Assembly: GCA_030390025.1 (NCBI GenBank) | Contig: CM059449.1 | Coordinates: 33,294,001 to 33,358,000 of the forward strand | Direction of reading: 5' to 3' | From: Squalus acanthias | Lineage: Eukaryota | DNA: 64,000 nt | Shown here: one piece after another, positions 1-64,000 of the stretch | How positions within the stretch are numbered: the first letter of the stretch is position 1 | How the letters are laid out: every line of letters starts with the position of its first letter | Translations under genes and position numbers: made by a program | Notes under the pieces: model-generated | Database searches by the model: none | Seen by the model: the letters and a program-made list of their open reading frames with translations, nothing else | Told to the model about the DNA's origin: nothing

Positions 1-520
1 AGAGTGATTCCTGGATTGAGAGGGCTGTCCTATGACGAGAGATTTTTTAGAATGGGCCTATACTCTCTTTAGTTTAGAAGAGTGAGAGGTGATCTCATTG
101 AAACATTCAAGATTCTGAATGGGATTGACAGGGTAGATTGAGAGGTTGTTTCCCCTGGCTGGAGTGTCTAGAACTAGGGGGCATAGTCTCAGGATAAGGG
201 GTCGGCCATTTAAGACTGAGATGAGGAAGAATTTCTTCACTCAGAGGGTTGTGAATCTTTGGAATTCTTTGCCCCAGAGGGATGTGGATGCTGAGTCTTT
301 GAGTCTATTCAAGGCTGAGCTAGATAGATTTTTTGGACTAAGGTGAATCAAGGGATATGGAGATCGGCCGGAAAGTGGAGCTGAGGTCGGTGATCAGCCA
401 TGTTCTTAGTGAATGGTGGAGCAGGCTCGGGGCGCGGGGCGGGGGGCGGGGGGCGGGGGGAGGGGGGGAGGTGCGGCGGTGGCGTATGTCCTACTCCTGC
501 TCTTACTTTTTATGTTCTTA
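1..520 (+). mobile_element. CR1 3' fragment
   Basis: RTRGHSLRIRGRPFKTEMRKNFFTQRVVNLWNSLP; (TATGTTCT)-like tail near 511. Confidence 0.9.
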
Positions 521-2716
521 TGTTTTTAAAATATCGCATCTGTTGAATACCGTTATCGGGTCCCAGAAACTTTTCAAACAGTGCCTTTTTTATGTACATA
601 GCTGCGCTCCTACAATTCTGGCCTGTTGTGCATTCCCGATACTGGAATGGCGGATCCGAATAACTTCCCAATGCAACGTTCCAATTTATTGGATCCGCTG
701 GAGTTTCCAAGTATTCTATTTTAACAAATCTGACTCTGAAAATACCGAAAGAAAGCGGACGAAAGTGAATTCACCATTTAGAATACCATTGCCATTTCCG
801 AGTTGGAGTTAAAGTCCCTCTGTATACATAATAGATGTAATGAGAGCTGTGCACGGAATGGTCGATGCCGTGATCCGACTGTGTAATATGTTGTGGATGC
901 TTTAAGCAATGTGCTCTGTGTTATATTTGTTGTCGCTTGCAGTTTATGTGCAGGTACTTTCTGCTAACACTGCTCGTCTCTGACTGACAAAAAACGAAAC
1001 CTTGCGGCTTTAGCATCTGCCGAACTGGACAGACACCCGCGTCCCTTCAACAAAGCTGTTTCCGTTACGTGCTGCACAGTTCCGCATATTCAGTGATCCA
1101 ACCGTGAGAAGACAGCTAGAAATCCTTGAAACCTTTGCAATTTGCTCCATAACAGCAAAACAAACCATGAACAAACAAACTGCAGCGAATATGTAATGTC
1201 TAATATTCCATATCCCAGGACTTGTGCTGTGAACAAGGCACATTTCCCGTCTGCCTTCATTCCGCGGATCCACACCATGACTAGACCCCGGCAGTTTAGT
1301 AACTGCTATGGAGATCCTCTGCTATACATGTTAAAGGGCACAGTTCCATGTACCATTAATATTCATTTAACAGTATTTGCATTCAATAATCAGCACCGAA
1401 ACCTTACCAGGTAGGAAAATTATAGGTCCAGTACAAGTGCCCCAACTTTACCAGGGCAGAGACAACTGGGCTACAATTGGCGGTGGACATTGAAATCCCC
1501 ACTTAGCTTACATTCTGTGTCCGTGCTTCCCTGAGCCTTTCCTCCAACCTGCCTTCAATATGGAGCAGTACTAAATCCTCAGTTAAGGGAGAGTGGGATG
1601 TTTTGGTAGGTGGGCTCCAGCAGGAGCTTTCCTTGGTCTTGCTTGACCGAAAGCCATGAGATATTTGTGATAGATTCTTTGTGCGTGAGGAATGGCGTGG
1701 TCTGGATGAGAAAGATTTGAAACTCTCACTGGGGGACACAGGTTCAACACAAAACTGGAAGAATGTGAGATTTCATATCAGTGTTTTATGGGGTCACACC
1801 GCCCCACAGGGTGATTTCAGATCAGTGTGTTACGGCCACTTTCAAGAGTGCAGAATAGCAGTTTAAAGTAAGTCAGAAGACACAGATCTAGGTTAATGGC
1901 TTGGGAGTTGAAAACTAATATTAGGAGCAACTTTTCTCAAGGATGATGAAAGCTACGATAAATTCTTCAGTAGGAAAGCACGAATGGTAATCATTGGCGG
2001 TGTTCCCAATGCAGTTCGTATCTACTCGGAAAGTCCTGTCCACGGAGGGATGAGTTGCAATGTGCCCAATGGCTTTTTCTTGTACAGTAAATGTCACCCT
2101 ATATTTTACCACAATAAATATTTGGCACTGGTCCTCCAGGTTTCTTCAATATTAGTTTAGGAAACATCACTGAGGAAAAACCTGGTAAAATATAAAGAAA
2201 AATATTCCCCGCTCACTGAACGCTACAGGTGTATGCTGGGATATTAGGCCTAGTTAACAATCCCAGATTGAACCGTCACCATTCAACTCAAAGTCCAAGC
2301 TTCTGAAAGAGAATGAGGCCTTTGAGGAAGACATTAAAAGATGCAAAAGACAATTTATTGAATAGAATTAATTATTCTATTTTAAAATATAATAGCTGAC
2401 GTTTTAAAATGTAATCTCTTATTGTGGACAATAGAATGTTCAGATAACCGCGATTGAAAAAAAACACAAAATATGTTTGAGTGTTTGGTGGGATGTGGTT
2501 TAAAAAGATCAATCCTGGATGGATGGATGGAGGGGCGGGCGGGCGGGCGGACTTCCATATTTTAGGTGTCATTTTATCTTCTCAGGAAAGATGTATTAAT
2601 TTTAACTAAATAAATATTTCTGCTGTCAGAATATAAGTTTAGACTATTGCATAAATTGCTCAGTGAACTGGTGTTTGTAACACTTGATGTTATTTCAATA
2701 TGTTATGGTGTTTTAG

Positions 2717-2976
2717 ATTCTCACTCTTTGATGAATCACTACACACTGGACCATGGGATTTCTGATCTTCCGGACTATTGTATAATGGAGGTTGTGGATG
2801 GCTGTGAGATAAACTATTGTGACAGCAATATGTACATAACGGTTCCAAGGAAGCAGTGGATGGTGAATTCCTATTACACCAGTTACTGTGAGGAACTCAT
2901 AATTACTGCAGCCAGTTTCCACGGAATCAGAAAGGGCAACTTTCCAGAACGTTACAGCAGATGAACCTCAGTTCAA
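2717..2976 (+). pseudogene. Orphan paralogous MHC class I alpha1 exon with a 1-nt deletion
   Basis: ttttag| acceptor and A|GTAAGT donor are intact. DSHSLMNHYTLDHGISDLPDY...DGCEI...VPRKQWM aligns to 12434-12694. Length is 260 nt versus 261; restoring one base gives ...QQMNLSS matching ...QQNNQTS. No alpha2/alpha3 exon found before 8097. Confidence 0.85.
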
Positions 2977-3569
2977 GTAAGTTGATGAGTAAAACAAATC
3001 CCCCTGGATCCACCTGCTGAAGCGCAGAGCACGAGAGCACGCAATCCTAGTTGAACTCTATTATTTACTGTTGCCTATTCATTCAGCTGTACCAGAGAAC
3101 TATGAAAGCAGTATTCTGTAAATATATTAGCAATATTCCAGAACAAGTAAGGGGGAGAATACAGTAGCCTAGTGACGATAGTACTGGATGTGTATCCCAA
3201 AGGTGTTGAGTCCAAATTCCAACATGGGAAGTTGAAAAATTAAAATCAATGAATCTGATAATTTGTGGGCTATCAACAAGAAAAATGACCATGGAAGCTG
3301 GTGGATTATCATAAAACCGAACTGATTCACTAATGTCTTACAGAGACGGAAAACTGACACTCTCTTTCTGGTCTGGCTTACAAGTGAATCTATCCCACCC
3401 AACATAGTTGGCTCTCAATGCAGTCAAGGCTGAAGGGATGGGCAATAAATGATGGCTTGCCAGAGTCGCTCAGTAACGCCACTTAAATTAAATGTTTTCC
3501 AGTCACTTCACCATCAACTGTTTTGCGCTGGGCCCGAGACAAATTTCCCCCTGGAGAATATAATATAAA

Positions 3570-4810
3570 TTAGTCAGCATGAATTTGTAAAAGGAAGGCC
3601 ATGTTTAACCAACCTTATTGAATAAGTTGAAGAATTAATGGAAAGAATAAACAAAGGCAATGCAGTAGGTGTGATCTACATGGACATTCAAAAGGCCTTC
3701 CTTAAGGTGCTCGATAAGAAGCTCATGGCAAAGGTCAGAGCCTATGGAGTCAGAGGTCAGATATTAGAATGAATTGAAAAATGGTTAGAATACAGAACAT
3801 AGGGGTGGGTGGTAAGGGAAATTTCCCAGACTGACGGCAAGTGGGAAGTGCTGTCTCGCAGGGATCTGTGCTGGGACCACTGTTGTCCACCAGAAACATC
3901 AATGATTTGGACTCAGAGTGTCGATGTATGGGGGATGATTTTGAATTTGCTGATCAGCCATCCGTTATACATTTCTTGGGAGATGTTTTCCCCCCTGGTG
4001 TGGAAATTTGCACATGATAACAATTGGGGTGTCCAGCCAATAATGTGGAGGACTGCAATAAAATACAAGAAGACACAAGCAGGCTTGCAGAGTGGGCAAA
4101 TACATGACAAATGAAATGCAATATAGCGAAGTGTGAGGTGGATCATTTTGGTAGGAGGAATAAGGTGGTCACCTATTCCTTGGAAGGTAAGAAACTAAAT
4201 GTGGTAGAGGCGCAAACAGATCTGGAAACACAGATGCACAAATCCTTAGAAGTAGCAACGGAAGCTGATAACACCACAACAAGTGCAAACAAAGTATTGG
4301 GGTTCATTTTTAGCAGAACAGAACATAAAACTGCGAGGTAATGTTACATTTATACAGAGCCTTGGTTAGACCAGACTTGGAGTACTGTGGGCTGTTCTGG
4401 TCGCCATGCTACAAAAAGGACATTGAAGCACTGGGGAACATACAGAATATACTTGCAAGGATGTTATCAGAATTAAGAGGACACAACTATCAGGAAAGAT
4501 TGGACTGGGCTGGATCTGGTTTCTTGTAGACACTTACAGATTAAGTAAATAATTTCGGAGTCATTTCCTGATACACAGAGTGCTGAGAATGTGGAACTCG
4601 CTGCCACGTGGAATGGTTGAAGCAGAGAGCATTGCTATTTTTAAGAATGGGCTTGATGCATACCTGAGGGAGGAGTGAATATAGGGATATATAGGGGCAG
4701 GTTTTGAAGCAGTAATTAGATTAGGATAACACCCCTGTGGAGTATAAACACCAGCTAGACCAGTGAGGCGAATGGCCTGTTCCTGTGTTGAAGATTCTAA
4801 CATGTAATTC
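3570..4810 (+). mobile_element. Degenerate CR1 ORF2 fragments
   Basis: Remnants of YMDxQKAF, KCEVDHFG, LYRALVRPDLEYC and VLRMWNSLP. Confidence 0.8.
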
Positions 4811-6224
4811 CATGTAATCGGTTGAGACAACACGGATGCAGAAGCTTGGTGGAGTCAGGGCAGTGCACTAGGTATCGGAGGAGTAATTGGATTCACTTTG
4901 ATCTCAAATTTGGTTGTGTACGAATATACAATAACAGAGAAATAAAGAAATAATTTCACAGATTAAAGTGATCATGAAATTATTGTTGTGTTCTCAGGGA
5001 ACCTGGACGTTCCACAGAATCTTGAATTGAGGAAGTTCTACAAATGGAATGCTAATTCTTTCAGAGGAAGTGAAGCTACAAGAGGAAGAGCCTCCAGGCG
5101 TGAATCATTCTAGGAGCCCGCAGTAACATATGTGTCACAAAACCCAGGGCTCGGAATTGAAAAATGATATTGTAAAATGCTGATGTCTTAATAACGGACT
5201 AGTAAATGGATTAAATGGCAATTTCACCCACGGGACCATGAGAGTCTTTGGGAAAGTGGAAACGTGGGAAAGTTAGATAAGTTAGTGGGACAGTCTAATT
5301 TAAAAAAGACTTAAACAGTTGCTGGGAGAAATGTATTTCTACGTCTTTCCCTGGTTTGGTTTTTACACTTTCTCTCTGAAATTCTCCTTTCATTCTGTGA
5401 CCTCGCCCTCCTCTAGGGGAGGTGGTACCTGATGCTGAGAGAGAGTTCTGCGGGTGCCTGCGACCTCTCCTATTTCTCTGATGTGACAACTTTTCAGGTG
5501 CGAGCCCATAGAATGAGAGTAAGCAGGACATTCCACTGTGAGTGGCAGTGCTGCGCAGCACAGACCAATCCAACATAGGTGCCCAAGGATCTTCCAGCGG
5601 CTGGTCACTCAGTATCGAACAACAATGTGTACCTGGGATATGCCAGCCCATAACACGGGGGCTAATTCTAATCCCACATCCCACCAGGTCGCAGCCTTGG
5701 ATGAAATTATAACCTCAACACAGATCAGAGGGACACATCGACTCTTTGTTGGAGACGGAAAATACCAACAAAGCAACATTTTGTAATTTCCCACCTTGAT
5801 GCAATACTGTGTGTATTCACAACAACATGTTGCAACTTGTTGCACTAACCACCCATCAAGGGTAGAGTTCTGTTCCCAAACCGTGAAAATGCAACCAAGA
5901 AACCAGTGCTACGAATATCACTGTTGATCTTGCCTGGCATTGCACACAAGGTGACCAAGGGTCAGATTCCCGTCTTTACCGCCTGGATATTAAGCCTCAC
6001 GTGGGCGGAGCACAGAGTAATACCAGTTGGAGAGGCTCCCAGACTATTAGCAGAACCCGCCTGATTTCCCTTCTATTGAACATCTAGCACTGAGTGCATT
6101 ATTCCAGGTGGGTTCGAGGTTTGGGGAAAACTGGACGAAGGCGCCCAGACATCATTCATCTCCATATATCGTTAATTCATGCGTTCTCTCCTTACTGAAA
6201 GAAACCTTTCGTTTTATATAATTC

Positions 6225-7220
6225 ATAGTTATAGAAACATAGAAGATAGGAGCAGGAGTAGGCCATTCGGCCCCTCGAGCCTGCTCCGCCATTCGATGAG
6301 ATCATGGCTGATCATCCAAACTCAGTACCCTGTAGCTGCCTTCTCCCCATATCCCTTGATACCTTTGGCATTAAAAAATATATCTAACTCATTCTTGAAT
6401 ATATTTAATGACTTGGCCTCAACTACCTTCTGTGGTAGAGAGTTCCACAGGTTCACCACTCTCTGGGTGAAGAAATACTTACTCATTTCTGTCCTAAATG
6501 GCTTACCCCTTATCCTTAGATTATGACCCCTGGTTCTAGACTCTCCGACCATCGGGAACATTCTTCCTGCATCTAGTTTGTCCAGACCTGTCAGAATTTT
6601 ATATGTTTCGATGAGATCCCCTCTCATTCTTCTATACTTCAGCGAGCATAAGCCCAATCGACTCAATCTCTCCTCATATGTCATTCCTGCCATCCCAGGT
6701 ATCAGCCTTGTGAATCTTCGCTGAACTCCTTCCATGGCAAGAACATCCTTCCTCAGATAAGGCGAACAAAACTGCACACAGTACTCAAGGTGTTGTCTCA
6801 CCAAGCCCAACTGCAGCAGGACATCCCTGTTCCTATACTCAAACCCTTTCGCTATGAAGGCCAACATACCATTTGCCTTCTTCACCACCTGCTGCACCTG
6901 CATGCTTACCTTCAGCGACTGCTGCACAAGGACACCCAGGTCTCGTTGCACTTCCCCTTCTCCAATCTATTGTTATTCAGATAATAGTCTGCCTTTCTGT
7001 TTTTGACACCAAAGTGGATAACCTCGCATTTATCCACGTTATATTGCATCTGCCACGCTTCTGCCCATTCACCCAACCTGTCCAAATCATCCTGGAGTTT
7101 CTCGGTATCCTCCTTGCAGCACACACGCCCACCCAGCTTTGTGTCATCTGGAAACTTGGAGATATTACATTTAGTTCCCTTATCTAGATCATTAATGTAT
7201 ATTGTGAATAGCTGGGGTCC
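6225..7220 (-). mobile_element. CR1 3' fragment
   Basis: ORFs 6322-6951 and 6912-7124 (LQDDLDRLGEWA, RDLGVLV, FFTQRVVNLWNSLP). Confidence 0.92.
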
Positions 7221-7909
7221 AAGGAAGATTTAGGGTAATTTAGGAATTGGACAACTTGAGATGGTTGGAGCATTGGGTGTTTTCCTAGAATAATTCAATC
7301 CCCATTTGTAAGTCACTACATTCGGTCCTTATTTTTACTCAGTACTTTGACTTTATATTTTACAGTTTACAGTTTGGCTTTGCATCGAGGAAGCACAAAA
7401 TAAAGTCAGTTCACGTGTAAAGTATGCTTGAATTTTTTTAATAAAACATTAGCCCACTCGCCGCTGCTGTAACGACAGCCGCAGTTTGGGGCAATTTTAT
7501 CCTAAGTGGCTGGGCGGGATCCCACGGGGCGGGTGGAACCTTCCATTCCCGCTCCCGCGCAATATTACTCTCCACTGACTTCAATGGAGAGTAAAATTGG
7601 GCGCGGTGTAAAACCGGCGTTGCCCCCGATCCCGTTAGTTGTTCGGCCGGGCGGGTTAGGTTAAAATTTCCCCACGGGGTCAGGAAGGGTTTAATTGCCG
7701 TGATATGAACTTCGGTGGTTCACTGTATTGAGGTTCAAGAGGCTGAATAGTTTATGACTCGAATCTCTGCGTCAACGAAGGCGTGTCCCGCTAGATTCAG
7801 GCAATATCTTCATTGTTATCAACATAACCCCCGGAGCGCTGTTTTAAACATATTTCTAACCGCCCGCCGTGTGTTGTCCATGACCACATGGCGCAGGCCT
7901 TGGATTGTG

Positions 7910-8040
7910 AGACAGTTTCGGTGCTGCTCACGGTTCAGGGACAGGCCTGAACAATCAGTGACGTATCTTTACTGCGATTGGACGGTGAGCTCCCGCACTG
8001 CCCACTTGTGAGTGAAGCTGGGCTCGGTTCATTTAAGGCG
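7910..8040 (+). promoter_or_regulatory. MHC class I-type promoter (ISRE-like, X1/X2, Y box, TATA-like)
   Basis: AGTTTCGGTG 7914-7923 (imperfect ISRE), CCTGAACAATCAG from 7946, TGACGTA (CRE/X2) 7959-7965, ATTGG (Y box) 7977-7981, ATTTAA 8031-8036. The order matches the SXY module and the surroundings are CpG-rich. Confidence 0.65.
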
Positions 8041-8096
8041 CTCAATCTTGTTCTGTCACTGGGAGAGACGGCGGGCGGACGGACGGACGGGTCGGC

Positions 8097-8148
8097 ATGT
8101 TTCTGTCAGTTGTACTGAGTTTCTCCCGCCTACAAGCGGCCCTGTCTG
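8097..8148 (+). CDS. MHC class I-like gene exon 1 (signal peptide MFLSVVLSFSRLQAALS)
   Basis: ATG at 8097, hydrophobic leader ending A-L-S, phase-1 donor G|GTGAGT at 8148/8149; lies directly downstream of X2/Y-box motifs and joins the alpha1 exon in frame (G+AG=Glu). Confidence 0.8.
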
Positions 8149-9269
8149 GTGAGTAGCCGGTTCCCGCTGCATCATTGAATGTCTCCAGGCTCACCCTCTG
8201 AACTTAGACCTTAACCGGCAGGCCTGTCGCTCACATCAGGTGTATCACACAGGGAAACTAGACAGTGTGTGCGGAAGTGAAGCAATGAAGCGGGATTGGA
8301 ATCTCCATCCTGCTTCTCAGGCTCGCTTCTCCCTTTGCTTGGATTAGATGATGTCCATTACTGTCCGGACAGCCTGACATTACAGCTCAGTTACTATGAC
8401 AGCTTGTATGTTCTCTCTGATAAGCAGGAGGGAGACGGACAGTTTGTTCCCGCTAAGCGGCTTGCGGGTACGGAAGTGTCAGTATAACTGCGAGCCCAAT
8501 CCCGACCTGACCCCTGAGTGACCAAGAGCCCAGCGGCTAGACTCCTGCAGGAAAGCGGCTCAGTCGGTTCGGGTTCACACCTGTTTCAGTGTAACTCCAG
8601 CCGGCGGGAAGCTGCATTTTAAAAGCTTCATTCTACCTCCTGGGAACTTGGAAAACCTTTTAAAACTCCCAATAAATCGGAAAAATCATTTAAAATACAG
8701 AGGGAGTGGTTCACTTTTATCACAGGGGGAAGCGGGTTCCAGCGACCGGGAACCTCTTTTACACTTTCCGACTCGCTTTAGAATGAAGCTTTGAGGCGAT
8801 CCGTGCAGGTTCGGGTGAAGATTGAGCCCCCAGAGTTAACCTCTCTGTCTCTTTCACACTGACCTGTTGCATGTTTGCAACATTTGCTGTTTGTAGCGGA
8901 TTCCCACCATGTGCGGTCCCATTCGGGCTCATGTTGACTCTGTGAGATGGTGTAAAGAGGGCGAGAGCGGTTCGGCCGCCCGTTTTCCATCGTTCTCCCC
9001 GTTTCCCCCTTCTATTGAGTTCAACGGCAGTACACATCTGGAGAGCTGTAAAAGGAGCTGCCGACTGGCTATCGCCCGTTTTACTATCGCACAAAGTCAA
9101 GATCGAGCCCACTGACTGTTGGAATTGATCGGCGCCTGCTGCTCACAGTCTGGAGCTGTTCGGGGGAAACACCAGAGGCAGCTTTCGGCACCTGTTACAG
9201 CTCGCTGTGGAAGAAAGAGAGAAAGAAAGAAATGCATTTCTACAGCGCCTTTCACCACCTCAGGACATC

Positions 9270-9540
9270 AGGTGGAAGCCGGTTTAACAGTAACTTTGAA
9301 GAAGGAATCGGACAAATACTTAAAGGGAAAACAAAAATACAGGGCTATGGAGAAAGAACAGGTAGTGGGAATCATTGGCTTGTTCTACCAAAGAGCCGAC
9401 ACAGGCACAATGGGCCGAATGGGCTCCTTCTGTGCTGTCTCATTCCATGATTGGATGGAGTTAAAATACAGATCAGCCATGACTTAATTGAATGGCAGTA
9501 AAAGGCTCGAGGGGCTGAATGGCCTCCTCCTGTTCCTAAA
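9270..9540 (+). mobile_element. CR1 3' end fragments
   Basis: CR1 terminal motifs (GGGCCGAATGG, GAGGGGCTGAATGGCCTCCTCCTGTTCCT). Confidence 0.65.
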
Positions 9541-12433
9541 TTAATGTTAGTGATATTGGAGGTGAAATGCTTACCATATTGGTGTAACATTGCTTTGCCT
9601 GTTAACTTAATGGTGCAGCCTGTTTAAAACAAGTGGGATATTCGCTGTGTTACAACAGTGGACAATAACATGTCTTACTAATATTGCCAACAGTAATTTT
9701 AGGCAGAACATGTACAGCGGTACAGCGAGTAATAAGAGTCAATGAACAAGTGTATTTGTTGCTTGGTATGAAATTCCTCTTTTCACTATTTTAGCAGAGC
9801 CTCAATCTGTTCACAGCAGATAGATTTACACCACCTCTGAAAGGGAGGAGGGTTGAATTTTCAGTTTGTATAGCTTGTAAACTTTCTATCACCCAGCAGA
9901 AACATTGAAAGTGACCAGCCTGTGATTGGCCTTTCCTTGACCTTAACAAGGCGAGGCTGTATTTGTCAGTGAGGTTTGCCCCTGTTCTGAGAAGGTGCAA
10001 ACACAGGATTGGAGATTGCTACTGCTTTTAACAGCCAGCTCTATAATCGCTACCGATCAGGTTCAGTGGGAAATATTCTCGCCGGTGCTTTCAATTTGTG
10101 TCCCAGTCTTCCTCCAGTTTCAAGTCTTTGCCATTCACCAGTGTGGTCTTTTCTAATCCAATTCCGCCCGCAGTTCCTAATGCTGGGAGTAGAGCCAGAG
10201 ATTCCCTCCCCAGTGACGGGAGGTGATTTATTTCCCATTGGATAGAATGAGTTTCACTGAACGAGATAAGCAGAATAATGTGGGAGGGGTTCGGACATCG
10301 ACAAAACCTTCCCGTTTCGCTGTGCAGGATTTTAACTGAGCGACTCCCTGAAACATGTTCCTGTTTGCTTTACTAAGCCTTTACTTTTCTCAAAGGGTGG
10401 TTCCTGGTAAGTCAAATGACAGGAATTGTGCGGCTATATTCTTTATTGCACGACATGACCGCCATCGAGAACAACGTATTTGACCCCGGTTTAGTCCGGG
10501 TAACACTGACTGCCCCGTGTTTCGTCTGGGAGACAATGACTGCCCCGGTGTTTAGTCCGGGATACACCGACTGTCTCGGACATTGCGGATGCCCTGGGGG
10601 AGCTCCTGTGTTAGTTGAAACGGTGAGGTGACGATAGGGCCTCGTGTGGCGTTGGACGCTTAAGAAAGGTGCCGGAGAGTTACTGCAGGACTGAAGTAAT
10701 GTCCCCCAATCATAGATGGGGATTTGTGCGGTGATTCAGACCGACGTGTTGGCAACGTTGGTTGGACTCATTCCAGGAGCTTTCATCACATGACCTCCAG
10801 CCCAGTCAACCCGTATTTTGTCCCCAGCTCCAATAATATTATAATTGTGATTGTTGTGTTATTGTTATCTTTCTCTCTAGTTTCTTGCAGCGGTGTCCAG
10901 GAGATTAATATTTAATTCCTGGAGACTGCGGGATAGTTCTGGAGGGTTGGTAAACCTATGCTCCGCCCGTCAGATAGATTAAGTTGGTGGGGACAGTATA
11001 ATTTTCGTGATCCGGCTTCATTTACATGAAATGAGCGCCAAGACCTTTTGATTTAAAGGCAGCCTGCAGTCCCTTAAATGGCCGCTGCACTTTTCAAGGG
11101 TGGTTAATGGAGAGCGACTTACTGGAGCAGCAGGTTTCGTGACATTATCAGGTGTCCTCCGATTCTCTGGGCAACGGTGGAAGCGCTTGTAGGGCAAGTT
11201 AGCACCGGTATTGAGGATCTCGTCTCCTCTAATAGGTAACGATAGGCCCGGCAAAATAGTCAGCTGTAATGGCGAGAGGTGGATGAGCAAGCCAATGGCA
11301 GCAACATTGGGTATAAAGTGCATGGTACCCGAAAGCGGCTGATGGAGATCGACAGCCTGTTTTGGTCTATCGCCCAATTTTATTTTCCAATGAATTCAAT
11401 CGAATAGAAATTCAGGCGGCGGGCAAAGCTGCCTGCTGATTCGCAATCGCCCATTCCGCGCTGCCGCCCAAGACAAATTTATATTCCATTTTCCCAAGGA
11501 TCTGTCTGCATTGCAGGAAGAAACGTAATGACCTCACCAGGACTGACAAGGTCAGACTCGGCTTCACATCTCTCTTACTGTCTGCACAGCCTCGCACCGC
11601 CTGAAGTTTGCCGCTGCACTTCTAATCCTTTCCTCCCCATTCCCATGGCTCTCCTCCAATCACAACTGACCCTTCACTACATTCCAGAGTGAAATTACAA
11701 GAAGCCCATTAACAGTTCAAAATGTTCAGCAGGCAGTACAAGCATTTTAAATGGATAAAGTAGTGAAATCCCACAAAATAATAGAAGAAAAATATCTCCC
11801 AAATATTCCAAAATTTTATTTGAGACAAACTGAGGATTCCTTTAATATCTGCCTCCCGATTGGTTCCACTTTGTGGGCAGGATCAGGAACTAGTGGGAAC
11901 AATGTGGGCAGAGAGGGAAATATTACTGAGGGCCCTGAAAACGTCCTTTAACCCCAATTTGCATATATTCAAGCTGCTTTTTCCCCTCTTTTGCTCAGTA
12001 AATCTGAGGCCAATTTTAATGTCGCTACAAGCAGCGGGCTGGGAGCAGATCACTGCGCACACACCAGGGATGGATTCTGCACGGCTTAGTACCATAATTC
12101 TGGGTGCACTTCCTCACTAATTCACCAAAGAATCCCCAGGTCAGACGTGGGACTAAAATCTTAAAGTTACGATTTACAAATGAGCTGAGCTGATGTAAAT
12201 TATTTCAACCATCACATTTTTCATTTATTTCGAAAATGGGAATATTCTTGTAATTGGATAAGATTTAATATTAAGGCTCATTTTGCCTTCTCTTCAATGG
12301 TTTAACACGGGAGCGATGGCAAAATATCCAGTGTTCTCGCATTTTTCTGAATACATTATTTTGTCCCTATTTGTTTAGCAAACTGACATTTCTGATATTT
12401 GTATGGAAATGATTTTCTTTTATTATGTCCTAG

Positions 12434-12694
12434 AGTCTCACTCTCTGTTATATTACTACACCCTGAACCATGGGAGTGCTGATCTGCCGGAGTACAGTGT
12501 TATGGGGCTTTTGGATGGCTGTGAGATAGACTATTACGACAAAAATTTGAAAATAACTGTTCCAAGACAGCAATGGATGGCAGAAGCATTTGAGAAGAGT
12601 TACTGGGACGAATACACAATAACTCAAGCTGGATTCCACGGACTCATCAAGGGACAGGTTGATAGATGGATGCAGCAGAACAACCAAACATCAA
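12434..12694 (+). CDS. MHC class I-like alpha1 domain exon
   Basis: tag| acceptor, 261 nt, phase 1-1, donor A|GTGAGT. Encodes (E)SHSLLYYYT...LPEYSVMGLLDG...PRQQWM...YWD...NQTS, including the conserved N86 sequon. Confidence 0.95.
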
Positions 12695-13299
12695 GTGAGT
12701 GTATTCGTTTGAATGAATGCAGTGAACGACAGGGGTCATTTAAACTTGGGGGATTGTGTAACATGAGTAACATCAAACCGCCTGATATACACCCGCCTGA
12801 TTTTCCCTTCCATTGACTTCAACAGAAAGGAACATTAGGCGAGGTGTATAATGGGCAACTATTTGAATATCACCCATTTTACACCCTCTCTGGAATGTAA
12901 CATTAACCCCAATGAATGATGTTGGTGATAAGGGGGTGAAATTCAGTGTTGGTGGGTGTAAAATGGGCAGTAGCAGCGAGGCCACCCTTTATACATGCTG
13001 CCTGATTTTCCTTTACATTCACTTCACAGTAAAATGGGCCTTGGTCTATAACAGGCGGCTTTTCCGCTGCCACCCGTTCAGCAACCCTGCTGAAGTTGAA
13101 TTTCACTTTCAGCCAGATAAAATCCGGGCGCCTGTGATTCAGCTTTTGTTTTACACCTCGATCGCAAAAGAAAATGAGATGTGGTGGAAAACGGGCGAAA
13201 TATGGGCGCCTGTGAATCAGCTGTCGTTTTACACCTTAATCGATTTTCTGAAAATCGGACCTGATGTACTCTTTTGGTGCACACTATGAACAAATAAAG

Positions 13300-13740
13300 T
13301 GTAACTTAAAAAAACCATTAAAGGAAACCAAACAACTTAAATTTATATGTTGTTACTGGTGGTGAAGATGCACTCCAGTCCCTGTGGTGCCCACCGGTCG
13401 TGGAAAATCACGAACGTGCTGGCGGACACCGTGGGCTCCATCTCCAGGGCCACCCGGGCGCGAACGTGGCCGCGGAAGAAAGGCAGGAAGTCGGGCCGAA
13501 CGAGCCCCTCGACCGCCCGCCGCCTTGACCAGTTGATGGCCACTTTGGCCAGGTCCAGGAGCAGTCCTACGAGGAGGTCCCCAGATCTGCCCGCTCCCCT
13601 CCGCACCGGGTGACCAAAGATCAGGAGCGTGGGACTGAAGTGCAGCCTAAAATCGAGGAGCAGCTTCTTCAGATAATGGAAGAAGGGCCGCAACCTCTCA
13701 CATTCGATATATACATGGAACACGGACTCCTCCAGGCTCG
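13300..13740 (-). mobile_element. L1/Tx1-clade ORF2 C-terminal fragment
   Basis: EESVFHVYIECERLRP...LLIFG...LAKVAI...RW resembles the zf-RVT/C-terminal region of L1/Tx1 ORF2. Confidence 0.7.
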
Positions 13741-14929
13741 GAGATGGTGTAAAGTGGGCGGCCGATTCAGCATTGGTCATATTTCACCTGGTGATAACAG
13801 TTAAAAATCCGCCCCTCCCCACCACCACTAGTGTTTATTGAATGACATTTGTATTATTACATTTAATTTATGATATTTGTAATATTATATTTATTTAATT
13901 ATTTTGCTGATATTTTACATGTAACTAATCATATTATGTTTATTGGGGTAATTTTTTACTCTTCAGCCAAAAAGAAAAATGGCCAATATTGGACCGACCG
14001 CCCGTTCTAAACTTCGCTCAGATTCCCTTTCAATTGGGCGAGGTTTATAATAGGCCACTGACCCGATATTGTTCGCTTTACACTATGACCACAATTTAAA
14101 ATTAACCTCCCATTCATGATAATATTACTTTTAATGAATGATATTAGTAACACATTTATTGAATGACATTGGAAATAACACATTTATTGAATCACCTTGG
14201 CAATATTGTGTTTATTGAATTATACTGGCAATATTGAATTGAAGGATTATTATTCATATCATTGCATTTGCTCAGTGATATTGGTAAGCACATATTTGAT
14301 ATTTAATGTAGATGTGTAAGTTTGAGGTTCCAATGCCATCTTATATCCCGCAGGTGGCTTATCAGAAAAGCATAATGCACTGGCCGCAGTTTTCTATTCA
14401 TTAGGAGTAAATTTTATAGTTGGGCAATAGTGTAAAATGAGCGATATCGAAATGACTAGCCAATATACTCCCTGTCTGATTTTCCCTTCTGTTGACCTCT
14501 ATGGATATGAAATTCAGGCGGGGTGCAAAATGGGCGGACGATCAAATATCGCCCATTTTACACTCTCAGCCAAAGTCAAAATTACCCCCATAGAGTCAAG
14601 TCCATTGTAACAAGGTTGGAGGACAGGGAATGTCAGCCTATGCTGTGCAAACATAACTCAGTCCCCAATTTAAAGTCATACATTCTGGCATGTATTGTGA
14701 CAGCATTGGCAAATATTCTGGTATGTTATTTATAGTTAAGTAACAACATTGCTGGAAAATTGTGAAGGTGAGAAGTAGAGTTAGTTTATACACGGGAGTT
14801 TTCCAGAAGTATAGGCTGAAGAGTTGGGCGACAAAAAACTGAGGCAATACAGCGCCACCACTGGAGCGAGGGTGCAATTGCAACATGCTGACTTTACATC
14901 GGCAACTCCCATTTCAAATGTTGACATAT

Positions 14930-15900
14930 AGAATCATAAAATAATACAGCACAGAAAGAGGCCATTCAGCCCATCGTGCCTGTGCCGGGTCTTTGAAAGC
15001 TATCCAATTAGATCCACTCCTCTGCCCTTTCCCCAAAGCCCTGCAACGTTTCCCCTTCAAGTATTGATATCCAATTCCCTTTTGAAAGTCTCTATTGAAT
15101 CTGCTTCCAACACGCTCTCAGGTAATGCATTCCAGATCACAACAACTCACGCATACAAGAAATCCTCATATCACCTCTGGTACTTTTTCCAATTACCTTA
15201 AAGCTGTGTCCTCTGGTTACCGACCTCTCCCCATATTCACTCTATCCAACTCCTTCATGATTTTGAACATGAATTCAGAGGAATTGATAATGGGAAAAGG
15301 TTGATAAAAATGTGACAAAAGGAAGTAAGAACATAAGAACTTAAGAACATCAGAAATAGGAGCAGGAACAGTCCATTCGGCCCCTCGAGCCTGCTCTGCC
15401 ATTTAATGAGATCATGGCTGATCCGATTTTGGCCTCAACTCCACTTTCCTACCCGCTCCCTATAACCCTTGACTCCCCAGTTGCTCAAAAATTTGTCTAT
15501 CTCAGCCTTGAATATATTCAATGACTCAGCTTCCACAGCTCTCTGAGGTAAAGATTTTCAAAGATTCACGACCCTATGAGAGAAGAAATTCCTCCTCATC
15601 TCCATCTTAAATCGGCGACCCCTTATTCTGACACTGTGCCCCCTCCTTCTAGACTCCCCCACGAGGGGAAACATCCTCTCAGCATCAACCCTGTCCAACC
15701 CCCTGAAAATCTTTTATGTTACAATAAGATCACCTGATATTCTTTTAAACATCCAATGAATACAGGCCGAACTAGCTCAACCTTTCCTCATAAGACAACC
15801 CTTCCATCCCAGGAATCAACCTAGCGAACCTTCTCTGAACTGCCTCCAATGGAAGTATATCCCTCCTGAAAGAAGGGGACCAAAACTATATGCAGTAGGT
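14930..15900 (-). mobile_element. Two CR1 3' fragments
   Basis: CR1 tails at ~14930 and ~15325 followed by reverse-complement ORF2 C-terminal sequence. Confidence 0.8.
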
Positions 15901-16816
15901 TGTGTGGTCAGGTAGTACATAACATTTCTAATATAATATAGCTAGATTTATAGTTAAATACCAACATTTATTCAATTTGGGAAGCAGAGAAGTAGAATTG
16001 GTTGGAGCACCGCAGTTTCTCTGGGAAATGCAAAGCTAAGTCCGACAGTGCCACCACCGGTGGGAGGGTGTAATTAAAGCATGACCAGCCGACGGTGGCA
16101 GCTTCCTTATAAAGGTGGACATAGGAATTTATAAAGGGAATTCTTAACACAAATGTAATTGAAATATGACAACAGGAAGTATGCTTTTGTGGACAGGAAT
16201 TACACACAGATGTAAGAGTTTTAAATTTTCTACTCAATTTCCTGTTGTGTTGCATATGTGAGGTGTAATTCTAACTTTTGGTGACAGTGTAAAATGAGTG
16301 ATATTGGATCGGCCACCCATTACACACTCCACCCAATCTTCCCTTCCATTGGGGCCATGGTGAATTGACAGCCCATTTTACATCTTTGAAAGTTAATAGA
16401 AGAACAATGGGTGGAGTGTAAAACAGATGCTGATTCGCTATGAGTCCATTTCGCACTACTGGCAAAGACCAATTTCACCTCGTCTGTATTTTGCTCAATG
16501 GTCATTGAGTATAACATCAGGGACTTGATGTTGACTTACAGAAGACATTGGTTAGGACACTGTTGGGGGTTTTCATGCAGTTCTAAGCACCTAATATAGC
16601 AGGAATATTACAGCAGACAGCTGCCGTTTAACTTTGGTGTCAATTGTTCTCTTTCTGTGCTGTAAATTCTATGTCCCTGTGTGATGAACCTTGTTTTAGA
16701 TACTAAACGCCATTTCCACCTGGAAAGAGTGACTAAAAAATAACTGAAATTCTCAGATTTGGTGTGAATAGATGAGATAATTATGTAGCTTTTGATCGAT
16801 TCAATTTCTGTTCTAG

Positions 16817-17092
16817 GTACTCACTATCTTCAAGGACTGTTTGGCTGTGAGCTGAATGATGCCAATCCTAGTGTAGGGATTTTGAAGTTTGCTTATGATG
16901 GAAGATACGCATTTAGTTTTGATAAAGACAAATTGGTTTGGACTGTACATGATCCAGTAGCTCAGACCTTCAAAGTGAAATGGGATAAGGAAACAAAGAT
17001 GAACCTTTATTTCAAGAGCTTGTTAGAAAAGGACTGTGTTGATTTATGGAGGACATACTATTCACTTGGAAACGCATCACTAACCAGAAAAG
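16817..17092 (+). CDS. MHC class I-like alpha2 domain exon
   Basis: ctag| acceptor, 276 nt (typical class I exon 3 size), G|GTAAGT donor. Encodes THYLQGLFGC...FAYDG...KVKWD...LEKDCVDLWRTY with the C101-C164 pair. Confidence 0.95.
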
Positions 17093-17319
17093 GTAAGTTC
17101 AGAACAACTTGGGGGTAAATTTAAAGTTTGGCGATAGTGTAGAACTGGCGATATTGGATCAGCTTCCGTTACACACTCTCCCCATTCTCCTTTAACAGGC
17201 GGCTGATCCGATATCACTTGTTTTACATTAGTGGCAAAAGTTAAGATGACTTCATTCATTCTATTGTGAAATGTGCGACTTTTATTGAAGTTGAAAATAA
17301 CTGTCGTTCTATCATGTAG

Positions 17320-17586
17320 TTTCCCCTGAGGTCTCAGTTATTGCCAGGGCTGCTGATCGTTGGTTTCTCCACTGCATTGTGACTGGATTTTACCCGCAGT
17401 CCATCAGCGTTACCTGGTTGAAGAATGGAGAACATGCCCCCGAGACCAAATCTACTGGGTTATTACCCAATGAAGAATGGACGTATCAACTGACGACAAC
17501 CCTTGAATTTGATCCGTATGATGGGAAACAATACACCTGTCATATTGAGCACAGCAGCTTGCCGGGTGGGAAAACAGTCTCCTGGG
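17320..17586 (+). CDS. MHC class I-like alpha3 (Ig C1-set) exon
   Basis: gtag| acceptor, 267 nt, G|GTAAGG donor. Encodes (V)SPEVSV...LHCIVTGFYPQSISVTW...LLPN..TYQ...YTCHIEHSSL...W. Confidence 0.95.
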
Positions 17587-18943
17587 GTAAGGACATGAGC
17601 AGCGATACTGAACAATCCATCAATAATAGCAACAACACCCACACCTGTCTTGCTCTTTCTCTCTTTTTCTTTACACATCAGACAACACTTTGGTTATCTC
17701 TGTACTTCAGGTTGTCTGTGACTGTTCCTCATTCGTTCTCTCTCTTTTAGTCCATTTCTGTTATCTTCTGACTCTTCCATAATCTGCACCCACCCCTCCT
17801 TGTGTGCTTCTCGCACACTTGCTTTCTCTCTATATCTTTCCCATTGCTTCTTGCTGTCTATCTCCACTCTGTACCCACACCCCACACACACCGCACGGTC
17901 TCAGAATTAGATAACAAATGAATCTCTGTACACAGTCTATCTGGGTTAGAGAATGGATTAATCTGCATTCACCACCCACTCTCAGACATCAGACTCTTTA
18001 TTTGCCCGACTTGCTGTTGCTTCACTCTTTGTTTCTGCTTTTTCATTGTTGTTCCGTTTCACTGTGGTGATGGATGTGCTCGGTTTCTGAGCTGGAACTT
18101 TTGCTCTGTGCTGAGCTATTTCACTCTCAGCCTCAGTGTGTTTTTGCTTCTCTTGTGTCTTTGTTGAGGTGGGGAATGAGGTGACGGGTCACTTTGGGAT
18201 ATGAGAGGAGGAGTGGGGAAGTGTTGTGAGGAAAGGTCATTAAAATGTAGTGCAGTGGGGGGAGGGGTGATAAAATAACGCGGCCTGGCGGCAAGGGTGG
18301 GTCTGAAGCTGGGCTCCTGAGGCGGGGATGGGCCGAAGTCCTCTGGGAGCTGCAGGCAGGGAAGGTGGGGGCGGTGGGCTTTGCCCAGAAAGAAAGAATC
18401 TGCAGCAAGAATGAAGGTTGGGACAGGCGTGGCGGGTGGTGGACCCCAGGAATCAGCCTAGAAATTGCTGTTGGTGATTACCAGGGTCACCAAATGTCTC
18501 CAGGGGAACCTCCTGCTATTGGTTTAGACACAGCGGGGTAGATTTCCAACCTGCCGCCCGGGTGTAAAACCGGAGTTGCCTCCAATGGGAATGAAAAGCG
18601 GGCAGTTTGTGTGACAGGCGGCTGATCCACAGCAGAAGGCTCACACCAGAGCGGCACGGTGAAAATCTACCACAAATTGTTTAATAGATAACGGTGCTGC
18701 TCATTCAGGTCTCTCCATGGAAACGTGCCTCCCTCAGGGGAGCAGGTAGGATGATCCTTCTGATCTGGAAATGTATTTCTGGTCGGTTACTGCGCTGATC
18801 CTCTGCTGAGGGCAATTTCCAGATGCTGTGGCCCAACCTGTGCAGTACCCAGTTGTTTATAACAATCCCTTGAATTAGAAAATCGGTTCATTAAAGTCAG
18901 TTTTATAAGCTGCATATACACAGCTTCATATAATCAGATCTGT

Positions 18944-19432
18944 NNNNNNNNNNNNNNNNNNNNNNNNNNNNNNNNNNNNNNNNNNNNNNNNNNNNNNNNN
19001 NNNNNNNNNNNNNNNNNNNNNNNNNNNNNNNNNNNNNNNNNNNNNNNNNNNNNNNNNNNNNNNNNNNNNNNNNNNNNNNNNNNNNNNNNNNNNNNNNNNN
19101 NNNNNNNNNNNNNNNNNNNNNNNNNNNNNNNNNNNNNNNNNNNNNNNNNNNNNNNNNNNNNNNNNNNNNNNNNNNNNNNNNNNNNNNNNNNNNNNNNNNN
19201 NNNNNNNNNNNNNNNNNNNNNNNNNNNNNNNNNNNNNNNNNNNNNNNNNNNNNNNNNNNNNNNNNNNNNNNNNNNNNNNNNNNNNNNNNNNNNCGCTCNN
19301 NNNNNNNNNNNNNNNNNNNNNNNNNNNNNNNNNNNNNNNNNNNNNNNNNNNNNNNNNNNNNNNNNNNNNNNNNNNNNNNNNNNNNNNNNNNNNNNNNNNN
19401 NNNNNNNNNNNNNNNNNNNNNNNNNNNNNNNN
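18944..19432. other. Assembly gap (N run)
   Basis: Run of n with a 5-base island; lies in intron 4 of the MHC class I-like gene. Confidence 1.
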
Positions 19433-20449
19433 NCCCTATCTGTGTTTCTATCTCTCTATATATTTCTCTCTCGATTTCGATCTGAATATTTTGAAAATGT
19501 TGAGTGTGGTCAAGTTTCCAAAGCTGCTGCTCCAATCCAACAACATTAGGTGACAGATTGAAAATGATAGGGTTCCGCCTATTGTTGAACGATACCAGAA
19601 AGCTGCCTTTGCAGTATATTGAGAGCTCGAATTAAAGAAACGGAGTCTGTATGCAGTTACAGAATCGGACCACTGAGTGTCACTGTGGAGCATTCAGGGT
19701 TTTGGAGACAGCAGTCATGTTGCTATCGTTAAGTAAAAGAAGGTAAACATTTAACTATCTGAATTAAATGTAAACTTTTATGTAGATAATTTGCTTATTT
19801 ACAATTCTCATGAGCGGAAGTCTTGCACCTTGAGCTCCCTCTCATCACACGGAGCTGTGGGGACGGTCAGAAGCTCGATCCCCCAGCCCTGGGAGCTGCC
19901 ACAGTGGCATCATCTATTCAACTGCCATTACTTACCCCTCATATTGCCCCTTTCACCAGTCCCGCAGACACAGGCCTCTGCTAGTTTCCTACATGGCTCC
20001 CCTTACACAGCGATCCATGGGGGGTTGCAGGAGAGGGGACAGCTGGTTTTCCCTCTGCCTCGCTGGGCACCACGACCACAACCCTTTTCCATTGTCCTCC
20101 CCGCTGCACATTCCTATCGCTGGCCCAGCCCCGATCAGTCTAAAAACCATGCTTCACTCTTCACAGCCGTTACTCCTCCCCCCACCTACCCTGACACCTT
20201 TACAGCCTGACCACCTCTCGTTGACTAGAACCTGTGTTTATTCACAAAAAGTGAACTTTGTGGTTTTAAAGAAACCTGGCTCCACCTTAGTGAAATAATA
20301 CATTGTGCATTATATGGTGTGAGGATACTGTCCATAGAAAACAGCTCATCATCCTGCTTACCATGAGCAGGGCCATAGGTTTCCACTGATTATATATAAA
20401 ACTGTCAATCCGCACATATAATTATACAAAACTTGCTAATATTTTTCAG

Positions 20450-20557
20450 ATGGAAAAGTAGAGAAAGACAAGCATGTGGGGCTGATTGTCGTGTGTGTGC
20501 TGGTGTCGCTGGCTTTCGTTATAGTTTTAATCTGTATTTGGAGGAGAAAACGGAGAG
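20450..20557 (+). CDS. MHC class I-like connecting peptide/transmembrane exon
   Basis: tttttcag| acceptor, 108 nt, phase 1-1. Encodes (D)GKVEKDKHVGLIVVCVLVSLAFVIVLICIWRRKRR: hydrophobic helix plus basic stop-transfer; donor G|GTAAAT. Confidence 0.9.
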
Positions 20558-20671
20558 GTAAATCGAGAGAATATGCTGCAGGCTTGTTTGTAAAAGTATG
20601 ACACAGCGGCTTTACAGAAAATCTTTTGGCCGGCCCCAGGATTATATTTTGAATTTTAAATATCTGTTATA

Positions 20672-20957
20672 AAAAAAAAAACTTGCATTTATATCGCGCG
20701 CCTTTCACGACCTCAGGACGTCCCAAAGCGCTTTACAACCAATGAAGTGCTTTCTTTAGAAGTGTAGTCACTGTTGTAATGTAGGAAACGCGGCAGCCAA
20801 GTTGCGCACAGGGATCTTTTACATCCACCTGAGAGGGCAGATTGGGTCTCGGTTTAACGTCCCATCTAAAGATGGCACCACCGACAGGGCAGCTCTCCCT
20901 CAGCACTGCACTGGTGTGTCAGTCTAGATTTTACTGCTCAAGTCTCTGGAGTGGGAT
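20672..20957 (-). mobile_element. SacSINE1/DeuSINE-like SINE (partial)
   Basis: Minus strand reads TCCCACTCCAGAGACTTGAGC...CTGACAC.CAGTGCAGTGCTGAGGGAG...GACGTTAAACCGAG...GGATGTAAAAGATCCC...ATAAATGCAAG. Recognised from memory as the shark Deu-domain SINE. Confidence 0.65.
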
Positions 20958-21019
20958 TAAATTGGTTAATTTGTTAACTTCTGTAAGAACAACTGGAATT
21001 TTATCGAGGAAAAGTTACT

Positions 21020-21650
21020 AATGGAATTTTAAGTTTAAACAAACGAGGTACAGAACGTAACTGCCAAGAAGTAAATATGAGCCTCTATAAAACCTTAAGA
21101 CCGGAGTTAGAACACTGTGTGCAGTATAGAATTTCACGCGATAGGGGGGATATTGAGCTTTAGAGAAGCTACAAGGTGGATTCACTAGGATGCTGCCCGA
21201 TAGAAGGAAACACAAATACAAGGAAAAACTTGGAAAATGCGCATTTTTATTAGAAAAATGCATATTACGGGTGATATAATAGAAGTGTTTAAAATGATGG
21301 AAGGATGGCTCAGGATAGATAGAAGCATACTGTTTCCAGTAGTTGAGGGTCAAGAATGAAGGGTTATAGATACCAGATTAAATTTTAGAGATTTAGAACA
21401 GAGGGTAGGAGACGATTATTTTCACAGAGCGTTGTGAGGCTGTGGAATCCACTTCTAGTGATAGAGGTTGAGGCAGAAACTATGGCAACATTTAAGATTA
21501 GATTGAGAAGTTGGACAAAGGGAAAAGGGGTTTAAGGGATATGAGAACAGGGTGGGTAAATGTGATTAGTAATATTTACTGGTGTGGAGAGTAAATGCCG
21601 ATACGCACTGGTTCGGACAAAGGATCTCTTTCCATGTTGTAACTTCTACT
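21020..21650 (+). mobile_element. Old CR1 3' fragment
   Basis: Degenerate LYKTL.RP.LE.C, FTRMLP and F.QSVVRLWN motifs. Confidence 0.7.
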
Positions 21651-21716
21651 TTATTCGATATGCACGTGTCCCAAGTGTAGTGAAATTAAAATCCAGTTCT
21701 TTATTAACAAATTTAG

Positions 21717-21868
21717 GGGGTGAAATTGGGCGATAACACAAAATAGCCACTAGTGAATCGGCTGCCATTTCATTGAAGTCAATAGAAAAGCCCATGGGGT
21801 AGGTGTGAAACTGGCTGGTGATTCGCTATCGCCATTTGTCGCTACGGCCTGAGCCCAATTTCACCCCA
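21717..21868. mobile_element. Short TIR MITE, family B (representative; similar copies near 7489, 12710, 12933, 13945, 14403, 16262, 17112, 18536, 22670, 32960, 61120)
   Basis: GGGGTGAAATTGGG ... CCCAATTTCACCCC termini, internal CATTGAAGTCAAT motif and quasi-palindromic body. Confidence 0.7.
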
Positions 21869-21884
21869 TTAAGTTTTGTAACAG

Positions 21885-21913
21885 GTGGCCCACACATGAA
21901 AACTTTCCCCATG
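21885..21913 (+). CDS. Candidate 29-nt cytoplasmic micro-exon of the MHC class I-like gene
   Basis: acag|GT GGC CCA CAC ATG AAA ACT TTC CCC ATG|gtaaca. Converts phase 1 to phase 0 and puts the next exon into a Ser/Thr-rich frame. Weak polypyrimidine tract. Confidence 0.45.
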
Positions 21914-22045
21914 GTAACACCATCAGCATCAACATGAATTTATGTTTGATTGATATGTTAAGACGGAAGCATACGTGCTAATAACCTTTATTACCAATAC
22001 CATCGTATTATTACAAGCGTTCTCTCTGAACATGTTTCTTTTCAG

Positions 22046-22189
22046 AACAAGGCAGACATTTCAAATACTTCCTTAAGCAGCACCACCAACTCCTGCAATT
22101 CAAAAAAACCCAGGTTTAAGAAAGGAGGTCAGCATCACAGTCCATGGAAAGGGTCATTTCCTCTGGAACGTTTTAAAGGCGAACCTTAA
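22046..22189 (+). CDS. Terminal cytoplasmic-tail exon of the MHC class I-like gene
   Basis: Strong acceptor tgtttcttttcag|. Phase-0 frame gives NKADISNTSLSSTTNSCNSKKPRF...GEP* (stop ends 22189); phase-1 frame gives EQGRHFKYFLKQHHQLLQFKKTQV* (stop ends 22119). Confidence 0.6.
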   Translation, partial: NKADISNTSLSSTTNSCNSKKPRFKKGGQHHSPWKGSFPLERFKGEP

Positions 22190-23364
22190 CTCCTAGTGGT
22201 GAATGAAAGGGGGCTGACAGGACACAGATCCACACTCATTGTCTCAGTGACAATGCAAGTTTAATAACCTTCCTGATTCAGTATTGTAGCGAGTACTTTA
22301 TCTTCCCACAGGCCACATTCATACTGCAGCCTGAGGATCCCTGAGGGATGGTTTGGCTTAACGCCAGATGTTTTAGTGTAAATCCAGACTCAGGACCCCA
22401 CCTGGCTACCAGGTGAAGTAGAGGGAGACTGCCTCCTCCAGAATATCCCTTCGCACCAAATCTAATGTTATTATGTAAATGGTTTCCGAGTGGCATTAAG
22501 ATAAAAGGTGGAAATATAATCAGAAGATCACAAAGCAGACTGGAACTCCCAGGTGTTAAACACCTTCCGTCAGATTTCATTTCCCGGAGTGCCCCATTAA
22601 GGCAAATATTGTCCGTCCCTACTGTGGTCATTGCACCTTCATAGGGGCAGGAAAGGGTGGAGAGTCATTGGGTGTCATTTTCAGATTAGGAGATAGTGTA
22701 AAACAGGCGTCATCGGATCAGCGACCCGTTACACAACTCTCCCAACTTTCCTTCCCATTGATCTCAAGGAAAGGACAATCGGGAGAGGTGTATAACAGAT
22801 ACCCGACCCGATAACGTCCATTTTACATTAACGCCAACAATTAAAATGACCTCCATTGGGGTATAAATTTGTCTTGCGCAGTACTTCAAATCGGGAGGGA
22901 GTGCCCTGGCAGCAAAATGGGAGTGAGCCACTTGGCAACTAAATGGGAGAGAGCAACTTGGAGGCAAATTGGGCGACAGCGACTTGGCAGCCGGGCAGTC
23001 CGGAGGGCAAACAGGTCTCTCCGGTTTCATCGCCTGTGGAACTGACTGGAACCTGCACAACATTAACGGAACGATAAGGCTACCGGCCTCCAGGGGAAGG
23101 TAGTGAGAATCGACCGCTCTTTAGGCCCGCTACTCCTGTGCACTAAACTAACTGCCTCTGAGCTACCTATAAGGGGAAGAACCATGAAAAGAGAATGAAC
23201 AAGTCACTTGATTCTCTGTACTGTGCTCTGCACCTTCATCTCGGGATTGTCTAACATATGGATTTCACTCCCTAGATTACAACGGTGTTTAACCAGAACC
23301 TGAGAGGGTCAAACGCGAGTCTTGCATTGGATCCAAGAACACACTGAAATAATCATCGTGAATC

Positions 23365-24330
23365 CTAGGAACATATGAACATAGGAATTGGAGGAGGCCA
23401 TTTAGCCCCTGGAGCCTGCTCCGCCATTCAATGAGTTTCTGGCTGATCTGTGACCTAACTCCATATACCCACCTTTGACCCATATCTCTTAATACCTGTG
23501 GTTAACAGAAAGCTATCAAGCTACGATTTAAAATTAACAATTACTCTTGCATCAATTGCCGTTTGCGGCACACTGTTCCAAACTTCTACCAGCCTTTGTG
23601 TGTAGAAGTGTTTACTAATTTCACTCCTGAAAGATCTGGCTCTATTTTTTAGATTATGCCCCCTAGTCCTAGAATTCCTAACCAGTGGAAATAGTTTTTC
23701 TCTATATACCCTATCTGTATCACTTAATACCTTGAAAACTTCGATCAGATCATCTCTTAACCTTCTAAATTCTAGGGAATACAAACCTAATTTGTGTTAT
23801 CTCTCCTCGTAACTTAACCCTTGAAGTCTGGGTATCATTCTGGTAAACCTATACTGCACTCCCTGCAAGGCCAATAAGTGCTTCCTAAGGTGTGTGGCCC
23901 AGAACTGCTCACAATACTCCAGGTGTGGTCTAACTAGGGTTTTGTATAGCTGCAGCATAACTTCTACCCCTTGTATTTTAGTCCTCTAGGTATAAAGGCC
24001 AGCATCCCATTAGCCTTTTAGTTTATTGTCTGTAACTGTTGATGACATTTTAATGATCTACGTACCTGGACGCCAATGTCTCTTTGGACCTCCACTGTTT
24101 GTAGCATTCACTATTTAGAAAGTACCCTGATCTATCCTTTTTAGGTCAAAAGTGAATGAGCTCACATTTACCTACAATAAAATCCATTTGCCACAGTTTT
24201 GGCCGTTCACTCAATCTGTCGATATCCCTTTGTAATTTTATGCTTCCATCTACAATGCATACAATTTCAACTATCTTTGTGTCGTCGGCAAATTTGGATA
24301 TATGTCTTTCTATGTATTCATCTAAGTGCA
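23365..24330 (-). mobile_element. CR1 3' fragment
   Basis: [39 protein letters not shown]. Confidence 0.88.
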
Positions 24331-25261
24331 ATTGCTTTATTACTGAAACAACTCAATTTGCATAAACATTTCACCCCTGACTTATATTTCAGTCACTTTA
24401 TCAAAATATTACTAACTTGTTTAACATTTAAGGAACATTGTCAAATCACATCTACAATTGCGCAAACTGGCGCTTTAGACATTACATAAAGGCGGCACGG
24501 AATAAAGGCACGCCAGGGATTTTAAAACATGCTTTGTTATTATTTATACCTTCCTAATTAGTACAATTGACTCCAACATTGGCCTCAGGTCGACACATCT
24601 CCACTTGTGAGTAGAAACAGTGCCTGCAAACACTGTTCAATTACTGGAAAGACAGCCGAGACCCATCCTGTCCACACACTCACATTTCACCAGCAGCATC
24701 GCCAACACAGTGGTCCGGAGCAAATCCCGAGGCCACTTCTCCCTCTGTAACTGAAGGGAGCGAAGCCAGTGTAATACTCTGCTGCTAACCCTGTGGTTAC
24801 AATGGGAATGAGAATAAGACGGTTTCTATCACCGGTGGACAATCTGCAACATCGGTTTCAGGCCCCTGCGGCAAGATGAAAATCTTCGCCAGAGTCAAGT
24901 TGAAAGTTACAATATCACACAACTAAAAAGGGATTTAGGAAACCTTTTGCAGGGAACTCTCCACTTAGGCGTGGAGCAAAATGGGGAGAATTGGATCACC
25001 TGTTGTCTATAAACGCCATTGACCTCGCTCCCGCCAGAGGTGAAATTTCTATCGACCGGGGGTGAAATTCACCTTCAGCAGCGGCGCAAAACAGGCGGCA
25101 GCAGGTCGGCCGCTCATTACACACCCTCCCGACTTTCCTCTCCATTAAACTATACCGAAAATAACATCGTGTTGGGCGAATAACAGGCGGCTGATCGGCT
25201 GCTGCCCGTGCTGAATAATTAAGATGGAAGCGAGTTTGAATTCTTTGTATTCAGCTCTGGT

Positions 25262-28200
25262 GGGCTGAATTTTGATTCAGGGGCGGGCTGGTGCCGTGTA
25301 ATCCGCATTTCGTGTTAGCCAACCGAATCTCAATCGATGTGGGAGGTTGATGCGATTTTAACATAATAGGCCAATTGAGTTCCAACGTGTGGGAACCCAT
25401 GGCCAGTGAGTTTTTCCAGTCTGAAAGTCGCTTGCGATGACGTCTTCATTGCTGCAGCATGTAACGTCTGCAACAAGCCTTGCTTCCTCTGCAGACTGCC
25501 AAGCTTCTGCCTTTGCATGTTAGAGGCACCTGCAGGATGAATGGCCAGCCAGAGACGTAGGTCTGCACCTCGATTTGATGACGTCGCCCTGCAAGCTTTA
25601 ATTGAGGGAGCCAGAGCTAATAAGGAGGTGCTGTCCCCTTCTTCAGGGAGGAAGAAGCCTTCCCATCAAACAAGGCTGTGTGGATCCAGGTGGCAGAGGA
25701 GGTCAGCTCATTGTCCATAACCCGCAGAACCTGGCTTCAGTGCAGGAAGAGGTTTCATGACCTGCTGCGCACTGGAAAAGTGAGTATGAATTTCCCATCA
25801 CCCTCATTCTGATCCCCATTGCCTCTCCTCACCAGCACTCAGCTTTGACAACCTCTTCCTCCACATCCCACTTGACACTGACATCACTGCACCCTTACCC
25901 ATTCCCTCTCTCTGTATGGTCACATTCACCTAACTATTCGACTATGCAGCCCTCACACTCCCTATCGCTGTGTTGCGATGAAAACAACTTACAACACACA
26001 GGGAGGGCCCATGATCTTGCCACCTCACTCCGAATTTGTCTCCTTCTACCCATCAATGATATAGATTCTCTACACTCACTCCTTCATTCTCACTCAAACT
26101 CCAATTGTCTCCCTCATTGCAGGAAAAGAAAGCTCACAATAAGAGGGAAAGAGCGAGGACAGGAGGAGGGCCACCCTCAGTAGCCAAGCACATCCCCTGG
26201 GAGGAGGCGGTCCTGGAGATCATGGAAGTGGAGGAGCATGTGCAAGTGGGGGACGGACAGACGGGTGCATCAGAGCAAGCTGGTGACAGAATAGTTCATC
26301 AACTGGCTCATTGACATTTCATGAGTCACTGATAAGGATTCTGATGCTCCAGCAGATTGACTTCTGATCATCTGCAATATGCAATGTGCATGTAACCTTG
26401 GACTCACATCTCTGACACTTTCCTTTACTCCCCCCCAGGACCATCGCGAGCACCCATCCCCACCATCCAGGAGGAAGAGCATGAGCCTCACGACTCCTCA
26501 GAGCTGCAACCTCTGAGGTCGCCGCGTCAGCAGAATTCAGCGCACCCAGCACCAGCGCAGACAATCACACCTCGGAGGGAACATCGCGAGATAGAGTCGT
26601 GTTGTCACATGGTGTATCACAGCTCACAAGTGAGCATCAGCAGGTAGTGGAGACAGGGACAGCAGTGGAGAGTCCTAGTCGGAGGGTGCAGGACTCTCCT
26701 AGCTCGGCTCAGCTGCTTGTCGACCTCTGCCTCTGGATCCATCCATAAGATCAGCGGTGCTGGAACTCCAGGAACAGATACAGGAGTCTCTGGCAGGTTT
26801 TGTCTCCAGGGTCGCTGCGAGTGTGGAGCGAATGGAGGAGTCCATAGCAAACATGAGCAGAGATTTTGTGGAGTCATTGGCGCATGAATGCATCACCACA
26901 GAAGGATGGCAACCTCCGTGGAAAGGATGGCTACAGTAGAGGAGAGGATGGCTACGGCTATGGAGGAGATAAGTCGCCAGAGTGGAGAAAACATGGTCAT
27001 TGTTCAGAATAGACTGGCATCTCTTGAGGAGCGATGGTCATCTATTGAACACAAAAACCAGACCATCATGGAAGTCCTTCTGAGTAGGACTTCCAATGCA
27101 GATACGGGTCCCCATGGCCCCTCTGATGTGCAGCAAGGTGCTCTCAATCTACTTGCCAGCGCTGAGGTGGGGCTGACCCATGAGAGGGATGTTGGTGGCA
27201 GACAACAAGGAAGCGGGGGCTCCTCTCCAAGCGTTCACACGACCAAGCCACTGCAAAACCCTCGGTCAGAGCCCCACCAGAGTCCTCACCCAACTGAGAT
27301 CGGCGTCTCAATCCCTGCACAGCCGCAGGAGCAGCAGACTGTTGCCGAGCCCTCACAGGCTCGCAACCCCAGAGGACGCCCGCCAAAGGTGTCGAGGCAG
27401 GAGCAGCAAGAAAGTGAGCAAGGGGCCTCCACATCTGCTGAAGCCACAGGGGAAGCAGCACGTAGGAGCACGCGCAAAATAAAAATAATGCACAAGTAGT
27501 CACAAGGGTAGTTACTTGGGTGTAATGTTGTGTTTAATCTTGAAATGCCAGCACTTACTTGGTGTGATTAAAAATTCTGCTGGAAAACTGCTGAAGCTGT
27601 GGCGTCTCTCATTTCGCAAATGGGACTTCCACATTGAGGGCTTAGGATGACTTGCAATTGTCAGTATGGTGGTCAGAGTGATAGAAATCCGCAGGATCCT
27701 GGCCATTGTCGATGGCCTGATAAGAAGGTGCGAGGCAAAAGTGTTTGATTGTGCAGGCTTAGCAAATCTGGTCAAGTGCGTCCCTTGCATCTCGGGCAGC
27801 AATGTGGTCGCGCGCTGGCGCCTTCTGGCCTGTGCAGCTTCAGGTGGGTGAGGAGCAGCTTGGCACGCCTGTTGATGCTGCTGCTGCTGGTGGTGCTGTT
27901 GTTCATGGTTCTGCTGCTGCCACGGCTAGTCTTCGTCCGAATCGGATGTCCAGGAGGAAAGGAAATAAATGGTTCCTATGCTTCTGGTATATGCCACAGT
28001 TGAGGAAGCGCTCAGTCAAGGTGGCGAGAGGGGTTTCCCAGGAGGTCACACTGGAGATGGGTGTCAGGCTCCAAACTTCCACAGCTGTGGTTATGCCAGA
28101 TAAAAGTTCCCCCAGACCTCAGACAACAAAGTCCTGCCAACTGCAAATGATGGCTGATAACATCTCCTATTTCATGGTTGAGCTGCAGCTGATAGTCAGC

Positions 28201-28509
28201 AATCCAAATGTGCTACCGCCAGGTTTCACATTCGTGGTTCAGCACAGGCGTGCTTCACGTGGAAAAATATTTAAAATCACAAAGCCCTTTCAAAATGGCA
28301 TTAAAGAGGCAATTTAGTGCTTGTTAAGGGCCTTATCGGCCTATCCCACCTCTTGGAGGCGGGACGGAGTCGGGACCTGCAGACACGATGTAATGAAAAT
28401 TGCGTGGAGGCCGGTTGGAGGCGGGCTTGTGCCCGCCCACCAGTTTTCGCAATTTAAACCCCCCACACGCCTCAAAACCCGCCTCCACGGGTCAATGAAA
28501 ATTCTGCGC
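25262..28509 (+). mobile_element. PIF/Harbinger-like DNA transposon, internally deleted
   Basis: Imperfect TIRs GGGCTGAATTTTGATT / AATGAAAATTCTGCGC (13/16). Contains a spliced Myb/SANT gene on + and a transposase remnant on -. No clear TSD. Confidence 0.75.
25541..27499 (+). pseudogene. Harbinger Myb/SANT-like (NAIF1/MSANTD-type) DNA-binding protein gene, frameshifted
   Basis: Exon 25541-25779 encodes MASQRRRSAPRFDDVALQALIEG...(frameshift ~25680)...WIQVAEEVS...RTWLQCRKRFHDL. Exon 26123-26282 encodes EKKAHNKRERARTGGGPP. Exon from 26439 has a low-complexity/coiled-coil region with further frameshifts. Confidence 0.8.
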
Positions 28510-28520
28510 AGACTTTTCAA

Positions 28521-29826
28521 TTATTTCCCTAACCTAATAATTAGAGACAAGGGATATTTAAACAGATTCTTTAACTCTTCTTTGAATTTAGTCTGGGACA
28601 CTGCATAAATAATGGTATTTGTGCAGAAACTCAAATGTTGCAGCATATATCCAGTTTGTTCCATGATACTGAAAGGAATACTGTACTGTAATCTGTGTGC
28701 AAATATTAAATAACAATAATTTACACATATATATATTGAATAAAACTTACCATCCATAACAGGATAAAACTGCTAGATTTGGTCAGCAGTAAAACGATGG
28801 ATTTCCTTCGTTTGTCCATTTCTGGCTCACTGTCGCTGCTCCGGAGACCCCTCCTGATTCTACTTGTCAGTAGAATTTGCCTGATGATCAGACCATTGAA
28901 TATCAGAATGAAAAGAAAATGATTTAAAGGCATTAAAACTATGTCAAGCCATAAGAATGTGACCCATACAGGTAGAGTATAGAGGTTTGATTTTTTTTAA
29001 TCGTGTTATGGAATGTGGGCGTCGCAGGCAAGGCCAGCATTTATTGCCCATCCCTAATTGCCCTGGAGAAGGTGGTGTTGAGACGCATTCTTGAATCGCT
29101 ACGATCCGTGTGGTGAAGGAACTCCCACAGTGCTGTTACGGAGGGAGTTCCAGGATTTTGACCCAGCGACGATGAAGGATCGGAGATATACTTCTAAGTC
29201 AGGATGGTGAGTGACTTGGAGGGGAACGTAGAGGTGGTGGTGTTCCCACCCGCCTGCTGTCCTTGTCCTTCTAGGTGGAAGAGGTCGCGGGTTTGGGAGG
29301 TGCTGTCGAAGAAGCCTTAGCGAGTTGCTGCAGTGCATCTTATAAATGGTACACACTGCAGCCACGGTACGCCGGTGGTGGAGGGAGTGAATATTTAAGG
29401 TGGTTCACAGAACCACGGTATATTGTCAATTTTTGCTCGTGATTGTAAGCTAAAGTACATTAGGAAATTTTCCAAAATGCATAGCCCCCATATCGTTGCT
29501 ACAACCTCTGCCGCAGTTTTTTCGGTGTAATATTGGGTTCTTATTCTTTGGCAACAAATGGCGACAAATCGATCAAAGGTGAAAGCGACAGTTAACCAGA
29601 CAGCACATTCAGACGAAGAAAAAATCAGGAAGAAATTCAGACTGCAGACCGGAGTGTACTTCACGATTGATTTCGAGAAACAACTTGCTTTCATCTCATA
29701 CAGGACCCCGCCAAATATCAGGAACAGTAAGTAGTTCGTCTGCTGCCATGGCCACCAGATAAATAGTGATGCATTTGGAGAGGCCACACTTTCCACGGGA
29801 TATAATCACAATTGTCACCAAGTTGG
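28521..29826 (-). pseudogene. GPR139/GPR142-like GPCR exon 2, disrupted
   Basis: Acceptor cttgcag|CC AAC; NLVTIVIISRGKCGLSKCIT..., VWLTVAFTFDRFVAICC, RRKSIVLLL, NTIIYAVSQTKFKEEL*. Frameshifts near 29710 and 28735 and a retroelement insertion at ~28994-29400. Confidence 0.9.
28994..29400 (-). mobile_element. Non-LTR retrotransposon 3' fragment inserted in the GPCR pseudogene
   Basis: Splits PWFCEP|KSNLY. Encodes an ORF2 C-terminus (AAVCTIYKMHCSN...SFIVAGSKSWNSL), with an AATAAA-containing 3' UTR and a short A tail. Confidence 0.8.
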
Positions 29827-30689
29827 CTGCAAGTGCGAGAATGGATAAATAAATCACGATTATGGACATCAAAAGCAATCCGATCAAAAAAAAGTGTAAT
29901 CATTAATGCTGATTTTCCCTTCACTCAAATCATTCACTCTCTTTGCCACCTAGACGTGGGAATCCTGAGGATGCCGAACTATTTATCCAACCACGCCACA
30001 TCCTTTATTGCCTGTGTAGCCTCAAAGGAAAATACTGGCTCCAACATTGCGATCGGTGGCGTAGCTCGGAGTACATACTTACCTTGTGGTAGGCCCAGAA
30101 CGGAAACTTGCTTTCGGCGCAGCAGAGCTGTGCGCAGTGTATGACATCACAAAGGGCAGGTGAGCATAAGGGAAGACACGCCCACAAAAGGTGCAAATAC
30201 TAAGCCACGCCCACATAAACTGCTTTCTGCCTCTTCCATTGAAATTACATCTTAAAAACTTTTAGAAACTTTTCTTTTACTTAAAATGTCACTTGGACTT
30301 GTTTCGTTTATCAGCATTTTGCTGTATTTCTTCATCCAAACTCACAATTTAGTAGTCGCTATTTATACAGCTTCCTGTTCTGATACTCAGTAAAGATCTA
30401 ACACTGGTATAAGTAATGTTGTTGAACTTCAGATAGAGATTCCCAGCCATATATTCAATGTTAACTTTCAGGCTTAAAATATATTATTCAGACCTCATTT
30501 AGACTGTGAATAGATAAATCAATGTTCTTGTTATCGATGCATTATATTGCTTGTTATGTTGTTCATGTTTTAGCTGAAAGGACAGAATTGTCACTGAAAT
30601 CTGATAGATGTTCACTTTATTTCAATTTCATATTCACTTTCCAATTAATTAAAATTAAACTCGACCGACAATATATACACACATATATC

Positions 30690-32141
30690 GGGCCGTATTT
30701 TGCGACACCCACGGGTGCGAACGAGGTGTGCGCGCGCCCGTAGGGGCAGCGCAAGTGCCGGATTTAGGCATGCGGAGCACATGCGCTAAAACCCGGCACT
30801 TGTCATGTGTCAAGAATCAGATTTTCCGCGTCCTTGGGAGATGGGACTCTGCGGGTGGAGAGTCGCGCTATTTGCCCAACTTCCACCCGCTGAAAGACCG
30901 TGGAATTCTTACGCCTGGTATAAGCATAAGAGTTTCAAAAAATAGAAAAATAAAATGTTATCGCTCACTTATACATTAAAAACCTTGTCCAATAAGGTAA
31001 GTTTATTTTTAGCCCCGTTAAAACATATAATTTCTTTAAAAAAAATTAAATTTTTGTTTAAAGTATTTAATTATATGGCATTTTAATTAATTTTATATAA
31101 GTATTTTTAAAAATGTATTTCCCGTGTTCGTGTATTTTTTATGTCATCCCCATTTATACTTATGACAGTTCAGTACGTACCGAACTGTTAGAAGTATGAA
31201 TGGGGATTCCCTTCTTTCATTGGTTGGGATGGCTCACATGATCCCAGGGGCGCTTGCGAACCGCATGAGCCCCTGGGATACGTTGGCTTCATCGCATCTC
31301 TACCAGGAGAGGCCCAGGATCAAAAGCCTCCGTATCTCCTGGACATCCAGGTAAATGCGTAGAAAAGTTGATGATCGGATGCATCCCGCGCGAAGCCTCC
31401 GATCGCAAATTCAGGCCCGACGTCTTTTAAGATGTAAAACAGACTCCTGTGCCTGCTTTCACTAACCAGAATATTTTCAGATGTAATTGCTGGGCAGTTG
31501 GTGGGCAGTAACCGGAGGTCCCGATACTTCCGCTTTTGGGCCTCTCCTCTACGAAATGCGCAGTGGCCCAGGTATCCCTGGGGCGCATGCGGTTCGTTAG
31601 CGTCCCTGGGATCACGAGGGCCATGGCGAAACAATGAAAGAAGAGAATCCCCCTTCATATTTTTGATCGGTCTCTCCGCCGAGATCTGTCAAAGGTATGA
31701 ATGGGGATCACCTTAAAAAACACAATAAACATTAAATACATTTTTTTTAAATCACATATTTAAAATTAGGTAAAGTTACATTAAATTACATTTTTTGAAA
31801 AAAATAATGAAAGTTTTCTACTGGGCTAAAAATAAACTTAACTTTTTAAAATTATTTTTAACTTAAAAATGAATGATTTTTTTATTGTTTTACTTTATTA
31901 AACTCTTTCGCTGGTAAAAGCAGGTCTTCTGCAGGCGTAAGATGTTTAAAGGTTTTCAGTGGGCGGAGTTTCTGCAGAAAGCGGATCTCTCCACCCGCAG
32001 AGGCCCTTCTCCAGGCCAGGCGCAGGATCTCCAAGAGAATTCTTTACAGATCGGAGTGCCGGTTTTCAGCGCATGCGCTTCGCATGCCTGAAACCGGCTC
32101 TTGCCAGGCCCCTACGGGTGTGGGGTCGGAAAATACGGCCC
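30690..32141. mobile_element. Two MITE family A-related copies in opposite orientation (30690-31418 +, ~31480-32141 -)
   Basis: GGGCCGTATTTT start at 30690 and its reverse complement AAAATACGGCCC ending at 32141; internal GC-rich and AT-rich blocks are mirrored. Confidence 0.7.
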
Positions 32142-34221
32142 ATTGAAACTTCTCGCAGTGTGGTATCCTGGTGCTGAGGCTTATCAGTTAAGTTTCTGAG
32201 TGAGACGTTGTTCTGGTCTAATATGATATCAAAATATTTCAAACTGGATTGTAGGGCATCTACACATAGCCCGAGAGTCATTCCGCTCCACACCTCGGCA
32301 GCGGGATTCATGAAATGTACCAGATTTGCGCTCTATTAAATATTGTACATTGTAATTAGTAGAAAGGTAGGTATTCCGATATGACTTGTATAATCACTTT
32401 AATCAATTTTCAGCAGTTGGTTCTCTTGCAATGCTGCTGCCAAATCTAAAAACAACCTGGGGCAATTGTTAAAGGAACCAGTGATGAGACACGGATTGCT
32501 GGCGCTGCATCGGCGGTGCACAGGGGGTATATTACACACATATACAGCTTCCGAGTTTGCTGCAGTGTAATGGCCCACACTGGGGAGTCATCGGCAAACT
32601 GTTTTTTCTCATCTACCCTGAAAAGAATAAAAACTGCGAGCTCGGCCTTACCCGTTCACGGTGGGAATAAAACACTTGGTCGAGGCACAAGGTTTCGGGT
32701 TTGACTTTCGGCGCTAGTGTAAAAGGAATGATATCGGATGGGCCGCCCGTTATACACTCCTCCCGAAGCTTCGTTTCATTGAGGCCAAAGATAAACTGAC
32801 CTCAGGAAGCTGGATTTTATTCTGAATTGGAGTCCCTTTTGTGCTAAAGACTCGGTAAAATGGAGCAGTAATGGACTCCGCCTCTACTACCTCCTGTGAG
32901 GCATCTGATAGTCTTTAAATAGTGAAAGCGTGGGTGGAAACCCCGCGCATTGTGCGGTAGCTTTAACTTTGGACCGCAGTGTAAATTGAGCGATATGGGA
33001 TTCACCGCCCATTATTATACGCCAGGCCTGATTTCCCTTTCCATTCAAGTGGATGGAAGTGAAAATAGGGCAGGACCTATAATTAGCGGACAGTTCGATA
33101 TCACCCATTTTACATTATCACCCAAAGTTAACAGGACTCCCATTATCCGCAACAATTGCCCCAAACGCGATCCTTCTTGTCACCAGCACCATATAAGGGC
33201 GATATTACCTGCAGACTGGTTCCCTGAGGCCATCCCACATTGAGCAGGCCGTTATGATTGCTGCAGCTGTAGTTTGCTGTTACTTTTACCGCCTGTTGAT
33301 TTTAGCTCCTTTGCTCATGTTGAACCAAGCCTGTAATGAAGTTTGGAACTGATTGGTCGAGGCGGAACCCAAACTGAGCATGGGTGAGCAGGTTATTGGT
33401 GAGTAAGTGCTGCTTGTTAGCACTTTTGACGAAACTTTCCATCACTTTGCTGATGATTGAGAGTAGACTGAATGGGCGGTAATTGGCCGCATTGGATTGT
33501 CCTGCTTTTAGTGGATAGAACATACCCGGGCAGTTTTCCACATTGTCGGGTACATGCCAGTGATGCAGCTGTACTGGAACTGCTCGGCTAGAGGCACGGC
33601 TAGTTCCAGAGAATAGCAGGATAGCGAGATGTTGTCGGGGCCCATAGCCTTTGCTGTATTCAGTACACTCAGCTGCTTATTGATATCACGTGGAGTGAAT
33701 CGAATTGGCTGAAGACTGTCTTCTTTGAAGGTGCGGATATCAATAGGAGACCGAGATGAATCTTCCACTCGACAATTCTGGCTGAAGATGGTTGCAAACG
33801 CTTCAGCCTTGTCTTTTGCACTCACGTCTTCAAAAGACAGGATTGAATACTAAGTGTTGATTAAGATTATTACAGTATTACACGATACATTGCAATCATT
33901 GAGGATGGGGAATTCTGGGAAGCTCCTCTCCCATTATTTGTTTAATTGCCCACCACCATTCACGACTGGATGTCGCAGGACTGCAGAGCTTTCATCTGTT
34001 CCGTTGATTGTGGGATCGGTTAGCCCTGTGTATAGCCCGCTGCTTCCGCTGTTTAGCATGCATGTAGTCTGAGTTGCAACTGCAACAATTTGGCATCTCA
34101 TTTTTAGGTACGCCTAGTGCTGCTCCTGGCATGCTCTTCTGCACACTTCACTGAAGCAGGGTTGGTCTCCTGGCTTGATGATAATTGTAGAGTGAAATAT
34201 ATACCTGCCCATGAGGTTACA

Positions 34222-35050
34222 AAAATGAGAAGTCGCACAACACCAGGTTATAGTCCAACAGATTTATTTAAAATTACAAGCTTTCGGAGCTGTCGCCCCT
34301 TCCTCAGGTAAAGTTACAATGAGTGAATCTACAATATTTCACAGTATATAAACACAGAAACTGCAGAGATACAATCTTTCAGGGAAGGTGTCCTTACATC
34401 AAAGACACACCAAAAGCACAGCCAAGACAATGAGATGTGTCACAGGGGGTCCAACTTGTCAAATCCTGCTGTATGCAGTTTTTTTTGTGTTTGTTTTTTT
34501 TGTGTTTTTTTTTAAAACTGGAAAGACAGACAACGATGTCGAGTCACGTTCTGCGGGTTAGCGTTCTCCAAGGCGGCCTTCGAAACACACGACAACGCAA
34601 AATCATCGAGCAGAAACTGATAGCCAAGTTCCGCACCCATGAGGACGGCCTCAATAGGGGTATCGGATTCATGTCACGCTACAGTACGCGACTCGACATC
34701 GTTGTCTGCCTTTCCAGTTTTAAAAAAAACCACAAAAAAACAAACCCCCCAAAAAAACTGCAGACAGCAGGATTTGACACGTTGGACACCCTGTGACACA
34801 TCTCATTGTCTTGGCTGTGCTCTTGGTATGTCTTTGATGCAAGGACACCTTCCCTGAAAGATTGTATCTCTGCAGTTTCTGTGTTTATATACTGTGAAAT
34901 ATTGTAGATTCACTCATTGTAGCTTTACCTCAGGAAGGGGGCGACAGCTCCGAAAGCTTGTAATTTTAAATACATCTGTTGGACTATAACCTGGTGTTGT
35001 GCGACTTCTCATTTTTGTCCACCCCAGTCCAACGCCGGCATCTCCGCATG
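34222..35050 (+). mobile_element. Truncated Penelope-like element with long inverted terminal repeats
   Basis: Arms ~34222-34553 and ~34682-35017 are reverse complements. The spacer encodes a GIY-YIG C-terminus (LRVSVLQGGLRNTRQRKIIEQKLIAKFRTHEDGLN). 11-bp TSD ATGAGGTTACA at 34211-34221 and 35051-35061. Confidence 0.88.
34277..34310 (-). ncRNA. Minimal hammerhead ribozyme-like motif in the Penelope arm
   Basis: Minus strand reads CTGAGGA-A-GGGGC-GACA-GCTCC-GAAA-GCTT. The + strand copy at ~34929-34959 has a mutated core (CTCAGGA). Confidence 0.55.
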
Positions 35051-35906
35051 ATGAGGTTACAGATTGAGGTGGAATACAATTCTGGTGCTGCAGATGGCCC
35101 ACAGCGCCTCATGCATGCCCAGTTTTGAGCTGCTAGAACTGTTCTGAATCTATCCTATTTAACACGTTGGCAGTGCCACACAACACGATGGAGGGTGTCC
35201 TCAGTGTGAAGAGAGGACTTCGACTCCACAATGATTGTGCGGTGGTCACCACTACCAATACTGTCATGAACAGATGCATCTGTGACAGGTAGATTGGTGA
35301 GGACGAGGTCAAGTGGGTTTTTCCCTCGTGTTGGTTCTCTCACCACCTGTCACAGGCCCAGCCTGGCAGTTATGGCCTTCAGGACTCGGCCAGCTCGGTC
35401 AGTAGTGGTGACACTGAGTCACTCTTGGTGATTGGCATTGAATTCCTTCACCCAAAGTACATTCTGTGTAACTACTAGCCTCAGTGCTTCTTCCAAGTGA
35501 TTTTAAACATGGAGGAGTACTGATACATCAGGTGATGGAGGGCGGGAGCTAATAATCAGCAGGAGCTTTCCTTGGCCATGATCGACCTGAAGCCATCCGA
35601 CTTTGTAACAGTGAATCTCTTGAATTCAACAAAGTGGGAAGTTGACGGACTTCAGAGTTTATGAGGCATTGTTTTATTGTCTTTATATACTTGTCCCTTC
35701 AAATAAAAGATGCTTTAATATTCCCCAGTCATCATCGAGTGTCAAGTCATGTGCATTAACATTCCAACCAGGCTGTCCTCATCAACACACAACTGCTTAC
35801 TTTTCTGCTTAATTAATTTTCAAACACGGTCTCGGACAAAGACAAAGAAAACCCCATCAAGCTTATATGATGTATAATTTTACACAGACTGATGATCTGC
35901 ACAGTT

Positions 35907-36670
35907 GGCCCAAAAATTCGCCCGTTCCCGGGTGAGTACACAGTCCGTACTCACCCGTATTCATTCCCGAAGTGCCGGTTTCCTGCATGCATTGCGCATG
36001 CGCGGGAAACCGGAACTTCCGGTATGGTGAAGTGGGCGGTTCCTTGGTGAACCGCGTGCGCACTAGAGGCTGCGCGCTTGCAGCACACTAAGATTTTTTT
36101 TCCGGTTTCAACGGGAGGGTAAGTATTGAAGATTCTACGCTAATAAAAAGGAGGCGTAAGACCCCTTTTGAACAAGGTAAGTAGTTAATTAAGTATAATT
36201 TTAAATTTTTTTCAACAGGTTTATCTTTTTTAGATACTTTAAAGAAAGGTAAGTTTATTTTTATAACTTTTAAAAAGTATTTTAATTTTTTCAAAAATTA
36301 AAATTTTTGTTTAAAGTGGTTAATTTATTTAACTATAGTTATTTTATAAATGTGATGGTTTTAAAAAAAAAATATTTGAAGTTTAGCTGTTCTTTTGGGG
36401 CCGATTTCAATTCACAGATTTGATAGGTCTCCTGTCAAATCTATGAATGAAAGATGGTCTGCTGCCATTGGCTCTCCATGGCCCACGTGATTCCAGGGGT
36501 CGCATCGCACTAACTGCGGCCCTGGAACACGCAAGCACTGCGCGCCGGCTCTTGGGAGAGGCCCAGGACCTGAAGTTCCTGTGGGCCCAAAACACAACAG
36601 CAGGCGTGGTGGGAAAGAGCGCGCGCGATCCTTACCTCCGCGGCAAGCCGGCCACGCGAATTTCTAGGCC
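35907..36670 (+). mobile_element. MITE family A copy
   Basis: GGCCCAAAAATTCGC ... GCGAATTTCTAGGCC termini and the same AT-rich core. Confidence 0.8.
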
Positions 36671-36984
36671 AATGTCATCACTACTATGGGAATAATCGAA
36701 TTGTCTTAAAGAAATTTCATGATCATGTACGAACGTATGACGAAAATTTTTTCTTCAATCCTTCCTCTATCAACGGGCAAAATCATTGCAAAATATCCCT
36801 GCTCAGTAGCAGTGAATATGACTTGCCTCAATCTGTTTGTTCAAATGAATGTAACTAACGCTAATCATTATGTAATGCTCATGTGTCACTTGAGGTTTCT
36901 CTCAGGTATAAATAAGAACTTATTTTGAAAGCAGAAGTTCTGCGAGTCCACAACACTAACAGACAACGTCGCTTCTCTCCGAAT

Positions 36985-37054
36985 ATGGGACAGCCGGTGA
37001 TCATACAGATAGAGAACATTTACTATCCTATTCTTGCAATAGTTGGTCTTCCTG
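36985..37054 (+). pseudogene. Orphan GPR139-like exon 1 (MGQPVIIQIENIYYPILAIVGLP) with promoter
   Basis: 70 nt, donor G|GTAAGC, TATAAAT at 36907-36913. Flanks ~36730-37220 align in reverse complement to ~52265-52760. No + strand exon 2 found downstream in the window. Confidence 0.8.
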
Positions 37055-38263
37055 GTAAGCCGCTTATCATCAGTTAATGCTCATTTTTAACAGTGCTTCA
37101 CTGTGTCACTGTTCCTGCTGTCGGTGTAATGATATTATTTGTTTGCTTTGATGTGTTTTATTTGAAGACAATAATTACCGGCATCAAAAAAATCACTCAA
37201 AATGGCTTCAAGTTTCTGTCATATTGTTAATGTACCAACCGGAGTGGAAGCTCTTTACTCTGACTATTTAAATTTATCAATTTAGTGAAGAACCCTTGGC
37301 CTTGACAGACAGTCTTGCAGTTCTGTATCTGGTACAAGTATTAGTATCGGATCGAGTAGCCATACCAACAATTCTTAAAAGGATTCACGGGGGCTGCTCA
37401 AGAAAAGGCAAAGGAGTTTTTAAATATATATTTGTGAATCCAGGAGAAATATAAGAGATCCGCCCGCACACACAAAAACACTCTGGCGCAATATTGGCGT
37501 ATTGTCGCCTCACCGGGATTGATTCCCGCCCGTTGCCAGATCAGCGCCGGCGCTGATTGATTCCCCGCGCTTCCCAACCGGGAGCAGCTCCGGGCGCCCT
37601 TCTGGCGCATTCAGCTGGCCAGCAGCGTGTGAACAATGCTGAAAGCCGAGCCACAGGCGCTGAAATTGATCTTCCTCAGCAGCGCGAGACGGAGTTGGAG
37701 CGAATGGGTCGCTCATTTTACACCCAGTCTGATGTCCGTTTACATTGAGGTCAATGGAAAGGGAAATCGGGCGCATTGTAAAGCAGACTGCCTGTGAGCT
37801 ATGAGCTCATTTCAGGCGACTGGCGAAGACCAATTTTACCCCTGAATCTGGCATGTCTTACGTGGAGAACACATTTTGGGTGCAACTCGAATTTTCCGGT
37901 GCATTTATACTATAACTATAGACTATAGTGTAGATTATGGTCTTTACCACCTGAACATTTTGAATTACTTTGGTGGAGCGCAGAGCGGTGCAGATGAAGT
38001 CAATGGAAATGTAATTTGTGCAAAATGGTCCGCCAATTCGCTATCGCCAGTTTTATACCACCATCGAAGACCAATTTACGTCCATGGTCATAATTTTCTG
38101 ACTAGGGACTGGAGCAACGAATTTTACACTGCAACTTACTATGGAAATCCGTGGGTGTATGTGTTGGTGCCAGGCGAGGTCATTGATCGCGGCAACTGCT
38201 CAGTAATTGCCTTTATAGTGAAACCCGAAGCGCTTGATTAATTCTGAAACTGTGCGTTATATT

Positions 38264-38986
38264 GGCCCAAAAATTAGTCCCGCTACGCGAGAGTACGCGC
38301 TGTGTACTCTCGCGTATTCTGTCTCCAATTGCCGGTTTTCTGCATGCACTGCGCATGCGCTGAAAACCGGCACTTGGTGAATGGAAAAGGGGGCGGGTCC
38401 TAGGTGAACCGCGTGCGCGCTACAGGCTGCGCGCACGCTGTGCACTTAGTGGTTTCAACGCGCAGGTAAGTATGGAAGATTCTAGACATAAAAAAAGGAT
38501 GAGTAAGACCCACTTTTAACAAGGTAAGTAGTGAATTAAGTATTATTTTGAATTTTTTTTAACAGGTATATCTTTTTTAGAGACTTTAAAGACAGGTAAG
38601 TTTATTTTTATAACTTTTTAAAAGATTTTAAATTTTTATTTAAAATGGTTAATTTATTTAACTATACTTATTTTATTAATGTGATGGTTTTTTTTAAATT
38701 TAATTGAGGTTTAACGGTTCTTTTGGGGGGCTATAGTATTCATAACTTTCACAGCACTTATGTGAAAGTTATGAATGGAAGATGGTGTGCTGCCATTGGC
38801 TCTAACTGAGTCACGTGATCCCACAGCTCGCACGAATTAACTGCGCCGGTGGGATACGCAAGCCCAGCACAGCAGCTGTCCAGAACATCAAGTTCGTGCG
38901 AACTGGAACTGAAAAAGCCAACGCGGAGTGAGAGATCGCGGGGTGGCCTTACCCTCGCACGAAGGCTTCCTCACGAATTTTTGGGC
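38264..38986 (+). mobile_element. MITE family A copy
   Basis: Collinear with and highly similar to 62637-63378; same terminal sequence. Confidence 0.85.
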
Positions 38987-39777
38987 ATGTATACTTAAAA
39001 AAAATTGAGTCCGTTGGACAATATTGAACTTCAATGTGATACAAGTGTTTACAATGATGGAAGTTTGGAAAAGGATAGATATAAGCTGTGTGTTTCAATA
39101 GTTGAGTGACCAAGAATGAGAGGAGTCATCGATAGAAGATTAAATGTAAGAGATTTAGAGCAAAGTGAAGCAGGAAGTTCTGTACATAATGGTTTGTAAG
39201 GCTGTGGAAATCAGTTGCAGGGTTAGTGTTTGAGGCATAAACAGTGTCAACATTCAAGTCTAAATTGTACAGGTGGATGATGAAATATCACACAATACTC
39301 ATATGGTAGGTGCACAGTCTTAGTCCAGTGACAGACACGAATTGATGTTTAAGAAAACTTGAAGGTGTTTGACGTTTCCTATTAAAAGAGCAGGTACCTA
39401 GTGACACAATTGGATTGTCCGACACCATGAAGGCGATGAGCAAGTTTATTCAACCTAATTATTCTATGTGGTGAACATTTCAAATTTCATGTTACATGTA
39501 GAAAGTTCGCAACTTGAGAGCAAAATATCAGGTCAGGCAGGAACTGTCACTGAAAGGATCAAACATCCGTGGCATAATTTGAAAGAGTCGCCAGTTGAAG
39601 GGAATCGTCAGCAGTTCAACAGATAACTACGCATGTTTCTGACGGAATGAGGAGGATCAGCGACAACCTACATATATGTTTCTGTAATTGATTTTCTTAG
39701 TTTCTGCAAAAAATGTGTGTTTGATCCAATCCTATAACGCCTGTCTTATACTACAGGCAGACGTTACTATTAACCCA

Positions 39778-41713
39778 ATAGCAAAATACTGCGGATGCTG
39801 GAAATCTGAATCAACAACAGAAAAAGCTGGAAGCATTCAGCAGGTCAGGCAGTATAGTGGAGAGAGAAACAGATTTAACTTTTCAGGTCGATGACCCTTC
39901 GTCAGAACTGGAAAAAGAACACGGAACTAATTTTTTTCTCCCCTTGTCCAGTCTCTTCTCACCTACATTTGCGACTCTTCTGACGTCCTCCGCCATTTAA
40001 ACATTTTGCAATTTACTGGCCCCAACCGTCTCCTTTTCAGTATGTACATCCAATCCCTCTACACCTCCATCCCCCACCAGGACGGCCTGAGGGCGCTCCG
40101 CTTCTTCGTTGAATAGAGGCCCAAACAGTCCCCATCCACCACCGCCCTCCTCCGTCTGGTTGAACTTGTTCTCACATAGAACAACTTATCTTTTGACTCC
40201 ACTCAATTCCTCCAAATTAAAGTTGTTGATATGGGACCCGAATGGGCCCTATCTATGCCTGCCCCTTCGTGGGATATGTGGAACATTATTTGTTCCAGTC
40301 CTAATCAGGTCCCCTCGCTCATCTCTTTTTCTGTTACATTGATGACTGTATTGGTGCAGTTTCCTGCTCTCGCCCAGAATTAGAACATTTCATACAGTTT
40401 GCTACCAATTTTCACCCTTCCTTCACCTTCACATAATCCATCTCCGAGTTCCCTGCACTTCATTGACATCTCCGTCTCCATTTCTGGGGATACGCCATCG
40501 AGAAACATCCACTATAAGCCCACTGACACCCACAACTACCTGGACTACACTTCCTCCCACCCCGCTCCCTGTAAGGAGTCCATACCGTTCTCTCAGTGTC
40601 TCTGTCTCCACCGCATCTATTCAGACGATGCCACCTTCCACATTAGTGCCACCGATGTGTCTTCCTTTCTCCTCAACCGAGGGTTACCCCTCTACCGTGG
40701 TTGACATGGCCCTCGACTGCGTCCATTCCATTTCACGCACTTCTGCTCTCATCCCTTCCCCTCCCTTCCAGAACGACGATAGGGTTACCCTCGTCCTCAC
40801 CTTTCACCCCACCAGGCTCCACTTTCAACAGACTATCCACTTTCCCCACCCCTCCCCTTTCAGCATTCCAAAGGGACCGTTCTCTGCGCGACACCCTGGT
40901 CCACTCTTCTATCACCCCCAATACCCCTTCCCCTTACCACTGCAAATTCCCGTGCAAGCGCAGGAGATGCAGAAAATGCCATTTCACCTCCTCCCTTTCC
41001 ACTGTCCAGGGCCCCAAACACTCCATCCAGGTGAAACAGCGATTTACTTGTACTTCTTGCAATTTAGTACACTGTATTCGCTGCTCACGATGCGGTCTCT
41101 AAATTGATCAGAAGAAACGAAGATTGGGTGACCGCTTTGCAGAACGCCTCCATTCAGTTCATACGTGTGACCCTGAGTTTCCGGTCGCCTGTTACTTAAA
41201 ATCTCCACTCCACTCCCACTTTGACCTCTCCGTCCTCGACCTCTTACACTGTTCCAACGAAGCTCAACGTAATCTCGAGGGACAGCACCTCATCTTTCGA
41301 TTAGGCATTTTCTGCTTTCTGTTCTCAACATCGATTTCAACAATTTCAGACTATAACGTCGGCCCCCATGTTTTCTTTTCTCTCTCACATGGCAGCTGCT
41401 GACGATTCTGCCATTGTCATTTACACCTCATCAGAGTCATCTTTTGTTTCTTAACTTGTCCCATTAGCATCTTCTTTTGACTTGCACATCATCCCTTTTG
41501 TCTTTCAATCTCTCCTGCCTTCCACCCTATCACAGACATTTCCTTTTGTTCTTTCCTCCCCTCCTTCCTTTCCCTGCCCCACACTTGCTGAAATATCTGT
41601 TACTGTTTCCAGTCCTGACGAAGGGTCATCGACGTGAAACGTTAACTCTACTTCTCCATCCACTATGCTGCCTGACCTGCTGAATGTTTCCAGCATTTTC
41701 TGTTACTGCTTAA
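39778..41713 (+). mobile_element. Penelope-like element (degenerate RT + GIY-YIG) with inverted 5' pLTR
   Basis: FIDISV...HYKPTDTHNYLDYTSSHP (RT); CKRRRCRKC...FTCTSCNLVHCIRCSRCGL and DRFAERL (GIY-YIG region). 39781-39915 is the reverse complement of ~41607-41704. 10-bp TSD TATTAACCCA at 39768-39777 and 41714-41723. Confidence 0.88.
41612..41645 (+). ncRNA. Minimal hammerhead ribozyme-like motif in the Penelope pLTR
   Basis: CTGACGA (41615-41621), stem GTC-ATC-GAC, GAAAC followed by palindromic AACGTT. An inverted copy lies at ~39875-39910. Confidence 0.55.
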
Positions 41714-41869
41714 TATTAACCCAGTCAGATTTGATCTAATAGAGTATGACATCTAATATAGAAACCAGATTGCAGCTCCCATCGCCTTCGGAGATGTCTG
41801 TGTGTACAGGTGAAGTGAACAACTGATGATAGGTTCGGACGGATGTAATTGCATTTTAGTTCTGTGAAG

Positions 41870-42783
41870 TCATTTAAATAATTTGATTAAATTAGTAAAT
41901 ATAGAAATGGGGCTCGTAATCAGATTCTTCAATTCCTCTCTGAATTTACTCTGGGACACGGCATAAATAATCGTGTTTGTGCATGAACTCAAATTTCCAA
42001 GCATATACCCACACTTTTCCAGAATGGCGAATGAGTTGTGGTAATTTGTTTCCAAAACTTGAACATCTGTAAATTGCACACATAAGTAAAATATGAAAAT
42101 TACCATCCATAAAAGTATAAAATTGCCTGATATGGCGAACAGTAAAATTATGGATCTTCTTCGGTTCTCTATCTCTGTATCGTTGTGATTATCCCCACTT
42201 TTGTTACCTTGGAGTCCTGTCCTCACTCTATTGGCCAGTAGAATGTGCCTGGCGGTCAGGGCATTGAGCAGTAAAATCAAGACAAATGGTGCAAAGGGGA
42301 TTAATATGTTTTCCAACCACAAATATGCTGCCCATAGGGGTGAGGTATAGAAGCTTGATTTCACAGAGCAGTACCATGGTACATTGTCAATTATTTCCCG
42401 AGGTTCAAATAAAAAGTAGAATGGAACATTTTGTAAACCGCTTAAGGAACACACCACTGCTATAACCACAGCCGCAGTCCTTTCGGTGCAATATTTTGTA
42501 CGCAAACTTTGGCAGCAAATAGCAACAAATCGATCAAAGGTGAAAGCCACAGTTAACCAGACAGAGCAATCAATGGAAAAAAAATGCAGGGCGATATCGA
42601 GACTACAAATAGGAGTATAGTTCATGAATGAAAAAGGGAAATAAGCATCTTTAATATGTGAGAGAATTACACCAATTATCATTATCAGGAGATCAGCCAC
42701 TGCCATGGCCACCAGGTAATGGGTGATGCATTTGGAGAGACCGCACTTTCCACGGGAGAGAATCACAATTGTCATCAAATTAG
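41870..42783 (-). CDS. GPR139/GPR142-like class A GPCR, exon 2 (end of TM1 to C-terminus)
   Basis: Acceptor ttttgcag|CT AAT. Open 914 nt encoding ANLMTIVILSRGKCGLS...YLVAMAVADL...SVWLTVAFTFDRFVAIC...RRRSIILLFAIS...NTIIYAVSQSKFREEL. Confidence 0.92.
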
Positions 42784-45379
42784 CTGCAAAAAGGAGGAAA
42801 TGTCATTACTACATCTCCTGATATTGAGAGGAAGATCAGTCGACAGTGCTTTGTCTGAAAATCCATGATCATTTTCTGTCACTCCACAGTGTATCCCTAT
42901 CTTACTCCAACACCATCGGACAAGATTAGCAATTCTGACAGGATACATTGCTATATCGATACACAACACAAAATTATTCTGTGAGTTACTTTAATAAAAC
43001 GAAAATCTGCTGTGAAACTCGCGGGTATATTTCAGCTTTCACAGGGCCGAATCTTGCCTTTCAGACTGGCGCCCGTAATAGCATCTGCCTGATTTTAATT
43101 TCCATTGACTTCATCAGAAAGGAATCTCAGGCTGGGTACAAGGAGGGCGACCGACTTGCTCATCCCTGACACTCCATACACATCGTCGTGGTTAAGTTTC
43201 CAACTGTCTTTCCTTCCTTAAAACCAACATTGCGGATCCACTAGTCGACAATAATAGGCGGCAGAACCGCAACGCCAGTTGTAAGCCAAACGTCATGTTG
43301 AAAATGTCCCCCAACATCTCATCAATTAAAGCCTCCTAAATAATCATGCAATAGAGGATTCACTGTGATAACATGATTCTGACTGCAATATTCCATCGCT
43401 CTGGTTTCTGGAAGCAGGTGAACATTACTCTAAGGGGTTGATCACGTGCTTTTCTCAGGAAATAAAAAAACAAATTACGATTTCTCAGCGATACATTGAT
43501 CATGTGCACAATATAGCAGCAAACATTTCATTCTGGATTGTGCCTTAACTAAGTACCCCTAGAGTCGCACACATCCCAGCAGCCGGTTAAATGGTGGAGT
43601 TACATGGGGTCCGAGCATGGGCGGAGGGAACTTTGGAGATATATCAGAGATGTGTCTGGTAAAACAATAAAATCGCAGTTATTATTAGAAACTTGGCTGC
43701 TGGTATGGATCTGACAGGGCCATTTAGAAATGCATTTGAAATGTAGTTTTTCAATAACGTGGATGGCTATTAATATAAACGGGAGGCTCTGAATAGAAAA
43801 GCTGTTCTTTGCAAACAAGAGCTTGTTCGTATTGGGCGGTAATGCGCATGATATTCACTTTCTTAGACCAATAGAGCCTAATATCGGGAGGGGCATCACA
43901 TACGATACAGAACAAGAATTTCTACACGTAGACAATGGTGGCTGCCTGAGTAACCCCCTTAAATCATTGCTCAGCTATTTATCCCATATGTATTTCAAAC
44001 TGTTTCTTTTAAATCAAGTATAATTATTGATCCCGTTTGACAACATGAAAACTGTTCGTAGGGCTCCACCCTGAGCCGAATAATGTAAAATGCATTAGCT
44101 CTTGTATCAGGTCCAAATCCCTGTTAAGAGTGGATATTTAAGCTTTGGGATAGGTGGCGTTTACAAACATGGAATTGGAAACTCCTGTAACCATAATGAC
44201 AACCCATATAACAACCATATCACAATTTAACGATTCACTGTTGGGGCTTGATGTGCGACACAATATTACTATTGCCTCCAGTTTCTGTGAATAACAGTAT
44301 GTTTTAAATCTATCAACAGATGGATTAAAGTATATTATTGAGTGGAATTAATTATCTCCTAGTTTATGAGACGGGATTAAAGGATCAGTAACAAAGAAAA
44401 TTATTTTCACCATAACCCCCTGGCCGAGAATCTGAAGAACGGGTGTCCTTAAACCCGCCGCCCTTTCATCCCACTGCTGAATCTCTCCTTCAGAGCTGTG
44501 TCTTCAGCGACACTTTTGGGGAGAATTTCTGGGAGGAATCCGCTGATCTCCTGTGGTAAGTTCAAACCTTTAAATCATTCCTCCCGGTTATTCAGGATCT
44601 TCTATCAAAGGTTTGATGGAAAATCGGGAGAAGTCCCGCGACATTTCTATTCCTGACACTCTATTGCTACTATGCAAATAAAACTTGGGGTAGATTGTAG
44701 TCTTAACCGCCTGGGCATTAACCATCGCCTGAATTTTTGTGGGTAGAAATTGGCCTTGGGCCGTAGCCGTAAACGGAATCTATTGCATGGGCCGCCTGTT
44801 ATACGCTTCGCTTTATAATCAGTTCTGTTTAAGTTAATGGAACTGAACATCGGGCGTGGAGCGAGAGGCAGACACGATACAACCGTTCTACCCCTACATG
44901 TAGAAAGGGAAATCTGACGGCTATTATTACGGGTAGTAACAGAATTCACCGGATTTTTTTCCCATTGACAGTGATGGACGTCGATCTGCTGTTCTGTTCG
45001 GGAAGCGATAACATCCGGAGTATTTTCCTTTCCGTGCCTACCTCAGATGAAGCAGGAAGTCCCGGACATAAAGATTACAATCTATCCCATATTTTCTGGA
45101 GAAATCATCAGGTGCAGCAACTTGGCATCAGAATTACAACACCACAGCATTAGTTGGACTCGCTTTAGTATCGCTTGACTGACATCATTTGCGGAGTCAC
45201 AGCAATAATTGGCTCCAGCTGAATGCAGGGCGGGTTTTCGCTCCGAGTGTCAGCCGTTCGTTAGGTTTGCAATTGGTCATAGACTTTCTGTGGGGTTTTG
45301 CACTGGAAGTTCCTGTCAGCCAATAATCAATAAAGCGCAGCGCCCTCTACATGGCCTCTGGGACCTGTGTGAACAGGAC

Positions 45380-47550
45380 GAGCAACCTGAACCAGAGGGG
45401 CACCAATATCCTGGGAGGGAAATTTGCTACGGCTCTTCGGGGGGGTTTAAACTAATTTGTCAGGGGGATGGGAAAAAGGGCTGTAGTCCACGAGCCAGTG
45501 GTGAGTGTCGGGAGGTACTGAGGAGGGTATCAAGGTCGCAGGAATGTACCGGCAGACAGGAAGATGGCTTGAAGTGTGTCTACTTCAATGCAAGGAGCAT
45601 CCGGAATAAGGTAGGAGAACTTGGAGCGTGGATTGGTACTTGGGACTACGATGTGGTGGCCATTACGGAGACATGGTTAGAACAGGGACAGGAATGGTTG
45701 TTGGAAGTTCCGGGGTATAGATGTTTCAGTAAGAGTAGGGAAGTTGGTAAGAAAGGTGGAGGAGTAGCATTGTGAATCAAGGATAGTTTAACAGCGGCAG
45801 AAAGGCAGTTCGAGGGGGATCTGCCGTCTGAGGTAATATGGGCTGAAGTTAGAAATAGGAAAGGAGCGGTCACGTTGTTAGGAGTTTTCTACAGGCCCCC
45901 AAATAGTAATAAAGATGTGGAGGAAGAAATTGCAAAGCAGATTATGAATAGGTGTGGAGGTCACAGAGTAGTTGTCATGGGTGACTTCAACTTTCCAAAT
46001 ATTGATTGGAACCTTTATAGGTCAAACAGTTCGGATGGGATAGTTTTTGCACAGTGTGTGCAGGAGGGTTTCCTGACACAATATGTGGATAGGCCGACAA
46101 GAGGTGGGGCCACGTTGGATTTGGTACTGGGTAATGAACCGGGCCAAGTGTTTGATTTGTATGTGGGAGAGCACTTTGGAGATAGTGACCACAATTCGGT
46201 AACTTTCACTATTGCAATGGAGAGGGATAGGGCCATACGGCAGGGCAGGGTTTATAATTGGGGGAGGGGTAATTATGATGCGATTAGGCAAGAATTAGGG
46301 AGTATAAGATGGGAACAGAAACTATCAGGGAAAGGCACAAACGAAAAGTGGAGCTTTTTCATGGAGCAATTACTGCGTGTCCTTGATAGGTATGTCCCTG
46401 TCAGGCAGGGAGGAAATGGCCGAGTGAGAGAACCATGGTTCACAAAAGAGGTTGAATGTCTAGTCAAGAGGAAAAAGGAAGCGTATGTAAGGATGAGAAA
46501 ACAAGGTTCAGTTGGGTCGATTGAGGGGTACAAGGTAGCAAGGAATGAGCTAAAAAAAGAGCTTAGGAGAGCTAGGAGGGGGCATGAGAAGTCCTTGGCG
46601 GGTCGGATCAAGAAAAACCCCAAGGCTTTTTACTCTTATGTGAGAAATAAAAGAATGACCAGGGTGAGGGTAGGGCCGGTCTAGGACAGTAGTGGGAACT
46701 TGTGCATGGAGTCAGAAGAGATAGGAGAGGTGATGAATGAATACCTTTCGTCAGTGTTCACCGAGGAGAGGGGCCATGTTCTTGAGGATGAGAGTGTGAT
46801 AAAGGTGGATAGGCTGGAGGTGGTAGATGTTCTGAGGGAAGATGTTTTAGCAATTTTGAAGAACCTGAGGGTCGATAAGTCCCCTGGGCCAGATGGGATA
46901 TATCCTAGGATTCTTTGGGAGGCAAGGGAGGAGATTGCAGAGCCTCTGGCTTTGATCTTTGGGTCCTCACTGTCCACGGGGATGGTGCCAGAGGACTGGA
47001 CAGTGGCGAATGTTGTTCCTCTCTTCAAGAAAGGAAATAGGAATGACCCTGGTAATTATAGGCCGGTTAGTCTTACTTCGGTGGTTGGTAAGATCATGGA
47101 AAAGGTCCTGAGGGATAGGATTTAATGACCATTTGGAAAGGGGCAACTTAATCAGGGATAGTCAACACGGATTCGTGAAGGGTAAGTCTTGCCTAACAAA
47201 TTTGATTGAATTCTTTGAGGAGGTCACTAAGTGTGTAGATGAAGGTAGAGCAGTTGATGTCGTATACATGGATTTTAGTAAGGCGTTTGATAAGGTTCCC
47301 CATGGTCGTCTCATGAAGAAAGTAAGGAGTTGTGGGATAGAGGGAAATTTGGCCGATTGGATTAGTAACTGGCTATCTCATAGAAGGCAGAGGGTGGTGG
47401 TGGATGGAACATTTTCGGACTGGAGACCAGTTACCAGCGGTGTGCCACAGGGGTCGGTGCTGGGTCCTCTGCTGTTTGTGATTTTTATCAGTGACTTGGA
47501 GGAGGGGACTGAAGGGTGGATCAGTAAATTTGCTGATGACACCAAGATTG
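45380..47550 (+). mobile_element. CR1 LINE, 5' part (end of ORF1, APE endonuclease, RT up to FADDTKI)
   Basis: [65 protein letters not shown]. Breaks at 47550 and resumes at 50427. Confidence 0.95.
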
Positions 47551-50423
47551 AACATAGAACATAGAACATAGAACAGTACAGCACAGTACAGGCCCTTCGG
47601 CCCTCGATGTTGTGCCGAGCATTGTCCGAGACCGAGATCAAGCTATCACACTCCCTATCACTCTGGTGTGCTCCATGTGCTTATCCAATAACCGATTGAA
47701 AGTTCCTAAAGTGTCCGACTCCACTATCACAGCAGGCAGTCCATTCCACGCCCCAACCACTCTCTGAGTAAAGAATCTACCTCGGACATCCCTTCTATAT
47801 CTCCCCCCATGCACCTTATAGTTATGCCCCCTTGTAACAGCTGCCTCTACCCGAGGAAATAGTCTCTGAACATCCACTCTATCTATCCCCCTCATCAACT
47901 TATAAACCTCTATTAAGTCGCCTCTCATCCTCCTCCGCTCTAAAGAGAAAAGCCCCAACTCCCTCAATCTTTCCTCATAAGACCTCCCCCCCAAACCAGG
48001 CAGCATCCTGGTAAATCTCCTTTGCACTCTTTCCAATGCTTCTACGTCCTTCCTATAGTGAGGTGACCAGAACTGCACACAATATTCCAAATGTGGTCTC
48101 ACCAAGTTCTTGTACAGTTTCAGCATAACCTCACGGTTCTTAAACTCAAACCCTCTGTTAATAAACGCCAACACACCATAGGCCTTCTTTACTGCTCTAT
48201 CCACTTGAGTGGCAACCTTCAGAGATCTGTGGATATGAACCTCCAGATCCCTCTGCTCCTCCACGTTCCTCAGAACCCTGCCGTTGACCCTGTAATCCTT
48301 ATTCAAATTTGCCCTACCAAAATGAATCACCTCGCACTTATCAGGGTTAAATTCCATCTGCCATTTCTCGGCCCAGCTCTGCATCCTATCAATGTCTCTT
48401 TGCAGCCTACAACTGCCCTCCACCTCATCCACTACTCCACCAATCTTGGTGTCATCAGCAAATTTACTGATCCACCCTTCAGTCCCCTCCTCCAAGTCAT
48501 TGATAAATTCACAAACAGCAGAGGACCCAGCACCGACCCCTGTGGCACACCGCTGGTAACTGGTCTCCAGTCCGAAAATGTTCCATCCACCACCACCCTC
48601 TGCCTTCTATGAGATAGCCAGTTACTTATCCAATCGGCCAAATTTCCCTCTATCCCACAACTCCTTACTTTCTTCATGAGACGACCATGGGGAACCTTAT
48701 CAAACGCCTTACTAAAATCCATGTATACGACATCAACTGCTCTACCTTCATCTACACACTTAGTGACCTCCTCAAAGAATTCAATCAAATTTGTTAGGCA
48801 AGACTTACCCTTCACGAATCCGTGTTGACTATCCCTGATTAAGTTGCCCCTTTCCAAATGGTCATTAAATCCTATCCCTCAGGACCTTTTCCATGATCTT
48901 ACCAACCACCGAAGTAAGACTAACCGGCCTATAATTACCAGGGTCATTCCTATTTCCTTTCTTGAAGAGAGGAACAACATTCGCCACTGTCCAGTCCTCT
49001 GGCACCATCCCCGTGGACAGTGAGGACCCAAAGATCAAAGCCAGAGGCTCTGCAATCTCCTCCCTTGCCTCCCAAAGAATCCTAGGATATATCCCATCTG
49101 GCCCAGGGGACTTATCGACCCTCAGGTTCTTCAAAATTGCTAAAACATCTTCCCTCAGAACATCTACCACCTCCAGCCTATCCACCTTTATCACACTCTC
49201 ATCCTCAAGAACATGGCCCCTCTCCTCGGTGAACACTGACGAAAAGTATTCATTCATCACCTCTCCTATCTCTTCTGACTCCATGCACAAGTTCCCACTA
49301 CTGTCCTTGACCGGCCCTACCCTCACCCTGGTCATTCTTTTATTTCTCACATAAGAGTAAAAAGCCTTGGGGTTTTTCTTGATCCGACCCGCCAAGGACT
49401 TCTCATGCCCCCTCCTTGCTCTCCTGAGCTCTTTTTTTAGCTCATTCCTTGCTACCTTGTACCCCTCAATCGACCCAACTGAACCTTGTTTTCTCATCCT
49501 TACATACGCTTCCTTTTTCCTCTTGACTAGACATTCAACCACTTTTGTGAACCATGGTTCTCTCACTCGGCCATTTCCTCCCTGCCTGACAGGGACATAC
49601 CTATCAAGGACACGCAGTAATTGCTCCATGAAAAAGCTCCACTTTTCGTTTGTGCCTTTCCCTGATAGTTTCTGTTCCCATCTTATACTCCCTAATTCTT
49701 GCCTAATCGCATCATAATTACCCCTCCCCCAATTATAAACCCTGCCCTGCCGTATGGCCCTATCCCTCTCCATTGCAATAGTGAAAGTTACCGAATTGTG
49801 GTCACTATCTCCAAAGTGCTCTCCCACATACAAATGAAACACTTGGCCCGGTTCATTACCCAGTACCAAATCCAACGTGGCCCCACCTCTTGTCGGCCTA
49901 TCCACATATTGTGTCAGGAAACCCTCCTGCACACACTGTGCAAAAACTATCCCATCCGAACTGTTTGACCTATAAAGGTTCCAATCAATATTTGGAAAGT
50001 TGAAGTCACCCATGACAACTACTCTGTGACCTCCACACCTATTCATAATCTGCTTTGCAATTTCTTCCTCCACATCTTTATTACTATTTGGGGGCCTGTA
50101 GAAAACTCCTAACAACGTGACCGCTCCTTTCCTATTTCTAACTTCAGCCCATATTACCTCAGACGGCAGATCCCCCTCGAACTGCCTTTCTGCCGCTGTT
50201 AAACTATCCTTGATTAACAATGCTACTCCTCCACCTTTCTTACCAACTTCCCTACTCTTACTGAAACATCTATACCCCGGAACTTCCAACAACCATTCCT
50301 GTCCCTGTTTTAACCATGTCTCCGTAATGGCCACCACATCGTAGTCCCAAGTACCAATCCACGCTCCAAGTTCTCCTACCTTATTCCGGATGCTCCTTGC
50401 ATTGAAGTAGACACACTTCAAGC
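47551..50423 (-). mobile_element. CR1 LINE (whole ORF2 + 3' UTR) inserted antisense into a near-identical CR1
   Basis: (CTATGTT)n-type tail at 47551, 5' truncation at the start of ORF2; roughly 99% identical by eye to the flanking element. Confidence 0.95.
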
Positions 50424-50426
50424 AAG

Positions 50427-51303
50427 TGGTGGAGTAGTGGATGAGGTGGAGGGCAGTTGTAGGCTGCAAAGAGACATTGATAGGATGCAGAGCTGGGCCG
50501 AAAAATGGCAGATGGAATTTAACCCTGATAAGTGCGAGGTGATTCATTTTGGTAGGGCAAATTTGAATAAGGATTACAGGGTCAACGGCAGGGTTCTGAG
50601 GAACGTGGAGGAGCAGAGGGATCTGGGGGTTCATATCCACAGATCTCTGAATGTTGCCACTCAAGTGGATAGAGCAGTAAAAAAGGCCTATGGTGTGTTG
50701 GCGTTTATTAACAGAGGGTTTGAGTTTAAGAACCGTGAGGTTATGCTGCAACTGTACAGGACCTTGGTGAGACCACATTTGGAATATTGTGTGCAGTTCT
50801 GGTCACCTCACTATAGGAAGGACGTGGAAGCATTGGAAAGAGTGCAAAGGAGATTTACCAGGATGCTGCCTGGTTTGGGGGGGAGGTCTTATGAGGAAAG
50901 ATTGAGGGAGTTGGGGCTTTTCTCTTTAGAGCGGAGGAGGATGAGAGGCGACTTAATAGAGGTTTATAAGATGATGAGGGGGATAGATAGAGTGGATGTT
51001 CAGAGACTATTTCCTCGGGAAGAGGCTGCTGTTACAAGGGGGCATAACTATAAGGTGCATGGGGGGAGATATAGAAGGGATGTCCGAGGTAGATTCTTTA
51101 CTCAGAGAGTGGTTGGGGTGTGGAATGGACTGCCTGCTGTGATAGTGGAGTCGGACACTTTAGGAACTTTCAATCGGTTATTGGATAAGCACATGGAGCA
51201 CACCAGAGTGATAGGGAGTGTGATAGCTTGATCTTGGTCTCGGACAATGCTCGGCACAACATCGAGGGCCGAAGGGCCTGTACTGTGCTGTACTGTTCTA
51301 TGT
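50427..51303 (+). mobile_element. CR1 LINE, 3' part (continuation of 45380-47550)
   Basis: Starts TGGTGGAGTAGTGGATGAG, directly continuing ...ACCAAGATTG; ends with the CR1 3' UTR and TTCTATGT. Confidence 0.95.
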
Positions 51304-52433
51304 ATAACTGTGTATCTTTTAACCAAACAGATTGAAGAATAATTTCTGAGCAGCGCAATGTCTGAACCAGGAAGTTTGCGATAGTATTCAATTTCAAACC
51401 AGGTACAGAAGCGAAACAAAGAAAGGGAAACAAAGATTGGATTAAGAGAGAGAGAGAGAGACAGAGAGAGTCCGAAAAGAAACAGAAAGCAAAAGTTAAA
51501 AAAATCTTTACTCTCCAACAATATTTAATAGCTAAAGAAATGAGACTCCACACTTTCAAATTTAGCTTTCCGAGCCAGAGACGTTGTTTGACAGTAATTA
51601 GGACATACCACGCCTTTAAAGGGGCACTTACACTGGTAGGGACAAGCGGTGCCTGTTCCTGGCGAGTTTAGTCCGTATCTATGGGGCAAGTACATTAACT
51701 TCGCACAGTTGAATACATTTCATTGGTGATTCAGACGGCGAGATGACGTTTTCGGTTAGCTCTTGGAGGAGCGGAGCATCTCGGACAGCAACTTCCGTAT
51801 ATCAGCGTTGAACTGCGCACGTGTGGTCGCCAGATTTGCTGTCCAATTTGCACACATATAAAGGGGATTGCTATTAACCTCACAATCTTTTCGCAACAAA
51901 ATACAACTCATTTTAATATATCACACAGTCTCAGAATCTGCAGGAATTCGCTATAAGCACAAATTTTGCGACTACTTTCCAGCAGGCAATGACCTAGCGC
52001 GGCATCAACATACAGCGGCCATTTATTTATCAAGTACGTACAGCATCCTCACGCCATTCAATGTATTTGAAAGGCGAGTCTCTAGGCGAGAGATTATAAT
52101 TGTGCAGCCTTTGTAGGAGCAGGGCATCATGGACAACAACTCCCTGATTTCCGCGCTTAACTGCACACGTGTGGTCACTGGAATTTTCTGTCGGAGTTCA
52201 GTATAATAGGATGAGCGCTGCTAGCGTCACCATTATTACTGCCGCAAATTCCAGCCCAAGAGGAAGTTGGCAGAAACTTGGAGCATTTTATTTTATTTCT
52301 TTGATGGCAGTAATCAATGCCCGCAAAACAAGCACATCAAAACAAAGAGATGATATTATTAGATCGACTGCAGCAGCAGTGATACAGTTCAACAATGTTA
52401 AAGATGAATACTATCTGATTATAAGCGTCTTAC

Positions 52434-52503
52434 CAGGAACACCAATCACTGCAAGAATAGGGTAATAAATGCTTTCTATCTGTATGATTACTGGCTGTCC
52501 CAT
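52434..52503 (-). CDS. GPR139/GPR142-like GPCR exon 1 (MGQPVIIQIESIYYPILAVIGVP)
   Basis: ATG at 52503, 70 nt, phase-1 donor G|GTAAGA. Joins 42783 in frame (G+CT=Ala) to give 327 aa. TATAAAT lies ~75 bp upstream. Confidence 0.85.
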
Positions 52504-52760
52504 TTTCGGAGAGAAGCGACCTTGTCTTTTCGTGTTATGGACCCGCAGATCTTCTGTTTTCAAAACAAGGTCGTATTTATACCTGAGAGAAACCTCAGGT
52601 GACACAAGACCATTACATAATGATTGACATTAGCTCCAGTCATTTGAACAAACAGATTAAGACAAATTGGGTTGACTCCTATTGACCAGGGACACCTTGC
52701 AATGATATTGCCCAGTGAAAGTGTAAGGAGGCCAGGATAATAATCTCATCATTCGTTCCA
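52504..52760 (-). promoter_or_regulatory. Proximal promoter of the intact GPCR
   Basis: TATAAAT at 52581-52575, AATCATTATGTAATG and TGTTTGT blocks, all conserved with 36730-36984. Confidence 0.6.
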
Positions 52761-53129
52761 AACAGAATATTTCGCCATCTCCACTTCTACAATCATGGTA
52801 CCAATCTCTTTAAATTGAGTATATTAATTTATAGCTTCATACAAGGGGATTTGAAGTTTTAAATGCACACATTTGTGGCATATTAGCTTCATCTAGATGT
52901 TAGCTCCATCAAGATTTGTCTTGGTCTGCTTTAACTTATATTAAATCTAATTTACATTCAGGGGCTCCTGTGGTGCACGTGTGATCGAAGAACTTTCACA
53001 GATAAACACAAAAACTGATATAATCTGTAGCAGGCATCTAATCAGCCCCATAGATATGCAGAGAAGTTGGAATTTTGGAGGTAGTAACAGACTTTGCACG
53101 GAGGTAGAAGAAGTTATAATAGTGAGAAT

Positions 53130-54870
53130 CTTAGAATGATACAACAAGTGCCTGTGCCGGCTCTTTGATAGAGATTTCAAATTAGATTCACTCCCCTGCT
53201 GTTTCCCCATAGCCCTGCAAAATGCCCCCTTCAATTATTTATCCAACTCACTTCTGAAAATTATTATTGCTTCTGTTTCCACCACCCCCTCAGTCAGTCT
53301 ATTCCAGATCACAACAACTCGCTGCGATTCCCCCCTGCCCCGCCCCCCACCTCATGTCGCCTCTGCTTCTTTTGTTAATTACTGTAAATCTGTGCATCTG
53401 TTTATCGACCGAGCTGCCAGTAGAAACAGTTCTATCTTATTTAGTCAAAAAAGTAAACTTTCAAGATTTTTAACAGCTTCATCAAATCGCCCCTTAGGAT
53501 CTCTGCTCTAAGGAGAACAACCCCGATTCTCGCGTCATCCACGTAACTGAAGTCTTTCATCTCTTAGAACAATTTTAATGAATCTCATCTGCACCATCTC
53601 TGAGGCCTTGACAGCTGTACTGAAGGGTGGTGCCCAGAATAGGTGACAATACTTCAACTGGGGCCTAACCAGTGTTGTCTAAAGATTCAGCATAACTTGC
53701 TTGCTTTAGTACTCTGTTCCTCTATTTAAAGAATCGTGGGGCCGGTCGGCCTTTTTAACAACCAGCTGTACTGTAAACACTTGTGTTCGTACAGCTCCAG
53801 GTCTCGCTGTTCCTGCACCGCCTATCAAATTGTACCATTTAGTTTATATTGTCTGTCCTCATTCTTCCTACTAATATGAATCACTTCAAATTAATCTGCG
53901 TTAAATTTAATTTGCCAAGCGCCTACCTATTTCACCAGTCTATCTATGACCTCTTGAAGTCTGCTACTATCCTCCTCACTGCTTACAACATTTCCGAGTT
54001 TGGTGTCTCTGCAGGGTTTGAAATTATACCCTGTATGTCCAATTCCAGCTCATAAATAAAAATCGAATTATGTAGTGGTCACAGCATCGAGCCCTGGGGG
54101 ATGCACACGTCCCTCCAGTCGGAAAACAACCGCTTACCCAAACTCTCTGCTTTCTGTCCTTTAACCAATTTCGGATCCACGCAGTCATTGTCCCTTCAAT
54201 CCCATGTGCTTCATTTCTGCTAATATGCGGTACTTGATCAAAAGCCATTTAAAGTCCATATACACAACAATAACCACGCTACCTTCATCCACTCACTTCA
54301 TTAAAGAACACAATCAAGTTAGACAAATATGATTCGCCTTTAACAAATCCGTGCTGGCTTTCATGTATTCATCCATATTTTTCCAAGTGCAGCTTAATTT
54401 TGTCCCGGATTATTGTGTCTAAAACTCCTCTCCTCTCCCTCACATCGACGTTAGGCTGACTGGTTTGTGGTAGATGGTTAATTCCTCTCCTATTGTATTG
54501 AGCAGGGGTATCACATTTGCCATCTTCCTGTCCTCTGGCACCACACCCATATCTAAGGATGAAAGGAAGACTATGGCCAGAGCCTCCACAATTTTCACCC
54601 TTCCTTCCCACAACAACCTTCGATGTAACCCATCTGGACCGGGTGACCTTTGTAGTTTGAGGGATGCCAACCTTTTATGTACCTCCTCTTTAACTGTTGT
54701 TATCGTATCCAATTTCTCTACTGCCTCCTCCTTTACTGAGATATTGGCGGCATCTTGCTTACTGAAGACATCTGTAAACTACTCATTTACTACCTCAGCA
54801 ATGTCCTCTGCCTCCACAGCAAGATCTCCTTTTTGGTCCCTAATCGGCCCAGCCTTTCTTTTACTAACCT
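53130..54870 (-). mobile_element. Degenerate CR1 fragment
   Basis: RSPGPDGLH, AFDQVPH, WIRNWLKDRKQRV motifs and a CR1-type 3' end. Confidence 0.8.
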
Positions 54871-55974
54871 TTTACTACATGGGCAGTTTGTCTACACGAC
54901 TGCCATTTGCATATATTTTCTAAAACACTTAACCGTACGTGATCATGGGATTTTAATATGAGCATTCCATTATTCCCGTAGCAGTGCTGCCATCAACTCT
55001 GCAGACCTGGCAGCCTGTCTAAAAATAGATATGTAATCTGCATGGACTTTCTTTTTTTTCCCGTGACTTTGTTTGGAAATAATTTAAGCAGATAGAAAAC
55101 TAGTTATGTATTGAAAAGGACAGTCTGGTTGGAATGTTAATACACATTTATTAGAAATCGGTTGATTTAATCTCTGTGAATCTGGAACAAATAAAGAACC
55201 TTTTAGTAGAAGGAGCCGGTGTCTATAAACATTAAAACATTGTCTCTCAGGCCCTGTCGGCTGTCGACCTCACACTTTGCTGCATTCAGGGGAAACACTC
55301 TATCTTGATAATATTCCACTGCACACATCACGTCTCAGGCTATACTTCTCTTCAGTTCTGACTGGAGATTGAAATCGATACAACAATGAAATATTTAATA
55401 TCCACCTCCCTCGCATGTCAAAAGTCTGTGAAATAAATGACTTGAACCAAAATTGTTTTTCCATATCAAACTGTGTAAGAAATTATCCCTCGGGGCGGGG
55501 GGTGGGTCGGTAAACCCCTTCTAGATGATCATCGTATTACTCGGTAACTTGCTGTGTCTTCCGGTTTAAATGTATTATTCAGTCTGTAATTGAAATCTGA
55601 CCATTAGATTAGTCCTCATCTAACAACGTGCCATTTTCCCCTTGTCATCAAATTGAGGGGAATGTAATGAACATCCCACGTGATCTCCAGTTGTAATCTC
55701 ATAATTGCTCATCCTGGATACACAAAATAGAGCCAGTAATGGTTCAGTCAGACCAGAAGCGGAAAATCGCAACTCCTCCGATTTCAACTCGCAGACGAAT
55801 TGCGTTTGTTCTGGGAATGGCTGAAAACAGGCTCAGTCGATTTTAACCGCTGCACCTCATTAACATGTCACTCTTAGGTTTCCCAAAGTCACCGCGAAGT
55901 GGCAGGCAGGCCGTTAAAATCGGGCTGTAGGAGGCTGCCACCGGGACCCAGCGAAACAGTCCCCGCACAAGGTA

Positions 55975-58900
55975 AGAACATAAAAACAGAAGAAATAGGA
56001 AGTGGAGTAGGCCATTTGAGTCATCGAGCCTGCACCGCCATTCAACAAGATCATGGATGATCTTCTACCTCAACTCCACTTCCCCACACTATCCCTGTAT
56101 CCCTTAATTCCCTTAGTTCCCTAAAAATGTATCGACCTCTGCCTTGTATATACTCAACGACTAAGCATCCACAGCTCTCTGGGATAGAGATTTGCAAAGA
56201 TTCGCAATCGCTGGAGTGAAGAAATGTCTCCTCATCTCATTCCTAAATGGCCGATCTGTTATTCTGAGACTGTGACCCCGTGTTCTAGATTCCCCAGCCA
56301 GAGGAAACATTTTCTCAGCATTAACCCTGTCAAGTCCGTTAGGAATTTATATGTTTCAATTAGATCGCCTCTGAATCTTCTAAACTCAAGGGAATATGGG
56401 CCTAATCTATTCAAGCTCTCCTCAAAGTACAATACCTTCATCGCAGGAACCAGTCTAGTGAACTTTCGTTACACTCCCTCTAAGTAAAGTATATATTTCC
56501 TTCGGTAAGGAGACCAGAACTGTAAATAGTACTCCAAGAGTGGCCTCACCAATGCCCTGTATAACTGTAATAATATTTATTTACTCTTATACTCTAATCC
56601 CTTTGTAACAAAAGCTAACATACCATTTGCTTTCCTAATTGTTTGCCGTACCTGCATGCTAACTTCCTGTGATTCATGTACAAGGACACCCAGGTCATTC
56701 TGAATGCAAACATTTTCCAGTCTCTCACCATTCAAAAAATATTCCGGTTTTTGTTTTACTTGCCAAAATGGAAAACTTCACACTTACCCACATTGTACTC
56801 CATGTGCCATGTTCTTGCCCACTAAGTCAACCTGTCTATATCTCTCTGCAGCCTCTTTGTGTTCTCCTCAAAGCTTACTTTTCCACCTAACCTTGTATCA
56901 TCAGCAAGCTTGGATACATTACACTCAGTCTCTTTATCTAAGTCTGTAATATTTATTGTAAATAACTGAGGCCCAAGCACTGATCCTTGCGGTACCCCAC
57001 TAGTTACAGCCTGCCAACCTAAAAAAGTCCTGTTTATTCCTACTCTCAGTTTTCTGTCCATTAACCAATCCTCAATCCATGCTAATATATTATCCCCAAT
57101 ACCATGAGTCCTAATTTTATGTAATAACCTCTTGCGTGGCACCTTATCGAATGCTTTGTGAAAATCCAAATACACGACATCTCTGGTTCCCCCTTATACA
57201 TGCTACTAGGTACATCTTCAAAAAACTCTAACAGATTTCTGAAACACGATTTCCCTCTCATAAAAACATGTTGACTCTGCCTAATCATATTGCAATTTTC
57301 TAAGTGTCCTGTTACCACGGCCCTTTTAATAGATTCTAGCATTTTGCCTAATACTGATGTCAGGCTAACTGTCGAAAAGTTTACCGTTTTTTCTCTTCCA
57401 CTTTTCTTAAATAGCTGGGTTGTGTTTGCTATCTTCCAATCATTGGGGACTGTTGTAGTATCTGGAGAATTCTGGAAGACTAATACCAGTGCAACCATTA
57501 TCTTTGCAGCTACCTCTTTTAAAACCCTAGTATCCAGTTCGTCAGGTCCAGGGGATTTGTCGCTACTTAGTCCCATTAATTTCTCCAGTACGAGGTGTGT
57601 ACACCTAACACCTGATTTTTACCAGCTTAAGAGTTTTAAAAAACAGAAAAATGAAATTTTGTCAAAAATGAGTACATTTGAAATCTTGTTAAATAAGGTA
57701 AGTTTATTTTTAGCCCGTTTAAAACATGTGAATTTAGTTTGCAAAAAATTAAATTTTTGTTTTAAATATTTAATTAAATGCAAGTTTAATTAAAATTAAA
57801 TTTGTGTATTTTTTTTATTTATCTGATGTATAGGTGTATTTTTTGCGGTATTTATAATCATGCTTATGGGGTTTCTGTACATACGGACTCCCCATCAGTA
57901 TGAATGGTGTTTCCATTTTGTCATTCATTGGCCCAGCCCACGTAATCCCAGGGATACTCGCGAAACGCCTGCACCCCTGGAATACGTGGGTACCCAGAGA
58001 GTCTCCGTGTTTCCCAAGTACCCAGTTACGTGGATATTTAATTGTGGATCGGAGGCATTTCCTTGCAGAAGCCTCCGACCACAAATTCAGGGCCTAATTC
58101 TTTATTGTACTGATTTCTTTAATCACCTCGTCCTCTATAGATGCTTGGTTCCCCCATTATTTATGGAATGTTTTTGTATCTTCTACCGTGAATAAAGAAA
58201 CAATATATTTTTTTTAATGTCTCTGACATTTCCTTATTGCTCATTATAATTTCTCCTAAATTCCTCAGGCTTACTAATTTTATTGGCAACATTATAAGCC
58301 TCTTCCTTTGATCGATTACTATCTTTAACTTCTCTTGTTAGCCATGGTTGGACCACTTTATCTGTAGGATTTTTGTGCCTTAAAGGAATACATATTTGTT
58401 GTAAATTATGTATTAATTCTTTAAATATTATCCATTGCTTGTCTACCATCATTCCTTTTAATGCAGCTTCCCAATCTACCTTAGCCAACTCGTCCCTCAT
58501 ACATACATAGTTTGCTTTGTTTAGATTTACGACCCTTGTTTTGGACTTAACTAAGTCACTTTCAAACTTATTATAAAATTCTACAATATTATGGTCACTC
58601 TTCCCTAAAGGCCCCTTAACTGTAAGCTTATTAATTAACCCTTTCTCATTGCACAATACTAGATCTAAAATAACCTGTGCACTAGTTGGTTCCTCAACAT
58701 TCTGATCCAGAAAAATATCTTGTAAGCATGAATTCGTCCACCACACTATTACTGCAAATTTGGTTTGTCCAGTCTATATGTAGATTAAAGTCCCCCATGA
58801 TTACTATATTACTCTTGTTACATGCACCTCTCATTTCCTGATTTATTCCCTGACCTGCATTACAACTATTGTTTGGGGGCCGAAAACAACTCCCACCAAT

Positions 58901-60290
58901 GTCTTTTGCACCTTGCCGTTTCTTAGCTTCACCCAAACTGATTCTACTTCTTGATTTTCGGATGCTAAGATCTTTTCTCACTACTGTCTGTATCCCATCC
59001 TTTATTATCAGGGCTACCCCATCCTCCTTTTCCATTTTGCCTATCTCTTCTAAAAGTTTAGTATCCTGGAATATTTAGTTCCCAACCTTGGTCATTTTAC
59101 AACCATGTCTCTGTAATCGCATTTAGATTAAAGTTGCTCATTTTTATCTGCGCTATTAATTCATTTACAGTGCCTTTAGATTTGACTTTGTCCTAGTTTT
59201 CCCTGATGACACCTTAGTCACTGATAACCTATTACCATTGTTACTTTCTCTGTCACTTCCTGGCCCACTCTGCTTATTTTTACTCAAAATTCTGCTCTGC
59301 TCTTGAGGCTTTAAATTTCCATTGAGCTTTTAAATTTACTCTTTGCTGAATCATCCCACAAAACTCTCCTGCTTCATTATTTTAAAGCCCTGTCTACTGC
59401 CTTAGTAATTCGATTCGTCAGGATTCTGCTTCGAGCCTGGTTTAAGTAGAGCCCATACCAACGGAACAGCTCCTTTTTTCCCCAGAACTGGTGCCAGTAG
59501 CCCAAGAAGCAAAACCCCTGCCTCCCACCTCAATATTTCCGCAATGCATTTAACCTTCTAATCTGCTTATCCCTGTGCCTATTGGCACCTGGTTCAATTA
59601 ACAATCCAGAGATTATTACCTTTGAGGTTCTGCTTTTTAATTTGGTTCCCAACTCCTCACCTCCCTCAGCAGTACCTCCTTTCAAGTTCTACCTATGTTG
59701 TTGGTTCCTACGTGGACAACGACATCTGGATCCTCCCCTTCCCACTCCAAGTTCTTCCCCAGCCACAACGAGCTGTCCTTAAACCTGGCACTGGGCAGGC
59801 AACGCAGCCGTCTGTACTCACTGCCGTGGCTGCAGAAAAGAGTATCTATCCCCTTGACTATACAGTTCCCTACCTCTACCACATTCCTTTGAACTCCCAC
59901 GAATTGAATTGCCTCCTGTACCATGGTGCCGTGGTCAGATTGCCCATCCTCCCTGCAGTCTTTGTTCTCATCCGTACAGGTAGAAACTACCTCTTACCTG
60001 TTGGATAAGGCCAAGGAATAAGGCTCCTCCTTCACTATATCCTGGGTCTCCATACCTTCCTGACACGCAGTCACAACCTCCTGCCCCTGACCATTGACTA
60101 ACTCTAAAGTACTTAACCTAAGGGGTTTGAATGCTTCCTGGAACAAAGTGTCAAGTAACTTTCCTCCTCCCTGATGCATCGCAATGTCTGCAGCTCGGAC
60201 TCCTGCTCAACAACTCTGAGCCGAAGTTCCTGAAGTTGCAGGCACTTATCGCAGTTGTGCTTGCCCCTTCTCTTGCCGTCGTTCAGGTCC
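55975..60290 (-). mobile_element. Near full-length degenerate CR1 LINE (ORF1 with SGNH esterase + ORF2), interrupted by a MITE
   Basis: CDKCLQLQELRLRVVEQESELQTL and VVVHVGTNNIG (ORF1); [35 protein letters not shown] (ORF2); 3' tail near 55975. Confidence 0.9.
57590..58095 (+). mobile_element. Partial MITE family A-related copy inside a CR1
   Basis: AAGGTAAGTTTATTTTTAGCCC core and AAATTCAGGGCC end, shared with 30690-31418. Confidence 0.7.
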
Positions 60291-62149
60291 GCTCTGCCCA
60301 TGGCCTTTTCTCATCCTCTGTATTTATGCTGCCGCTCCTCCTCTCAGGATGGATGGACGGAACTAGGCAGCGAAATCGCTTTATGGGGAGGGGAAGCGCA
60401 GGGCAGGTGAAATCCAAGCCTTTCTTACGGGATTCGGAAGAGAACTCCTGCTCTTTCTGGCCCACAAAGAACCATTTTTTTTAAACATACCTTTGTGGGC
60501 CTCTTCTGGCCCTGACTGCTGTTCCCTGCAGGTTTGGCCTAGCGGGGAAACCATTACTGATCCCCGCTAAGGCATCAGGTAAATAAAGCAGGTCGCCGGG
60601 CCGGATCTGCATATTCACAGAGGACCCTGTTGAGCTGGACCTTTAAAATTTCAGTCAGCCAGGTCTGGCTGGGAAGAGAATGGGCATTTGGGCAGCGCCA
60701 TTTAAAATCCCCATCACTTCCCCTGCTTTCTGCCAGATGGGGCACATTGAAAATCGAGGAGCAGTTCGATCATGTAATGGTTTTGCAAATGTCTAAGACG
60801 CAAAGGAGGAACAGAACGAAGGAGAGTTTCTGCTAGGGCAATAGCAGATATATCAGTAACATAGCAGATTAGTTGACAACCCATCAGCTCCACGCTGCTG
60901 CTCAGCAGATCAGAAAAAGACTATTCTAAGTTTACAATTCGTCATAAGTTCATCAGATAGAACACAAAGCAAACAGCTCCTGTTACTAAAAGGCGATAGG
61001 CGAACTGTGGAGAGACCATTGGGCAGATTTTCGCTTGCTGACCAGGCATAAAACTATCATTGTGGATCGGCCCACGTTGTAGAAACCATCCGGTTGTCAA
61101 TTTGACATTAGCACAAAACGGATGATAACACATTGGCCGTCCGTTTTATACACTGTCCATTTTTATTTTCCTTTGACTTCAATGGAGAATGATATCAGGT
61201 GGGTTATAAAACCGGATGCCAATTTGTTATCGACTATTTTGGACAACTGCCGAAGCCCAAGTTCATCCCCGTATTCTTAACCCGCTGTCCTGATATAAGA
61301 CACAGCAAAGGGTTTTGGGCGATTTCTATAAACAGCGGGCCCAAATGTTACATCCAGGTCGGAAGTTGAAAATCTATTCCCATATCACCCCATCAGATCA
61401 GAAATTGTTCATCAGTGTGAAAGGGCTGCAAGCGGAAGATTTGTGTGTCAGGGCTTCGTTCAACTCTGGGGAAGATTGACCCTTTCTCGTTTGATGATGT
61501 GACGTTTAATATTTGGAGGCAAAGTGTGAATAGAATGTCTGATTTAGTGGAATGTGAAAGAAGTGGAGGTGCCCGCGCCATTGCAGCTTAATCTATTGGA
61601 CCACGGTCTAAAATTTCACATGTGGGGAGCAACCTGGGCTGCTGGACACAGCAACACCAATACGGAATCAGCACAACAGCTTCCAGGCAGGTTGGCTGCA
61701 TTGTAGAGAAGCAAAGGATGAATCAACATGAACCAGGTCAAGATGAGAATTTCCTGGTGCATGTGTATGAACTGAATTACAGTAATTTATGCCAGCTAAC
61801 GTGAGTTTACAGACTCAGATTCTGATCAAATTATTAAATTATGAAAGCTATTTAACTGTCGCTGCCCACTCTAAACAAATGGTTAACCAATTATATGATC
61901 AGTCTCGTGTTTGCCGGATGGGGCTGTCATGTAACAATTCACACATGAGTTTATCGCCCACAATGGAAACATTATTTAAGCTTAGTTAGCATGTTTTACG
62001 ACGATTTAAATTGTCAAGCTATCCAAGTTTCGCTTTCTTTTAGCATTTTTAGTGGTATAGCCAATGTGGGTGAAAGGCAAATTTTAATCTTGTCTCTAGT
62101 ATGAACAACAGACAGTTTGGAAACGCAAGCACAGATAACCTCTGCATTG

Positions 62150-63650
62150 AACACCCTCTGTCCATTTCACCTTCCTGTCTGTGTCCCGCTGAAGTCTATA
62201 ACTATCCTCATCACTATCTGTTACTTTGTCAAGTTTCGCATCATCTGCAAACTTAATGATGCTGGTACCTACACCCATGTCTAGGACGTTTACAAAAATG
62301 GAAAGGATTAATGGACTCAAAACTGACCCTTGGGGAAGACTACTGCAAACCACCACCCAGTCTGAAGAAAGTCCACCCACCACTACCCTTTGCTTCCTGT
62401 CACTGAGCTAATTTATCAGCTATACCGCCACGTTCCCCTTAATTCCATGGTCTTATATTTTCTCAATAAGCCTCCTGTGTGGCACTTTGTCAAACGACTT
62501 CTGAAAGTCCATATATACAATATCTACTAGGCTACTTTGATCATCCTTATCTGTATATAAATAAATAATTCAATCAATTAGTCAGACACAATTTATGTTG
62601 AACAAATCTATTGTGGTTCTCCTTGAGTAACATATTGGCCCAAAAATTAGTGCCGCTACGCGAGAGTACGCACTGTGTACTCTCGCGTATTCTGTCTCCA
62701 ATTGCCGGTTTTCTGCATGCACTGCGCATGCGCTGAAAACCGGCACTAGGTGATTTCAAAAGGGGGCGGTTCCTAGGTGAACCGCGTGCGCGCTACAGGC
62801 TGCGCGCACGCAGTGCACTTAGTGCTTTGAACGCGCAGGTAAGCATGGAACATTTTACACATGAAGAAAGGAGGCGTAAGACCCTCTTTTAACAAGGTAA
62901 GTAGTTAATTAAGTATTATTTTGAATTTTTTTTCAACAGGTATATCTTTTTTAGAGACTTTAAAGAAAGGTAAGTTTATTTTTATAACTTTCTAAAAGAT
63001 TTTAAATTTTTTCAAAAATTTAATTTTTTGTTTAAAGTGGTTAATTTATTTTACTATACTTATTTTATTAATGTGATGGTTTTTAAAAAAAAATAATTGA
63101 GGTTTAGCTGTTCTTTTGGGGGGTATAGTATTCATAGCTTTCACAGCCGTGCTGTGAAAGCTATGAATGAAAAATGGTGTGCTTCCATTGGCTCTAACTG
63201 AGTCACGTGATCCCACAGCTCGCACGAATTAACTGCGCCTGTGGGATACGAAAGCCCTGCACAGCTGCTGTCCAGAACATCAAGTTCGTGCGAGCTGGGA
63301 ATAAAAAAACAGCGCGCAGTGAGAGATCGCGGGGAAGCCTTACCCTCGCACGAAGGCTCACTCACTAATTTTTGGGCCATTGCCTTTCCAAATGAAAGTA
63401 TATTTGGTCCGTGATAATGGTTTCCAATAACTTCCTCACTACCGATGTTAGGCTGACTCGCATGTAATTTCCGAATTATCCCTCTCCCCTTTCTTGAATA
63501 GTGGTATAACATTAGCAATCCTACAGTCCTCTGGCACTACTGCTATATCCAATTAGGATTGATAGAATGTGAACAATGCCTCTGCTAGGTCTATCTGTAC
63601 TTATTTAAGCAGCCTAGGATAGATTCCATCTGGACCAGGTGACTCAACAA
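62150..63650 (-). mobile_element. Degenerate CR1 RT fragment split by a MITE
   Basis: LPQGSVLSP, IIKFADDAKL, LQRDTDR. Confidence 0.75.
62637..63378 (+). mobile_element. ~740-bp MITE (Harbinger-like), family A
   Basis: Perfect 16-bp TIR GGCCCAAAAATTAGTG, 3-bp TSD ATT (62634-62636 and 63379-63381), AT-rich core; inserted in a CR1 remnant. Confidence 0.85.
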
Positions 63651-63794
63651 ATTTCAGATGTTGTCTCTTTCATCGGATTTTTAAGGATTTTATTATTAAT
63701 TTTTATTTCTTATTCGGTTTGCAATGAATTTCGGTCGAAGTTTGACATTTACTGAAAAGGAAATGGACCCAATTAGGAGTGAGGAAGTCAGGCT

Positions 63795-64000
63795 GTCAAT
63801 CATACTGGGAGTGAGGACGGTTGGGCTGTGACTCAGACTGGGAGTGAGGCAGCTGGGACTGTTAATCAGTCAGTGTGGGAGTGGGCTGTCAATCAGACAG
63901 TGAGTGAGTGGGGCTGTCAATCTGACAGTGTGGGAGCGGGGCGGTCAATCAGACAGTGTGAGAGCGGGGCTGTCAATCTGACAGTGTGGGAGTGGGAGTC
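63795..64000. repeat. Minisatellite, ~29-31 bp unit (GGGGCTGTCAATCAGACAGTGTGGGAGT-like), running off the window end
   Basis: About seven degenerate tandem units visible. Confidence 0.8.

Follow-up and report, generated by a model that had tools for sequence, protein, structure and literature searches.

A predicted UGA-lineage nonclassical MHC class I gene within a tandem array of Squalus acanthias

Sequence comparisons identify the gene studied here, which lies in a 64,000-nucleotide stretch of Squalus acanthias DNA (the window), as a nonclassical MHC class I heavy-chain gene of the UGA lineage, orthologous to UGA itself. It appears to belong to a tandem array of about 16 copies. Its product quite probably binds lipids and shows them to T cells in a CD1-like manner. 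A non-standard and likely lipid-type ligand had been proposed in a preliminary description of the gene. Because of the UGA orthology, and because a 2025 review already reports lipids in UGA (PMC12562908), this idea is probably correct, though no longer novel.

Lineage and gene structure

The alpha1 and alpha2 domains of the window gene are 72% and 76% identical, without gaps, to those of PDB entry 9CH4, entitled 'shark nonclassical MHC CLASS I, UGA'. This entry was the best PDB match to both alpha1 (E 8e-43; next best 1e-12) and alpha2 (E 1e-44; next best 1e-14), and the two domains agree with the nurse shark UGA sequence in the PMC10751288 supplement. Orthologues were found in 14 proteins from sharks, skates and sawfish (70-87% alpha2 identity). 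In an alpha1-alpha2 tree, the 16 copies from this genome and 13 shark and ray proteins formed one clade (support 97/97), apart from eight other class I genes of the same genome, UAA/UBA-like genes among them. A nonclassical lineage, either one of those described or a new one, had been suggested; the separate clade and the orthology uphold the nonclassical assignment, and the gene did not cluster with the UAA/UBA-like genes of this genome, clustering within classical UAA having been named beforehand as contrary to it. The lineage is a described one, UGA; a new lineage is ruled out by the 9CH4 match and by the supplement alignment, from which, together with passages of PMC10751288, UDA and UEA were also judged. 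The features of the gene and its surroundings are as follows.

8097..8148, + strand: exon 1, signal peptide, with AG/GT-type ends; joint to exon 2 in two of four runs
12434..12694, + strand: exon 2, alpha1 domain; 62 of 86 residues as in 9CH4 (hand count); spliced
16817..17092, + strand: exon 3, alpha2 domain with C101 and C164; 69 of 91 residues as in 9CH4 (hand count); PF00129 above cut-off; spliced in four of four runs
17320..17586, + strand: exon 4, alpha3 C1-set domain; PF07654 above cut-off
20450..20557, + strand: exon 5, connecting peptide, transmembrane (TM) helix and basic stop-transfer residues; one 817-nt contig spans alpha3 and this exon
23276..23292, + strand: true last coding exon, found by a scan, D-Y-N-G-V-stop with a C-terminal YxxPhi-type motif
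22046..22189, + strand: last exon of the preliminary description, inside the spliced-out intron 5 and out of frame with exon 5
2716..2961, + strand: upstream degenerate, frameshifted UGA-type alpha1 exon, about 53% to UGA alpha1; similar relics recur beside most copies of the UGA array

The exons from leader to TM have AG/GT ends, phase-1 introns and a single open frame, as had been claimed. Transcript contigs carried the leader-alpha1 joint in two of four runs and the alpha1-alpha2 and alpha2-alpha3 joints in all four. None of these runs is recorded as RNA; they were treated as transcript data because their contigs contain spliced GT-AG joints. The gene had been thought to end at 22189. Splicing of the TM exon to 22046, however, leads to an early stop in the wrong frame, so that the stop at 22189 is never reached; the contigs skip this exon, and no joint to 22046 occurs among the 15 joints listed of 123. 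The joint from 20557 to 23276 (GT..AG) was present in contigs of all four runs, which come from two studies, and gives a precursor of 326 amino acids with the C-terminus RRKRRDYNGV. A short-pattern search of positions 7601-8096 returned no kappaB or ISRE match; the interval does contain putative CRE-like, CCAAT-like and TTTAA words.

Groove residues and ligand

The residue mapping of the preliminary description held at every named position, and the HLA numbering agrees with the HLA-A2/UGA alignment in the PMC10751288 supplement. The window copy keeps Y7, Y59, K146, W147 and Y171 but has lost R/Y84, T143, Y159 and W167, which read Q84, F143, L159 and L167; Y123 has likewise given way to A123, and G stands at position 97. 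Five of the eight peptide-terminus anchors typical of classical class Ia molecules are thus present, and nearly all orthologues retain the same five; the UAA-like genes of this genome have Y7, Y59, R84, K146, W147, Y159, W167 and Y171. Groove-facing residues of the window copy include Y9, Y63, F70, L73, I74, W81, L95, F99, L114, F116, M152 and F156. Mean hydropathy at 29 inward positions (+0.47, rank 31 of 183 class I domains) exceeds that of all 19 domains with all eight anchors (-0.80 to +0.17), in keeping with the hydrophobic groove originally proposed, but a crude count of hydrophobic residues (0.70 vs 0.67) hardly separates the gene from the UAA/UBA-like genes of this genome. The groove is nearly invariant across sharks and rays at G69, F70, I74, G76, G97, F99, L114, F156 and L159; among 12 sequences, 21 of 40 groove positions were invariant vs 44 of 137 others. 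A predicted model of orthologue P0002 (11 sequences) was poor (pLDDT 61) and yields no measure of deep A'/F' lipid pockets of the CD1 kind, and its fold-search Z scores for 9CH4 (15.1 and 14.7) and chicken CD1 (14.5-14.6), at rmsd 8-9, are ties; fold searches served for PDB entry titles only.

Retention of five anchors would suit a divergent classical-type peptide presenter. This reading is very unlikely in light of the separation of the UGA clade from the eight-anchor UAA-like genes and of the word nonclassical in the 9CH4 title. Nor was classical-type diversification of the groove seen among paralogues (groove dN/dS 0.47, interval 0.19-1.77, which includes 1), there being no excess of replacements.

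A CD1-like product would work as follows. The UGA chain would pair with beta2-microglobulin, the textbook partner of class I heavy chains. Glycines 69, 76 and 97, together with the aliphatic and aromatic walls, might leave space for acyl chains. Passage through endosomes, where lipids could be exchanged, would be directed by the YxxPhi tail, much as the tyrosine motifs of CD1b, c and d act in endosomal routing; copies with a tyrosine-less tail would travel differently. According to the review (PMC12562908, section 2.1, citing a personal communication), UGA and UFA bind CD1d-like lipids, crystals and mass spectrometry being reported there second-hand. Our search of the literature outside most subscription journals found no primary paper on lipid binding by UFA or UGA, and only PMC12562908 and PMC10751288 proved relevant. 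Several observations speak against a CD1-like reading: five peptide anchors are kept, unlike in CD1 as aligned in the PMC10751288 supplement; orthologue P0003 reaches 23.1 bits with the CD1-type Pfam family PF16497, whose cut-off is 35; and MR1 and classical chains, not CD1, come after 9CH4 in sequence searches. CD1 was absent from the best 60 matches listed in these searches.

The kept residues Y7, Y59, Y171, K146 and W147 could also hold a peptide or a head group. UGA might then show lipopeptides or small hydrophobic metabolites, not two-chain membrane lipids, much as MR1 does or as chicken YF1 does with N-myristoylated peptides, the ligands of YF1*7.1 (PMC12212280); MR1 chains are, moreover, the next-best sequence matches. 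We regard this as improbable: MR1 likeness falls far below that of 9CH4, the reported lipids are likened to those of CD1d (PMC12562908), and a wide tree, whose rows are unlabelled and include no labelled CD1, gives UGA and its sister clade no supported outside partner (support 0.13). It seems more improbable still that UGA, in the manner of ZAG, EPCR or FcRn, carries lipid structurally as a transporter, stress ligand or NK-receptor ligand, with no presentation to T cells. Strong conservation and little groove variation would suit a fixed partner, a YxxPhi tail suits cargo recycling too, and no T-cell data for UGA were found in the literature searched. However, contig C812, on which both UGA exons and UBA-like genes occur, suggests linkage to further class I genes, and expansion by birth and death, as inferred here, is a common trait of immune ligands. 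Presentation of lipids thus remains the preferred reading.

The tandem array and its tails

Sixteen UGA loci extend across 5.6 Mb of contig C26, within the interval 32.7-38.4 Mb on one contig arm, and seven further alpha1 matches lie on unplaced contigs. Six intact exons are found at eight of the 16 loci, and at least six are visibly broken.

Locus 32.75: without the TM exon
Locus 33.94: without alpha3
Locus 35.05: TM acceptor lost
Locus 35.91: frameshift
Locus 36.29: stops
Locus 38.02: without alpha2

Such breakage, and the 97-99% identity of nearest neighbours, raise the question of whether the window copy is a young, decaying duplicate in an array made largely of pseudogenes or uncollapsed haplotypes, the lineage itself working as proposed. 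The window copy has six private coding bases, and at four of them (12547, 17477, 17478 and 17535) every run covering the site showed the common allele instead; in exon 4 the window copy has the unique reading PNEEW, against (P/H)N(E/H)DG in the other copies. The copy may therefore be silent or carry assembly errors, and the spliced transcripts that had been called for exist for the family, but the alleles of the window copy are missing from the contigs. On the other hand, its frame and splice sites are intact, and human CD1 has W at the site of its private G-to-W change (PMC10751288 supplement). Divergence between copy groups, 6-10% across some 15-20 kb, is greater than alleles would show; pooled dN/dS over 11 copies is below 1 (0.33, 95% bootstrap 0.22-0.49), and three distinct copy types are matched by contigs without a single mismatch at 17 alpha3 sites. 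Decay of the window copy in an array of this kind is less likely than not.

The copies fall into three tail classes, one without tyrosine. The window copy ends in YNGV, a putative tyrosine-based motif of the CD1 kind, spliced in all four runs, and YxxPhi follows the TM segment in seven of 13 database orthologues listed. In one contig the alpha3 is of the class-C type and the TM exon is undeleted; being a mosaic or an assembly chimera, this contig does not demonstrate expression of the tyrosine-less tail. Groove variants among the copies include Q77P, F143R and L167V. The window gene has a conserved sister gene at a distance of 2 Mb, and the skate Rhinoraja has ten non-isoform UGA-lineage proteins on one contig. 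No description of a UGA array was found in the literature searched, though subscription journals may contain one.

We suggest, tentatively, that some sharks and skates independently expanded a CD1-like UGA into large arrays, and that in this shark the copies split by trafficking signal (a terminal YxxPhi, an extended tail with an internal YxxPhi, a tail without tyrosine and perhaps a secreted form). The sister gene, more hydrophobic and without a tyrosine tail, might represent a third, unnamed lipid-type lineage. If so, the division of labor among mammalian CD1a-e would have been repeated, with lipids sampled in different compartments.

Comparison with known systems

Taken alone, the window gene is one more member of a named lineage. 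The array matters more: UGA is described as single- or low-copy elsewhere (PMC12562908), whereas this genome has the 16 loci and seven unplaced matches, many of the copies being broken and the tails falling into three classes. Its natural variants in tail and groove offer material for asking whether endosomal routing and lipid choice have diversified in sharks as among the mammalian CD1 isoforms. Nurse shark UGA (9CH4), of the lineage named in the PMC10751288 supplement and in PMC12562908, has nearly the same groove residues, differing at 24, 63, 67, 73, 80, 84 and 123. UFA (8GM8, whose alpha1 agrees with UFA in the PMC10751288 supplement) was the second-best alpha1 match, with E 1e-12 over 62 alpha1 residues only; UFA alpha2 was absent from the best 60 matches listed. 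UFA is a different lineage. A search of this genome gave no clear UFA orthologue, an observation of little weight. UFA, too, is called CD1-like in PMC10751288 and PMC12562908, and the argument that lipid presentation of the CD1 type goes back as far as classical MHC rests on both genes.

MR1 and chicken YF1 resemble UGA as next-best sequence matches and in having nonclassical grooves that accept small or acylated ligands, but their scores lie far under that of 9CH4, and in the trees no class I from outside joins UGA with support. The likeness to CD1 (human CD1a-e and chicken CD1) lies in a hydrophobic, conserved groove and in a tyrosine tail motif that varies between duplicates; CD1a has no such motif. 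G97 is common to UGA and human CD1 in the supplement alignment of PMC10751288, a paper in which CD1 orthology is considered hard to assess. UGA differs from CD1 in its five peptide anchors, in a PF16497 score below cut-off and probably in its position among MHC class I genes.

Lineage and groove of the window gene

Both groove exons have PDB entry 9CH4 as top match ("Crystal structure of shark nonclassical MHC CLASS I, UGA"; release 2026-03-18), with E values of 8e-43 for alpha1 and 1e-44 for alpha2, far above the next match; identity, counted by hand without gaps, is 62/86 and 69/91, respectively. UGA of nurse shark, skate and chimaera is printed on the alignment pages of the PMC10751288 supplement. 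PDB 9CH4 agrees with the nurse shark UGA printed there over alpha1 and alpha2, as does 8GM8 with nurse shark UFA over alpha1. In an alpha1-alpha2 tree of 38 rows, 16 copies taken from this genome group with 13 proteins of sharks and rays in a single clade (97/97), outside which lie eight further class I genes of the genome; some of these eight are named UBA- or UCA-type by likeness to rows printed on those pages. The preliminary description had read the gene as nonclassical with a non-standard ligand; this is probably right, although UGA had already been named as a lineage and its structure solved. A literature search whose coverage excluded most subscription journals found no primary paper on UFA or UGA; in PMC10751288, UFA is termed CD1-like, the source being unpublished data.

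The HLA-A2 row on the supplement pages served to check the numbering, and every residue named earlier proved correct. The window copy keeps the peptide anchors Y7, Y59, K146, W147 and Y171 and carries Q, A, F, L and L at 84, 123, 143, 159 and 167. G69, F70, I74, G76, Q77, G97, F99, L114, Y155, F156 and L159 are identical across all 13 orthologues, and invariant positions among 12 sequences amount to 21/40 in the groove versus 44/137 elsewhere. Averaged over the 29 inward positions, hydropathy is +0.47, which places the window copy 31st among 183 domains; the 19 that have eight anchors all score lower, from -0.80 to +0.17. Against this hydropathy and conservation stand a crude hydrophobic count (0.70 versus 0.67 in five UAA/UBA-like genes), a PF16497 (CD1-type) score under the cut-off for a UGA orthologue, and the fact that MR1, not CD1, is second-best by sequence. 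On balance, the UGA gene probably works like CD1, a claim that covers mode of action and not CD1 membership.

Exons, transcripts and surroundings

The exon structure first described is right except at the 3' end. Five exons stand, in a single open frame:

8097-8148, + strand: leader exon; AG/GT boundary, phase-1 intron
12434-12694, + strand: alpha1 exon; AG/GT ends, phase-1 introns
16817-17092, + strand: alpha2 exon; AG/GT ends, phase-1 introns
17320-17586, + strand: alpha3 exon; AG/GT ends, phase-1 introns
20450-20557, + strand: TM exon; AG/GT ends, phase-1 introns

The proposed last exon, 22046..22189, is ruled out by frame: splicing at 22046 leads to a premature stop, and the stop at 22189 is never used. 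A scan for phase-1 acceptors yielded a DYNGV-stop at 23276, and the joint 20557 to 23276 (GT..AG) is present in contigs of 4/4 runs from two studies. In 7/13 database orthologues shown, a tyrosine motif (YNAV, YNVI, YQTI etc.) directly follows the membrane anchor. The alpha1-alpha2 and alpha2-alpha3 joints each occur in contigs of 4/4 runs, the leader-alpha1 joint in 2/4. The window-copy precursor is 326 aa long and has sequons at N84 and N173 of the mature chain.

Contigs were assigned to copies, named by Mb position, at 17 variable alpha3 sites. Zero mismatches were found between run X1 and 38.36, X3 and 32.75, and X4 and 33.62/33.78/C2252 (the last a separate contig); the window copy differs from the X4 contig at 3 of the 17. 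It has six private coding bases, including one insertion-deletion-like change (PNEDG to PNEEW), and at four listed ones the runs carry the common allele. Since the runs represent other individuals or species, these alleles bear neither for nor against window-copy expression.

The window also contains:

2716-2961: degenerate alpha1 exon of UGA type, ~10 kb upstream of the window copy's own alpha1 exon
28530-29848, - strand: rhodopsin-family receptor exon
36928-37071: rhodopsin-family receptor exon
41888-42784, - strand: rhodopsin-family receptor exon
52237-52560: rhodopsin-family receptor exon

Counterparts of the degenerate alpha1 exon adjoin most copies, so that it belongs to the duplicated unit. 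One rhodopsin-family exon is open and several are degenerate; a skate gene model (P0010) fuses UGA to such a receptor, implying that skates share this neighbourhood. ORFs at 45209-51228 mark two near-identical LINE elements, nested in opposite orientation, which from their motifs we take to be CR1/L2-type.

The UGA array and its sister gene

The alpha1 exon has 16 matches on C26, the contig bearing the array (84-100% identity, 32.75-38.37 Mb, both orientations), and seven more on unplaced contigs; alpha2 has 15 and four. The 15 other C26 loci and five unplaced ones were compared, flanks included. Six exons with canonical sites and an open frame are found in 8/16 C26 loci (window, 33.62, 33.78, 34.49, 34.69, 35.62, 36.34 and 38.36), and 6/16 are broken; 33.23 has exons 2-6 intact and a putative leader 23 kb off, and the stretch fetched for 36.53, which includes a run of N, lacks the 5' part. 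Nearest neighbours are 97-99% identical across 14-29 kb, and for this reason some may be haplotype duplicates; divergence of 6-10% between groups means that the copies cannot all be alleles. Across the 11 copies on C26 whose exons 2-4 are full-length, pooled dN/dS, from pairwise counts that are not independent, is 0.33 (0.22-0.49), with 0.47 (0.19-1.77) in the groove and 0.26 in alpha3. The 34.49 copy (L006) shares alpha1 with C2252 (L016), and alpha3 and TM with 35.05 (L008). Such differences in nearest relative among exons of a single copy suggest gene conversion or exon shuffling within the array. Expansion extends beyond this genome, judging from at least 10 UGA-type proteins on one contig of the skate Rhinoraja (none labelled isoform) and at least three, below 90% mutual identity, in the sawshark Pristiophorus; several galeomorph sharks have at least 1-2 loci in the clusters read.

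A single-copy sister gene lies at C26:30699749-30710390 (L040:250-507, 8538-8810; L060:619-888) and joins the UGA clade in the alpha1-alpha2 tree (100/99, long branch). Identity to UGA is 41-52% per domain, and its own orthologues in eight shark and skate species show 71-87% alpha1 identity. Its groove is more hydrophobic than that of UGA (F7, H59, C99; hydropathy +1.04 to +1.37), the annotated tails shown are without tyrosine, and its top PDB match is 9CH4, then MR1. The gene is absent from the query lineages of the PMC10751288 supplement, although by eye the chimaera "UGA" row there is similar to its alpha3; the sister gene is possibly an unnamed lineage. Because both genes are on contigs of equal size in five species, it is probably linked to UGA.

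Elsewhere, alpha2 and alpha3 exons on contig C2098 (L077, L078) nearly match Squalus acanthias UCA on the same pages, which makes a dogfish-type shark the probable source of the genome; a second copy (L080, L081) is frameshifted. Contig C2379 (9.7 kb) bears a class I alpha3 exon (L085:508-777) that looks UDA-like by eye beside the rows on those pages.

Tail classes

Along with the array and the sister gene, the tail classes are worth following. Among the 19 loci having both last exons, eight end in DYNGV or DYNFV, four extend 20 residues beyond DYNVV, six have in common a short TM-exon deletion that removes the tyrosine in either frame, and one has a stop inside TM. As five C26 loci share the deletion, sequencing error is unlikely. 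The 32.75 copy (L001/L021) is without a TM exon; it carries W147C, and its alpha3 exactly matches the X3 contig. Splicing of alpha3 to the last exon would be in frame, giving a predicted secreted form with a YNGV end. CD1a and CD1b-d are duplicated lipid presenters with differing sorting signals. The UGA duplicates differ in putative tail sorting motifs, and by analogy we hypothesize that these copies may have diverged in sorting as CD1a did from CD1b-d.
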